DNA from: Macrostomum lignano
Taxonomy: Eukaryota
Length of the DNA: 64,000 nucleotides
Assembly (NCBI GenBank): GCA_002269645.1
Contig: NIVC01001449.1
Coordinates: 1 to 64,000, forward strand
Reading direction: 5' to 3'
Positions 1-64,000 of the stretch are shown here, piece by piece. The translations under genes were made by a program, and so were the position numbers. Numbering within the stretch: the stretch's first letter is position 1; each line of letters opens with the position of its first letter. The notes beneath the pieces are model-generated. The model was given only the letters and a program-made list of their open reading frames with translations, was not told where the DNA came from and ran no database searches.

Positions 1-574
1 TTGAAAATTAGAACACAAATCTTTGCGCAATTGTCTATACAAGTCAGCCAGTGAGCCAGGTCCGATTGTACACAGGCAGCCATTTAGAACGCCCCATCCC
101 CCACTGGAGAGAAAATACACTGCAGAGATAGGGAAAAGTTGTGGCGCGCAATCACTTGAAATTCATGCAAATTTCAGCTCCAAGCAGAAAGAGGGGACAA
201 TTAAGATTATCAAAGGTCAAGACCGCCGTTTTCTGCTTTTTTGAGGATCTTAGAAATTAAAATTTCAGAATTAAATAGCCTATAGCCGACCTCGGATAAT
301 TTCCAATTTCCCATATAAGTTTCAACGCTGAGTTGGCACTATTCAAGGAGGAGTTGTCGAAATGACAGACAGACAGACAGACAAACAACACGTCAACTTA
401 GTATATATAGAGAGTGGAACTCCTCCTTCGGAGGAGAAAGGGAAAACTCCCATCACCGGAATTCCATTCCTGAATTATCCATCAACTGAAATTCCATGTC
501 TTGAACCCCATCTTCCAAATCGTCTCCAAATTCTTTACAAACCTTTCAAAGACCATAGCTCAAAGACTCTTACG

Positions 575-1560
575 TCTCTCATATCTACTCTCCTCCTCTC
601 TTCGCTATTATCGTGACTCGCTTCTCTCTCCTCTCTCTCATCTCATCTCTACCCCTACTCTCTTATTTATCTCTACTCCCTTATTTATCTCTTTCCCTCG
701 TCTTTCTTCTGTACACTCTCCTGTCTACTCTCCTATCTTCTATCTTATCTCTCCCCTTTTCTCTCCTCTCTCATATCTCATCTCTAATCACTTACTATTC
801 GTCTCGCTCTACTTTCTCTCTTCCCTTTTCTCTCTTCTCTCTGCTCTCATTTCTCGTATCTCTTATACGCTCTAACCTCTCCTTTCTTATCTCCATTTTT
901 CTTCCCTCCTTTCTACTGCATCACCTGTCTCCTCTCTCTCCATTCTCTCTTCTCTCCTCTCTCTCCTCTCATCTGTACTATCTTATTATCTCTTCTCCAG
1001 GTCTTTCAAATTTACTCTCTCCTGTCTCCTCTCTCCCCTCGTCTTTCCTCTCTCATATCTCTTCTCTACTCACTTATCTATTCTCTCTCCTCTGCTCCCT
1101 TTTACACTTTCGTATATGCTCTCACTCTCACCTCTCCTTTCTTATCTGTTTTTTACACTCCTTTCTACCACCTGTCTCCTCTCGTTTCTCTCCTCTCTGC
1201 ACTCTCATCTTTACCCTCTTCTTTCTCCTCACTACTTTCTTCTCTAAATCTCTGATCTCTGATCTTTCATCTCTCTCCTCTACCTCTTACCTCTATCCTC
1301 TCTTTCCTCTTCTATTGCCTCTGTACACTCTTATCCCTCCTTTCTTCTCTCTCCTGTCTCTCTCTGCTATACTCATATCTCCTCTCTCATATCCTCTCCT
1401 TCATCTCCTCTCTCCTCTTCTCTTCTCTCTCCTTCGTTCCCGCCTTACTCCCCTCTTCTCTCCCATCTGTCATGTCTAATCTCTCCACTCATTTCTACTC
1501 TGTTTCTATCATTTCATCTCTCTTCTCTTTTCATTCTTCTCTTTACTCTCTTCTCTGACT
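575..1560 (+). repeat. Polypyrimidine (CT-rich) low-complexity tract, unit 1; homologous tracts at ~2820-3690, ~5670-6680 and ~7975-8975
   Basis: The + strand is very C/T-rich with few G; it generates the spurious Leu/Ser-rich ORFs. Confidence 0.9.
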
Positions 1561-1703
1561 GATTGAAGATGCCAAATCTATCAAGATCCTCTCCACGAAA
1601 CAGAAATCCTCTCCGTCAAAATTAAAACATTGAAATCGTCTCCGCTAAACTGGACTCAATCGAATTTTTTCCGTCAAACAACTCAACTCTCCGGATTCAT
1701 TGG

Positions 1704-1737
1704 TTAGGGTTAGGGTTAGGGTTAGGGTTAGGGTTAG
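1704..1737 (+). repeat. Interstitial telomeric repeat (TTAGGG)5+TTAG
   Basis: Read directly from sequence. Confidence 0.95.
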
Positions 1738-4143
1738 AACTACGCACAGCTTCGTGTTAAAAGGACTGATAAAAATATTGAACTAATTGAATCAATTCAT
1801 TGCGCAACGATTTCACAGTCAGTCAGTATTAGTCTCAGTTAAAGTTAACAAAAAAAATTGCGCAATCTAAATCAACCTCCAATACACAGCAGCTGTGAGA
1901 AGTTAACCCTCCCCCAACTTTATCTCTTACGTCTCGCAAAACTGAGTACAATTTATGCAGAAAGTTAAAAGTATGGAAATAGTTTTTAAATGCGGTGCTT
2001 TTTCTTTTCATATTTAAAGCAAACAACTTATATCCCTAAACTCAGCGTTGCAAGATCTCTCAGCAATATAAGTCTCTCCTCTCAAAGTTTAAAACTCGAG
2101 GAACAGTTAGGGTTTGAAACTGTCTGATTTATAGCATTGAAGTATCGAGTGTACGTTCACTGCCTGCTTGCAAGTTGATGATTGAATTTCAATGTCCAAC
2201 AAATACACAGGGCTGCCCATTGAAAGGCAGGAAAACTTATCAGTAGCCATATCATTGCGCAATTATCTATACAGTCAGCCAGTGAGCCAGGGTCCAAGTG
2301 TACACACGCAGCCACTGAGAACGCTCCCACCCCACTGGAAAGAAAATACACTACAGAGATAGGGAAAAGTTGTAGCGCAATCACTAAAAATTCATGCATT
2401 TTTTTCAGCTCCGAGCAGAAAGAGGAGACAAATAAGATTATCAAAGGTCAAGATTAGAGTTTTCTGCTTTTTTGAGGATCTTAGAAATTAAAAATTTTCA
2501 GAATTAAAATAGCCTATAGCCGACCTCGGATAATTTCCAATCTTCCCATATAAGTTTCAACGCTGAGTTGCACTATTCAAGGAGGAGTTGTCGAAATGAC
2601 AGACAGACATACAGACAGACATACAGACAGACAAAAACGCGTCAACTTTAGTATATACGAGTGGAACTCCTCCTTCGGAGGAGAAAGGGGAAGAACTCCC
2701 ATCACTGGAATTCTATTCCCTGAAATATCCATCAACTGAAATTCCATGTCTTTAACCCTATCTTCCAAATCGTCTCCAAATTCTTTACAAAATCTTTCAA
2801 AGACCATAGCTCAAAGACTCTCAAGTCTCTCATATCTCCTCTCTCCTCTCTCTCATCTCATCTCTACTCCTGCTCCTTATTTATCTTTCTCCCTCGTCTT
2901 CGTCTGTACCTTCTCCTGTCTTCTGTCTCCTCTCTTCACTCTTATCTCTCCCTCTTCTCTCCTCTCTCATATGTCATCTTCCTTACTTATCTATCGTCTC
3001 TCTTAACCCTCTCTCTCTTCTCTTTTCTCTCCTATCTGTTCTCATTTCTCATATCTTCATATACGCTCTCACACTCTACTTTCTTGTCTCCCATCTTTCT
3101 TTCCTCCTTACCACTATCCCCTGTCTCTTCTCTTCTCTCTTTTCTATCCTTCTCCATTCTCTTATCTCTCCTCTCCTCACTACTTTCATTCTCTTAACTC
3201 TCTTATCTCTGATCTTTCATCTCTTTCCTCTCTCCTCTCTCTCTCTCTTCTCCTCTCGCTTCTCTCTCTTCTCTCTCGCCTCTCATCTATACTACCTTAT
3301 TTATATTTTCTCCCTGGTTTTCGTCTCTACTCTCTCCTGTCTCATTTCTCCCCTCTTTTCTCCTCTCTTCTCTCTCCCCTCCTCTCTCATCTCTCATCCC
3401 TCATCTCACTCCTTCTTTCTCCTCTACTCTCCCCTCTTTTCTATTACCTCTGTACGCTCTTATCCCTCATCTCTATTCTCTCTCCTATCATCTCTCTTGT
3501 CTCCCTCTGCTATCTCATATCTCCTCTCGTCTCCTCTCTTCTCTTCTCTTCTCTCTCCTTCGTTCCCGCCTTACTCACCTCTTCTCTCCCATCTGTCATG
3601 TCTAATCTCTCGTCTCATTTCTACTCTGTTTTCTACCATCTCATCTCATCTCTCTTCTCTTTTCATTCTTCTCTTTACTCTCTTCTCTGACTGATTGAAG
3701 ATGCCAAATCTATCAAGATTTCTCCGCGAAGCAGAAATCCTGTCCGTGCAACTGAAAACCATCGAAATCCTCTCCGTGAAACTGGACTCCTTCGAAATCC
3801 TCTCCGTGAAACTGGACTCCTTCGAAATCCTCTCCGTGAAACTGGACTCTTCGAAATCCTCTCCGTGAAACTGGACTCCTTCGAATCCTCTCCTTGAAAC
3901 TTAAATCCATCAAAATCGTCGCCATAAAGCAGAAATCAATCATTAATTATCTCCGCGAAACAGAAATCCTCTCCGTGAGGCTGAACATCATCAAAATCCT
4001 CTCCGTGAAACTGAACGCCATCGAAATCCTCTCCACGAAACAGAAATCCTCTCCGTCAAAATTAAAACATTGAAATCGTCTCCGCTAAACTGGACTCAAT
4101 CGAATTTTTTCCGTCAAACAACTCAACTCTCCGGATTCATTGG

Positions 4144-4189
4144 TTAGGGTTAGGGTTAGGGTTAGGGTTAGGGTTAGGGTTAGGGTTAG
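4144..4189 (+). repeat. Interstitial telomeric repeat (TTAGGG)7+TTAG
   Basis: Read directly from sequence. Confidence 0.95.
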
Positions 4190-6884
4190 AACTACGCACA
4201 GGTTTGTGTTAAAAGGCACTGATAAAAATATTGAACTAATTGAATCAATTATTTCACAGTCAGTCAGTCAATCTAAATCAACCCTCCAATACACAGCAGC
4301 AGTGAGAAGTTGAACCCTCCCCCAACTTTATCTATTACGTCTCGCAAAACTGATTACAATTTTTGCAAAAAGTTAAAAGTATGGGAATAGTTTTCCCAAT
4401 GAAAAGCTTTTAGTTTTCATATAGAAAGCAAACAACTTATATCCTCGAACTCAGCGTTGCAAGATCTTTCCAGCAATATAAGTTTCTCCTCTCAAAGTTT
4501 AAAACTCGAGGAACAGTTAGCGTTTGAAATTTACCGATTTCCCGACTGCTTGCTAGAGAAGCTCGCAAGTTTATTCATTGAATTTCACTGCCTAGCTAAT
4601 ACACAGGGCCGATAATAAAAAAGTGAACCAATTGAATCAATTGATTGCGCAATATATTTCTGTGTTAGTCAGTATAAGTCTCAGTTAAAGTTAACAAAAA
4701 GTTTGCGCAATCTAATCAACCCTCCAATACAAAGCAACTGACCCCCTTCCTATACACAGCGCCAGTTAGAAGTCGAAACCCCCAACTTTATCTCTCACCT
4801 CTCGCCAAAATGAGTACAATCTTTGCAGAAAGTTTAAAGTATGGAAATAGTTTTTGCAATGCAGAGCTTTTAGTTTTCATATTTGAAGCAAACAATTTAT
4901 ATCCCTGAAATCAGCTTTGCAAGTTCTATCCAGCAATATAAATTTTTTTTCTCAAAGTTAAAAACTCGAGCAACAGTTTGCGTTTGAAACTTTCTGATTT
5001 AAAGCATTGAAATATCGATTGTACGTTCACTGCCTGCTAAAGAGGCCCGCAAGTTTATGCATTGAATTTCAACGTTCAACAAAATCACATGGCTGCCTAT
5101 TGAAAATTAGAACACAAATCTTTGCGCAATTGTCTATACAGTCAGCCAGTGAGCCAGGGTCCGATTGTACACAGGCAGCCATTTAGAACGCCCCATCCCC
5201 CCACTGGAGAGAAAATACACTGCAGAGATAGGGAAAAGTTGTGGCGCAATCACTTGAAATTCATGCAAATTTTCAGCTCCAAGCAGAAAGAGGGGACAAT
5301 TAAGATTATCAAAGGTCAAGACCGCCGTTTTCTGCTTTTTGAGGATCTTAGAAATTAAAATTTCAGAATTAAAATAGCCTATAGCCGACCTCGGATAATT
5401 TCCAATCTTCCCATATAAGTTTCAACGCTGAGTTGGCACTATTCAAGGAGGAGTTGTCGAAATGACAGACAGACAGACAGACAAACAACACGTCAACTTT
5501 AGTATATACGAGTGGAACTCCTCCTTCGGAGGAGAAAGGGGAAGAACTCCCATCACCGGAATTCCATTCCCTGAAATATCCATCAACTGAAATTCCATGT
5601 CTTGAACCCTATCTTCCAAATCGTCTCCAAATTCTTTAGAAAACCTTTCAAAGACCATAGCTCAAAGACTCTCACGTCTCTCATATCTACTCTCTCCACT
5701 CTGTGCTATTATCGTGACTCTCTTCTCTCTCCTCTCTCTCATCTCATCTCTACCCGTACTCCCTTATTTATGTTTTCTCCCTCGTCTTTCGTCTGTACCC
5801 TCTCCTGTCTCTTGTCTCCTCTCTTCTCTCATATCTCTCCTCTTCACTTCTGTCTCCTGTCTCTCTCTTCTCTCTTATCTCTCCCTCTTCTCTCCTCTTT
5901 TATATGTCATCCCTATTCACTTATCTATCGTCTCTCTTAACCCTCTCTCTCTTCTCTTTTCTTTCCTCTCTGCTCTCATTTCTCATATCTCATATACGCT
6001 CTCACACTCCACTTACTTGTCTTCAATCTTTCTTTCCTCCTTTCCACTTTTCCCTGTCTCTTCTCTTCTCTCTTTTCTATCCTCTCCATTCTCTCTTTTC
6101 TCCTCCCCTTTCTCCTTTTATCTTCTCCCCTCTCTTCTCTAATCTCTTCTCTCTTCTCTCTTATGTTCTCACTCATCTCTTATCATCGCATCTCTCATCT
6201 CTCCTCTCCTCACTACTTTCCTCTCTTAACTCTCTTATCTATTTCATCTCTCTCCTCTCTCCTCTTTCTCTTCTCCTCTCGCTTCTTCTCTCGCTTCTCT
6301 CTCCTATCTCTCCTCTCATCTCTACTACCGTATTTATATCTTCTAACTGGTCCTTCGTCTCTACTCTCTCCTTTCTCCTTTCTCCCCTCTTTTCTCCTTT
6401 CTTGTCTCTCATGTCTCCCCTCCTCTCTCATCCCTCATCCCCTCATCTCACTCTTTCTTTCTCCTCTACTCTCCCTCTCTTCTATTTTCTCTGTACGCTC
6501 TTATCCCTAATCTATTTTCTCTCCTCTCTCCTCTTTTCTTCTCTCTCCCTCTTCGTTCCCGCCTAAATCCCCTCTTCTCTCCAATCTGTCATGTCTAATA
6601 TCTCCACTTATTTCTACTCTGTTTTCTATCATCTCATCTCTCTTCTGCTTTCATTCTTCTCTTTACTCTTTTCTCTGACTGATTGAAGATGCAAAATCCA
6701 TCAAGATCCTCTCCGCGAAGCAGAAATCCTGTCCGTGCAACTGAAAACCATCGAAATCCTCTCCGTGAAACTGGACTCCTTCGAAATCCTTTCCGTGAAA
6801 CTGAAAACCATCGAAATTCTCTCTTTTAAACTGGACTCAATCGAAATTTTCTCCGTCAAAAAAATAAATATCAGGATTCATTGG

Positions 6885-6914
6885 TTAGGGTTATTGTTAG
6901 GGTTAGGGTTAGGG
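6885..6914 (+). repeat. Degenerate interstitial telomeric repeat TTAGGG TTATTG (TTAGGG)3
   Basis: Read directly from sequence. Confidence 0.9.
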
Positions 6915-9337
6915 TTAAAGCTACACACAGCTGCGTGTTCAAATAAAAATTGAACCAATTGAATCAATTGATTGCGCAACCGATTTCTCAGTCAGTCAGT
7001 ATCAGTCTCAGTTAAAGTTAAGAAAAACATTGCGCAATCTAAATCAACCCTCCAATACACAGCAGCAGTGAGAAGTTGAACTCTCCCCCAACTTTATCTA
7101 TTACGTCTCGCAAAACTGAGTACAATTTTTGCAGAAAGTTAAAAGTATGGAAATAGTTTTTTCAATGCTGTGCTTTTTATTTTCATATTTAAAGCAAACA
7201 ATTTATATCCCTGAAATCAGCTTTGCAAGTTCTTTCCAGCAATATTAATTTTTTCTCTCAAAGTTAAAAACTCGAGCAACAGTTAGCGTTTGAAACTTTC
7301 TGATTTAAAGCATTGAAATATCAATTGTACGTTCACTGCCTGCTAAAGAGGCCCGCAAGTTTATGCATTGAATTTCAAGGTTCAACAAAATCACAGGGCT
7401 GCCTATTGAAAATTAGAACACAAATCTTTGCGCAATTGTCTATACAGTCAGCCAGTGAGCCAGGGTCCGATTGTACACAGGCAGCCATTTAGAACGCCCC
7501 ATCCCCCCACTGGAGAGAAAATACACTGCAGAGATAGGGAAAAGTTGTGGCGCAATCACTTGAAATTCATGCAAATTTTCAGCTCCAAGCAGAAAGAGGG
7601 GACAATTAAGATTATCAAAGGTCAAGACCGCCGTTTTCTGCTGTTTTGAGGATCTTAGAAATTAAAATTTCAGAATTAAAATAGCCTATAGCCGACCTCG
7701 GATAATTTCCAATCTTCCCATATAAGTTTCAACGCTGAGTTGCCACTATTCAAGGAGGAGTTGTCGAAATGACACACAGACAGACAAACAACGCGTCAAC
7801 TTTAGTATATACGAGTGGAACTCCTCCTTCGGAGGAGAAAGGGGAAGAACTCCCATCACCGGAATTCCATTCCCTGAAATATCCATCAACTGAAATTCCA
7901 TGTCTTGAACCCTATCTTCCAAATCGTCTCCAAATTCTTTATAAAACCTTTCAAAGCCCATAGCTTAAAGACTCTCACGTCTCTCATATCTCCTCTCTCC
8001 TCTCTTCGCTATTATCGTGACTCTCTTCTCTCTCCTCTCTCTCATCTCATCTCTACCCCTACTCCCTTATTTATCTCTTCTCCCTCGTCTTTCGTTTGTA
8101 CCCTCTCCTGTCTCTTGTCTCATCTCTTCTCTCATATCTCTCCTCTTCACTTCTGTCTCCTGTCTCCTCTCTCCTCTCTTATCTCTCCCTCTTCTCTCCT
8201 CTCTCATATGTCATCTCTACTCACTTATCTATCGTCTCCGCTCTACTTTCTCTCTTCCCTTTTCTCTCTTCTCTCTGCTCTCATTTCTCGTATCTCTTAT
8301 ACGCTCTCACCCTCTCCTTTCTTATCTACCATCTTTCTTCCCTCCTTTCTACTGCATCACCTGTCTCCTCTCCTCTCTTTTATCTCCTCTCCATTCTCTC
8401 TTCTCTCCTCTTATCTCCCCTCATCTCTTCTCTAATCTCTAATCTCTCCTCTCTCATATCTCTTCTCTACTCACTTATCTATTCTCTCTCCTCTGCTCCC
8501 CTTTTACACTTTCCTATATGCTCTCACTCTCACCCTCCCCTTTCTTATCTTATGTTTTTTACACTCCTTTCTACCACCTGTCTCCTCTCGTTTCTCTCCT
8601 CTCTGCACTCTCATCTTTACCCTCTTCTTTCTCCTCACTACTTTCTTCTCTTAAATCTCTGATCTCTGATCTTTCATCTCTCTCCTCTCACCTCTCACCT
8701 CTCTCCTCTCTTTCCTCTCTTCTATTGCCTCTGTGCGCTCTTATCCCTCCTTTCTTTTCGCTCCTGTCTCCTCTCTGCTATCTCATATCTCCTCTCTCAT
8801 ATCCTCTCCCTTCATCTCCTCTCTCCTCTTCTCTTCTCTCTTCCTTCGTTCCCGCCTTACTACCCTCTTCTCTCCCATCTGTCATGTCTAATCTCTCCAC
8901 TCATTTCTACTCTGTTTTCTATCATCTCATCTCTCTTCTCTTTTCATTCTTCTCTTTACTCTCTTCTCTGACTGATTGAAGATGCCAAATCCATCAAGAT
9001 CCTCTCCGCGAAGCAGAAATCCTGTCCGTGCAACTGAAAACCATCGAAATCCTCTCCGTGAAACTGGACTCCTTCGAAATCCTCTCATTGAAACTTAAAT
9101 CCATCAAAATCATCTCCATAAACAGAAATCAATCATAAATTATCTCCGCGAAACAGAAATCCTCTCCGTGAAGCTGAACATCATCGAAATCCTCTCCGTG
9201 AAACTGAACACCATCGAAATCCTCTCCACGAAACAGAAATCCTCTCCGTCAAAATTAAAACATTGAAATCGTCTCCACTAAACTGGACTCAATCTAATTT
9301 TTTGCCGTCAAACAACTCAACTCTCCGGATTCATTGG

Positions 9338-9359
9338 TTAGGGTTAGGGTTAGGGTTAG
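9338..9359 (+). repeat. Interstitial telomeric repeat (TTAGGG)3+TTAG
   Basis: Read directly from sequence. Confidence 0.9.
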
Positions 9360-10499
9360 AACGCACAGCTTCGTGTAAAAAGGCACAGATAAAAATATTG
9401 AACTAATTGAATCAATTCATTGCGCAACCGATTTCACAGTCAGTCAGTATCAGCCTCAGGTAAAGTTAACAAAAACATTGCGCAATCTAAATCAACCCTC
9501 CAATACACAGCAGCAGTGAGAAGTTGAACCCTCCCCCCAACAATCTTTGCAGATTAAAGTACAATCTTTGCAGAAAGTTAAAAGTATGGAAATAGTTTTT
9601 CAAATGCTGTGCTTTTTCTTTTCATATTTAAAGCAAACAACTTACATCCCCGAACTCAGCGTGGCAAGATCTTGCCAGCAATATAAGTTTCTCCTCTCAA
9701 AGTTTGAAACTCGAGGAACAGTTAGCGTTTGAAACTGTCTGATTTATAGCATTGAAGTATCGAGTGTACGTTCACTGCCTGCTTGCAAGTTGATGCATTG
9801 AATTTCAATGTCCAACAAATACACAGGACTGCCCATTGAAAGGCAGGAAAACTTATCAGTAGCCATATCATTGCGCAATTATCTATAAAGTCAGCCAGTG
9901 AGCCAGGGTCCAAGTGTACACACGCAGCCACTGAGAACGCTCCCACCCCCACTGGAAAGAAAATACACTACAGAGATAGGGAAAAGTTGTGGCGCAATCA
10001 CTAAAAATTCATGCATTTTTTCAGCTCCAAGCAGAAAGAGGGGACAATTAAGATTATCAAAGGTCAAGATTCAAGTTTTCTGCTTTTTTGAGGATCTTAG
10101 AAATTAAAATTTCAGAATTAAAATAGCCTATAGCCGACCTCGGATAATTTCCAATCTTCCCATATAAGTTTCAACGCTGAGTTGCCACTATTCAAGGAGG
10201 AGTTGTCGAAATGACACACACACACACACACACACAGACAGACAGACAAACAACACGTCAACTTTAGTATTAAGATAGATAGATAGATTTTTATTCCCGT
10301 TAAGAAGCTTTGATAATGCTAAATTATTTGGCTTAATATTGTATGCAAAATTTAAATTAGGGTGCCAATCATTTTTGCACAGATTTTTGTGCTAACACTC
10401 AAATTTCAGCGAGAATCAGTAGCGAATAGGCGGCAGCTTTAAAACTGACCTCAGTTGGGCTGACTGCCGATATGTATCGAAGCTTTTGCATCTTGCGAA

Positions 10500-10580
10500 G
10501 ACAGACAGACACAGACAGACAGACACTAACACTAAGACAGGCAGACAGACAGACAGGCACTAACCCTAAGACAGGCAGGC

Positions 10581-10625
<45 letters not shown>

Positions 10626-10684
10626 CAGACAGACACACTCAAACAGACAGACACAAACAGACAGACAGACAGACACAGACAGAC

Positions 10685-10723
<39 letters not shown>

Positions 10724-10739
10724 CAGACAGACAGACAGA
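10500..10739. repeat. (GACA)n/(CA)n compound microsatellite
   Basis: acagacagac... run directly upstream of the exon at 10755. Confidence 0.95.
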
Positions 10740-10754
10740 AATATTGCTGACCAG

Positions 10755-11066
10755 AGCTTTGTCTCCCCACCACCAGCTGCCCTGGCTCAGACTCAGTCAG
10801 CCGCCCAGCAGCAACCGAAGCCCACTGAGCCGGAGAAGAAAACCAGCGGTCGTAAGCAGCAAAAGTCGAACAGCAAGTCAAAAAAGCAGCAGACTCAGAA
10901 AGAGCAGCAGCAGCCGTCGATTCTTTCGCCACCTCCTGACGAGGCGCTGCGGCCGCCGGCCCTGCCGCTGGTGTGCGCTGGGTCCCGAGTCGGCCGGCTG
11001 CTGGCCCGCTACCACTGCGTGCACGTGGTCAGGGAGCTGCGAAGGACCGCGCCAGACATGCTGCAG
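10755..11066 (+). CDS. Internal coding exon of an unidentified protein (Q/P/K-rich linker, then ...[25 protein letters not shown])
   Basis: Candidate acceptor 'gctgaccag' ending at 10754; open frame RALSPPP...APDMLQ; donor CAG|GTGGGT at 11066/11067; phase 0 matches the next exon. Confidence 0.65.
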
Positions 11067-11115
11067 GTGGGTCTCGAGATCTTGACTGATGATTCCTACA
11101 GACTTTGCCGCTTCT

Positions 11116-12636
11116 AGACACAGAGACCACTGACACTCGCTATAGTGACCATAGAGACACCTGACACTCGCTATAGTGACCATAGAGACACCTGACACTA
11201 ACTATAGTGACCATAGAGACACCTGACACTAACTATAGTGACCACAGAGACACCTGACACTAACTATAGTGACCACAGCGACACCTGACACTAACTATCG
11301 TGACCACAGAGACACCTGACCATAGAGAAACCTGACACTAACCATAGTGACCACAGAGAAACCTGACACTAACTATAGTGACCACAGAGACACCTGACCA
11401 TAGAGAAACCTGACACTAACTATAGTGACCACAGAGACACCTGACACTAACTATAGTGACCACAGAGACACCTGACACTAATTATAGTGACCACAGAGAC
11501 ACCTGACCATAGAGAAACCTGACACTAACTATAGTGACCACAGAGACACCTGACCATAGAGAAACCTGACACTAACTATAGTGACCACAGAGACACCTGA
11601 CCATAGAGAAACCTGACACTAACTATAGTGACCACAGAGACACCTGACCATAGAGAAACCTGACACTAACTATAGTGACCACAGAGACACCTGACACTAA
11701 CTATAGTGACCACAGAGAAACCTGACACTAACTATAGTGACCACAGAGACACCTGACACTAATTATAGTGACCACAGAGACACCTGACCACAGAGACACC
11801 TGACACTAACTATAGTGACCACAGAGACTCCTGACACTAACTATAGTGACCACAGAGACACCTGACACTAACTATAGTGAACACAGAGACACCTGACCAC
11901 AGAGACACCTGACACTAACTATAGTGAACACAGAGACACCTGACCACAGAGACACCTGACACTAACTATAGTGACCATAGAGACACCTGACACTAACTAT
12001 AGTGACCATAGAGACACCTGACACTAACTATAGTGACCATAGAGACACCTGACACTGACTATAGTGACCACAGAGACACCTGACCATAGAGACACCTGAC
12101 CATAGAGACACCTGACACTAACTATAGTGACCACAGAGACACCTGACCATAGAGACACCTGACACTAACTATAGTGACCATAGAGACACCTGACACTAAC
12201 TATAGTGACCACAGAGACACCTGACCATAGAGACACCTGACACTAACTATAGTGACCACAGAGACACCTGACCATAGAGACACCTGACACTAACTATAGT
12301 GACCACAGAGACACCTGACATTAACTTTAGTGACCACAGAGACACCTGACACTGACTATAGTGACCACAGAGACACCTGACACTCACTATAGTGACCATA
12401 GAGACACCTGACACTAACTATAGTGACCATAGAGACACCTGACACTAACTATAGTGACCACAGAGACACCTGACACTAACTATAGTGACCACAGAGACAC
12501 CTGACATTAACTATAGTGACCATAGAGACACCTGACACTAACTACAGTGACCACAGAGAAACCTGACACTAACTATAGTGACCACAGAGACTCCTGACAC
12601 TAACTATAGTGACCACAGAGACACCTGACACTCACT
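11116..12636. repeat. Intronic minisatellite, ~31-bp unit CCTGACACTAACTATAGTGACCACAGAGACA, with 16-bp half units
   Basis: Tens of near-identical copies fill the intron between the 11066 and 12803 splice sites. Confidence 0.95.
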
Positions 12637-12802
12637 AGAGACCGATTGAATAGACCCCTGACAGCCTGTGCAGAACCCTCTGACAAATCTAAAACCTGGC
12701 GCTCCCTACTGGCCATGGAACCCATTTGTGCGGCAAGGGGCTTAGTCCCCAATTGCATTAATATGCGTTACAATATCCTCATCCGCAATGCCCGTCTTCC
12801 AG

Positions 12803-13354
12803 GTGTCCTGCGACCTGCTGCTGGATCTAATCGACGCTCTGGCCCCGCTAGACGAAGAATTCGAGCCCATGGCCCTGCAGTACGTGGCCGTGCAGCTCTG
12901 CCAGCTGCGCGAGTCCGCACGGCCCCTCGACACCAAGTCCGCCGTCGCCGCCTCGCCTGCTGTTGCAGCGGCGACCGCCGCCTCTGCTGCCGCCGCGTCG
13001 GTCAGCGGCGACGACAAGCTGACGCCATCGGTTGCCGACGCGTCGGTCCCAGGCTCCAGCGTCAACGATGAAGACGATATTAGCGTCGGCGGCGTGAGCA
13101 AAGACGCCGAGAGCTGCCGTCAGCTTGACCGGGTGCTTCAACGGCTCTGCTCTCGGCTGCTGGCCCCGCGCGCGGCCAAGCAGCCTCTGCCCGCGGCGCT
13201 GCTCGCCCGCTGCTCTCGGCACCTGCCGGCAGAGGAGCACCCGGCTGCTGCCGCGGCACCGGCGGGTTTGACCTCGCCGACAACTCCCAGCGTTGGGAGC
13301 GGCGGCGGCTCCACGCCGTTCTTTAATCGGGCCCGCGGCGGAGGCGGGCTGTGA
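12803..13354 (+). CDS. Second visible (probably terminal) exon of the same unidentified gene (VSCDLLLDLIDALAPLDEEFEPMALQYVAVQLCQLR...GGGGL*)
   Basis: Acceptor 'cccgtcttccag|GTG' at 12802/12803, in phase 0; GC-rich codon usage; TGA at 13352-13354. A cryptic donor before the stop cannot be excluded. Confidence 0.65.
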   Translation: MSCDLLLDLIDALAPLDEEFEPMALQYVAVQLCQLRESARPLDTKSAVAASPAVAAATAASAAAASVSGDDKLTPSVADASVPGSSVNDEDDISVGGVSKDAESCRQLDRVLQRLCSRLLAPRAAKQPLPAALLARCSRHLPAEEHPAAAAAPAGLTSPTTPSVGSGGGSTPFFNRARGGGGL

Positions 13355-13390
13355 TCGCCCCGAACTCTAATGGACATTTGTCTGTATCAC

Positions 13391-14016
13391 CCTCCCAGAT
13401 CCCCAGTTGCTGGGCCAGGTTCCCAGATCCCCAGTTGCTGGGCCAGGTTCCCAGATCCCCAGTTGCTGGGCCAGGTTCCCAGATCCCCAGTTGCTGGGCC
13501 AGGTTCCCAGATCCCCAGTTGCTGGGCCAGGTTCCCAGATCCCCAGTTGCTGGGCCAGGTTCCCAGATCCCCAGTTGCTGGGCCAGGTTCCCAGATCCCC
13601 AGTTGCTGGGCTAGGTTCCCAGATCCCCAGTTGCTGGGCCAGGTTCCCAGATCCCCAGTTGCTGGGCCAGGTTCCCAGATCCTCAGTTGCTGGGCAGCCA
13701 GCCTCCCAGATCCCCAGTTGCTGGGCCAGGTTCCCAGATCCCCAGTTGCTGGGCCAGGTTCCCAGATCCCCAGTTGCTGGGCCAGGTTCCCAGATCCCCA
13801 GTTGCTGGGCAGCCAGCCTCCCAGATCCCCAGTTGCTGGGCCAGGTTCCCAGATCCTCAGTTGCTGGGCAGCCAGCCTCCCAGATCCTCAGTTGCTGGGC
13901 AGCCAGCCTCCCAGATCCTCAGTTGCTGGGCAGCCAGCCTCCCAGATCCTCAGTTGCTGGGCAGCCAGCCTCCCAGATCCCCAGTTGCTGGGCAGCCAGC
14001 CTCCCAGCTCCTCAGT
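13391..14016. repeat. Minisatellite, 28-bp unit CCCAGATCCCCAGTTGCTGGGCCAGGTT, drifting to a 31-bp variant
   Basis: About 20 tandem copies. Confidence 0.95.
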
Positions 14017-14614
14017 TTCAGTCAATTTCGAGCAACTATCCTGCAACATTCTGCACACCCGAGTCGCATTATTGTACAGTACAAACGCCTGACTCGTCCC
14101 ACATTTTTGCCTTTCAAAATAAACTCGCATGCTCTGCTTGGCCATCTGCAATACTCTCGCGGGCTGCTAGTTAAGTGTAACTCGATAATCGCCACAATGC
14201 TCTATTTGACTGCCTACTTTAATAAGCACTCTTAAATCTCATGACGGCTAATCTGCCGCCTGTTGCTAAGCCGCTGCTGGGGCATTTTTAAGCCCCCCAT
14301 CCTTAGGAGAGTTGAGGCAGATTAGTCGATGAAGCTTTGACTTTGACAGCTTCGCTTGAGCAAATCCCGCGTCTTAAGGACGAGTCTCTTTCCAATGGGT
14401 TTACACAAGAACTAATTTCGTACCTGTCTGATTTGCCTGGGAAGATCGGCTTTCTATGAGCATATTACTGTAAATTGGTTTTTAAGCAAAAAAGTTGCTT
14501 TGAAAAGCAGCTTGGATGCCTGAACCACATTGAACACAACTAGAAGAGAACTTGTCGGATTTGTCGCTGCCGCAGCTGCACTTGTAATGGAGCCGATGCA
14601 CTTTGCGAGTAGGG

Positions 14615-15143
14615 CTCCCAGATCTTCACTAGCTGGGCCAGCCTCCCAGATCCCCAGTTGCAGGGCCAGCCTCCCAGACCCTCAGTTGCTGGGCCAGCCT
14701 CCCAGATCCCCAGTTGCAGGGCCAGCCTCCCAGACCCTCAGTTGCTGGGCCAGCCTCCCAGACCCTCAGTTGCTGGGCCAGCCTCCCAGATCCTCAGTTG
14801 CTGGGCAGCCAGCCTCCCAGATCCCCAGTTGCAGGGCCAGCCTCCCAGACCCTCAGTTGCTGGGCCAGCCTCCCAGATCCTCAGTTGCTGGGCCAGCCTC
14901 CCAGACCCTCAGTTGCTGGGCCAGCCTCCCAGATCCTCAGTTGCTGAGCCAGCCTCCCAGATCCTCAGTTGCTGGGCAGCCAGCCTCCCAGATCCCCAGT
15001 TGCAGGGCCAGCCTCCCAGACCCTCAGTTGCTGGGCCAGCCTCCCAGACCCTCAGTTGCTGGGCCAGCCTCCCAGATCCTCAGTTGCTGGGCCAGCCTCC
15101 CAGATCCTCAGTTGCTGGGCCAGCCTCCCAGATCCTGAGTTGC
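14615..15143. repeat. Minisatellite, ~28-bp unit CCCAGATCCTCAGTTGCTGGGCCAGCCT, related to the 13391-14016 array
   Basis: Tandem copies share the CCCAG-TTG-CTGGG core. Confidence 0.95.
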
Positions 15144-15424
15144 CGGACATGTTCTATCTAAGGACTTCAGAAGACTCTCGCCCGAGGTCATGAAGACGGA
15201 GTTTTATTCATCGCACTCGTACATTCCAGCTTGGGTACTCGAATCTGTGACTTTCCCGAAATGATGAAGTATCTGCCCAGCCCCTGTGAGTGTGGCGGGG
15301 AGCCGCATCCTGAGCAGCGGTGCTCTGCTCCAACCCCGGCCCAGCGAATAGCTATCGAGCTCGGCTCCCTCACGTGTTTCTCCTGTCACAGGTACAGTGA
15401 CGGCAGGTTATAAATTTAATCAAG

Positions 15425-16903
15425 ATGCACAGCCTTACCAGCCCACTGAAGCCAGAAACTGAGAATTGGGCTCCCGAATTCCCCGATCCAATGCCTCTCG
15501 CCGGGCCCGTCCAGTGGTTCATCGTTGTCGACAACGATTCCGATGCAGAGTCCATCGACTTGTACGGCTCCGGCTGCTCAAATTTGAGCAATCCGCGCGC
15601 GCTGAGTAGCCGGGACATCGCCCGCCACCTGGCTCTGCCCGCTATCGCCGCGGTCAATGTCGCCATCAACCTGTGGGGCCTGGCGCTCTGCCACCAGCAG
15701 CTGACTGCCCGGCAACGGTCCGGCGCTGGCCTGACCCGCTGGCGAAGCAGCGGCCGCAGTCTCCAAGAAGGCGTCCGGATCAACCTACGACTGCTGCTCC
15801 GCCTTGCTCTCGCCGAAGTCGGCTTCAACACCGCCGTGCTGGTGCACTTCCTTGTGTTCTTCGTGTGCGGCACCTGCGGAGTCCGCATCGGCACGGTGGG
15901 CCTCGCCCGCCTGCTGGCCTTCCTGATGAGCTTCAGCGCGCCGCTCATGGTCGGCTTCCAGTGCGTCCGCAACTGGTCGGTGGTGTGCATCGCCCTGCTA
16001 CGCGTCACCGCTGTTGTCTCGCCGCACCGTTACTACCCGCTGTGGAGCCGGCGGATCGACTGGCCCGTCTACCCGCTAGCCGCGCTGCTGCTGTTCGTCA
16101 TCGGCCTGCCCAGGGGCTTCGAGTTCATCTACCTGTTCTGCAGCGACACCGGCCAGTTCGTGGAACAGGTGCCGTCCGAGCTGATTCGGAACACCGCCTA
16201 TTCCATCGGCTACCTGCTGGTGCTGCTGTTCGCCCTGCAGTCAGGCGGCCCCATCATCCTGGTCTCCGTCTCCTCCCTGCTCATCTCCGTCGCCGTCGTC
16301 CGGCCGCCCAACGGGCGTCGCCGACTTTGCCGCTCGGCGCTGTCGAACGCGCAGATCAACCGGACGGTGATCGCCCTGTCGCTGGTGTTCTTCCTGTTCG
16401 AGTTCCCCACCTTCCTGTCCAAGCTGGACGCTGTGCTGAACTTCCTGGATCCGGAGGGCCAGCTCAGCAACCTGCTGCTGGTGTCGGCCAACCTGATGAC
16501 CGCCCTGGACTCTTCGATGAACTTCCTAGTGTACATCATGGCCAACCGGAGCCTGCAGGCCAAGCTGAGGCAGAGATTCGCCTGCTGCCGCCGCGGCCAG
16601 AGGTCGGAGACTACAGACGAAGGCGGCGGCCTGCCGATGCGCCGGCTCCGACATCTTGACAACCGCGGCGACTGCGATCGCGGCGTTGGAGGCGGCGGCA
16701 GCGCCAGCGACAGCGAAGAAGAGTGCTGCGACAAAAAAACCACTGGATCTTCAGAGACGGCGACGGCCACGACTACGACTGCCACGGTGATGACTGCGAG
16801 CTGCAGCGGCCGAGGTGCGACCTCGCTGGGGCACAGCGACAGCCCGGAGGTGGACAACGGTCAGCGACTGGGCGAACTGACTGAGCAGACCACCAGCTGT
16901 TGA
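15425..16903 (+). CDS. Intronless class A (rhodopsin-like) GPCR, 492 aa, FMRFamide-receptor-like / flatworm orphan type
   Basis: Seven hydrophobic segments; TM1 GN-equivalent 'AINLWG'; TM3 'RNWSVVCIALLRVTAVVSP'; TM6 'VFFLFEFPT'; TM7 'ALDSSMNFLVY'; N-terminal N-glycosylation sequon (NLS); Ser/Thr-rich C-tail. Confidence 0.88.
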   Translation: MHSLTSPLKPETENWAPEFPDPMPLAGPVQWFIVVDNDSDAESIDLYGSGCSNLSNPRALSSRDIARHLALPAIAAVNVAINLWGLALCHQQLTARQRSGAGLTRWRSSGRSLQEGVRINLRLLLRLALAEVGFNTAVLVHFLVFFVCGTCGVRIGTVGLARLLAFLMSFSAPLMVGFQCVRNWSVVCIALLRVTAVVSPHRYYPLWSRRIDWPVYPLAALLLFVIGLPRGFEFIYLFCSDTGQFVEQVPSELIRNTAYSIGYLLVLLFALQSGGPIILVSVSSLLISVAVVRPPNGRRRLCRSALSNAQINRTVIALSLVFFLFEFPTFLSKLDAVLNFLDPEGQLSNLLLVSANLMTALDSSMNFLVYIMANRSLQAKLRQRFACCRRGQRSETTDEGGGLPMRRLRHLDNRGDCDRGVGGGGSASDSEEECCDKKTTGSSETATATTTTATVMTASCSGRGATSLGHSDSPEVDNGQRLGELTEQTTSC

Positions 16904-17644
16904 CTTTAGAGCACGGATGAGAAACTTTGGCTGTTGTCTGTGTGTACAATGTACAAGTTGCATGGAATTTTGTCGACGGGGCTGGCAAATGGGTATTTTT
17001 GTTACACCGACGTTTGGCCCGACGTGCAACTTTATCACCCGTCGACGTAATGCAACCATTCCAGCCATTCCATTCCCGAGTTTATCGACGTCGGGCCACT
17101 TCGGCGAACTCTGGGAAGATGCACGGGTACAATACGTTCAATTTTATCCCCCTTGTTTCCCAGAGTTTCCCACCTGTTAAATAAAAAACTAAGTGGTTTA
17201 TGTGTTCTTTGCCTTGATAAGGTACCAAGATGTCAATTGGACTATGGTGAGTTTGTTTTTGGCAATTTCATAATTGAGTCGAAGTCGGTTATGAAATGAA
17301 AGTTAAGTGGCCGTGCGATATTTGTTTTATTCTTTCTGCGTCAAATTTCCGGGCGCTCGTTCTCCGGATTTTTCACTTTTTAACCAGTATTGATATTTCA
17401 TTTCATGTTTTTGTTAGCAATTTGTCGGTTATTTTACTATCAGCAACTAAGTTAAAACTGAAGCTGTGTTTTTGTTTTTGTCTAAATGAAATCGTTTAAT
17501 AACCCAAAACGTACTTTTTTTGTTTTATTTCTCGAAAAAATCGTTAAATTATTAATAGCTTTTAGCTTACTGTAAGATTTCTACAAACTGTTCCTCATGT
17601 AAGACGCAAACACAGCTTCAAAGGCTCACTTTGTAGGAGGGAGG

Positions 17645-17870
17645 GCTGTTAAACAGAGGCTCTCTACGTATTAGACGGTCTATTAAATGACGTTCTCTAC
17701 GGGTTAGAAAACGGCCTGTTTATTGGGGCCCTCTACGTGTTGAATTGATTCGTATAAAAACTTGTTAAATGAGGTTTTCTACGTTTTAGACAACCTGTTT
17801 ACAAAGAGCTCTTATACGTGTTGAATCGAGTTGTAGAACCCCTGTTAAATGGGGTTCTCTACGTGTTAGT
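17645..17870. repeat. Degenerate ~35-40-bp tandem repeat with CTCTACGT core (about 6 copies)
   Basis: Recurrent 'ctgttaaat...ctctacgtgtt' motifs. Confidence 0.6.
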
Positions 17871-18992
17871 CAAAGAAAATCGGCTGCAATAGATCGGCAG
17901 ATACAATTTAAATACAGTGTGTACTGAAAAAATGCGTTGTGCTCGCTCACGTGTGTGAGATGCAGTTGCAGTAGCCACATTGCAATATTGGTCACAGAAA
18001 TTGTCTGTCTCGCGCTGAAATTTTACTCTGGGGAAGGCAATTAATTAGCCTTTTAGAGAATTCAAAGAAGTAAATTTTTAAATGTCAATGCCTCCTGCAA
18101 CCTCAGAGGTAAGCTGTTTGAGTGTGCGCGCGCGTGTTTGACTGCCTTTCCACAGACCTGTCTCTTGCCCTGTTTGCTCACTCATTTTCCATCTTCCAAT
18201 TCATTCAATTAAGACTGCAATCCGATCCGCAAGCATGGCGGCCCCGGCTGTCAAATGCACTGCCATCAGAGGCCGCCGCCTCCGCTAGCCCGAAAATTTT
18301 TGTCCAGTTTGAAAAAAACAACATTCGCTCGATTCGGATCTCAAAGGAAATTTTGATGGCGTTTCGCTCCTAGCTCGTACCATATTAGGTAATTATAGCT
18401 AAATCCCAAGAGACGGCGGACTCGGAGTCAATTAATCCCCTCCCTTCGTAACGCCTGCATAACTGCTGGCATTTCCGCTCATCAAGCGTCGCCATGGGAA
18501 GGCAACCATTGCATGCTGATGCGCTGTCACGCGACACCAAAATCGGCAAGAGGAAAAAATTTCTGATTGAATGATGAAATAATAAAGAGCGCTTGTCTTC
18601 CGAGCGGGTTCTCGACTTCCAGTGGGGCCGATTGGGTGTAAGTGAGGTAGGTGTTGGAAATGACAAGCTAAGGCGAGCAATTGCTATGAGACGAGAAAAC
18701 GATAGCTCTGAGCCAATGCTCCGTGCGAAACTATTTATTATCAACGATAAAGCACGAACCCGCGACAACCCCCCCAACCCAGGACTAAAACTCACCGCAC
18801 TGCACGTCAGAGCACGATGACAATAATAATTTGATACGTACACTCAGACTGAACAAAAGTACAAGCACCAGTGAAATAAGCAATCAAATAATAAACAGTG
18901 CGAAGCCCCGCCCAAGCCTAACACTGCTCCCCACAAAAAGCAAACAAAATTCAAAGACAGTCACTTGAAATCCCCACAGTCAATTTCACTCA

Positions 18993-20801
18993 TCAGTCCT
19001 TGTAGCAAACAGGCTGCCGAGGGCGAAACTCGTACGGCTCCCGGTGGCAAATGTTCCCGGGCTCCTGGCGCTCCAGGTCGAGCCGCGGGTCGTCTTCCAC
19101 GGCAACCACCGGGTCAGTCAGCGCACCATCGGGTTCAGGTGTCTCAAGCCGCTTAGGAGAGTCCGGCCGGCCGGTCCACTGATTTGAGTGCGCCAGCAGC
19201 AGGCCACCGCCAGGCTGATTGGCCGGAGTGACAAGCGCCGTGTTCAGGCCGTGCTGCACCACGAATTTGGCTGGCACCGGAGGAGTTCCAGGTCGCATCC
19301 TCAGCCAGATTGGATCGCCAGCTTGCTCCGTCATTGTCAGCGGGTGTCGAAGCCGACGGCCCCACATGAGGATGTCTGGAGAGGCTGCGCGATTGCCGCT
19401 TGGCCGGCTGGTCCTTATCGTCAGCAACAGCTTTTGCAGAAAATGGTCGAACGGCACCACCTTAGTCCACGCTCTGAGACCATCCTTAATGATTCGCACC
19501 AGTCTCTCAGCTTGACCATTCGAGGCGGGATGATACGGCGGGGTGTGCAGTTCACGACAACCAATGCTGCGCAGCCACTGCGAGACCTTCTCCGACTTAA
19601 ACTCCGGCGCATTGTCCGACACCAGCGTTTGAGGCACTCCATTCCTCGCAAAAACCGCTCTTAGAACACGCAGTACACTTTCTGCAGATCGATCAGGCAC
19701 CTGAATCGCCTCAGGCCACCCTGAATAGGAGTCGGACAACAGCAGGAGCAGCCCAACACCAGAGATCTCACAGTGGTCCATGTGAACTCGCGCCCATGGC
19801 TCACTCTCGGCTGGCCAGATGTCGATTTTCCGCTGAAGCACCGGTCGAGTTTCTGAGCACTGCGGACAGCGCTCCACAAAAGTCCGCACCTCGCGTTCCA
19901 GGCCAGGCCACCAGAATTCCTTGGAGATGTGCGCCTTGGTGTTGTCAGCACTCGGGTGTACTTCGTCATGGGCCGCCTCCAGGGTGCGCCTGCGGAGAAT
20001 GGGTGGCGGCACAATTCTGGTTCCATGGATCACCAGGCCATCTTCGACTGACAGAGCCTCACGACACGCCTTGTACGGTCTCTCCACCTGCGACACCTGG
20101 CCCCACCTGCCGGTTCTGATTCTCTGCCGGAGCCGTGTCAACAGCGAACACCTCCGAGTTCCTTCACGTAGCTCTTGCAAGGTCACCAGAGCCCCTTCAG
20201 TGACGACCTCAGACTCCAGCTGGTGAATTAAATCATTCTGCGCATCTTGCTCGGCAAAGCTCAAACGTGACAAAGCATCAGCATCCTTCGTTTTGGGAAG
20301 GTTTTTGCTCGGATTGAAAATATACTTTAGCGGCTCATGGTCGGTCTGGAGAGTAAACCTCTTGCCTAGCAGCATCTTGCGAGCTCTCTCCACTGCCCAA
20401 ACAATTGCAAGGGCCTCTCTCTCAATGTTCGAGTAATTTGCTTCAGACTTCGTCAGAGTACGTGACAGGTACATAACCGGATGACCTGACTGCACCAGAA
20501 CAGCACCCAATGACTGCTCACTAGCATCCACGCGGAGACAGACAGGAGAGCTGACATCAAATGGTTTCACGCACGGATTCGAACTCAGGCTCTGCTTCAC
20601 ACAGGCAAACGCGGCTTCGGCCGCAGAACTCCACTCGAACACCCGGTCCGCCCGGCGAAGTTCCTGCAAAGGCCGGCACTTCTCAGCAAAATTGGGGACC
20701 AACCGACCGTAGAACTGGGCCAGTCCCAGAAACCGCTCGAGGTCCTTCTTGTTCTTTGGAGCTTCCACATCCTGAATCCGCTGAACCATGCCAGGATCTG
20801 G
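18993..20801 (-). pseudogene. pol: Element A RT thumb-RNase H-integrase (3' part of polyprotein)
   Basis: PDPGMVQRI...FLGLAQFY; RNase H VDASEQSLGAVL and EREALAIVW; integrase HHCC (HDEVH...CPQC) and DDE (MDH, SDNAPEF, SNGQAERLV). Confidence 0.9.
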
Positions 20802-23800
20802 CTAAGCGCAGCACAGACGGCTATGCCGTAATCTAACATTCATATCCAAAACATAACATGGTGTCAGAGGAAACCGTAAAAGTGCAACTTCAATTCGAGC
20901 TCCACTAAAGCATACATATGGCTGATTCTGGAAGCCTAAAGCCGCCTGCACCATTTTCCTTTGATGAAAACAAAGCCGAGAAATGGCGAAAGTGGATCAA
21001 CGGTTTCAAACTATTCCTCACGGCGACTAAGAGAGAAAAAGAGGCCGACGAGGTCAAGACAGCAATTCTCCTCACGGCATTGGGTGAACAAGGTCGAGAT
21101 ATTTACGATACGCTAGATTTGACTGAAGGTAATTCATTCGACCAAATCGTTGCCGCATTTGAGAAATTCTGCAAGCCGCTGGACTGTGAAACATTCGATA
21201 GATACAAGTTCAGAATGCGCACACAGCAGCAATTCGAAGAATTCGATCACTATCTTGGCGAGCTGCGAACACTCATAAAACAATGCAATTTTGCAAAGCC
21301 AATGGCATCCGAAACAATCGAAAATGCAATTCTAAGAGACCAAATCGTGTATGGAGTGCACAATCCTTCGGTCAGGGAGAGGCTATTGGAACAGGACAAG
21401 CTGACGCTCGAGAAGGCAATCGCATTGTGTCGAGCATGTGAAGCATCCAAAGTGCAAGCACAGAAAATGATCGGTAAGGCGTGTGAAAACCCAAGACCAA
21501 GTGTGGACACAGTTAAAAAATGGCACCCACAGCAAAGCACCAGAGAAACCGAGTAAGAAACTCCTCCCAAGGCTCCCGCAAGGACTCGCATCAGGGCAGA
21601 ACCAGTTGCAGATACTGCGGAAAACAGCACACCTTTGGTAGTAAGCACTGTCCTGCATTTGGAAAGCTGTGTAGTAATTGTGGAAGAAAGAACCATTTTA
21701 AAGCCATGTGTCAGCAAAAGTTTCGAAATAACCCTACAAGACATGTCAGACTGGTAGATGAACATAATGACGAAAATGACGAAGACACAGGAGGCAGCTT
21801 AACAAAATCATGGGCTGTATCTTCAGTTGCTAGCTCTGACCAGATGGCTGGAAATAATGAAAATAAGACCGCTCGCACGAACAGCAAGACAATCGCGAGT
21901 GTACTGGTTGAGGATCGTCAGTTGATTTCGTTTAAAATCGACACAGGAGCCGATGTTAACATTATGTCTGCAAAAAGACTTAGGCAGATTACCAAGAAGG
22001 AATACCGAGAGGATAGAAGCACACAGTTAGTTGTGTACAACAAACAGAGGCTGACAGTTTTGGGACAAATTCAACTGCTTCTCAGACACCAGAATGAAGA
22101 AATTCAAGCAAAATTCTTTGTCATTGCTGAAGATAATATGCCATTGCTTGAGACAAATACAGCAGAGAGTCTCGGACTGATACGGATACTGCATGCTGTT
22201 CAACAGGATGTACCGGTATCGGAAGAACCACTTACAAAGGAAGTGATTTTGAAAGAATACGCCGATGTCTTTGAAGGGCTAGGTTGTCTGCCAGGAACGC
22301 ACCACATAGTTTTACAGACGAACGCTGTTCCCAGAGTTCAGGGTCCAAGAAAAGTTCCGTTTGCAGCATTGAAAGCATTAAGAGATGAGCTGCATCGCCT
22401 CAGTGAGCAAGGAATGATTTCCCAGTGTTCGCACCCCACGGAGTGGGTATCCAACGTTGTGGTTGTGTGGAAGCCTGACAGTTCTGTGCGTCTCTGTCTC
22501 GATCCGCAAAGTCTAAACGAGTTCATCATTCGAGACCGGTACCCAATTCCATCATATAATGAAATTATTAGCAAGATGACTGGCGCAAAGTTTTTTTCAA
22601 CTTTTGATGCTACAGCAGGATTTCATCAAGTAGCTTTAGATCATGAAAGCTCTCTTCTAACCGCATTTCATACACCTTTCGGAGTCTACAGGTGGAACAG
22701 ACTGCCATTCGGATTGAAGGATGCTCCAGAGGCATATCAGAGAGAAATCAGAGAAGAGATCACGAGTCATGTTGCAAACTCCGCAAACTATATTGACGAT
22801 ATAATCGTGTGGGGCAGAACAAGGAAAGAGCATGATGACTCGGTGAGGCAACTGCTACAGCAGTGCAAGGATAAGAATTTAAAGTTAAACAAGACCAAAG
22901 CTAAAATCGGACAGCGAGAGTTGAAATTCCTAGGACATATTCTAACCAGCGAAGGAGTCAAGATCGATCCGGAAAAGATACGAAGCATCAAAGACATGCC
23001 GCATCCGAAGTTACTCCCAGATATCTGAAAAAGCCGCGCAACTACAAAGATTCATCGGCAGCGCAAACTTCTTGTCGAAGTTCATACCAAATTTCTCAGC
23101 GCTTGCTTCACCTTTGCGACAGTTACTGAAAAAAGATGTAGCGTGGAACTGGGGAAAACGGCAGGAAGAAGCATTTGAAGCAATTAAGGAATCACTGTAC
23201 AAAGCTCCACTATTGGGACAATTTAACCCAGATCAGAGTGTCATTCTAAGTGTAGATGCCAGTAAAGATGGACTCGGAGCCGCATTGATGCAAGATGGAC
23301 ACGTCATTGAATACGCATCATCATCGATGACTCCTGCTCAAAAGAAATATGCTCAAATCGAAAAAGAATTCTTGGCAATAGTCTTTGGATGTCGCAGATT
23401 TCGACAATACTTATGGGGTCGGCACGTACAGGTTGAATCAGATCACAAGCCCCTGCAATTCATTATGAAAAAGCCACTGAGTGAACTATCAGCTCGACTG
23501 CAGCGACTAGCTTTGAAAATTCAAGAATTCGATCTCAATGTGACGTATGTACCCGGAAAAGAACTATACCTTGCGGATACACTAAGCCGCGCTTATCTGA
23601 AATCCGTACATTCATCCAATGATATTGATGATGACATTCAGTGCCAAATACTTGGAGTAGCTCGTGTATGCCTACCAGACAACTTGCTAAAGGACATCCA
23701 GCATCACAAATGCTGACGATTTATGTCATAAGCTAAAGGACCAGATTCGAGAGGGTTGGCCAGATGCCAAATCCCAAATAGCTGAAGAGCTGAAGCCATT

Positions 23801-25240
23801 CTGGAATATTCGGCATGAACTGATGGAGAATGACAGACTCGTATACAAGAGCAGCAAAATATTCATTCCTGATGCAATGCAAAGACAAATGCTTCAAATC
23901 CTCCATGAAAGTCATCAAGGCGTGGAAAAGACGTTGATGAAGGCTACTGAATCTGTATTTTGGCCTCGAATGCGCCATGACATTGAGCAATACATTTCTT
24001 CATGCGAAAAATGCCAAGTTACCAAGCTTTTCATCAAAAAGAATCCATGAAAATGGTTGAAATACCTGAGTATCCATTTCAAGAGTGTGGAACTGACATT
24101 TTCTATTGGAAAGGGGAAACACACATTGTCCTGGTTGACAGGTTAGGTCGATGGATCTGCACTGATAAGATCACGACAACATCAGCAGAGTGCGTCATAA
24201 AACAGCTGTCACAATATTTTACTACCTATGGTACTCCAGAAGTGATAAGATGTGACAACGGACCTCCATTTGGATCCAACAGGTTTAAAGAGTTTGCTGA
24301 ACAGAAAGGTATACGAATTAGGACATCGTCGCCAAAATATCCACAATCAAATGGCCTATCAGAAAGAGCTGTTCAGACAGTTAAAGGATTTCTAAACAAA
24401 GCAGAAGATATAAATTGTGCATTACTACACTATCGGAATACGCCAATTGAAAGAGGGCTACCGACACCGGCTGAGCTAGTGATGGGACGAAAGCTCAGAT
24501 ATCAACTGGCACTGCCCATTGAACAGCTGAAACCAAGACAAGTCTGGACAAAACGTGAACTAGAGATTTTGGCAGAGAAGAACAGTAAACAGGCATTCTA
24601 CTACAATCGCACTGCACGAGACCTACGACCGTTTAAAGAAGGAGATCAGGTGTGGATGCAAGAAGATCGAAGACAATGGATTCCTGCAGAAATCGTGAAA
24701 CCCGATGTCACTGACCCAGACAGGTCATACAAAGTTCGAACTGCTACAGGTCGTGAATTCAGACGAAATCGCAGATTTCTGGCAAAGCGCAATACAGACC
24801 GCAGAATGCAGACCATACCAGAGTATTCAAGGATTCAACTACCTAATCAGGATTCTAACAATGGAACGATTCAGACTTACAGCTCAGACGCTCATGCATC
24901 CGATACAGTACACAATTCACAGCTGGATTCTGGAAAATCTGGTGGAACAAAATACATTACACGATATGGACGTGAAGTGAAGCCAACTCAATTTTACAAG
25001 GCTACATAATTATATGCACTCAAACTGAACTAACTGACAATGCCATTTTCATTCATTCATCCATTAATGCGTATGACACTTCTTTTTGGAAAAAAGGGAT
25101 GTCGCAGACAGACCGAATTAAGTTGTCTATGACCTTAGCTTTATGTCTTTATAAGCTAAATATACGAGAGCTGCAGATACGAACTAAGCGCAGCACAGAC
25201 GGCTATGCCGTAATCTAACATTCATATCCAAAACATAACA
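20802..25240 (+). mobile_element. Nested Ty3/gypsy element B (Mag-like), with 5' LTR truncated to its last 57 bp
   Basis: 3' LTR at 25100-25240 (141 bp, TG...CA), preceded by PPT GGAAAAAAGGGA; 20802-20858 matches 25184-25240; PBS TGGTGTCAG at 20859 (tRNA-Leu-like). Confidence 0.93.
20918..25009 (+). pseudogene. gag-pol: Element B gag-pol, broken by about four frameshifts (ORFs 20918-21556, 21520-23028, 23072-23716, 23823-24050, 24002-25009)
   Basis: Knuckles CRYCGKQH...CSNCGRKNHFKAMC; protease IDTGADVN; RT YIDD; RNase H VDASKDGLGA; integrase HESHQG...CEKC, GTDIF, CDNGPPF, SNGLSERAV. Confidence 0.92.
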
Positions 25241-25249
25241 ATCCCTTCC

Positions 25250-27172
25250 TCATCTATTTATGTGGCCAAGAAACTTCAAACTGGGTGCTTCCATGATGCA
25301 CTTTGCTTCATTGACTTTAACATTTGCCGCTCTCAGCTTGTCGAGTATTCCTGTGCGAATGTTCTCCAGCTCTGCCTTCGTCACCGCGCCCATGAGGACG
25401 TCATCGTGGTACACAATGACACCTGGATGTTCGCCTAGCAGCTTCTCCATCTCACGCTGGAACACAGACGGAGAGACCTTGATGCCGTACGGCAGCCTAT
25501 TGAAGCGATAACAGCCAAATGGAGTGTTGATGGTGGTGATGTCTTTAGACTCACTGTCCAGCGGTATTTGATAATAGGCATCAGAAAGGTCAAGACGGCA
25601 AAACAGCTTCTTGTTGGCCATCTTGGAAAACGCTGTCTCTATTGATGGAGTCAGGTATGTCTGATCCTGCACCCACTGATTGACTGCTGTGTAGTCTCCG
25701 CAAATCCTCACTGACGCCTTGTCTGACTTCACCGTCACCACAATCGGGCTGCCCCACTCCGACGATGTCACTCTCTCGACTATTCCCGCCTTGTCCATCA
25801 AGTCCAGCTCCTTTTTTACTAACGGACGCAGCGCCAATGGCAGCTCTCTGGCTGGCTGGAAGATCGGCCCGGCTCCTGTCTTCAACCGAATCTCTCCGAC
25901 TGCTCCCTTAATACCCAGTAAGCTCTCATACCTGTTGCTGCTGGGTGCCTTGGCCTCATCAGAATGGTGAGCTGGCAGCGAGTTGAGCAAATCCCGGCCT
26001 AGCAGTCCAAACTTTTGCTGGCAGTCGATGACAGGCAACTCAGCGGCAATGAAGCGACCGTCCGTGCCGTCAGTCTCCACCAGGCACTCCAGGTTGCCGA
26101 GCTGCTTCATCACATGACCGTCGTAGGCCAGCATCCGGGACTTCGCCGATTTCAGTGGCGGTCTGCCAAGATCTTCCCAGATCTTTCTTGATATCAGCGA
26201 GCACGCCGCACCGCTATCCTTCTCCATCTTCACCTGCTTGCCGTTGATCTTGACCATGCAGAAAGCAGCCGGGGTGCCCTCACCGCAGTAGAAGACGGGC
26301 TCATAAGTGGTAGAATCTGCAGACATTGCTTTTTCTGCAGCGAAGTGAGTTTTGGCGCTCCTGCAGACTCGGGCGAAGTGTCCGAGTTTTCCGCACTGAC
26401 GACAGGTGGATTTCAGCGCCCAGCAGTCAGTTGGCTTGCGATGAGACTTCTGGCCGCAGCGCTGGCAGATCTGGCTTCCACTCACATTCGGTCTCGACTT
26501 CTCCACCGCATTGACACCGGCCGCGTCTTCGAGGTCCCGGCGTGGCGCATCGTGGCTAGGCGCCGTCTGGTGCACCGCTGAACCAACTTGAGCCTGGCCT
26601 AACGCAGTCAGCGGCCCAGTCAAGAAGGTGCTCACCATCTGTAGCTGCTGCACATAGTCTGAAATCTGGTCCACCGAAAGCTCCGACGAAACCTCACGTT
26701 CGAGCACTTTGCTTCTGATGTCCTGATTGCTGAGGCCAGCAATCAGTCGCATTTTGATCAGCTGCTCTGCTGGGTTCGCACCCTCGTCCTTTAGCTTCTC
26801 GAACTCACACACCACTGCTTGTTCTCGAAGACGGACAGCGAAGCCGGTGATGCTCTCACCCTCGCCCTGGCACATGGACATGAAGGCCGCCCGCTCCGAA
26901 ATCAGCAGCCTTTTCTGGGGTTCCAGAAATCGAATCAGGCACGCTTTGATGTCGGCCCACTTCATCTTAGAAAGCTGGCTCGGTGCCACCAGCTGCTTCA
27001 CTTTGATTAGCTGAGCCACGCCCAGACAGCCCAGAAAAGCGTCTGTCAGTGCCAGGTTGCCGTCGGTGTCCTGCACTCCTTTTGACCTCGCTTGAGCATC
27101 GAAGACTTCGACCCATGCCCGCAGCTCTTCAACGCTTTCCAGTGGCAGTGGGTCTCGTAGCTTGATAGACAT
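25250..27172 (-). pseudogene. gag-pol: Element A gag-protease-RT (5' part of polyprotein)
   Basis: ATG at 27172 (MSIKLRDP); two Cys/His knuckles CQRCGQKSH...CRQCGKLGHFARVC; protease DSG (MEKDSGAACSLI); RT YHDD; +1 frameshift in 'CAC ATA A ATA GAT' just before the nested insertion. Confidence 0.9.
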
Positions 27173-27863
27173 GCATGCAATCCTGCTTGCGACGCCAAAA
27201 TGTTGGAAATGACAAGCTAAGGCGAGCAATTGCTATGAGACGAGAAAACGATAGCTCTGAGCCAATGCTCCGTGTGAAACTATTTATTATCAACGATAAA
27301 GCACGAACCCGCGACAACCCCCCAACCCAGGACTAAAACTCACCGCACTGCACATCAGAGCACGATGACAATAATAATTTGATACGTACACTCAGACTGA
27401 ACAAAAGTACAAGCACCAGTGAAATAAGCAATCAAATAATAAACAGTGCGAAGCCCCGCCCAAGCCTAACAGTAGGTTTAATTAGCGGGAGTGAGGTAGG
27501 TTTGTCAGGAGTGAATTAGGTTAAGCGGGAGTGCAGTAAGTTTAGTGGTAATGACATAGGTTTGGCAGGAGTGAAGTATAAGATAGGATATGAGAGCTAA
27601 TGAAATCGTAAGAGTGAATTGTAGACTTGGCGAGAGTGAATTAGGGACCCGATGAAACCGGTGCCTAGGCCAAGAAGCGCCCCAGAGTCGCTGGAAGTAA
27701 CGGAGGTAAGAAGGAAAGAAGAAGGCGAATCTAAACATACGACGGTACGGTACGGTATGTCACGGTACACGTCGTCAAAGAATCGCCCAAGAGAGTCAAG
27801 CGAGTCTGGGGCCGTAGATTTATATCCGAGGCGTGCTAGAGTAACTGAATGACAGTTCTCTAG

Positions 27864-28373
27864 TGACTCATCTCTAATGAGTTGCGTCTAAAGAGCATCT
27901 GCGTCAGCGTCACTATGAATTAGAATTGCATTTCGCATTTATAACAGCTCTATTTAGTCTACTTCAGTTACAGTAGTAGAAAGTCCAGCGCTAACTAACA
28001 CGACTCTTAGGCGACTTTTAAACGACTGACTGGACTGTACTACTGTAATCGTAAGGGTCGCGAAAAAAGTTACGACACTCGCCCCAGAGAGTCGCTAGAG
28101 TCACTAGTGATGTGTTTGCAATGACTAGCGACTCTTGTCACGTACGCTTAATGTACGAGAATTCTCGATGGTGGAGCTGATGTTGAGTTAGTACTCTCAG
28201 TTGACAAGTCTGCAGTTCTGTAGACTGTTAATCACATTGTAATGCACTACTAAGTAACATTCTAAAAAACCAATTTAAAACACGCAATCTACTTTTGAAT
28301 GAGTCATAATGAGTCATATCTATTTTTAGAATATCCATTTTAGAATGAGTCATGTGCAAATAGAAGTGACTCA
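27864..28373. promoter_or_regulatory. Cluster of five perfect AP-1-type TGASTCA sites
   Basis: Sites at 27864, 28300, 28310, 28346 and 28367; the sites are seen, their function is inferred. Confidence 0.4.
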
Positions 28374-29038
28374 GAACCCTACGTAGGACCAACGTTTATT
28401 TGATCAAGAACCTGTTCTCAGAAGTTGAATTTGCTTAATTCCATATATGGTTATGATCAAACATTCATGACCCCTTAATCAAACACGCACGACCTAAGTA
28501 AATAACCGATTTTAAACCAGTTTTTCACCAAAATTTTACGATAAATATAAGCGAAAATCCAAGTCAAAAATTCAGACTCGGTGCGGTCTCAAAGAAGACT
28601 TTGTAAGACGTTAACAAAGAAGACCCATCTCTGAGAGATGAAATCCTGACCAATTGATAAGCGTTCACCCAAAGATATATAAAATCTATGCGTTTACCTG
28701 ATTTAGTTCCTTGCTACTAGCGCTAATAAGTTGATTAATTAAGTTTACGAGAGCCGTTCGTTGTCGACACATTTAAGAAAGGCATTGTTTCCTAGGATAT
28801 ATTCCTAGAGGATTTATTGATTGATTTGAGTTATCCGTTACGTTTTGGACGTAACGAAGAAGACGCCCTTCAGGAGGACTACTGCAGAACTCAGAGAATT
28901 CAATTTTTCATTAGGGCGCACGTTCTATTGTTAATTCCGAGCTCAAGGACCGTCACGAATTCTGATTCGCTCTCGTTTTGGTCGACCCACAAATAAAGTT
29001 AAGGACTCACGGAAGCAACCGTTCACCGAAACCGGACG

Positions 29039-29305
29039 CTACCACAGCTCAGTCAAGCCAGACAGCGCTATACACCTTACACGACCCAGACGTCTGCAAA
29101 CTACAAGAGGAGCCGCTCCAGTAAGAGTTATTTGATTTTGCATATACCTAGGCACTAGTTCCACAGTGTCTGTGCATACAACGTCCCAGAGCAGATTGTC
29201 TCGGCCATCATGGCAACGTACGTACCGTGATCCGAAAGTTGCCATTTCAAGGTCAGGCGGCGTATCGGACTTTTTCGAGACCTGGGGGACTCCAGGGAGA
29301 TTCAC
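29039..29305 (-). pseudogene. Possible decayed restriction-like-endonuclease (CRE/R2-type) non-LTR fragment
   Basis: PPD...GRDNLLWDVVCTDT...RY...GAA resembles RPD...GxxLxWDxTCxDTxAxSY...GAAA; weak match by eye. Confidence 0.3.
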
Positions 29306-29399
29306 TCGCGACGTTTTTTGCTCGTTCTGAAGCTTGACTGGGTGCTGCCGGACTGCTCTTTCTACCGACTACGACGACTTTCTGCTGCGGCGACGCCTG

Positions 29400-30160
29400 G
29401 GTCGATAACAACCGGAGGCGGCTCGGTGTGCTTGGCTACGCCGACGATCTCGCTCTGCTGTTCTCAATTTTGAAGGGCGTCCAGTGACTACTGGACAAGC
29501 TGTTTGCTGTTGTGGTGGTGAGTGTCGGTATTGTGGTCAACATAAAGAAGACGGTTGTGCTCTGGGTGCTGGACGACATCGAAACCTGCAAATGGACAGG
29601 CGACGGAGCTTCCGCATTTTCAGCAGGTCTATCTACCTCGGCGGTCTGGTTCCTGGCGTCCGCAAGGATATGCGGCGTCGTCTTCGACTTTCGTTCTGTA
29701 AAGGCAGTTCTGCAGACCGAGGTCCTACCTAAACGCCAGAGGTGGTCGAGACTGTCCTGCTGTGCAACACTGAGACATGGTGCTGACGAACTGTTGCTCG
29801 CTCGAGCAACAAGTAGACGCGGCGCACGCTGGTCTGCTGCGTGCCGTCTTCAAGATTGGCGACAAGCGATCGTCACCAACGCGGCTCTCTCTGTATCGTT
29901 GCGCCGGCCTTCCCCCTTCAAGCGACCTGTTGCGCCGTCGGTGACGCCAGCTAGCAGATCACATCATCCGCGCTGAGTCGTATTGCCCACAGCCGATGCT
30001 GTTTCTGGTGCTGCAGACACCCTACCGACAGGGACATGCGCGCACTCTGCATTTCGTCGACTACCTGTTGGCTGACGCCGGCGCCCCGGATTCGGTCGGC
30101 GGCTTTGCGACCTGGCCAGAGGCGCGCCCTGTGACGCTGCCTTCTAAAGACCCGGTCATG
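29400..30160 (+). pseudogene. Degenerate non-LTR retrotransposon (RTE-like) RT / C-terminal fragment
   Basis: LGYADDLALL (YADD at 29437-29448)...Q*LLDKL...VGIVVNIKKTVV; IYLGGLVPGVRKDMRRR; LADHIIRAESYCPQP...FVDYLLADAGAPD; stops and frameshifts present. Confidence 0.8.
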
Positions 30161-30541
30161 CACTGTATTTTGTTTTTGCTGTTGTACGCCTATGGTGTAC
30201 ACTATCTGGAAAGCTGCAGCCAAGGTTGTCCCGGAACTTTGAGTTAGTTTTTCTGACTAACTTGCCGACAGCCCAGCCCCCAGTACGCATGACTTGCGCC
30301 CCTCTGATCGTTTCTGTGGAACGCGTGAATTGCTTAAAACAATACTTTGCTTTTAGCCACAGAAGATTCAAGCCAGCTCTGAGCAGCAGCCAATTTAACA
30401 TATCTATGTTTAAAAGCTCCGTCCACAACTGGATGATGGAATCAGAAGTACTTTCCAGTGGTCTACAAAGCAAAATCAAGAGAAGCCTGGCTGCATAAAC
30501 AGCTGCAATTAGTTATAAAACTCGCCTAACATTTTTACAAC

Positions 30542-31252
30542 ATGGCCGCCACTGTTGCCGCCGAATTCTCCAATGACGACGACAACTTGATGACGGCAAC
30601 GAATCGGTCAGCGACGAGCCCAGAGTTCCTGGAGCCCGCAGCTGTGGGGGTCGCCCAGCAGCAGCAGCGTTTTCTCAGCATAGTTAGCAAGGTGTCCCGA
30701 TGGATCGCCGCTTCAGACAGGCACGTGCGCTGCCTGTTCGCTGAGGACAGGTCAACGTCAACGACGGCTACTCAGCTATCGCCGTCGGTGCTTAGCGAGG
30801 CTGGTGAGCTGGAGCGGACGGCCTTGGCCGAGCGGCTTTGCAAGGACGCCGTGGATCGCGCGGCCGCCGCCCATCTGGCTCGCAATGCCGCTGCTGGCAC
30901 ACAGCAGGCAAATAACCACGGTCGGCATAGCAACTGCAGCTACCATCAGCGCCCTAGCAACAACTCCGGTCGCTATGGAAACCAAAAGTTTGAAAAAAAG
31001 CGGCGCAGCAACGAAATTTTTCCTACTGGTTACCATGGGAACCGTCGTCAAAGCAAGTTTCACCTGGACAATCGGAATACTGCAACTTCCGATGCTAGTA
31101 TCGGTTACCATGGCAACAAAAATGTTGCTAAGCATCGATCTTGCCGTGTCAGCGTGAAGCTCCTGCTCGAACTGCCATCGGAATCGAAAGTTAAAGTGCA
31201 GCCGATGAAGAAAAGTCGGCACAGTTTCTCGCTATCCAACTTCCACCTCTGA
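30542..31252 (+). CDS. Orphan single-exon ORF, 236 aa, low complexity; coding status uncertain
   Basis: ATG-initiated; GC-rich, host-like 5' half; no recognisable domain. Confidence 0.4.
   Translation: MAATVAAEFSNDDDNLMTATNRSATSPEFLEPAAVGVAQQQQRFLSIVSKVSRWIAASDRHVRCLFAEDRSTSTTATQLSPSVLSEAGELERTALAERLCKDAVDRAAAAHLARNAAAGTQQANNHGRHSNCSYHQRPSNNSGRYGNQKFEKKRRSNEIFPTGYHGNRRQSKFHLDNRNTATSDASIGYHGNKNVAKHRSCRVSVKLLLELPSESKVKVQPMKKSRHSFSLSNFHL
30969..31136. promoter_or_regulatory. Cluster of RFX X-box motifs
   Basis: GTCGCTATGGAAAC (30969-30982), GTTACCATGGGAAC (31029-31042) and GTTACCATGGCAAC (31104-31117), plus a variant GTTGCTAAGCATC (31124-31136). Confidence 0.55.
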
Positions 31253-32008
31253 TCCTAATTACCTGCCTCGGCGATAACCGATAAATTACCTATTATTTAT
31301 GACATTGTTTTCCCCGGAGAAATTACTTGCTCCAAAGGTGCAGACTGATAACTCACTTCAAACGGTTTTCCTTGACGCACTGATGTACAACTACACCGTC
31401 TCATGCAATACCTGTGTATTCAAAAGTCACGAGTTGCCCCGTGAGTAATAATTATTAATAATTTTCGTTGAATTTCCGATACGCAACGAAATTCCTAGTT
31501 GTTTGCTGTTTGTTATTTTAGCAGATTTAAATGAGTATTAGATTAGTTATAGTAAATAAGAATTTTTAGTATAGTGGACTAGCAAAATTTGCCCCCCCTG
31601 GCCTTAGGGAGCACAATTTTGTCAAAATATTTTTGCCTGGCGGAATTTTACGAATATTTGATGAGTGCTTAATGTACATAAACTTATCCATTTATTTCCA
31701 ATATTATAGCCGTCAAAAATACTCTCCGATTACTCAAGAATCTTAAACCCTTAGGCGAGAAGAAATCAGCCGAAACGAAGGCAGTTGGCTGCCTCTTCAC
31801 TGACCTAAAACCGAACCCAGGCCAAGATAACCTAAATACCAAAAATAACCATCACAAACTGCTGGAGACTTAAAAAATCAAACACGCACACACAAACATT
31901 AAGCGGGCCGGATTGCTATTGTGAAGTTTCAAAGGACCCGAGGGCCGAATAGCGAAGCTTCCCGAGCCGCATGTTGCCCGCGGGCCGGAGTTTGCCGGCC
32001 CCTGAACT

Positions 32009-32256
32009 CAGGGGCGTCGCCATGGATTTTATGGTGGGGGGACAAAGCCAGGAATTCAAAATGCACATGACTAAAATTCCTACATTTCCAATATTTTGTT
32101 GTCAGCGCTCATTTTGGCGCCCTGAAGAAAAATTATTGATCACCACAACCAGTCACAAGGTGGGGTGGGGGAGACAAAGCATTGGAATGCTCCCCCCCCC
32201 CTAAATTATTACTGGGGGTGCACATGTCCCCTGTCCCCCTGGTGGCCACGCGCCTG
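32009..32256. mobile_element. hAT-type MITE, 248 bp
   Basis: 14-bp imperfect TIR (CAGGGGCGTCGCCA / TGGCCACGCGCCTG, 12/14); 8-bp TSD CCTGAACT (32001-32008, 32257-32264). Confidence 0.85.
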
Positions 32257-33224
32257 CCTGAACTAGAGAAAATGACTCATCGCTAGAGAGACTTGGCGAA
32301 ATGCTACTAAGACATCAGCATACCCTGTGAGCTTTGGCTCTTAGTGTCTGTCTGGCTGTCTGTCTGTCTCAGCCGTTCCCCTGTGTGCCTGACATGTGCG
32401 GAATTTTGAAACTTCCTGATCGAACGGTGCAAACTTGGGAAAAATGGATTGAACCTTTTTTTTCAAAGAAAGTCAATCACATAGCTGGATAGATAAGACT
32501 TCGCTTTAAGTAAATATGTATGACAAACTGTTAGTGTTAGATTGGATGCCTTACTGTTAGATAAGGTATCTGATTGTTAGAAGATGGAATAGCAAACTGT
32601 TAGACAGGATGCCCAACTGTTAGATAGAATATGACAAACTAGACTTATAACTGTTTCTATAAATGTTTTTTAAATTGAAAGAAATAAATGTAAATAATCA
32701 ATTTTATGCTACTAAAAGTAGGATCTTTTAAAAAAAGTAATTTCTTGTCTGTAATTTTCGGCAGCCCCCAAGGTTTCATAGTGCTAATGGAAGGGAACCT
32801 GTGTTTCTTAACGATCGATGTGATAAACTCTCAATCGTTGACAAATAAGAAGTTTAAAATACTTAAAAAACTGGCATTTTACACACGCGAATGAAGTTGT
32901 GGATTAAAATTAGTACAAATGCATTTAGTTTATTGACGAAAGTATATAAAACAATAATTCAGACTATTTAAAAAAACTTTTATTTTAGTAAAAAGCAGTA
33001 CAGAGAGAAGTTTAATAAAAAAATACTTGGGACCAGCGTTTCGGTACAAAAAATTTCACTAGAAGCACCAACCTGCCAAGCCACTACCAGCTGCTTAAAA
33101 AATAATCGCTATTGATGCTATAGTTAAACGCGACAGAAAATAAGGGGTTTTTAAATACTTAGTAGTTAAAAATTTTAATGTGCTGCAATTGCGAATAATT
33201 TCCACTGACATTGAACACTGACGC

Positions 33225-34702
33225 TAGGGGGCGACCGGGACGGCCAAAGTCGGGCCCGGGTCGGGCCTCGGGAATTCGGGACAAGATCTTTAGGACAGCT
33301 CAATAATTGGAAAAAAATCATAATAAATCTTAATACTTTTAGCATATGCAGATTACTATTAAATATATAATAAATATATTAATATATTAAATCTAATATA
33401 ATATATTAAATGTATAATAAATATATGATAAACATTAAATATATTATAATATATGAATATATTAAATATATAATAATATATAAATATAATATATTATATT
33501 AAATATATAATAAATATTATTTTTATTTAATACATTAGTTAATACTTCAGAATAGATAAGAGTTACATTAAAAGACTTAATACTCAAATATCAATATACT
33601 CAATAGTTCAAATTCAATGTCACTGTGTGGCACAAGTACTGTGTGTGTGCCAGTGACAGTGACACTAACACTTAACAGGCAGTGAGGTAGGCAAGCAGGC
33701 ACTGCGGTAGTGCGGCTGGCACTGGCAGTGGCAGTAAGCAAAAAGAAGAAAAGCTGAAGCATTAAGTGTAAGGCACTTGGCATTGGAAGCAGTAAGGAAG
33801 TAAGAACCAAATCAATTGATTGATTCTTTTATTTGAATTTTTAGTTCCTTTACATAGCTTCAATATAAAGAGCCATGTACACAGTCAGTATTCAGTAAGA
33901 CAACAAGACAAGACAACAGAACAGAACACAAGTGAAGTGACAACACAACACAACACTCAACTGTCTCAACAGAACAGGCAAACAGACAATGGAAATACAA
34001 GTAATTAGCTGATACCTGCCTACCTGCTCACCTACCTACCTAAACGAATATGATTACGAATACGATACTGAGTCTACAACTACAACTACCTACGAATACA
34101 ATACAAATATGAACACGATTACAAACTCTGATAGATAGCAAACTTCTTGGAAAAATGGTAGCCTTGGCCCTTAATACGTACTTCTTGGAACGTAAATAGG
34201 AAATGTTATTTACAAAAGCTTAAAAATGACAAATCAACTTTTTAAAGAATCATATTTTTGCTTTTAGCCTGCAGCCTGCAGCGTGTAAAGTGGAATCAAT
34301 ATTGCATCAACTATGTTTTAATTTTATCTTCCTGGAAAAAATCCGATCTTCCTGGAAAGTGGAAACTGGCTGTGGCTGACGCTCACGGTCACAGACGCTC
34401 ACGCTTAGAGCCTACTACGAATCAATGATATTGCTACTTCACATCATATCATCTATTACTATTACTGCAGTCGTGCAGTGCTTGAGTCTTGAGTGCTGAT
34501 GCAATGCTTAACTGAGTGTTGTGCTGTGCTGTGAATAAAAATAATTTTATTCTTATTTGCACGCAGTTAGTGCCTTTAGGGAAAAAAGACTTGTCCCGAT
34601 TTCCCGACTTTTTTAGGGTCGGGCCCGGGCCCGGGTCGGGCCACGATTTTGGTCGGGATTCCCGACTTTTCGGGCCCGGGCCCGGGACTGGGTCGCCCCC
34701 TA
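33225..34702. mobile_element. Non-autonomous hAT-type DNA transposon, 1478 bp
   Basis: 12-bp perfect TIR TAGGGGGCGACC; 8-bp TSD ACTGACGC (33217-33224, 34703-34710); subterminal GTCGGG/CCCGGG motifs at both ends; AT-rich interior with no transposase. Confidence 0.9.
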
Positions 34703-34753
34703 ACTGACGCTACCTCTGGAAACTTGACAATGTATTTCTGTAAAATCAGTGAG

Positions 34754-35308
34754 CCTACAATCGAGTTCACCAATCCTAAAAAGTTCCCCAATCCTACAAT
34801 TGAGTTCACCAATCCTACAATTGAGTTCACCAATCCTACAATCAAGTTCACCAATCCTACAATAAGGTCACCAATCCTACAATAAGGTCACCAATCCTAC
34901 AATCGAGTTCACCAATCCTACAATCGAGTTCACCAATCCTACAATCGAGTTCACCAATCCTACAATTGAGTTCACCAAATCTACAATCGAGTTCACCAAT
35001 CCTACAATAAGGTCACCAATCCTACAATAAGGTCACCAATCCTACAATCGAGTTCACCAATCCTACAATCGAGTTCACCAATCCTACAATCGAGTTCACC
35101 AATCCTACAATCGAGTTCACCAATCCTACAATTGAGTTCACCAATCCTACAATTGAGTTCACTAATCCTACAATCGAGTTCACCAATCCTACAATCGAGT
35201 TCACCAATCCTACAATCGAGTTCACCAATCCTACAATAAGGTCAACAATCCAACAAAAGAATCCAACAAATCTACAACCGAGTTTACCTATCTCTAATCG
35301 AGTTCACT
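34754..35308. repeat. 21-bp minisatellite (CAATCCTACAATCGAGTTCAC) immediately 3' of the PBK stop codon
   Basis: About 25 copies; explains the VNSIVGL-repeat ORFs. Confidence 0.95.
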
Positions 35309-35315
35309 ATTAGAG

Positions 35316-37837
35316 TCAATCAGCCAGCAGCTGCAGCAGCTGCACAGCCGACAGTCTCACCGCCGGGTCAATCTCCGTGAGCCGTTCAAATGCGGTTAAC
35401 CCCCGACATCTCGCAGAAGACGGCAGCAGCCATGCGGGTAGCGGGGGCCGCGTGCCCAGCCGGGAGGACAGCAGGTCGTCAAGAGACTCGTCAATCGAAC
35501 GCTCTTCGTCAGTCAGCCGGTCAGAAGCGCGGCTCACTGACAGGCTGCATGCGGTTTCGTCGGCTCTGCGCAGGAACAGGTCGCCGTGCGGCAGGTCCAG
35601 GGTGAGCAGCTCGTAGAGTATCATGCCGAGGCTCCACATGTCTGCCTTGTGACCGAAGCGATCGGTGCGAAGAGCCTGGAGAGTTAAGATGGAATGGCTT
35701 GTGGGGGATTGGTTACTACTGCTAGTGGCTTTGATGGCTACTGCTAGTGGCTTTGATGGCTACTGCTAGTGGCTTTGATGGCTACTGCTAGTGGCTTTGA
35801 TGGCTACTGCTAGTGGCTTTGATGGCTACTGCTAGTGGCTTTGATGGCTACTGCTAGTGGCTTTGATGGCTACTGCTAGTGGCTTTGATGGCTACTGCTA
35901 GTGGCTTTGATGGCTACTGCTAGTGGCTTTGATGGCTACTACTAGTGGCTTTGATGGCTACTACTAGTGGCTTTGATGGCTACTACTAGTGGCTTTGATG
36001 GCTACTACTAGTGGCTTTGATGGCTACTACTAGTGGCTTTGATGGCTACTACTAGTGGCTTTGATGGCTACTACTAGTGGATTGAGGTGGCTACTACTAG
36101 TGGCTTTGATGGCTACTGCTAGTGGCTTTGATGGCTACTACTAGTGGCTTTGATGGCTACTACTTGTGGCTTTGATGGCTACTACTAGTGGCTTTGATGG
36201 CTACTACTAGTGGCTTTGATGGCTACTACTAGTGGCTTTGATGACTACTACTAGTGGCTTTGATGACTACTAGTAGTGGCTTAGATGGCTACTAGTAGTG
36301 GCTTTGATGGCTACTACTAGTGGCTTTGATGGCTACTACTAGTGGCTTTGATGGCTACTAGTAGTGGATTGAGGTGGCTACTAGTACATAGTGGCTTGAG
36401 GTGGCTACTAGTAGTGGCTTGAGGTGGCTACTAGTAGTGGCTTGAGGTGGCTACTAGAAGTGGCTACTAGTGGCTTAAATGTGGCTACTAGTAGTGAATT
36501 GAAGTATATCCAGTCCACGACTCTACTAGTTATGGCTAGCAATTACTACTAGTAGCAGCCCAGGCCAGCAATAGCAGTGCTGCAGAGAGACGGACAAACC
36601 TCAGGAGCGGCCCAGAGCTCGGTGCCGCGGAACTCCGCGCCCGGAGGAGCTTCAAGCGCATCGCCAGACAGCGGCAGCGCGGAGCCAAAGTCGCACATCC
36701 TCAGCCGGCCGTCGTCAGTCAGCAGCAGGTTGGCGCTCTTCAGGTCGCCGTGCATCAGCTTCTGCTCGTAGTGCAAATAGCGCAGCGCCTCGGCCGCCTG
36801 CGTTGCCATGGAAACGATGAATTCCGAGTCGAAGGGTTGCGTAGGCGGTTGATCGAACCCGTGACCTTCTTCCTGACGTTCCTCGATGGCTTCCATTAAA
36901 GAACGGCCGCCGAATTGCATCAGCAAAGAGGTGGCAACGCCGAGGGAGTTGTCGATCAGCAGGCCGCGGTAGCCGATGATGCCCGGATGCTTCAGCCGGG
37001 CCAGCACGTCCGCCTCGGAGACCAGGCGGTGCGCCAGGGCCGTGTCCGACGAGGGCGCTTTGGCTAGGCGGGGATTGGCCTGCGGGGGCGGGTTGGAGCG
37101 GGACAGGGGGGAGTGAGACACCTGGCTCAACAGGTGTGAAACCCGAGTTTATCGGGTGAGACACCTGGCTTAACAGGTGAGAAACCGGAGTTTACTGGGT
37201 GGGACACCTGGCTTAACAGGTGAGAAACCCGAGTTTACTGGGTGAGACACCTGGCTCAACAGGTGAGAAACCCGAGTTTACTGGGTGAGACACCTGGCTT
37301 AACAGGTGGGAAACCGAAGTTTACTGGGTGACACACCTGGATTAACAGGTGAGAAACCCGAGTTTACTGGAATGAGACACCTGGCTTAACAGGTGGGAAA
37401 CCGGAGTTTATTGGTGAGACACCTGACTTAACAGGTGGGAAACCCGAGTTTACTGGGTGAGACACCTGGCTGACCGGGTGCAACAGTCTGATCGTACTCC
37501 AGGTGAGTAAAAAGTTGTTTAGGATTGATAGATACCGGAGTTTAATGAATGCGAGGTCTAAATTAACCTCTGGTTTACTGGGACAAACACACTGTCTACC
37601 AGAGAAACATTAATTTATTAGATAAGAGTTAAGCTTGCCATGTATAAGGTAGCATAAATTCTGGCATAACATACTCACCCGCTTAGCAGCCCAAGGTGAG
37701 CGATACGGGCTATCGGTGTGAGCTCCTGGTCGCTCTAAGCGGATTACTTCCACCCCAGTACCAAGACCCAGCGGTTTTGCTGGCTGCTGTGGCAGCGATG
37801 CAGGAAGCTGAGCTACTTGGCTGCTATTATCAGACAT
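35316..37837 (-). CDS. PBK: PBK/TOPK-like protein kinase, ~346 aa; exons 37837-37679, 37121-36600 and 35675-35316
   Basis: LGLGTGVEV...RSPWAAKR|VS; HPGIIGYR; LMQFGGRSLMEAIEER...PF; YLHYEQKLMHGDLKSAN; CDFGSALPL; GTELWAAPE|A; KADMWSLG. These match PBK-specific motifs. Both introns are GT-AG, phase 0. Confidence 0.9.
35711..36497. repeat. 22-bp minisatellite (GGCTACTRCTAGTGGCTTTGAT) filling PBK intron 2
   Basis: About 35 tandem copies. Confidence 0.95.
37113..37470. repeat. 43-bp minisatellite in PBK intron 1 that contains the 3' splice site (9 copies)
   Basis: Minus-strand unit ...TTTCTCACCTGTTAAGCCAG|GTGTCTCAC; AG|G junctions at 37465, 37422, 37380, 37336, 37293, 37250, 37207, 37164 and 37121. 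Confidence 0.9.
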
Positions 37838-38770
37838 GATTTACTGCCTGAACTTATGCTGGCAACTGCAAAGATCAAACAGAAAATTTTAAGGCTCAAA
37901 TTAAACAGTAAACTCATAATTATTAATTTCGTTGTAAATGTATGGCACAGGTATACATAGCTATATGCCTGTCTGTCTTTGATTCTTCAAAGTTCTAATT
38001 TCTTCTAAAAGTTCAAATTAGAAGTGGGTCAAATACTTGTATCTGAAAAATAATGGCTTTTAATGCATTTAATGGGTGCTGCATTTATAATCTAGTTAAT
38101 AAGTCCAACCATTTTAGGCCTCTCCTTGGCCAATGTACAATGTAGGATGTACTATTCACAATAAAGCTAAGGAGTTTTATGACCCTCTGTGAGCTGGGCT
38201 TGCAATTTGTGCTGTTGATGGAATTTAATTGTCTATCCAACCAGTCTGATAGATGATCAATGAAAAGAGGGAGGGCTTATATTGAAGCCGGCCTGAAATG
38301 TGGTGCCTTGTTTGTCTTTTTTGCTTTTTGCCTTTTTTGTGGTGCCATTGGAAATCCTATAAGCAAAATAAGCCTAATACCATCATCTTTCTCTATGGTA
38401 GAAGCAATACCATGTTGTAATTTTTCTAGCTTATCTTGCAATAGCAATCTTATTTGCTACATTGATTTGTCTGGTCTGCTTTGGCCCTATCCAACATTTA
38501 TAAAAAAAAATGCTTTCCAAAATAAGTTATAATAAGTGTAAGACCGTGGGTTGAATTGCAGTGAAGAACACAACACGTGAGGAGACCTCACTGGCTCACG
38601 CCAATATATTTAATACCAAAGTTGGGGTGGGTGTAACCACCCCAAGCACGCACACGCTGCAGCTCTAAACGCCATCCCCCAAAACAGCCAGACGTGCACA
38701 TCTAAGTGCACGCGCACCAACAAGCCAGCCTACACTACTTTCCCCCTAGAAGCAAAAGACAGTTCCAGAG

Positions 38771-41700
38771 TCAAGCAAAGCCCGCCATGTACAAGTCAGG
38801 TGGCCGCCGCTCTCTCGCCGACCGCCGCGGAACCGTGACCGGCTCGGCCGGTGCCGCCGGCTGCTCCTCGGGTGCCTCGTCTGCCTGCAGCTCGGGCCAG
38901 AAGGTCACCGTGTCGCCGTCAGGATCGGCCGCCTGCCCGGGCGGCTCAGCGGCGGTGCCGTCGTTGTCGGAGTCCGCGGCCGGCGGCTGGTGGTCTGCCG
39001 CGGCCGGAAGCTCCAGTGACGCCCGTCGCTGCACGAAGCGCTTGAGGCGGTCGTGGTGCACCACCAGCCGGCGCCTGCGGCCGGTCTCGTCCTGGATGCG
39101 GTAATTGACCTCGCCCAGGCGCCTCAGGACTCGGTACGGCCCCTTCCACTTGGCGCTCAGGCACCGCGTCTGGCCGCGCTTGACGACGGAGTTGCGCAGC
39201 ATCACGAGCTGGCCCTCTTCGAACGGCACGAACCGAGAGTCCTGGTTGGCCAGCCGGTTGCGCTCGACCTGGGCGCTCCGCAGTCGGCCGTGCACCGTGT
39301 CGAAAGCGCTCTGCAGGTTCTCCTGAGTCCGCTGCAGGAAGCCGTGATGTCCACCGTCGGCTGCCGGCCGGTCGCCGCTTATCAGCCAGCTGTCGAGATC
39401 CAGCCTCGGTGGCCAGCCGTGGAGGACTTGGTACGGACTGAGGCCGGTGGTGCTGTGCACGGAGGTGTTGTAGGCCCAGGTCACATACGGCAGCTTGCTG
39501 TCCCAATCCTGCTGGTTCTCGGCCACCGTCGTCGCCAGCATATCGCCGAGCGTCCGGTTGCCTCGCTCGACGATTCCGTTGCCACTCGGATGAAACGGCG
39601 ACGTGCGCGTCTTTTCAACGCCCAGCTGCTCGCAGAGCCGGCCGAACACCTCGCTCTCGAATTGCCGTCCCTGGTCACTGTGCAGCACCTGAGGAGCGCC
39701 GTGACGCAGAACCACCGACTTGAGCAGTGCATCCGCCACCGTCACCGCGTCGATCGCCGCCAGGGCTGCCGTCTCCATCCACTTGGAAAAGGCGTCGCAC
39801 ATGCTCAGGATGTACGCCTTGCCATCAGTCGTACGCGGAAGCGGCCCTTTGATGTCGATCTGCACCAGCTGCCACGGAGCCGTCGGCTGGCACGTCGACT
39901 GTAGCGGCGCCTTCTGCGGCTTGGTTGGACACTTCTTGGCCAGGCAGACCGCGCAGCTGGCCACCCAGTTCTCGACGTCCCGTCGCAGACCAGGCCACCA
40001 GCAGCGCTCAGACAATCTCGCTCCGGTCCTGTCGACGCCGAGGTGTCCGCTCTGATCGCACGAGTGCGCCTGCTGCAGGAAATGTGGCCGCAGGTGACCG
40101 GGAATGACTGGCCGGCCACCCACCAGCAGGACACCCGCCGAGCTCACCGAGGCCTCGTCCAGCAGCTCGCGAACCTGCGCCGCCCACGAATCGGACAGGC
40201 TGTCAATCCCTTCGGTCAGTGCCTGGAACGCCTTGCTCAGCAGCGGGTCTTGCAGTTGCTCCTCGTGCAGGCGGCTGTCGTCCCACCGAGGCTGCAGGCG
40301 CGTGCCGGCCACCCGGCTCAGCGCATCCGGCACGACGTTGTCCCTGCCAGGCCGGTACAGCAGCTCGAAGGAAAACTGCTGCAGCGTAGAAAGCCATCGC
40401 GCCAGCCGACCTTCGGGTCCTTCGTTGTCAGCAGACCTTGCAGTGGCCGGTGGTCCGAGTAGACTCTGAAGCTCGGGACACTCAGCAGGTACGTCCTGAA
40501 GTGCTTCAGACTCCAGACCAGCGCCAGCAGCTCGCGGTCGGTCGCCGAGTAGTTGCGCTCGGCCTTGTTGAGGGTGCGAGAGGCGAACGCCACAGGCAGC
40601 TCGGCGTCACCGTGCAGCTGGCTGAGCACCGCGCCGACGGCGAACTGACTGCTGTCGCAGCTGAGCACGAACTGCTTGGTAAAATCCGGCAGCCTCAGCA
40701 CCGGAGCCGTCGTCAGCAGGTCCTTCAACTCGCGGAACGCTCGCTCGCAGTCGCTGCTCCACGCGAAGTCCGTCGATTTCACGCTGACGTCGTGCAGGAC
40801 CCTCGCCGTCTGGCTGAAGCCTGGGATGAACCGACGGTAGAACCCCAGCATTCCAAGAAACCGCTTCACCTCCTCGGTCGTCGTTGGGCTGGGCATGCTG
40901 CGAATGGCATCGACCTTGCCGGGATCCGGGGCAATGCCCTGCTCGCTGATCAGGTGTCCCAGGTACAGCACCCGGCGATGGCCGAACGCGCTCTTGGCCT
41001 TGTGCAGCTTGAGTCCCGCGTCTCGCAACCGCTTAAAAACTTCCGCCAGCCTCTCTAAGTGCTCGTCGAACGTCCTGCTGAAGACAATGATGTCGTCGAT
41101 ATAAGTCAGCACGGACTCCCAGGACAGGCCGGACATCACCAGCTCCATGAGCCGCTGGAACGTCGCCGGGGCATTGCACATCCCGAAGCCCATCTTGCAG
41201 AATTGCATCAGGCCGCGCGAAAGCCGTCTTGTACCGGTCCTCCTCCGCCACCTCCACCTGGTGGTAGCCCTGCCGGCAGTCGATGGTGGAGAACCAGGAG
41301 CATCCGACAAGCGCATCCATGGCCTGCTGCAGGTGCGGCAGCGGGTACGCATCCTTGACCGTGCAGGCGTTGAGCTGCCGCCAGTCCGTGCACAGTCTGA
41401 TGTCGCCGTTCTTCTTGCGGACCACCAGCAGGTTGCTGGCCCATGGTGATGTCGACGGCTCGATGATGCCGCTTTCCAGCATCTGGCCGATCTTCTTGTC
41501 CACCTGGTCTCGCACAGACAGCGGCAGCCGGCGCTGGACCTGCCGGTGTGGCCGCGCTCCCGGCTCCAGGTCAATCTGGTGCTGCAGCAACGCCGTCGTG
41601 CCCAGGTCGTACTCGTGCCTGGCGAACAGGTCCTCGTTGCTCTCCAGTAGCTGTCGCAGCCTCGCAGCATCCGGTTCGGGCAGCTCCGCGTTTATGTTCC

Positions 41701-42478
41701 AACCGACAGGGTTCTCCTGGGCCGCCTCCTGGCGACCGTCCCCGTCTGTCATCGCGCCTTCGAACGTGCCGACCGCCTTGTTGGCGTACAGCAGCACGGG
41801 CTCCTCTGCCAGGTTGCACATTTTCACCGGGATGCGGCAGTCGTCCGAGACCGCCAGCACGCGGGCCGGCAGGACGGCAGTGGACTTCACGAAGTCCTCA
41901 GACGGCTCAAAGACTCCCTGCTCGCCGCTGGAATCCACCTTGAGCCACACCAGCTTCTCGCTGCGGGCGGGCAACTCCGTAGTTGCCGCCACCCGCGCCA
42001 CCAGGACACTCGGCACCAGGCGACAGTCTGCTCTAGCCGGCTCGCTGCTGAAAGGCACAGCTGTGCTGTCGAACCTGACGACGCCTTCTTTAATGTCAAT
42101 GGTCATCGCCTGCGACACCTCGCCGATGAAGTCCATGCCAATGATCAGGCTGGGCTGGATGCCGTCCACGACTGTGAAGCGATGGCACACGCGGATGGTC
42201 TGGCCGATCGAAACATCCGCTGCTGACAGGCCAAGGCAGCGCAGCCGGGATCCGTCGACGGCCGTCGGCAGCGCACCGATGTCGGTGGAGTCGATCTTGC
42301 ACTGCAGTCTGTCGAACAGCGACTTGTCCATCAACGAAACTTGCGCGCCGGTGTCAAGCAGAGCAGGCGCTGACACGCTGCCAAAGTGCACCTTCACGAA
42401 GACTGAAGGCGCTGATCTGAGGGCCCCTTTTGAGCGGGTCGGTGCTGGCCCCAGGCTGCCGACCCTCAGAAGTTTCCC
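38771..42478 (-). pseudogene. pol: Element C Pol (PR-RT-RH-IN), in the -1 frame relative to gag; two further frameshifts near 41215 and 40415
   Basis: LLDTGAQ; YIDD; CDSSQFAVGAVL; integrase HHCC, IDIKGP, SDQGRQF, GNGIVER, and GPY (KWKGPY). Confidence 0.9.
42420..42478 (-). promoter_or_regulatory. -1 programmed ribosomal frameshift signal (G GGA AAC + 6-nt spacer + stem-loop / pseudoknot)
   Basis: Heptamer at 42478-42472; stem GGGTCGG (42465-42459) pairs with CCGACCC (42442-42436); loop GGGGCC can pair with downstream GGCCCT (42425-42420). Confidence 0.8.
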
Positions 42479-43260
42479 TGCGGCTGACCAGTTGGTGTCG
42501 GGCACACCGCGGCGGAGTGACCCTTGCCTGAGCACCGGCTGCAGCGGCTGCCGATCGCCTTTGGGCACCGCCTAGCGATGTGACCCGGCTCGCCACAGCT
42601 GAAGCACTTACTGGGTCCCTTCTGACGCCTGTCTCTTCCGGGTTGTCCCGTTCGCACGCTGGCTGTCAGCTGCTGCATCTGCTGCTCCAGCTGGCTCAGC
42701 CGTCTGTCTTCTACCGACACCGCGGCTGATGAGGCTGTAGTTGCGTGGCTCACCAGCTCAAGCTGCGCAGCTCTGTCGACGATGGCGGCCAGCGAACACG
42801 AGTCCGCGTCCTGGTCCTTCAACAGCGCATCTCTCACGGCAGATGGCAGGAGGCGCATCAGGCGAAACTTCACGTCCTTTTCCCGAGCCGCCACGGAGTC
42901 GTCCGGGCGGGCCCGAAGGTGGAGAAGCTTCAGGCTGTAGGCGAGCTCCCTCAGCGACTCGTTGGGCTGTCGCTTTCGCTCTACAAAATCCTCCATTGCT
43001 CTGTAGCAGCTCAGACTGTTGCCGAAGCACTCGATCAGCTTCTCCTTCAGCCTTTCATAGCTGGCTGACACGTCTGCCGGCTGCTCCCAGACGAAGATTT
43101 GCGCTTCTCCTGTCACCAGCAGTCTCAGCTTCTTTGCCTTCTTCTTGTCGTCCCATTCACAGTCGTCGGCGAAGTCTTCAAACGTGCTTAGCCACATTCT
43201 CACGTTGGAGTCGCCGCTGAACTTTGGAGGCAATAAACTGGCTTGCTCTGATTTGGCCAT
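42466..43260 (-). CDS. gag: Element C Gag, 264 aa
   Basis: ATG at 43260; PPKFSGD...WLSTFE capsid motif; knuckles CFSCGEPGHIARRC and CSRCSGKGHSAAVC. Confidence 0.9.
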   Translation of the reverse strand: MAKSEQASLLPPKFSGDSNVRMWLSTFEDFADDCEWDDKKKAKKLRLLVTGEAQIFVWEQPADVSASYERLKEKLIECFGNSLSCYRAMEDFVERKRQPNESLRELAYSLKLLHLRARPDDSVAAREKDVKFRLMRLLPSAVRDALLKDQDADSCSLAAIVDRAAQLELVSHATTASSAAVSVEDRRLSQLEQQMQQLTASVRTGQPGRDRRQKGPSKCFSCGEPGHIARRCPKAIGSRCSRCSGKGHSAAVCPTPTGQPQGNF

Positions 43261-45543
43261 ACTGAGACCGCTGCCACCAGTGTAAGACCGTGGGTTGAAT
43301 TGCAGTGAAGAACACAACACGTGAGGAGACCTCACTGGCTCACGCCAATATATTTAATACCAAAGTTGGGGTGAGTGTAACCACCCCAAGCACGCACACG
43401 CTGCAGCTCTAAACGCCATCCCCCAAAACAGCCAGACGTGCACATCTAAGTGCACGCGCACCAACAAGCCAGCCTACATAAGTAAGAGTTAAAAGTGTTA
43501 ATTTTTGTATTAGGATATTCCTAGTTATCCTAGACTATTGGTAGTAATTATTATAAGTAATAGAAAAGAGACAGACCTAAATAACATATCCATATTAGAA
43601 TAAGTTTCAAAAACCCATAGACATATAACACTAATGCATAAAGAAGCTCAAATGCATGATATACAAAAACTAAATTATAAAAAAGTGCAATGAAATGCAA
43701 CACTTATAATAAGATAGTATACTATACTTAAGATAGTATACATTATTGTATAAGATAATACCCATTGAATTTATACATGACATTACAAAACATTTAAAAC
43801 ATGATAGATAACCATCTGCATTTTTGTTTCAATTTCTTGACAAGTCAAAACATAAGCATATAACTTAGAAATCAATAACTAAAATATATTTGTCACATTT
43901 TACAATTTCAATAAAAACTAAATGTAGCATTGTTAGTGGATTTCTTTTTATTTAAGTCTGCTTAGCATGCATGCTAAATGTAGCCTTATATACCATAGTC
44001 TAGAAGGTTTGAAAAAGATTTGAAAAATTATGGCATATTTTTGCCCTTGCTAACAATCCTGGTAGGTGCTAATAAACTTATAACTTTTTGTCAGCTAGCC
44101 TAGCTATATAATAAATTCATAAACTGGTAAACTCCTTAGCACAGTACAGTATATGCAGCTTTTTTAGTCCATAGATAAAATAAATAGATTATTTAGTCCA
44201 TAGATAATTCTTAATTATACCTGTTTAAGCTTTTGGCATAGTGTACAAAAGCATTGAAGTATATGACATCATTGCATAAATTACGCTGAACAATCTGCTT
44301 TTAATTTTGAGTTAATTTGCAGTCATGAAAATATTTTTGATTTTCAAACAATATACTAAAACTTTTTAGTATACTTAATCAATAATAAATGTAACTATTT
44401 TGTTTTACTAATTCTTTTCATTTTTTTCAAATAATATAGGTTTTCAAATTTATTTTTTTCTTATGGTATGGTGTAAATTATTTGCTACACCTAGGATTCA
44501 TTATTGCATTGTTTTTGTGCTTGTTAATCACAGTTTTAATTGTCATACAATTTACTAGAATGCTTAATTGGTATACTTTATTGGCATACACTTTACTAGA
44601 TAGTCTGATACTTTCCAGCATATATATAACACAATCCACAATATGGCCATCTTGTGTGTTATAAAATCTACATTTTATAATACATTTACATATATGATTT
44701 GCCACCTACTGATTGGAATGATTGTGCATTTGTGCTCTTTTTTTTCAAACCAAATGAAGGCCTGCAATTTTCTCTAATAGGATACAAATATGATAAAAAT
44801 ATAAGATATAATAAAACTATAAAACAATGATACAAAGAATCTTCTATGGCAACAACTAGGGGTCACGAGATGCAAGTTGTATGATCCCAATATTAATCAA
44901 TTTCAATTTCAATCAGTTTTAATAAATTTAATTTAATTACAAATATTTATCAAACACTTGTTTATATACATACAAATTGAGAATGCACACAAATTTGGCA
45001 ACAGAAATTTAACATGGACAAATTTGGCAAAAATCTAAGCAAATTTGGCAACATATTTTTGTAACTAAAGACAATTAAGTTAAAGTAAACTACATATAAT
45101 GAGGACTTTTTTAAAATGCTTATAAAAGTTTATAAATGTAAAATAATGGCCGCATAAGCATGTTAAAATAACCCAAAAGTGTGTTGTTAAATTGGACTAC
45201 CTATATATTTGAGAATATGGTATGTGGTATATAGGAGGCCGTTTGACACTTCTCAAAGGTTTTTGCTTATTATGAGGCCGCCCAACCTTAAATCAACATT
45301 GCTTAGAAAGGACTTTCAATACTCACAAGGATAAATAATAGATAAAACAAACTCAATTAAATGGGAAAGCTAATATACCCTGTTATATTGAAGAATACCA
45401 TTATACTAAAGGAATTATCCAAATTTATAAATTATATACAATTTTTTTCATTTATTAATTGTTGCCAAATTTGCTTTTGCCAAATTGGTCTATGACTATT
45501 GTAAATCTCTATCGCCAAATTTGTTTGTTGCTAAATTGGTTAG

Positions 45544-48500
45544 TGTCGTGTAGCTACCAGTATGTGCATGCACTTAGTACGAGTATTGATTTGTATTTGT
45601 ACTTTCCTATTATTTCTTTCTCTATTATTATCTATGCAAGCTTGGCACGTTAGGTTTGAGTTATTGCTATTTGAGTTATGGGCAAATTGTGTACGCTTAA
45701 ATTATGTCATCACTCTCGCGCACGTAGCATCGCTTTACAATATAAATACAGACATCAGAGCTTTAATAGCTCTCTCATAGTCTTCAACCACTTGAAACAA
45801 GCAGCATAGCTGATTTACCACAATGGCGACGAGTTCAAATGGACGGATTCCGGAGCTCACACAAGACTCCGACTTCGAGATTTACGCGGAGAGAATGGAG
45901 CAGTATTTCATCTGCAACAAGGTCGAGTCCACCGAGGCCAAGCGCGCTACATTTCTCACTGCCATTGGAGAGAAACACTACAAACTGCTTCGGGACCTGT
46001 GCCATCCGGACAAGCTGACCACTAAGACATTCGAGCAACTCAGAGACGTCCTTAAGAACCACTGCTCACCTGCTCCTTCCGAGATTGCTGCCAGATTCAA
46101 GTTTCAGCGCAGGATGCAGCAAGAAGGCAAATTGTTCACAGTCTTCCTGGCAGGTCTCAAGTCTGCGGTGGTGCACTGCAATTTCGGCTCAACACTGAAT
46201 GAGCGACTTCGTGATCAGCTGGTATTCGGCATGAGTAGCGATGCAATGCGCTCCAAGTTGTTGGAGAGTGCAAACAACTCCTACGAGGCGCTGACCACCC
46301 TGGCTATTTCCTTGAAGACTTCGCAGAGATCTTCAAGCGAAATGTCGCTACCGTCGTCTACACACCGAGTCACGGCTCAACCAGCTGCAACCGCACGCCC
46401 CAGCAGCAGGCAAGCCAACTCGTTGAGACCATCTGCTGGCGCGGCATCGCCCAAGACTAACCGTTGCGACAGCTGCGGAGGCTCTCATTCGCGACAGACC
46501 TGCAGGCATTGCAGCGCCAAGTGCCACGGCTGCGGCAGGCTCGGTCATCTCAAGAAGGTCTGCCATTCATCCAATGCTTCCATCAAGTTGGTAGACGAGT
46601 CTGACTCCGCCACAGAGGACAAACAGGAGGAGGAACCCATCTTCCACGTATCGAGCGCCTCCCGGTCGGCCATCATGGTGCCTCTGCAGGTGAAAAAGAT
46701 GCTGACGCAATTTGAGCTGGACACCGGATCAGCTGTCAGCTTGGCACCAAAGTCCTTCTACGACAAGCATCTCAGCCACCTACCGCTGCGCCCATCGTGG
46801 ACCAAGCGGCGTACCTACACTGACCAGGAGTTTTGCCCGCTCGGCGAGGTGACTGTCAGTATCAACTATGAGGGACAGTCCTATGCGCTGCCACTGCTCA
46901 TCGTGTCCGAAGGCAGCGCTCGGCTTCTTGGCCGCAACTGGCTGACAGCCATCCAACTGGACTGGCCCCGCTTGACTGCTCCAGTCAACGCCATAGCGAA
47001 GAACCCCAACGACATCGCTGCAGAAATAATTCAGCAGTTTCCAGACGTCTTCGCGGACAACCTGGGCAAGTACCGACTAGGGGAGGTGAAGTTGCACGTC
47101 CAGGACAGCGCCACGCCCCGTTTCTACAAGGCCCGGCCAGTACCTTACGCCCTGCGTGACAGCGTAGACAAGGAACTGCAGCGAATGGAGGCAGAGGGCG
47201 TCATCACTCCAATCACCACCTCCGACTGGGCGGCGCCGATTGTTCCGGTCATTAAGAAGGATGGCTTGGTGCGCATATGCGGAGACTACAAATGCACCTT
47301 CAACCGCGTGGCCAAGCAGGAGCACTATCCATTGCCGAGGATTGAGGACCTGTTCGCACGGCTGGGCGGCGGCTACAAGTGGAGCAAGCTCGACTTGGCC
47401 AAGGCGTTTATGCAGCTGCCGATCTCCGAGGATAGCAAGCAGTTCCTCATCGTCAACACCCAGCGAGGACTGTTTCAAGTCAACTGCTTGCCCTTCGGCA
47501 TCTGCTCGGCCAGCGCCATCTTCCAGCGCGTGCTCGACACCCTGGTGGGGCACCTCGACGGTGTTCAAGTCTACCAGGATGACATCTTGGTGACAGGCTC
47601 TACATTGGCTGCGCACAAGGCCAACCTGATGCAAGTGCTGCACAAGCTGCAAGAGGCTGGTCTGCACATCAATGTGACCAAGTGCGCCTTCTTCAGAGAT
47701 TCGATCAACTACCTGGGTCACCGGATCGACTGTCACAGTTTGCGGCCACTCGCTGACAAGATCGAGGCCGTGCAGCGTGCGCCGGCGCCGACTGATGTGA
47801 GTCAGGTGCGCTCCTACCTGGGCATGCTGACTCACTATGCAAAGTTCCTGCCCAACTTGGCGTCGGTTGTAGCACCTCTCAACCACCTGCTTACCAAGGG
47901 CGCAACTTGGAAGTGGGGCGATCCCGAGGACCAGGCCTTCCGTGCTTCAAAGCAGCTGTTGCTGGACTCTGGTGCCCTGATGCACTTCAACCCAGACTTG
48001 CCTCTTCGGCTGGAGTGCGACGCGTCAGCATACGGCATTGGCGTCATGCTCAGCCACCGCGTGAACGGCCAAGACCAAGCGATCGCGTTCGCTAGCAAGT
48101 CTCTGACCTCAGCCCAGCGCAATTACTCCCAGCTAGACAAGGAGGCGCTGGCAATCATCTACGACGTGCAGCGCTTTCACCAATTTCTTTACGGTCGCCA
48201 CTTCACCATCGTGACGGATCATCGGCCGCTCCTCGGACTGCTGGGCCCGGACAAGGAAATCCCGACGCGCGCTGCTGCCAGAATGCAGAGGTGGGCCATC
48301 CGACTATTGGGCTACCAGTACTCCATGGAGTTCCGGCCGACCGAGAAGCACGGAAACTGCGATTCCCTCTCCCGCCTGCCGCTCAAGGGCAACTTCGTCA
48401 AAGAAGCCGCGGTGCACTTGCTCACTCTAGAGGACGATTCGAGCGTCGCAGTGACTGCTGCTGCCATTGCCAAGGCAACTCAAGCCGACACGGCACTGTC

Positions 48501-50143
48501 AAAGCTGCTGTGGGCCCTGCGGTCGGGACAGGAGCTGCCAGCTAACGACTTCCCTGACTTCGCCCATCATCAAGCAGAGCTTTCAGTCGAAGCCGGTTGT
48601 GTGCTGATGGGATCTCGCGTCGTTATCCCGGACACCCTGCGCAAGTCGGTGCTGCGGGAGCTGCATCTGGCACATCCCGGTGCGAGCCGAATGAAGGCCC
48701 TCGCACAGAGCTTCGTCTGGTGGCCTGGGCTAGACAAGGAACTAGAGCAGCTCGGGAGAAAGTGCGACACCTGCAGAGCTCATCAGGCAGACCCAGCAAA
48801 GGCTCCAGTGCATCCCTGGCTGTTCCCCAACGAACCATGGAGCCGCCTACATGTCGACTTCGCCGGCCCAGTCAACGGTCGAATGTACATAGTCATTGTC
48901 GACGCCTACAGCAAATGGCCGAAGTTCGCCTCATCAGCGACACATCTGCTGGCGGGACCATCGGGCATCTCCGTGACGTATTCTGCAACTTGGGCCTGCC
49001 AAGGATTCTCGTCTCCGACAACAGCCCCCAGTTCGCCTCTCGTGAGTTCGCTGACTTCATGCATAGCAACGGGATCCGGCATGTGACTTCAGCGCCCTAC
49101 CACCCGGCCACCAACGGACAGGCCGAAAGATTCGTGCAGACGCTGAAATCCCACATCAGGAAGTCGGGTCACTCTGCGGAAGCCATGCAGCACTTCCTGT
49201 TTGCCTACCGGATCACGCCGCATTCGAGCACCGGTGCCTCACCAAGCAAACTGCTATTCGGACGTCGCCTGCGATCCCGGCTGGACCTCCTGCGACCGTC
49301 CCTGGCTGAACAGATGCGACACCGTCAGAGTGCGAGCACTGACTCGACGCCCCGCCAAGCCCGGTCCTTCGAAGTTGGTGACACCGTGCGAGTGAAGACC
49401 TTTGGCAAGGATGCCGGCTGGCGGCCCGGCCTCATCATGGCGGCGGGCAAGCGCAACTACGATGTCAAGGTCGGCGAGGGCATCGTCGTCCAGCGCCACA
49501 TCGACCAACTCCTGCCAGAGCAGCGTCAGCAGCCTCCAGCAGTACCGGCTGTCGCGGCACCCGACCGAGTATCACCATCAATCTCCAAAACGACACCGCC
49601 GTCTGAGGTGGGCCCAGACAGCTCAACTTCGGAGACTTCGGCAGCGGCCCCGACAGCTGCTCTCGCTGGACCTGCTCCTGCTCCGATCACAGAAGTCGCC
49701 GGACAGCAGGCTGGAGCAATGCACCGATATCCAGAACGCATACGGCTCGCGCCTGCCAGGTTTCAGGCGGGCAGTGATTGAACCTTGTGACACTGACTTG
49801 ACTCACAAACTAATCTTGAATCACAATGCTTTTTTTCGAGTTTTAACTCCCTATGGGGAGGAAGTGTCGTGTAGCTACCAGTATGTGCATGCACTTAGTA
49901 CGAGTATTGATTTGTATTTGTACTTTCCTATTATTTCTTTCTCTATTATTATCTACGCAAGCTTGGCACGTTAGGTTTGAGTTATTGCTATTTGAGTTAT
50001 GGGCAAATTGTGTACGCTTAAATTATGTCATCACTCTCGCGCACGTAGCATCGCTTTACAATATAAATACAGACATCAGAGCTTTAATAGCTCTCTCATA
50101 GTCTTCAACCACTTGAAACAAGCAGCATAGCTGATTTACCACA
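45544..50143 (+). mobile_element. Ty3/gypsy LTR retrotransposon D (Mag-like), 4600 bp, near intact
   Basis: 279-bp LTRs at 45544-45822 and 49865-50143 (1 difference seen); 5-bp TSD GTTAG; PBS TGGCGACGAG (45824-45833, tRNA-Ser); PPT GGGGAGGAAG. Confidence 0.96.
45823..49781 (+). CDS. gag-pol: Element D single gag-pol polyprotein, with one frameshift in integrase near 48920
   Basis: 1087-aa ORF with knuckles, LDTGSA, YQDD, CDASAYGIG and integrase HHCC; continues in another frame (KWP/EVRLIS...SDNSPQF...TNGQAER). Confidence 0.9.
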
Positions 50144-51953
50144 GTTAGCACTATAAATTGAAACTTTACTGATTTTGCTTTTGAGTGCATCTCTTATTGC
50201 TATATTCATTATACTATAGCAATAGTATAGCATTACACTATACTTCATTATACTATATATTAGAAACTGTAATAAATTGGTCAACACAGTTGACAAATAA
50301 AAGTTGCTTCTTTGGCAACACTATTTTCCATTTTCCAAAATTGATACATGCAAAGAATTGTTTAAATGCCTTATTACAAGCTTCAAAACTCAGAAAGTGG
50401 GAAATTTTATTTTAAAAATGAAGTTTTTTCACATGTCAAATGTATTTTATTAAGAGTGATACATGCCAACTATGCACACCCAATTTGGCATGCAACCATA
50501 GTCTGTTTCGTTAGAGTTACGCCAGAAATCTCTGGCATAATTCTAGACAAAAATTCTAGTCTTGGTATAAATGCTTGGCGTAAGAATTAATAGAAAAATG
50601 GACTGGCATGAAGGATAGGTATAAAAACAACTACAGGCTCATTCCATATAAGCATGGTCGTAACATGACAGGTTATTTTTACTTATAAAATGAAATCTAA
50701 TAATAGAATATACTAAACCAATATTTTAAATTGTTATAGGCGTGATTCTCCCTTCTTAATAATATCCCACCGCTATGTCACCAAGTTGTTATAGGCCCTT
50801 TGGCTCTCTATAAGGATCCCACCGCTATGTCACCAAGTTGTTATAGGCCCTTTGGCTCTCTATAAGGATCCCACCGCTATGTCACCAAGTTGTTATAGGC
50901 CCTTTGGCTCTCTATAAGGATTCCACCGCTATGTCACCAAGTTGTGGTAGTTGTTTCACCTCCTACTTTATCAATTTTAATCTCACCGCTGATACCAAGT
51001 TGTGGTAGGGCTTCAAATTCCCTGCTATCGAATTTATACTGCTGATACTAAATTCTGCCTTTAGTATTTCTAACTGTTTCTTAGAATCTCATCTATCTTC
51101 TGGGTAGCGTTCTTAGTATATTCTGGTAGCGTTCTTATGTATTAGTCTGGTAGCATCCTAGTATATGGTCTGGTAGCGTTCTTAGTATATGGCCTGAGCG
51201 GTCTTACTGGTATATGTACTTTCTCTCTCCAGTCTGGGCGTTACCGAGATTAGAGGGTCACAGCGATTACTCTTAGTACTCTCTCTGCATGAATTCCCAA
51301 TTCTGACTTTCAATACCTTTTAAAATGAGCAAAGATCTGAGAATGTTTATCGAACACGTTTTGAGCTTATAGCTAACGAACGAGTTAATTTTCCTACCTC
51401 CAACTTCGCTCCTATTTATACCATCTCGACTGTGTATATTTATAACAAACGTAGAATATTAAGAATATTTTGCAAATTAAAACAAAACATAGTTTTCGCA
51501 TGATTTTAGAAATAAGGTTTCCTAGAAAATAGTAACCGCTTCTACAACTTTCCTCCTCTTATCATGAATTTTGAATGAAAGCAATGCTACAGTGAAAAAT
51601 TTATGAGTACATTTAGCATAAAAATTGGAAGCTAAAAATAAAACATATTTAGTACAAATGCTATTAAAGAAACATGAAACATAGTACGAATGCTAGACCA
51701 GATAGTCAATATAGGTGCTCTGGGTGCTAAAGAACGAAATGCAGTGCATAGGTGAGCAACACACAATACAAATAGACTGTTAATTGTTCACAAAGTAGGC
51801 ATATCAAAGAAAATGGCATAGTAATTTGTAAAGACAATAAACATAGTAAAATTTAAAGACAATAAGCATAGTAAAGTTTAAGGACAATAAGCATAGTAAA
51901 GTTTAAAGAAACTAAGCATAGCAGAAATGTTAAAATGTCAAATTGTCAAAAGT

Positions 51954-52793
51954 TCAAAAGTCGCAATACCGGGGCAGGTCTCGATAAAATGGCCATCCGA
52001 GCTGCGAGAAGCACCATCGCAGCTCGATATTGACCAGCTGCCGCTGCGCCGGCCGGGCATCCGCTTGCAGTGTGCGCTGGAGACGTTCGGCGATCTCCTG
52101 CAGCACAGCCACAGCCTCGCGATGGCTAAAGTGCTCACGCAGAGTGCGCAGGTGAGGCCAGATCTGCGACCGCTGCGGCAGAGCCTCGTCTAGACGCAGA
52201 AAGGCGATCCTCAGAAGGTACTGTTGGATGCTGTGCCGCGGGCGTTCGACCTCGGCGCCTCTGGTCTCGATGAGCTGGCGAACAATGGCGCGATGATCCT
52301 GCGAGTCTCCCTGCGGCGGCGGGCGCGCTGGTGGCGTACCTGGGCGAGATTGGCGAGCATTCGATTGCCTTGGGCCACGAGACGGCGCTTCAACTGGGAC
52401 GGCAAGCTGTATCGATCGGCCGCCAGCGCTATCCGCTTTCATGACACAAGAACGGATTGGCGCGGCCGCTTGTCGTTCTAGCAGGGCGGCCCGCTTCCTC
52501 TCTGGCTCGTTGGACTGATTCGAGGCAGCAGCAGATGATGAAGCGCTTGATCGCTTGGTGGCGGAATCCCCGCCTGGGGGCCTTGGGCGCGTGGGCTGCC
52601 TGAGGGGAGCCTCGTTCTCCTGCTGTTCTCGGGCTCGTCGTTCTCGGTCACGCTCTTGTTGCTCGCGCTCTCGCTCTTCGCGCTCTCGCTCTTCGCGCTC
52701 TCGCTCTTCGCGCTCTCGCTCTCGTTCTTCGCTTGGATTGCCATCTTCCAAAAGGTCTTGCAGGAATTTGTCAATATCGTCGTTGTTGTCCAT
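51954..52793 (-). CDS. Intact 279-aa accessory ORF of element E (acidic N-terminus, E/R coiled coil, P/S linker, helical C-terminal domain); unknown function
   Basis: ATG at 52793 (MDNNDDIDKFLQDLLEDG); GC-rich within AT-rich flanks; TATAAAT at 52894-52888, about 95 nt upstream; no signal peptide or TM segment seen. Confidence 0.7.
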   Translation of the reverse strand: MDNNDDIDKFLQDLLEDGNPSEEREREREEREREEREREEREREQQERDRERRAREQQENEAPLRQPTRPRPPGGDSATKRSSASSSAAASNQSNEPERKRAALLERQAAAPIRSCVMKADSAGGRSIQLAVPVEAPSRGPRQSNARQSRPGTPPARPPPQGDSQDHRAIVRQLIETRGAEVERPRHSIQQYLLRIAFLRLDEALPQRSQIWPHLRTLREHFSHREAVAVLQEIAERLQRTLQADARPAQRQLVNIELRWCFSQLGWPFYRDLPRYCDF

Positions 52794-53202
52794 CTTCGAA
52801 TTACTCTGCACAGCTCTTAGTATTAATCTTCGAATCGCTCTTCGGATATGTGAAATATGGGGGCCTGCTAGCGGTCAGGGGTTTCGCATTTATAGGCTGG
52901 CGGCCGAAAAACTGGACCGCATCATTGTGTTCCACGCGGGCCTTGAGTGGGGGGTGCTTGGGTTGGCAGATTTGACACTCAGATTTTATGGATTTTCTTT
53001 AGATTTTTTATAACTTTTTATTTTTCGAGATTTTTTCTTGAGTAATATGTCATATGAAAGCTTACATTTAGCAGAATACTATGGTGTTTTCAGATTTGTT
53101 CTATGTACAACATGTCAATTTTTATAGGCAAAAAACTATTACTAATATGAGATTTTAACTAATTTACACTGGTTTCAATGGCAATTCGCTGACGTCATCA
53201 CC

Positions 53203-53679
53203 CTATTGTTCCAAATATCGTGCGTAGCGCCTTCGGGGCACGAATCCGTTCACACCTTCTCCTTGCTGAGTCACTCTATTGCCTCGTGGTCTCAGATTAT
53301 ACCTCCCTTCTGGCTGAGCTTCCTCCTCTAACTCTATTGCTCCTTCCTCTTCTGATGGCTCATCTGAGTCAGTCGCTCTCTCTGTATTCTCACTATTCAG
53401 TTCTTCATTTCCTTCGTTTTCACTCTGCGAATTATGATCTGCGAACACTCTCCATTGAATTCTGTCTTCTTCGTCTGAGCTTTCCTCCTCTAAAATTTGA
53501 ACTTCTGGATTTTTATTAACTTCTTTTCGTCTATGGCAAATTCTTTTCTTTCGCTTTGGCTGTTCCTTCTTCTTAGTTTGTACTATTGCTGGTTCTAAAT
53601 TATTATTAATTTCTTCGGATAAATTAATTTCGGATTTCGGCACTGGAGTCAGATTATTTCTATGCTTCTCTTCGAACAA
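53203..53679 (-). pseudogene. Acidic low-complexity ORF ending in RYNLRPR; probable integrase C-terminal tail left after pol deletion
   Basis: RYNLRPR-type tails are common at gypsy Pol C-termini (compare YEFRPR in element A); no ATG start. Confidence 0.45.
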
Positions 53680-54489
53680 CTTTGCAAATTCTCACAGCTT
53701 CTCCTCGAAATCTCATCTTCATTCCATCTCATCTCAACTCAACAACTTCTCGACTCAATATCTCGACTCGACCCTGACCTCTCGAAAGCTTCTCTGCTGA
53801 ACTCATGCCAGCTACAGCTCTACTGTCACGGGTCCTACAACTCTCAAATCTCCTTTCACTGTTTCAGCTTGGCCTCGTCAGTAGAATCATAGAGATTCTG
53901 TATTAATCTGCACTTTAGGCCTTACTGCCCTTCCTTTCCTGCATGGCCTGACTCTCTGAACCTTTCTTGGCTCTTCTGAAAGCGTCATCGGCCTCTTCTT
54001 TCTGCCTTTGGCTAATCTGCAATAGGTCAGTATACAACTGTCCGTGCATCATGCCAATCTCTGCAATCCAATCTCTTCGACAATTCTCTTCGCACAATTT
54101 GCACAATCTTCTCAGTATCATCTTCTCGGCAACTTCTCTGAGTAGAATAATCTTCCTTCAATGTTTTCAGTCCGAAATTGCAGTTCCCTGGCTTTCCTAT
54201 TAATTTTCTTAGTAAAACGGTCCTTTTAAGGTCAAACGGCCCTTTTAAGGTCATCTAGTTAAAACGGTCCTTTTGAGGGTTACCTCCTAAATTTTTAGCT
54301 ATTTAACGAATTTTATTTACTTTAGACGGCTTACTTGGTCGGTACATTGTAATATGCAGACGAAATACTTCTTTAAAAAAATTTTTAGGATTTTTCTAAC
54401 TTATATTCGTTTTTATATTTTGCATATACATTTCTATACATATTTACAAATAGTTTTTCAGAATCGCGCTTCTATGTACGAGTCTTCTT

Positions 54490-55062
54490 AGGGTGGCTTC
54501 TGCTGGGCGTGCCGGTTGAACCTGATTCGGCACTGGTGTCCTGCCTGTGGCCTCATAGGTCCTGGTTGGTCACAGAAGAAACAGTGACCAGGTTTTGGCT
54601 CCGGTCTGGTTCCACTGAATCGGTGTCTCTTCCAATTCGGCATTGGTCAGGTGTCTGCGGTACCGGCTTAGTCTCTAGGCTAATGTTGGTGAAAATTACA
54701 GTTAGAGTGACTAGGCACTCCATCAGCGCTTCCATGCCTCTCTTCTGTCTTTGCTCCTCACTCTCTCCGTACTCTTCAATAATCCTTTGGCGGATGTACT
54801 GATACTTGAAGTCTTCTTTCCTGTTGCTCAATCTGCGCTTGACTCTCTCTGGGATGTTCAGATTCGCGAATAACTCTTTCTTGCACTCTTCCTCACTGAG
54901 CTTCTTATTCCTACAATGCTGCTCGAAGGTGATCAACCACTTGCGAATATCTTCGCCAGGGGCGTACTTCTCGAATCTTTCTTCTCTTGTCACTTTTCCT
55001 AGACAGTCTCACAGTTGTTCTGCCAGCATGGCAATGGCATCATTAGCCTGATTCTGATTCAT
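54490..55062 (-). pseudogene. gag: Element E gag remnant
   Basis: MNQNQANDAIAMLAEQL*DCLGKVTREERFEKYAPGEDIRKWLITFEQHC (capsid-like); a frameshifted degenerate knuckle, CFFCDQPG(P), follows. Confidence 0.6.
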
Positions 55063-55181
55063 CTTCTCTTTTCAAATTATTCTTCGAAATTCTTCTGTTC
55101 TGAGAATCTTTCTGAGTATTACTACCTGTTCTAACCTTGAGAGTTCTCGCCGTTTCTCTAATCCCACTGCTGCCACCAAGT

Positions 55182-55500
55182 TGTTATAGGCGTGATTCTC
55201 CCTTCTTAATAATATCCCACCGCTATGTCACCAAGTTGTTATAGGCCCTTTGGCTCTCTATAAGGATCCCACCGCTATGTCACCAAGTTGTTATAGGCCC
55301 TTTGGCTCTCTATAAGGATCCCACCGCTATGTCACCAAGTTGTTATAGGCCCTTTGGCTCTCTATAAGGATTCCACCGCTATGTCACCAAGTTGTGGTAG
55401 TTGTTTCACCTCCTACTTTATCAATTTTAATCTCACCGCTGATACCAAGTTGTGGTAGGGCTTCAAATTCCCTGCTATCGAATTTATACTGCTGATACTA
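55182..55500 (-). repeat. Array of six LTR-end/PBS-like modules in U5 of element E (same array at 50732-51050)
   Basis: PBS-like cores at 55214-55233, 55266-55285, 55318-55337, 55370-55389, 55430-55447 and 55486-55500. In element sense, all but the last are preceded by an LTR-end mimic and ACT. Confidence 0.9.
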
Positions 55501-57068
55501 AATTCTGCCTTTAGTATTTCTAACTGTTTCTTAGAATCTCATCTATCTTCTGGGTAGCGTTCTTAGTATATTCTGGTAGCGTTCTTATGTATTAGTCTGG
55601 TAGCATCCTAGTATATGGTCTGGTAGCGTTCTTAGTATATGGCCTGAGCGGTCTTACTGGTATATGTACTTTCTCTCTCCAGTCTGGGCGTTACCGAGAT
55701 TAGAGGGTCACAGCGATTACTCTTAGTACTCTCTCTGCATGAATTCCCAATTCTGACTTTCAATACCTTTTAAAATGAGCAAAGATCTGAGAATGTTTAT
55801 CGAACACGTTTTGAGCTTATAGCTAACGAACGAGTTAATTTTCCTACCTCCAACTTCGCTCCTATTTATACCATCTCGACTGTGTATATTTATAACAAAC
55901 GTAGAATATTAAGAATATTTTGCAAATTAAAACAAAACATAGTTTTCGCATGATTTTAGAAATAAGGTTTCCTAGAAAATAGTAACCGCTTCTACAAAAT
56001 GAAAGATTATTTTGTCTAGAATATATTTATAGAGTTTCATATAGATATCATCATTAGTATAGATGCTATTAAACCTTAAATGACACTTATGGTCGTAACG
56101 ACAGGATTTTTGACATATAGAAACTAAAAGGTAAAAGTCGTATAACATTTTTCATTTTTGATATTTTGCAATACATTTTTAAAATTTGACTAAGAACATC
56201 TTTAGAAATCATACTCTTTTATTAGAATATATAAACTCAAAAGGCAACAAAGATACAAAAGAAAAGGCAGCCTTATGGTCATAACATTATGGTCGTAACA
56301 TATTTTTTTCTGTCAATTCAGTAACTTTGAGGTACTAATACATTAAAAATATAATAGATTATTTGGTCACCAATGCTTTTATCTGATGATGCAAGTACTA
56401 TACTTTTATCTATAGTTTGTTTCAACCTTCAAAAGCTTTCTATTTGTTTTTAAAAGGTACAAAATCTTAATGATGTCTTTTGCTTCGAAAAATGTCCAAA
56501 TTTTTACAAAAATGACTTTTTGCCAATTGATAACATACTAATCCAACATTTTACCATTCCTTTATTCTTAGATTGTATATATTGCATAATATAAACATTT
56601 GGTAAAAAAATAGGCTAATTAGACAATGGCAAGCAAAAATATTGACTTTTTTCTATTTTCCAAATATGTCCATCTTATATGGAATGAGCCTACAGATGAT
56701 TTTTTGGCGCATTTCCCTGACCATGTTTTAATTACTGTAACTTATTTCAAGTATTTGAATAAAACAGAGAATTTAAATAATAACACATTTTATAATTTGT
56801 AAAAAGTAAAACAAAGTTTAAAATCTAGAAATTAAGCTATAACGAAAAAACTTTTAGGTTGTTATCTTTTTGATACTTATATCTAAATATACTAAATCTC
56901 TAAGGTTTGTATGTCCATAACGCTCTAGAGAGAGCAATTCTTCACCGATTTATGTTTCTAAAGTTTTAATTTTAATATACAAAAAACATAAATAAACTTT
57001 TTTGAAATAAAAAAGTTTGTACAAACTGCCCCACGCCCCCCCCTTTTAGTCTAGGTATTATGCCTAGC

Positions 57069-60000
57069 CACACTGCTCTAGAAGGGCACCGAGGGTGAAA
57101 AAAATGTACAGAAGAAAATTTTTGCATTTTTGCACTCAGTGGACTGGCCCTTATACCTGGGTGTAATATAAAAAAATCTGCCAATTTGTTTCCAGAAAAT
57201 TGGCCTTTTCTGCTTTTTCTGCAACAGTCTGCTTTTAGTTGTCAAAAATCTGGAAATTACAAATGTTGTGCTCAATTTCTTGACTCTGGATACGTGATAA
57301 TATTTTCAAATGTAAATTCGTAAATTTAGGGAAATTGCGCAATATAAAAGTTGGCTTGAGGGTCACAAATGCTGAACATTATAATTTTGCATGCATTTGG
57401 CAATATATAGCTTGGAGCTGAGTCATAACCATAATTTGATCAATGTATACAATCAGTTTAAAGGAAAATTTGTTATTTGACTGATTGAGTACAATGACTG
57501 ATATAACAGAATACGCTTGTAGACAAATTAAAATCAATTGGACCCATAATCCACGTACAGATGTATATTTTCTACTTCTTTTTTCAACTCTTCCTACTGT
57601 TAGTGTATTTAATGCATCAGAATTTCAATTTGTTGAGAAGCCAAGTGAAGTGTACTCTAGGTGAGTCGCGTAAGTATTACACCTTTTCACGTTCAATTTT
57701 GAACAAAGTCCAGTTCTAAAAAAACTAGCGGAAATTCAATTCAGACAATTCAGACTGGGGCAACAAAACCCAGTTCAAAACATTCTGCTACGGAAGCGAG
57801 GTTTAGCCATAGACAAAATTGTCCCCAGTCCTTGATGTGAGTGCAAAATCTGTGTGATTGCACGCGAAAATTCTATTAGTCAAGGATTAGGAACAGCTAA
57901 GCATCGACTGCATCCTATCGGGCGCCCGCCGATTGATAGTTTGGACCCACTGCTGTCTGCCAATCTGGTCACCATTTGCGGACGCTGCCATTCTAAAATT
58001 AGCAGAGGAAAGAGCCACGCTTGCACTATTACACAAAGGCGTGCCAATCTGTCTGAGCAGCTCTTAATGGACAAGCATGGGGCTGAGATCCAGGCTTCAG
58101 ACATACTAAAGACAGTTGAAGCTTCTAGCGGACCCTTTGAAAGCAGGAATGTCTAGCTGGCAACTCGTGGAAGATCTTTAACAGTAAGTTTTGGGCAGCA
58201 GAAACATCAATCTTTGAATAGTAGGGAAGCGGATACCATTTCTGCAGAGCAGTTCAGCCAATTTCAGCAGGATCTAAGGCTAAGCCAGTGGCAAACTAAG
58301 CAGGCAGCGCAGAAGATACGCGAATGGCAAGGGCGCAATGCATTTGAGCCAAATCTTGAGCAAAAACTTTGAGAGATTGACATCATTCTTCAAGAGTTTT
58401 TCGAAGTTGCACAGCTTCCGCTGCAAATTAAGGGAGACCAACAAGAGCTGCGCACCATTGCGTACTGCCCAGATGTTGGTCTGCTGCTGTCTCGAATAAT
58501 GGAGAACCGCCAGATCAATCCCGCTGAGTCTGTAGTAAAGATCGGAATCGATGGAGGCGGAGGTTTTTTAAAAGTCTGCGCAAACATCAATGATGTTTCT
58601 CTTCCAGAAGCACAGGTAGAGAAACGTACAGCATCTTCTGAGCCACAAGCCAGCGGAGTTAAGAAGCTCATCTTGCTAGCCATAGTTGAAAATGTTTGTG
58701 AAAGCTATTACAACCTGAAGAAAGTTCTTGCACTTTTGCGACTTGAAGCTGTAACATTTATCTGTGCCGTAGACATGAAGTTGGCGAATTTGATCCTAGG
58801 GCTACAGGCCTGTAGCAGCACGCATCCTTGCCCATGGTGCGAGCAGCCCAAGTCAAAGTTTGTGCAGCAAAACTCGGGAGCAAACTTGCGCACACTTGGT
58901 CAGATTTGACAATTAGCAACAGAGTTCCAGCAGGCAAATGATCAAAAAAGCAGACGTCAAAGCATTTCTGCTGCATGCTTCAAAAACTGTGTTCACCAAC
59001 CTCTATTGGATGCAGATGACAGCGTTCCTGTTCTACAGCTGATCCCACCAATGGAGCTCCATCTAATGTTAGGAATCGTTAATAGGCTGTATGATGAGCT
59101 TGATTCACACTTGACGACAGACACTGGTGGCGTAGTGACTGCAGCAGCCTGGACAAGACAGCTGAACATCTGCCGTTCAAAGCAGCATGGTGGAACATTC
59201 AACGGTAATGAATGCAGCAAGCTACTTGAAGGAGTCGATATCCTTGAGCAGATCCTGACTGACTATTGTGCTTTCAGTTCAATGCCAGTTCTCCATTCTA
59301 TGTGCTGCTTCAGCAATGTAAAGCGACTGTGCTTTGGCAATGAGCTGCTGCCTGGATTTGAGCAAGCCAGTTCGGAATTTTCCAGCGCTTATATGAGCTT
59401 GGACATCAACATTAGTCCAAAGGTACATGTGCTACTAGCACATGTTCCAGAGTTTCTTCAGGCAGAAATTGAACACCAAAACCATCACATGGAGAATGGG
59501 AAGCAGCCTCGATATCGCGGCCTTGGCTTTTGGTCCGAGCAGGCGAGCGAGTCCGTCCATAGTGACTTTGGCCAGCTGTGGACAAGAGGCTTTCAGACAG
59601 CTTTAACACATCTAGAGTATCCACAATGGCTGCTGCGATGCACTATCATATACAACTTGAGACATATGTGATGAATTCTTGTGCCACCTTGGTAGCCACA
59701 TGCAATGAAAGCTTTTATATTCTTTCAATTCACCTATACTAACTTTACCTTCTAATTCTGTTAAATCAATCAATTCTGTTAAATCAATCTAATACTATTT
59801 CTTTAAAATGCTTTCTTTATTTTTTTGCATTCAGTTTAAGCAAAAGTATTAGCAAATTAATAATGATAATATACCTACTTTTTTGATTTATAGCTTTGTT
59901 TGAAATACATGTAAATGCAGAATTTTTGCAAAATGGCAGAGCCAACTTTTTGAAAGCAATAAGGCTAATATTTGCACATTTTCCTAATTTCTTGTGAATT

Positions 60001-60363
60001 ATAAGCATACATAATGAAAATATCATCAGGTATAGAATTTATTAAATTGTCTATGGCTGAAACATCCTGGCAGCTTATAGCAGTCATTAAAGAGGTCATT
60101 ACTGTGTAGTGACATTTTGATCAATGCCACATATCCAAAGAGTCAAGAAATTGAGCACAACATTTGTAATTTCCAAATTTTTGACAACTAAAAGCAGACT
60201 ATTGGCATTGCAGAAAAAGCAGAAAAGGCCAATTTTCTGGAAACAAATTGGCAGATTTTTTTATATTACACCCAGGTATAAGGGCCAGTCCACTGAGTGC
60301 AAAAATGCAAAAATTTTCTTCTGTACATTTTTTTCACCCTCGGTGCCCTTCTAGAGCAGTGTG
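57069..60363 (+). mobile_element. Chapaev-type (CMC; Transib/RAG1-related) DNA transposon, 3295 bp
   Basis: ~230-bp TIRs (57069-57296, 60128-60363) beginning CACACTG; 4-bp TSD TAGC (57065-57068, 60364-60367). Confidence 0.85.
57494..59671 (+). pseudogene. Chapaev-like DDE transposase, 726 codons in one frame with six premature stops
   Basis: CECKICVIAR; CGRC...GKSHAC; KIGIDGGGGFLK; DMKLANLILGLQACSSTHPCPWC; PPMELHLMLG; FNGNEC; PKVHVLLAHVPEF; GFWSEQASESVH. Stops at 57662, 57671, 57833, 58154, 58370 and 58907. Confidence 0.85.
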
Positions 60364-60636
60364 TAGCGTGCAGTGCATAAGCCTGGTGTAACTCTGGCAT
60401 AAATGATGAAATTTTATCAGTTTTCCTCCAGTGTGACTCCAAGCATAAAATGGACTATGGGCATGCAATGATGCAAGGTCAATGCACATCCAATTTTTGG
60501 GCATATTGATATAAGCTACTATATTTTCCAGAGTGTAGGAGAAGGGAGAGGTGACTATTTAACTACTGCCCCCCCCCTAACAGATAAACAGACAAATAGT
60601 GCAAAATTAATATAAATGTAATTTGCAATTATGAAT

Positions 60637-61156
60637 GGCAGTGCTTATCCCCACGGTACCGTAGGAATAATTTCTGTCTTATTCCAACGGTACCGTGTGA
60701 ATAATTTTCTGCTTATCCGCATGGCACACTGACGAGATAGCTGCCCTACACGTCCTCTGTTTTATTCCCTCTGCTTTACTAGCTGCCCTATCTGCTACAT
60801 ATATATGCTGTGCGTGAATAGTTTATAGCTTATTGAAAAGGAATTTGAACTGAGGATACTAAGAAGCTATTGATCTTGATGTATAAACTTGAATCAGTTC
60901 TAGACTAGTATATGCATGTGTAAATGCGTGTTATTCTGCTTTACTGATACCCTTCTGTATACTTATTCAACAATAATTCAACAAAGTTGTTATACTGCAC
61001 TCAAATCGTATGTACTAAACTTCCCACACGGCATATGTAGAAGATAGGGCAGCTATCTCGTCAGTGTGCCATGCGGATAAGCAGAAAATTATTCGCACGG
61101 TACCGTTGGAATAAGACAGAAATTATTCCTACGGTACCGTGGGGATAAGCACTGCC
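60637..61156. mobile_element. Mutator-like (MULE) MITE, 520 bp
   Basis: 112-bp TIRs (60637-60748, 61045-61156; 1 mismatch seen) starting with G; 9-bp TSD ATTATGAAT. Confidence 0.9.
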
Positions 61157-62043
61157 ATTATGAATTAGGCCTAGGCCTAATTAAAAAAAATAATAGTTTT
61201 TAGCAAAAAATTAGCTATTTATAACTAATAAAAAACTCTTATATTCCTAAATATATATACAATATAAGCAACTTTACTCTCAGCATAATTTTTTACATTG
61301 TTGCAAAATTAAAAAAAACTAGAATTTTCATTCTAGCATATATCTACCATGATCATGATTTGGACTATGGCTTATATATTAAAAATCATAGTTTGGATCA
61401 TGTATTAGTATACGCCGGGTCCAGTGGGGGAACAAGTATAGGACAAAGTATAGGTCAGTTGTGCTTTTGATGTAGGCCTAGTGTCAGTGAGTTAGCTAAA
61501 AAAATTAGAATCATGAATGTTTGTATTGGCATTTCTACTCATTCAATTCAATGAATACATACAAATAATAAATATAGTAGCCTTATTAATGACTAGGCCT
61601 ATGTTATCAATCAACTAGTAAGTTAACTACAGCCTAGCCCTACTCGTCGTAGGTAACAACACCAGATTTCTAATATAATTTATTATCCAATAACCTAAAA
61701 AGCCATTCTTCACTTGAATATAACTCAAGTGTAGCTACAAAATTAAGTGAAATTTCTGTCTTACATTCAGGCAACACTTTACTTTAAGTGACATTCAGAC
61801 TTTACCCAGACTGGCCACGCGTCGCGTGCACAATCACGTCGTGCGATCCCCAGTAGCTCACAGATCACGTGGAAAAAACTAATTAAATCCGCGGGTATTG
61901 TACTAATAACAAAGCAGTTTTTACTCTGTCATTTAAATACGACAGGTACCCTAACACTTTAGCAGCACTTATATATATTTTTTAGTTTTTGAATTTAGAG
62001 TGGAGCCTTGCAGCCTAAATAAGGCGTTATGCCGTCAGTGTAA

Positions 62044-62291
62044 GGGCCTTTTCAAATTACCAATTCCAGAACCAGAATCGGTTCGGAATTCCAAGAAAAA
62101 CAGCAGTATAACTATTAAACTCTGTGCCTTAACAACCTAACTTAGCACAATTTTTCACTTTCTTCTTGGCGATTGTCATTCAATAATAAAAACTTTATAG
62201 CACGTATCTCCCTCTAGTTATGGAGACAAAAAGTTATACTTCACAAATTGGTTCTGGTTCTGGAACCAGAACAAGCAATATGAAAAGGCCC
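62044..62291. mobile_element. Possible PIF/Harbinger-like MITE
   Basis: 11-bp TIR GGGCCTTTTCA plus shared subterminal TTCCAGAACCAGAA; TSD not clean (TAA vs AAT). Confidence 0.45.
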
Positions 62292-64000
62292 AATCATTTC
62301 CTTTGCGTCCATTATATTATTTAAAACTGATTCGATGCAGCTATCACCACATTTAGCTGAACTTGCTCTCGTGAATATTTTAATGATTGTTTTAAAAATT
62401 GATTTGCAGGATCTGAGGACGACCATGCAAAACGAATGATAGCTAATTTATACATATTGTTTAATGTATTGTAGTAGTAGGACGTACATGTAAAACTCAA
62501 AGATCGTGTATTTTAGGAGGCCAATTTCCAGGAAACATACACTGGGAGATAGATAAGAAAAATCCTTTTTGAACCACAAAATCCATGATTTAATTTGATC
62601 TTAGGGTGGTGATATCGATCCGGTAAAAATCAACATGGCCATCATTACTTAAATTTAACATATGTTACGTACTAAAGTGTAAAATTTACCGATATGGTTG
62701 TGAAGTGAAAGTTTTTATTTTTATAGTGTTTACTTTTTTATTTTATAAACCTAAGCCCAAAGTTGTACGTACATGCAGTAGATCATGTACATGTACGATC
62801 TCCAGTGAGATTTTGCTTCGTTCCTTCTTATCCAAGGGCCTACTAACTTACACGATTTCCATTGTTTAGTTGTACATACAACTTAGTTGCGCGTAGAGAA
62901 GTGCTGCTATTTTCTTGCATAAGCTGCATTTGCATTCGTAGCTAAATTATACACTTTTAATTCGAGCTGTTGCTTAATTTATGGGGTTTGCTACCGCGCA
63001 TCCGCTTTCCTGCCAATGCTGCTCCTGTATCGATCAATTCTACGTTTAACAAACTACTAATAGCCCGTATGAATAAAAAGAGTAATTTCTCAGTTTAATA
63101 CAGGCCCGAGTAAATGCTTGAGTTGGAGCAGTTGCTCGTTTTATTTATATGGCCTAATAAATATGAGCCCAAAACGGCCACCCTCAAAAAGACATATGAC
63201 GTAAGCTGTCATGCTTTTGTGTAGTTACATGATTACAGCAATACGCTGTACATTAAATCGCGTATACTCGTATATTTTCTTTTTGAAATAAAAAAATAAA
63301 GCTGCGTCATCCTGCGCAAATAGCCAACGTAAAATCAAGTTCTAGTACAGGATCGCTAGCTTCTGTCCCGACACACGCCGTGAGTCAAGTCGACAACAGG
63401 GCAGTAGCCGGAACAGCAGCCAACGTGGTGGGTGCACGCTTTACCATTGACAAGGCACGTCCGGCTGCTGCACGAGTTCACTGTCCAGACTGTGCATGGA
63501 GTTAAAAACAGTTGTTAATCGGATTTTACACTTGGTTTCGATACATGTATCCAGCTGGACCGCATACATGTAAGCAGCTAGATTATTAGTACAGCTGATC
63601 GCAAATGATCGCAGACCACACACTCTCTATAGCTTTCGGATCTTTGAATCTAAGGCGACAGTACAACCGCAGCAAAAGAAACAAGCACGTCCGCAGTTGT
63701 GCTCATTCATTTACCCAGCACACCTGACAGAACCCTGAATCTGTATCATCAGTATCTACTCTGTGTATATGAATTGCGGACAACAAGATACAAACCAAGT
63801 TTTCGCACAGTTGGTTTAATAATGGAGTACACATTTTTCACAGAACTCTACATTTTTCGGGTATATTATGAACATGCTTTTAGCAACAGGAACTTTTTAA
63901 CTAACAAATTAATGTTTTAGTTGAAGAAACTCGTTTTAAGGGGACAAAGACATGCAGGACAGGGCCCCTATGTCACATTTCACATGCTTTTCCAAGATTA

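What the first reader, a model, noticed from the sequence alone, without database searches (positions are those of the whole stretch)
50732..55996. Recently mobile pol-less LTR element carrying an intact, separately promoted 279-aa passenger gene
Seen: the two 815-bp LTRs are identical, and PBS, PPT and a 4-bp TSD are intact. Yet gag has a stop and a frameshift, and no protease, RT, RNase H or integrase core is present. In the position where env would sit is an uninterrupted GC-rich ORF (52793-51954) with TATAAAT ~95 nt upstream. It has an acidic amphipathic N-terminus (DDIDKFLQDLLEDG), an (E/R)n coiled coil and a ~110-aa helical C-terminal domain, with no TM segment. Established: identical LTRs indicate recent retrotransposition, and pol-less elements depend on trans-acting partners. 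Inference: a parasitic element that keeps only a non-structural protein, such as a transactivator or anti-silencing factor, or a captured host fragment. Element C in this window also uses a tRNA-Leu PBS and a 4-bp TSD, so it is the kind of element that could act as helper.
Basis: partly seen in the sequence, partly recalled or inferred. Interest (0 to 1): 0.7.

Follow-up and report, generated by a model that had tools for sequence, protein, structure and literature searches.

The report
Crippled flatworm retrotransposon keeps one gene
A recently inserted jumping-gene copy in a marine flatworm has lost its own copying machinery yet keeps one intact, evolutionarily protected gene of an unknown protein family, which suggests that the gene helps the element or its helper to spread.

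Summary
This is a 5.27-kb Ty3/Gypsy-type LTR element with identical 815-nt LTRs, a 4-bp TSD, PBS and PPT. It has a wrecked gag, no detectable pol, and one intact 279-aa ORF. The host is the flatworm Macrostomum lignano.

New here: (1) The ORF belongs to a small protein family found only in M. lignano and unnamed Logan contigs, 37-59% identical between types, with no Pfam or clear fold match; it ends in a confident five-helix domain. (2) A second copy type about 2.6% away differs by 13 synonymous and 5 non-synonymous changes (pN/pS 0.13-0.24), so the ORF is under purifying selection. (3) The decayed backbone is multi-copy, so this is a non-autonomous family and not a one-off deletion. (4) The LTR has grown by five 'LTR-end + PBS' repeats.

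Corrections: the E/R coil is a private 15-bp repeat expansion; a separate promoter is plausible but unshown; element C is the same kind of element but not the helper.

Best reading: a nuclear accessory regulator that boosts or unsilences element transcription (about 0.45). Function, transcript start and helper are untested.

The parts
55997..56000 (-). left target-site duplication (ATTT)
55182..55996 (-). 5' LTR, 815 nt, TG..CA; holds a 22-24-bp x4 tandem (55553-55656) and TATAAA at LTR positions 103, 127 and 509
55182..55455 (-). U5 extension made of five tandem 'LTR end + PBS-like' units (PBS-like starts at 55447, 55389, 55337, 55285, 55233; 52-bp period, 3.5 copies, 99% alike); also present in the 3' LTR
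55161..55178 (-). primer binding site; first 12 nt match element C's PBS at 11 positions; tRNA-Leu assignment is recalled, no tRNA gene in the window
54488..55062 (-). broken gag remnant: early stop at 55011-55009, capsid N-terminal-like part 54969-54694, roughly 70 codons shorter than element C gag in the middle, degenerate zinc knuckle near 54583-54530 in another frame
53700..54480 (-). A-rich decayed filler, 14-22 stops per sense frame, multi-copy in read contigs; origin from the pol end is by eye only and was not supported statistically
53203..53691 (-). 162-codon acidic open frame with RYNLRPR at 53304-53284, resembling by eye the integrase tails of elements B and D in this window; probable pol-end remnant
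52888..52984 (-). candidate internal promoter: conserved upstream block (52932-52906 matches the 5' extension of paralogue P0001; high contig depth) and TATAAAT at 52894-52888
51954..52793 (-). intact 279-aa ORF3: acidic LxxLL-type N-terminal helix (res 4-16), private E/R repeat (52722-52663), EAPLRxPTRP motif, bipartite basic motif (res 80-103), five-helix C-terminal domain (res ~163-279)
51561..51953 (-). U-rich 3' UTR (45% T) with a 25-bp x4.2 tandem at 51816-51921; no AATAAA here or in the LTR
51547..51560 (-). polypurine tract
50732..51546 (-). 3' LTR, identical to the 5' LTR
50728..50731 (-). right target-site duplication (ATTT)

Best explanation
A non-autonomous Ty3/Gypsy family of Macrostomum lignano. 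Shown or nearly shown: it keeps the cis signals (LTR, PBS, PPT), has lost Gag-Pol function, has been copied in this defective form, and carries an ORF3 of a lineage-restricted protein family under purifying selection. Inferred: Gag-Pol comes in trans from an unidentified autonomous Leu-PBS element. ORF3 is made from a short internal TATA-driven mRNA that ends in the 3' LTR. The protein is nuclear (conserved bipartite basic motif) and acts as an accessory regulator: the conserved helical domain docks on element chromatin or a host factor, and the acidic LxxLL-type helix recruits co-activators, raising or unsilencing transcription of the element and its helper. It would then work like a satellite that pays for borrowed enzymes with one regulatory gene.
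For: Identical LTRs around an interior with 14-22 stops per frame mean the decay came before this insertion. The decayed interior lies on contigs in all 4 runs laid, with median summed depth 291 and 206 in the two largest runs against about 14 for contigs identical to the window (a rough hint, not a copy number). A gap-free 767-nt contig of a second ORF type gives 13 synonymous to 5 non-synonymous changes, pN/pS 0.13-0.24, p 5e-5 to 2e-3. Five other protein types at 37-59% identity (P0005 47%) keep the C-terminal domain, and the three full-length types keep the N-terminal helix, EAPLRxPTRP and the basic motif. The C-terminal domain folds at pLDDT 85. No TM segment. The upstream block is conserved at the matching place in P0001 (score 44 against a maximum of 31 in 58 controls).
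Against: There are no expression, localisation or binding data. No fold or family match points to DNA binding. I could not link the second ORF type to a pol-less backbone, nor place P0001-P0008 inside LTR elements, so the selection may have acted in an autonomous parent. ORF depth is about one sixth of backbone depth at 85% likeness, so most backbone copies lack a close ORF. P0003, P0004 and P0008 are annotated without the N-terminal helix and basic motif. This exact ORF is not in the protein collection, although another gene of the window is. LxxLL and NLS readings are recalled motifs, found after the fact.
Confidence: 0.45

Rival explanations
1. Hitchhiker: ORF3 is the normal accessory gene of an autonomous relative. 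It was selected there and entered, or stayed in, this defective backbone recently, for example by template switching, and has not yet decayed.
For: Most backbone copies have no ORF within 85%. The second ORF type is not linked to a backbone. Loose contig ends show relatives branching off in gag and next to the TATA box. ORF3s are common in autonomous invertebrate LTR elements (PMC5408684).
Against: The gag-to-tail interior is heavily decayed while the ORF, promoter block and start context are intact. The promoter block is shared with the high-depth backbone, and by eye one loose end continues with sequence homologous to the post-TATA leader.
Confidence: 0.2
2. Rev/CERV-like RNA factor: a nuclear protein that exports or stabilises the unspliced element RNA, possibly made from a spliced or trans-spliced mRNA.
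For: Basic motif and folded helical domain. Precedent in Cer1 CERV (PMC10309623, abstract). An AG preceded by a branch-like TACTAAG lies just upstream of the ATG (motif recalled). 38.8% of M. lignano genes are trans-spliced (PMC5730564).
Against: No sequence or fold link to CERV was tested or seen. No splice joint to the ORF was listed in the contigs (weak). TATA box and upstream block favour an own promoter.
Confidence: 0.15
3. Cell-level drive: the protein favours survival or division of the neoblast that carries the element, as Burro1's IAP does in planarians or as a transduced gene does in a defective retrovirus. This would explain selection without any cis-preference.
For: Selection on a diffusible protein in a pol-less element needs such an explanation (inference). 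Neoblasts can rebuild the gonads (PMC12801592). Burro1 precedent (second-hand in PMC13465017).
Against: No similarity to IAP, growth or apoptosis families. No expression data.
Confidence: 0.12
4. Captured host gene: the family is an ordinary Macrostomum orphan gene family and one member was picked up by the element.
For: The ORF is GC-rich (62% G+C against 37-45% in the rest of the element). Paralogues are annotated as M. lignano genes, and two are stand-alone 118-119-aa domains.
Against: P0001 shares the upstream non-coding block that is high-copy in the element backbone. No orthologue in other animals among 1.84 billion representatives.
Confidence: 0.08

Closest known systems
Non-autonomous LTR retrotransposons (LARD, TRIM incl. 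cestode ta-TRIM; TR-GAG, MaLR)
   Same: Intact LTR/PBS/PPT, no pol, dependence on a helper. ta-TRIM is a flatworm example expressed in stem cells (PMC4558846, abstract). The others are recalled.
   Different: LARD and TRIM are non-coding; TR-GAG and MaLR keep a gag-derived ORF (recalled). Here gag is wrecked and an unrelated 3' ORF is the part that is kept.
ORF3-bearing invertebrate Ty3/Gypsy elements (bdelloid Vesta/Juno/TelKA; planarian Burro1; errantivirus env)
   Same: Extra ORF downstream of pol, of non-envelope type in several lineages (PMC5408684, abstract and Results part 1).
   Different: Those elements are described with gag and pol, and their ORF3s have recognisable domains (fusion protein, GDSL, DEDDy, BIR/RING). 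This one has no family match and sits in a pol-less backbone.
TnpA-only non-autonomous En/Spm families; VANC anti-silencing factors
   Same: A non-autonomous element retaining only the accessory gene: EN/SPM1, 1A and 4 (PMC13547354, passages).
   Different: DNA transposons of plants with known domains; no homology to this ORF.
Begomovirus betasatellites
   Same: Functional analogy only: helper-replicated, conserved cis region, A-rich stuffer, one ORF with its own promoter that counters host defence (PMC6589721, passages).
   Different: ssDNA plant virus satellites, unrelated in sequence and replication. No benefit to a helper is shown here.
Cer1 CERV (C. elegans)
   Same: Novel nuclear accessory protein of an invertebrate LTR retrotransposon (PMC10309623, abstract).
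   Different: CERV comes from a spliced mRNA of a Gag-Pol-encoding element and exports genomic RNA. No homology was tested.

Membership tests
Non-autonomous Ty3/Gypsy LTR retrotransposon | Paired TG..CA LTRs, TSD, PBS, PPT | tested here: met
Non-autonomous Ty3/Gypsy LTR retrotransposon | Gag homologous to Ty3/Gypsy gag | tested here: met
   Alignment to element C gag: 2 of 500 and 0 of 150 shuffles reach the score. No Pfam gag hit.
Non-autonomous Ty3/Gypsy LTR retrotransposon | No functional pol | tested here: met
Non-autonomous Ty3/Gypsy LTR retrotransposon | Amplified in the defective form (several copies) | tested here: met
   Several sequence variants and high summed depth across the decayed interior in 4 of 4 runs laid. 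No contig spans a whole copy.
Non-autonomous Ty3/Gypsy LTR retrotransposon | Autonomous partner sharing LTR termini | not testable with these tools
   No genome held. Element C shares only the first 5 nt and the PBS type.
LARD / TRIM | Interior without coding capacity | tested here: not met
   Intact, selected 279-aa ORF
env-like ORF3 | Transmembrane anchor or hydrophobic fusion segment | tested here: not met
   Maximum 19-residue hydropathy 0.22-0.90 in 6 of 6 proteins checked
TFIIS N-terminal / Med26 / LEDGF-IBD domain | Sequence or fold match of the five-helix domain | tested here: inconclusive
   Atlas lead at 0.76-0.78, within chance range. No Pfam hit. LEDGF IBD is Foldseek rank 44 with TM 0.29. 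Best VIA Z is 7.8, within background for helical bundles.
Separately promoted ORF3 | Transcript starting about 25-35 nt below the TATA box | not testable with these tools
   Only contigs were available, and they show no starts or strand
Rev/CERV-like export factor | Nuclear, binds and exports element RNA | not testable with these tools
   Only a recalled bipartite basic motif
Clade within Ty3/Gypsy (Mag, CsRN1, Gmr1/Osvaldo, Mdg3/Micropia) | RT phylogeny | not tested
   The element has no RT and no reference set was at hand

The most novel reading that the evidence does not exclude
A 'retro-satellite': a set of pol-less LTR subfamilies in Macrostomum, each with its own diverged version of one new-family regulator behind a conserved internal promoter. 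They are kept because the protein unsilences the satellite and its helper, or favours the neoblast that carries it. That would be a two-part mutualistic retroelement system in an animal stem-cell lineage, like a betasatellite and its virus.
Probability: 0.2. Interest if true: 0.8.

Novelty: new variant of a known kind. Interest (0 to 1): 0.56.

Why it matters
Why a replication-defective element should keep a diffusible protein under selection is an open question in transposon biology, because helpers and freeloaders share the product. This element offers a test case in a model animal with RNAi, transgenesis and 5'-end RNA data. The published M. lignano surveys would have missed it by design: one starts from RT (PMC12801592), the other required TSDs of 5 bp or more (PMC5730564). 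It also adds an unclassified helical protein family, a candidate anti-silencing or stem-cell factor. The LTR that grew by absorbing old primer sites is a visible record of how LTR ends can lengthen.

Tried and rejected
No whole genome is held, so copies, flanks of paralogues and the helper could not be read.

Family and fold searches. Pfam gave 0 families for the ORF and three other frames and nothing meaningful for homologues. PDB by sequence had best E 0.72. Foldseek PDB and BFVD had 0 matches at E<=0.001. VIA wide had best Z 7.8 (cobalamin cap domains), Gle1 7.6 and cullin repeat 6.9, all within background; no family is excluded. The Atlas TFIIS-N/LEDGF lead was not backed by structure, and P0007 gave no usable hit.

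Homologue searches. Metagenome scan: 148 pattern matches, 0 confirmed. Longer gag relatives: 0 of 229 candidates. P0006 (E 1.5e-6, a tandem-repeat protein) was dropped from the family, and P0005 (a chimeric gene model) was left out of alignments.

Integrase origin of the middle region: not above shuffles with four integrase tails of the window (306 of 500; 78-91 of 150), so it stays a by-eye reading.

Expression: no RNA holder is on record. X10 and X13 are only guessed RNA and contig depth cannot rank parts, so I draw nothing from their ORF cover.

Other nulls. The PBS-repeat array folds worse than 99 of 100 shuffles. No canonical heat-shock element. Earlier scan notes: none. The four Mlig gene ids occur in no paper of the library, and neither they nor two element motifs occur in the 5 supplements of PMC12801592 (cells over 400 characters are cut and consensus sequences of most families were not among them). 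Searches found no description of this element or of tandem PBS accretion; most subscription papers and bioRxiv supplements are outside the library. Self-association of the domain was not modelled.
Full report
1. The observation. The element spans 50732-55996 on the minus strand. Its two 815-nt LTRs have 0 mismatches, an upper 95% bound of 0.37% divergence. The TSD (ATTT), a PBS at 55178-55161 and a PPT at 51560-51547 are in place. That the PBS fits tRNA-Leu is recalled; it matches element C's PBS at 11 of the first 12 nt. The gag remnant has a stop after 17 codons, a capsid-N-terminal-like part and a degenerate zinc knuckle in another frame. It aligns to element C gag better than 498 of 500 and 150 of 150 shuffles, and about 100 residues of C gag correspond to about 30 here. 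No pol domain is detectable by Pfam on the three sense frames read with X at stops or by tblastn with the pol frames of the four other LTR elements in the window. The 780 nt after gag have 14-22 stops per frame. An acidic open frame ending in RYNLRPR looks by eye like the integrase tails of elements B and D, but integrase homology did not beat shuffles. ORF 52793-51954 is intact: 279 aa, 62% G+C, open in only 2 of 2000 base shuffles. TATAAAT lies 95-101 nt upstream, with no intervening ATG and A at -3, G at +4.

2. Host. Another gene of the window (1 of 4 proteins looked up) is in NCBI and clusters with Macrostomum lignano proteins. All named homologues of the ORF are also M. lignano. All 24 runs listed carry one organism code.

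3. The protein is a family. One hit among 7337 candidates (P0001, 35%, two loci). Six hits among 1.84 billion representatives for the C-terminal part, five with E below 1e-10; I dropped the sixth, a tandem-repeat protein. A profile search added nothing new among 8000 candidates. The domain types are 37-59% identical to each other. The three full-length types (window, P0001, P0007) share an acidic N-terminal helix (LQDLL, LKALL, IRSLM), EAPLRxPTRP, and a KR-x(14-22)-K(R/K)AA motif. Reading these as an activation helix and a bipartite NLS is recalled knowledge. P0003, P0004 and P0008 are annotated as the domain alone (90-119 aa). The E/R run is a perfect 15-bp x4 repeat with no counterpart in any homologue, so it is not a conserved coil. 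AlphaFold gives a confident five-helix C-terminal domain (pLDDT 85, pTM 0.80, 7 sequences) joined by a disordered linker. No library names it. The Atlas hint of TFIIS-N/LEDGF scored 0.76-0.78, which is chance range. Foldseek found nothing at E<=0.001 in PDB or BFVD, and the best VIA Z of 7.8 is background for helical bundles. There is no TM segment in 6 of 6 proteins, so it is not env-like.

4. Selection. I laid 4 of the 24 runs on 51400-55400. A gap-free 767-nt contig covers most of the ORF with 20 differences. The table showed 40 of 260 difference rows; I assigned 18 to this contig by its depth value. They are 13 synonymous and 5 non-synonymous with no stop: pN/pS 0.13-0.17, or up to 0.24 if both unseen changes are non-synonymous, p 5e-5 to 2e-3. 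At 2.6% it is too distant to be an allele of an insertion with identical LTRs (inference; gene conversion between LTRs or homeologues of this hidden tetraploid are not excluded). A third type, 24 differences in 168 nt without gaps, covers the 3' end of the ORF. None of the 12 indels shown (of 64) falls in the ORF, but that list favours high-depth places.

5. A family, not a one-off. Heavy decay between identical LTRs must predate the insertion (inference). The decayed interior is present as several variants. Median summed depth over 52874-54347 is 291 and 206 in runs X1 and X2, against 50 and 35 over the ORF, and about 14 for contigs identical to the window. The tool warns that depth is no copy number, so I take this only as 'many copies'. 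It cuts both ways: most backbone copies lack an ORF within 85%. They may carry the diverged paralogues or none. No contig spans a whole copy, and I could not tie the second ORF type or P0001-P0008 to a pol-less backbone.

6. Promoter. The block at 52932-52906 matches, in translation, the annotated 5' extension of P0001 at the matching distance from the start (8 of 9 residues; score 44 against a maximum of 31 in 58 control stretches). The bin holding this block has high depth, and one loose end begins 4 nt past the TATA box. So a non-coding module upstream of the ORF is conserved while the ORF diverges. That fits an internal promoter, but no start was seen. P0001's annotated frame runs through the region, which implies a longer transcript there. 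An AG with a branch-like motif precedes the ATG, and 38.8% of genes in this worm are trans-spliced (PMC5730564, passages).

7. Helper. Element C has a Leu-type PBS and a 4-bp TSD. But its LTR is about 200 nt with no blastn similarity to this element, shares only the first 5 nt, and its pol is split over three frames. It shows the kind of helper, not the helper.

8. LTR growth. The last ~270 nt of both LTRs are five 'LTR end + PBS-like' units before the true PBS. The simplest account is duplication of the junction, then priming at the last site, which copies the earlier ones into the new LTRs (inference). One narrow search found no paper on this.

9. Mechanism. Shown: cis signals, loss of Gag-Pol, multi-copy backbone, a selected ORF of a new family. 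Inferred: trans-mobilisation, internal promoter, nuclear location, and action as a transactivator or anti-silencer of the element and its helper (0.45). Rivals: a hitchhiker selected in an autonomous parent (0.20), a CERV-like RNA export factor (0.15), a stem-cell survival factor as in Burro1 (0.12), a captured host gene (0.08).

10. Comparison. Extra ORF3s are known in autonomous invertebrate LTR elements (PMC5408684, abstract and Results part 1 of 2). Accessory-only non-autonomous families are known among En/Spm DNA transposons (PMC13547354, passages). CERV (PMC10309623, abstract), Burro1 (second-hand passages in PMC13465017), ta-TRIM (PMC4558846, abstract) and betasatellites (PMC6589721, passages) are analogies. 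LARD, TR-GAG and MaLR are recalled. The M. lignano LTR survey (PMC12801592; parts 1-2 of 6, passages, search of 5 supplements) starts from RT and never uses 'non-autonomous' or 'ORF' in its main text; the genome paper required TSDs of at least 5 bp. Searches found no description of this family. Papers outside the library, and supplements I could not see, may hold one.

11. Verdict. A real, young, pol-less LTR element carrying a selected gene of an unclassified flatworm-restricted family: a new variant of a known kind. Interest 0.56. It would deserve about 0.8 if the gene proves to be maintained within pol-less copies and to serve the helper or the host stem cell.

Noticed in passing
window 55182-55455 and 50732-51005: The LTR's U5 end consists of five tandem 'LTR end + PBS-like' units of two sequence types ahead of the real PBS. 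Likely cause (inference): the LTR/PBS junction duplicated, and priming at the last PBS copied the older ones into both LTRs.
   Followed up: partly
window 55721, 55630, 55561, 54207, 52815 (and 3' LTR copies): The 8-mer TACTAAGA occurs three times in the LTR, once in the filler and once in the ORF leader: 8 of 10 window matches, 1.9 expected. It was picked after the fact and two sites come from one tandem repeat. A possible binding site for the ORF product or a branch-point-like motif.
   Followed up: partly
window 38535-43478: Element C: Ty3/Gypsy with ~200-nt LTRs differing at 1 site, 4-bp TSD CTTA, Leu-type PBS, PR-RT-RH-IN order, pol split over three frames.
   Followed up: partly
window 18652-27471: An LTR element on the minus strand (LTRs 98.9% alike) whose pol is interrupted by another, plus-strand gag-pol at about 21500-25000, apparently a nested insertion.
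   Followed up: no
window 45542-50143: Plus-strand Ty3/Gypsy element with 99.6% identical 281-nt LTRs, a 1090-codon gag-pol frame, and its integrase core in a separate frame.
   Followed up: no
window 57069-60363: Element with ~230-nt terminal inverted repeats, 156 nt perfectly complementary, and a 253-codon ORF at 58910-59668 with no Pfam hit; probably a DNA transposon.
   Followed up: no
window 15401-16900: Intronless ~490-aa ORF with weak 7TM GPCR hits below the Pfam cut-off.
   Followed up: no
window 30542-31249: Annotated 236-aa M. lignano gene in the cluster of Mlig009413, no Pfam hit; used to identify the host.
   Followed up: partly
window 1-10700: A ~2.3-2.9-kb higher-order repeat, four copies, rich in CT pyrimidine runs, followed by 31-bp and 28-bp minisatellites.
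   Followed up: no
P0005 residues 831-922: The ORF's C-terminal domain also occurs in a chimeric M. lignano gene model beside non-LTR RT/RNase H-like sequence and an LRR gene; probably merged annotation, but sharing between retroelement classes is not excluded.
   Followed up: no

Follow-up and report, generated by a model that had tools for sequence, protein, structure and literature searches.

Rows of LTR-end and primer-binding-site cassettes in a Ty3/gypsy clade of Macrostomum lignano, with signs of exchange between elements

Long terminal repeats (LTRs) in a Ty3/gypsy clade of the flatworm Macrostomum lignano end in a variable row of cassettes at the putative U5, each of which would consist of an old primer-binding site (PBS), 25-60 nt of sequence and an integrase-type end. 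The norm for an LTR is a single end with a single PBS. A pool of cassettes, permuted cassette orders, extra cassettes confined to the leader, perfect tRNA-type joints and a live PBS with two alleles were all observed directly. The architecture is real, clade-wide and apparently undescribed, within a known element class, and seems to be built from known steps of reverse transcription. The account that these sequences favour, and that we hold with moderate confidence, is that U5-end cassettes are exchanged between co-packaged RNAs by template switching, parked in the leader and then absorbed into both LTRs.

Results

A deleted gypsy element with a six-unit array

The window (the whole 64,000-nt stretch analysed, from contig NIVC01001449.1) contains a young, internally deleted, non-autonomous Ty3/gypsy copy of M. 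lignano. Its features are given below in the sense of the element; unit letters (y, D, H, A etc.) are labels coined in this analysis.

55997..56000, minus strand: 4-bp target-site duplication ATTT, present on both flanks (other copy 50728-50731)
55182..55996, minus strand: 5' LTR, 815 bp, TG...CA, 100% identity with the 3' LTR
55861..55870, minus strand: TATA-like box, called on sequence only
55451..55505, minus strand: unit y, an eroded first cassette, tied to the LTR subfamily of this element and in first position in 9/9 distinct arrays
55393..55450, minus strand: cassette D, 58 nt, made up of linker, PBS variant, spacer and LTR-end motif
55237..55392, minus strand: cassette H, three tandem 52-nt copies
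55182..55236, minus strand: terminal cassette, a recombinant with an A-type spacer, an H-type PBS variant and an H-type end
55161..55181, minus strand: 3-nt linker (55181-55179) and live PBS (55178-55161), 17/18 complementary to tRNA-Leu(AAG/TAG)
54553..55062, minus strand: gag, broken 5' remnant, by comparison with gag of L073
53203..53691, minus strand: pol, 3' tail, the remainder of pol being deleted
51954..52793, minus strand: third ORF, open, 279 aa, also in full-length relatives
51548..51560, minus strand: polypurine tract (PPT)
50732..51546, minus strand: 3' LTR, in which 51055-50732 repeats the six-unit array letter for letter

The array makes up the last third of the 815-bp LTR in both copies, with no difference between them, and to judge from the TATA-like box it appears to lie well downstream of the likely start site. 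Typical of Ty3/gypsy elements are the direct TG...CA LTRs, the short target duplication, the tRNA PBS and the PPT. The window copy shares its leader, gag start, pol tail and third ORF with a relative, L073, in which gag and pol are open, gag has a zinc knuckle and the domain order is PR-RT-RNase H-IN; the RT region of L073 is 100% identical to a protein labelled M. lignano by its source. In an RT tree built without named clade references (Gmr1/Osvaldo, Mag, CsRN1, Mdg3/Micropia), one group (support 100/98) united 13 rows, all from elements that have an array or the same leader (84-100% identity).

The third ORF (window 51954-52900, minus strand) is open in deleted and full-length copies, and matched no Pfam family and no Atlas entry. 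A TATA-like box precedes it by about 100 nt, and it could be an accessory gene with expression of its own. An Rfam search of the whole element gave 0 matches. The element is inserted in a high-copy repeat (flanks 50600-50731 and 56001-56300), and its LTR also contains a 22-24-nt tandem repeat (55553-55646 and 51103-51196) whose copy number is unequal between the two LTRs of another element, C652.

Internal copies pair with the tRNA-Leu end

The original prediction described the LTR as a reiteration of its own end and PBS, separated by four different spacers. Its reading of the array was accurate: PBS-like copies start at 55500, 55447, 55389, 55337, 55285 and 55233, the live PBS lies at 55178-55161 (all minus strand), and the four spacers are as first described. 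The proposed Leu-type primer also agrees with the host, whose tRNA-Leu(AAG/TAG) genes supply the complement (31 pattern matches against 0 for the control); all 12 of the 12 loci tested behind the pattern are tRNA-Leu. The live PBS has one mismatch to the tRNA, at position 11. From the live site outward, the duplex energies with the tRNA-Leu end are -32.9, -28.9, -28.3, -28.3, -23.4, -21.5 and -7.3 kcal/mol. The cores match the tRNA better than shuffled sequence does, with 0/500 own shuffles reaching the energy of the live site or of five internal copies, and 3.6% reaching that of the most distant internal copy.

A clade-wide pool of cassettes

Genome-wide, the junction motif has 737 exact matches and its reversed control 0; the array analyses cover part of these matches, in a motif-based, non-random sample in which the parser missed some first units. 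De-duplication gave 165 arrays with 227 distinct units, which fall into 58 spacer clusters, 20 of them seen at least three times; the longest arrays have eight units. The 126 right-hand array ends represent 117 independent junctions with 75 distinct cassette orders, a count made without arrays of unplaceable end (e.g. L199, L215) and after P-Q-H-x58 had been dropped as a mis-parsed live PBS. The commonest order, D-G, is found at 35/117 junctions. The array is not fixed, and module number and spacer identity vary between family members, as had been anticipated. Fourteen of 55 type pairs, each in at least two distinct arrays, occur in both orders.

A genome search with the H and A spacers returned 69 and 31 matches, respectively. 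All 60 that were inspected, 30 for each spacer, stand behind a PBS-like copy in cassettes of the same clade, the H spacer on 4 and the A spacer on 12 LTR-body clusters, many of them only 70-80% like the LTR body of the window. Their confinement to clade cassettes on such diverged bodies indicates that the spacers derive from putative U5 ends of the clade itself and have passed from one subfamily to another. Chimeric cassettes that combine two types also occur, among them J' in C390 and the last unit of the window, which places crossovers in the end motif as well as in the PBS.

These results modify the proposal that the LTR grew stepwise by capturing its old terminus and PBS. Capture itself is supported, by change that is mainly PBS-proximal and by perfect tRNA-type joints. 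A simple linear record of one lineage is not what the arrays contain: their spacers come from a shared pool exchanged between subfamilies, and orders are in places reversed.

Polarity and degeneracy

Cassette order is shuffled between lineages, and change within a lineage falls mostly at the PBS end. Among arrays on the same LTR body, true prefix nesting accounts for 12 relations (from 6 lineages), suffix nesting for 0 and internal indels for 3. The predicted polarity is seen within lineages only; between them, orders are permuted. Prefix nesting is suggestive only, because linkage to the LTR body favours prefixes under any model.

The expectation that degeneracy increases away from the live PBS has partial support. 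Window energies follow it, and the number of edits relative to the tRNA sequence climbs from 3.6 (last rank) to 5.7 (fifth rank), but most of the trend comes from a family-fixed first unit; without that unit the gradient has p ~0.04, in arrays that are not independent. That every internal PBS is altered does not hold family-wide, as 14/299 units are perfect tRNA-Leu copies. These are concentrated near the live site (13/185 units at the last two ranks versus 1/114 deeper, p 0.02), and several copies (w-N-M, C3711, and C20/C3533 of a sister family) retain perfect internal sites in both of their LTRs.

The last two units of an array, where they differ in type, have a common end triplet in 14/69 arrays against 6.3 expected. 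Sharing is also raised between non-adjacent units (19/128 against 7.4 expected), so kinship contributes. Triplet sharing was scored at only 5/13 perfect joints, and some unit borders are mis-set.

The live PBS has two main alleles

Removal of 3 duplicates from 49 junction groups left 46 independent 5' junctions. These carry one imperfect allele in 25 cases, the perfect tRNA complement in 13, a second imperfect allele in 3 and others in 5, one of which is an intermediate. The perfect alleles turn up on scattered leader haplotypes. Such a mix is the pattern expected if the plus strand copies the tRNA and the resulting heteroduplex is resolved either way. This pattern, with live alleles converted to the tRNA sequence, shows that the true PBS is used for priming.

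The same argument, of tRNA copied into the PBS and a heteroduplex, is made for mouse endogenous retroviruses (ERVs) in section 4.3 of PMC7472051. According to that section, the commonest live PBS of mouse ETn, MusD and IAP is imperfect and scattered perfect alleles are tRNA copies, as here; those elements have a single PBS, whereas the gypsy clade has many internal copies. Ty1 and Ty3 are said there to inherit the PBS strictly. In contrast, the flatworm clade shows a retrovirus-like, two-allele live PBS, and copying of tRNA into the PBS is thus seen in a gypsy element although the same text denies it for Ty3.

Opposite damage in live and internal sites

In imperfect internal copies, positions 8, 13, 17 and 18 are intact in 96-99% compared to 40-68% at positions 5-6 and 9-11 (positions 1, 3, 4 and 7 are forced by the parser in these scores), and the 3' half is 86% kept versus 67% for positions 5-11. 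Positions 14-16 are variable like 5-6 and 9-11, while 8, 13, 17 and 18 are near-invariant across 37 cassette types, which neutral decay does not predict. The first 11 nt are kept in 0/102 imperfect internal copies and in most live alleles. [quoted passage not shown]

Damage of this kind would fit an array that, by whatever step it was built, is kept by selection as an anti-silencing or structural device, whether as a decoy for 3' tRNA fragments, as an escape from small RNAs or as extra contact sites for tRNA or Gag. We regard this reading as unlikely: an exact seed site for an 18-nt tRNA fragment is present in only 25/102 imperfect copies and one for a 22-nt fragment in none, more targets in cis should strengthen silencing, and the array of the most numerous subfamily is short (D-G, 35/117). 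A broader proposal is possible, if doubtful: a selected cassette-shuffling system, in which the priming junction would serve as a recombination site, the LTR end would be diversified every few generations and the row would form a dated log of co-packaging, with live sites tuned to prime yet dodge tRNA fragments and internal sites tuned oppositely. The clade offers an invertebrate setting in which to test the arms race between PBS and tRNA fragments.

A co-evolved hairpin hiding each internal PBS was considered and is not supported. Native PBS-spacer pairs beat swapped pairs in just 56/108 units (10/14 types), and end triplets showed no covariation with PBS positions 5-7 (p 0.44 and 0.75). Cassette M, with its perfect PBS, folds into a strong hairpin; spacer hairpins are otherwise weak (mean z -0.7), and cassette ends are slightly complementary to the PBS (86/136 beat shuffles).

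Cassettes confined to the leader

Forty of 44 leader-anchored LTR pairs agree over their full length (in one case but for 2 nt), and three have 5'-only extras. The remaining pair, C901, has a 3' LTR that breaks off inside a cassette and is counted in neither class; the pairs include a few haplotype duplicates or tandems. The extras are 53-102 nt long, amount to one or two cassettes and follow the 5' LTR, and all three elements have matching 4-bp target duplications at the shorter end. A fourth leader-only element, C391, was located by its perfect internal PBS and has an intact target duplication. In three of the four (C754, C390 and C391) the PBS at the LTR edge is a perfect tRNA copy, and the imperfect allele of the family stands at the downstream PBS. 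C428 (L260) has an imperfect allele of cassette type at its LTR edge and lacks the shared end triplet.

One set of elements forms a series. It starts with w-N alone, followed by the imperfect live allele (L259). In its middle member (C391, L428), w-N is followed by a perfect PBS, M and the imperfect allele, and the 3' LTR has no M. At its end, M is in both LTRs and the live PBS has been converted (L257, L258). PBS conversion is only towards the tRNA sequence, which favours the direction from leader to LTR.

Further elements add detail. L143 has the leader haplotype of L124/L132 without the K-A block, and a donor LTR for K-A is known (L222). C3171 is longer at the 3' LTR, having lost one cassette, in the 5' LTR only, between end motifs. 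C754 and C269 have five leader variants in common and are mosaics thereafter, and internal regions are mosaics. Agreement of the LTRs in 40/44 pairs and mosaic internal regions are both expected from exchange during replication.

A model of exchange during reverse transcription

The exchange step would be a template switch of reverse transcriptase at the repeated junction, between co-packaged element RNAs. First, the minus strand could pass the live PBS into the U5 cassettes of an unprimed partner RNA, or reach them by jumping at the CCT...ACA end motif. Second, in a mis-registered second strand transfer, plus-strand strong-stop DNA, ending in a copy of the tRNA, would pair with an internal instead of the live PBS. 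The product would be LTR-PBS-cassette(s)-PBS-leader, and its 3' LTR would be short. One round later, priming at the downstream PBS would place the cassettes in both LTRs, and priming at an intact internal PBS would shorten the LTR again. All products could integrate, because a valid end motif closes each cassette. With time, internal sites that are intact would disappear, so that surviving cassettes have a PBS broken within its first 11 nt. Cassette build-up would then work as a ratchet and could begin without conferring any benefit.

Some observations sit less easily with this model. Upstream priming on a longer parent could just as well have produced the leader-only forms, as losses. The imperfect LTR-edge allele of C428 and the longer 3' LTR of C3171 also speak against it. 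The window's last cassette looks like the product of a double crossover and fits a minus-strand switch better. Perfect internal sites in both LTRs of several copies mean that removal of intact sites is not fast.

The main rival places the gain in minus-strand strong-stop synthesis: DNA primed on a donor RNA would copy its last cassette, would then end in a tRNA-like sequence and could re-prime on a PBS of the partner RNA. Both LTRs would then lengthen at once, and leader-only forms would be losses by priming at internal sites. The array B-E-G has the form this predicts, being the known LTR B-E joined, inside the PBS, to the linker and terminal cassette that the commonest subfamily has. PBS variants also travel with the spacer downstream of them, tandem copies (H-H-H) follow directly, and the window's last cassette requires two switches. 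On the other hand, the route alone does not predict a perfect tRNA joint beside an unconverted downstream allele (C754, C390, C391). Moreover, the family's live allele is found in no internal unit, once one mis-parsed case is removed. As the source of gain by itself, such a switch is in our view rather unlikely. It is compatible with the model of leader insertion and absorption, and probably also acts.

Unequal crossing-over or gene conversion between integrated LTRs, as in a minisatellite, could give tandem identical units, the 5'-only cassette loss between end motifs in C3171 and the 3 internal indel relations. It is very improbable as the origin of the arrays: the homologies are just 10-20 nt, LTRs match in 40/44 pairs, haplotype duplicates agree in the array, and donor and recipient LTR bodies are up to ~25% apart, while perfect tRNA-type joints with intact target duplications need a replication step.

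The assembly is redundant, with duplicate loci and homopolymer differences, but the idea that the array is an assembly artefact of a repetitive region has negligible probability, given two identical LTR copies, duplicate loci that agree, 737 motif matches versus 0, and contigs from independent runs that hold the 52-nt tandem junction unchanged (3/4 runs) and the empty-site join of 50731 to 56001 (4/4 runs), which exclude it for the tandem junction and the element ends.

Relation to other elements and known systems

Sister groups at ~60% RT identity show simpler states. In one (L403, L405-L408; RT ~60%) a single relic PBS lies 110-210 nt inside the LTR, and the live PBS is imperfect, with a tRNA match over 10 nt. 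A second family (L410:3060-3262, L437-L443; RT ~59%) has near-identical cassettes of 85-89 nt with a perfect internal PBS, one cassette in both LTRs of C20 and C3533 and two at C616, where the 3' LTR was not found; it apparently represents the same process, either at an early stage or in a separate form. The exact double-junction pattern had 0 matches in metagenome contigs. A crude scan of 84 distant RT relatives (32-48% identity), in which most contigs lacked LTRs and 1/3 positive controls was missed, gave 8 unconvincing matches.

The LTR end beside the PBS is normally among the most constrained parts of a retroelement. In the flatworm clade it is the most variable part, with intermediates frozen in the genome. 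Voronin and Pathak reportedly described, in 2004, retroviral vectors with two PBSs in which PBS choice sets the LTR end; those vectors are artificial and have two sites, whereas the clade has a natural pool of exchangeable cassettes. CRISPR and integron cassette arrays have a repeat-spacer layout, addition mostly at one end, a shared pool and changing order. The flatworm arrays resemble CRISPR in that change is polarised at one end, within lineages only. They differ from it in that their spacers are reused U5 ends of the elements themselves, not unique foreign spacers in fixed order, and they differ from both in that no dedicated enzyme and no foreign DNA are seen.

Clade-wide reiteration of a priming signal beside the LTR is also reported in PMC2829016, for the multiple PPTs of Sireviruses. 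Those PPTs are plus-strand primers, near-identical, outside the LTR and without an attachment site; each flatworm copy, in contrast, lies inside the LTR and brings its own end motif. The bipartite PBS of Drosophila gypsy and yeast Ty3, as presented in PMC1635307, likewise gives more than one tRNA-binding site per genome, but there the second site is at the 3' end, pairs with another part of the tRNA, is fixed and forms no array.

M. lignano Ty3/gypsy elements as treated in the main text of PMC12801592 have in common with the window clade paired LTRs, a 4-bp duplication, a tRNA PBS, a PPT, a gag zinc knuckle and the order PR-RT-RH-IN; the main text and supplement 3 contain no mention of PBS, primer binding, tandem or tRNA. 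Full-text literature, with most subscription journals outside the search, yielded no description of a natural array of LTR-end and PBS cassettes. Annotation by family consensus and LTR boundary calls hides the cassette structure. Cassette rows provide a naturally occurring record of errors in strand transfer and of which subfamilies were packaged together, in a species for which transgenesis is available (PMC12801592).

Other features of the window and genome

Head-to-tail tandem elements with a common LTR occur at C241, C2404, C1833 and C1098 (L121-122, L147-148, L411, L409/L424). Inside the window, 57069-60363 contains 156-nt perfect inverted repeats around ORFs at 58373-59671 and looks like a DNA transposon; the ORF at 58910-59668 had no Pfam match. 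A 500-aa frame at 15401-16903 (plus strand) has weak matches to 7-transmembrane receptors, below curated cut-offs. Further gypsy-type pol pieces lie on both strands at 18993-27232, 38771-43353 and 45814-49974. Four to five tandem 2.3-2.9-kb units, CT-rich and with 30-nt repeats and short GGTTAG arrays, occupy 367-10232, and minisatellites with periods of 31/47, 28/31, 21, 22 and 43 are present at 11057-15167 and 34754-37471.
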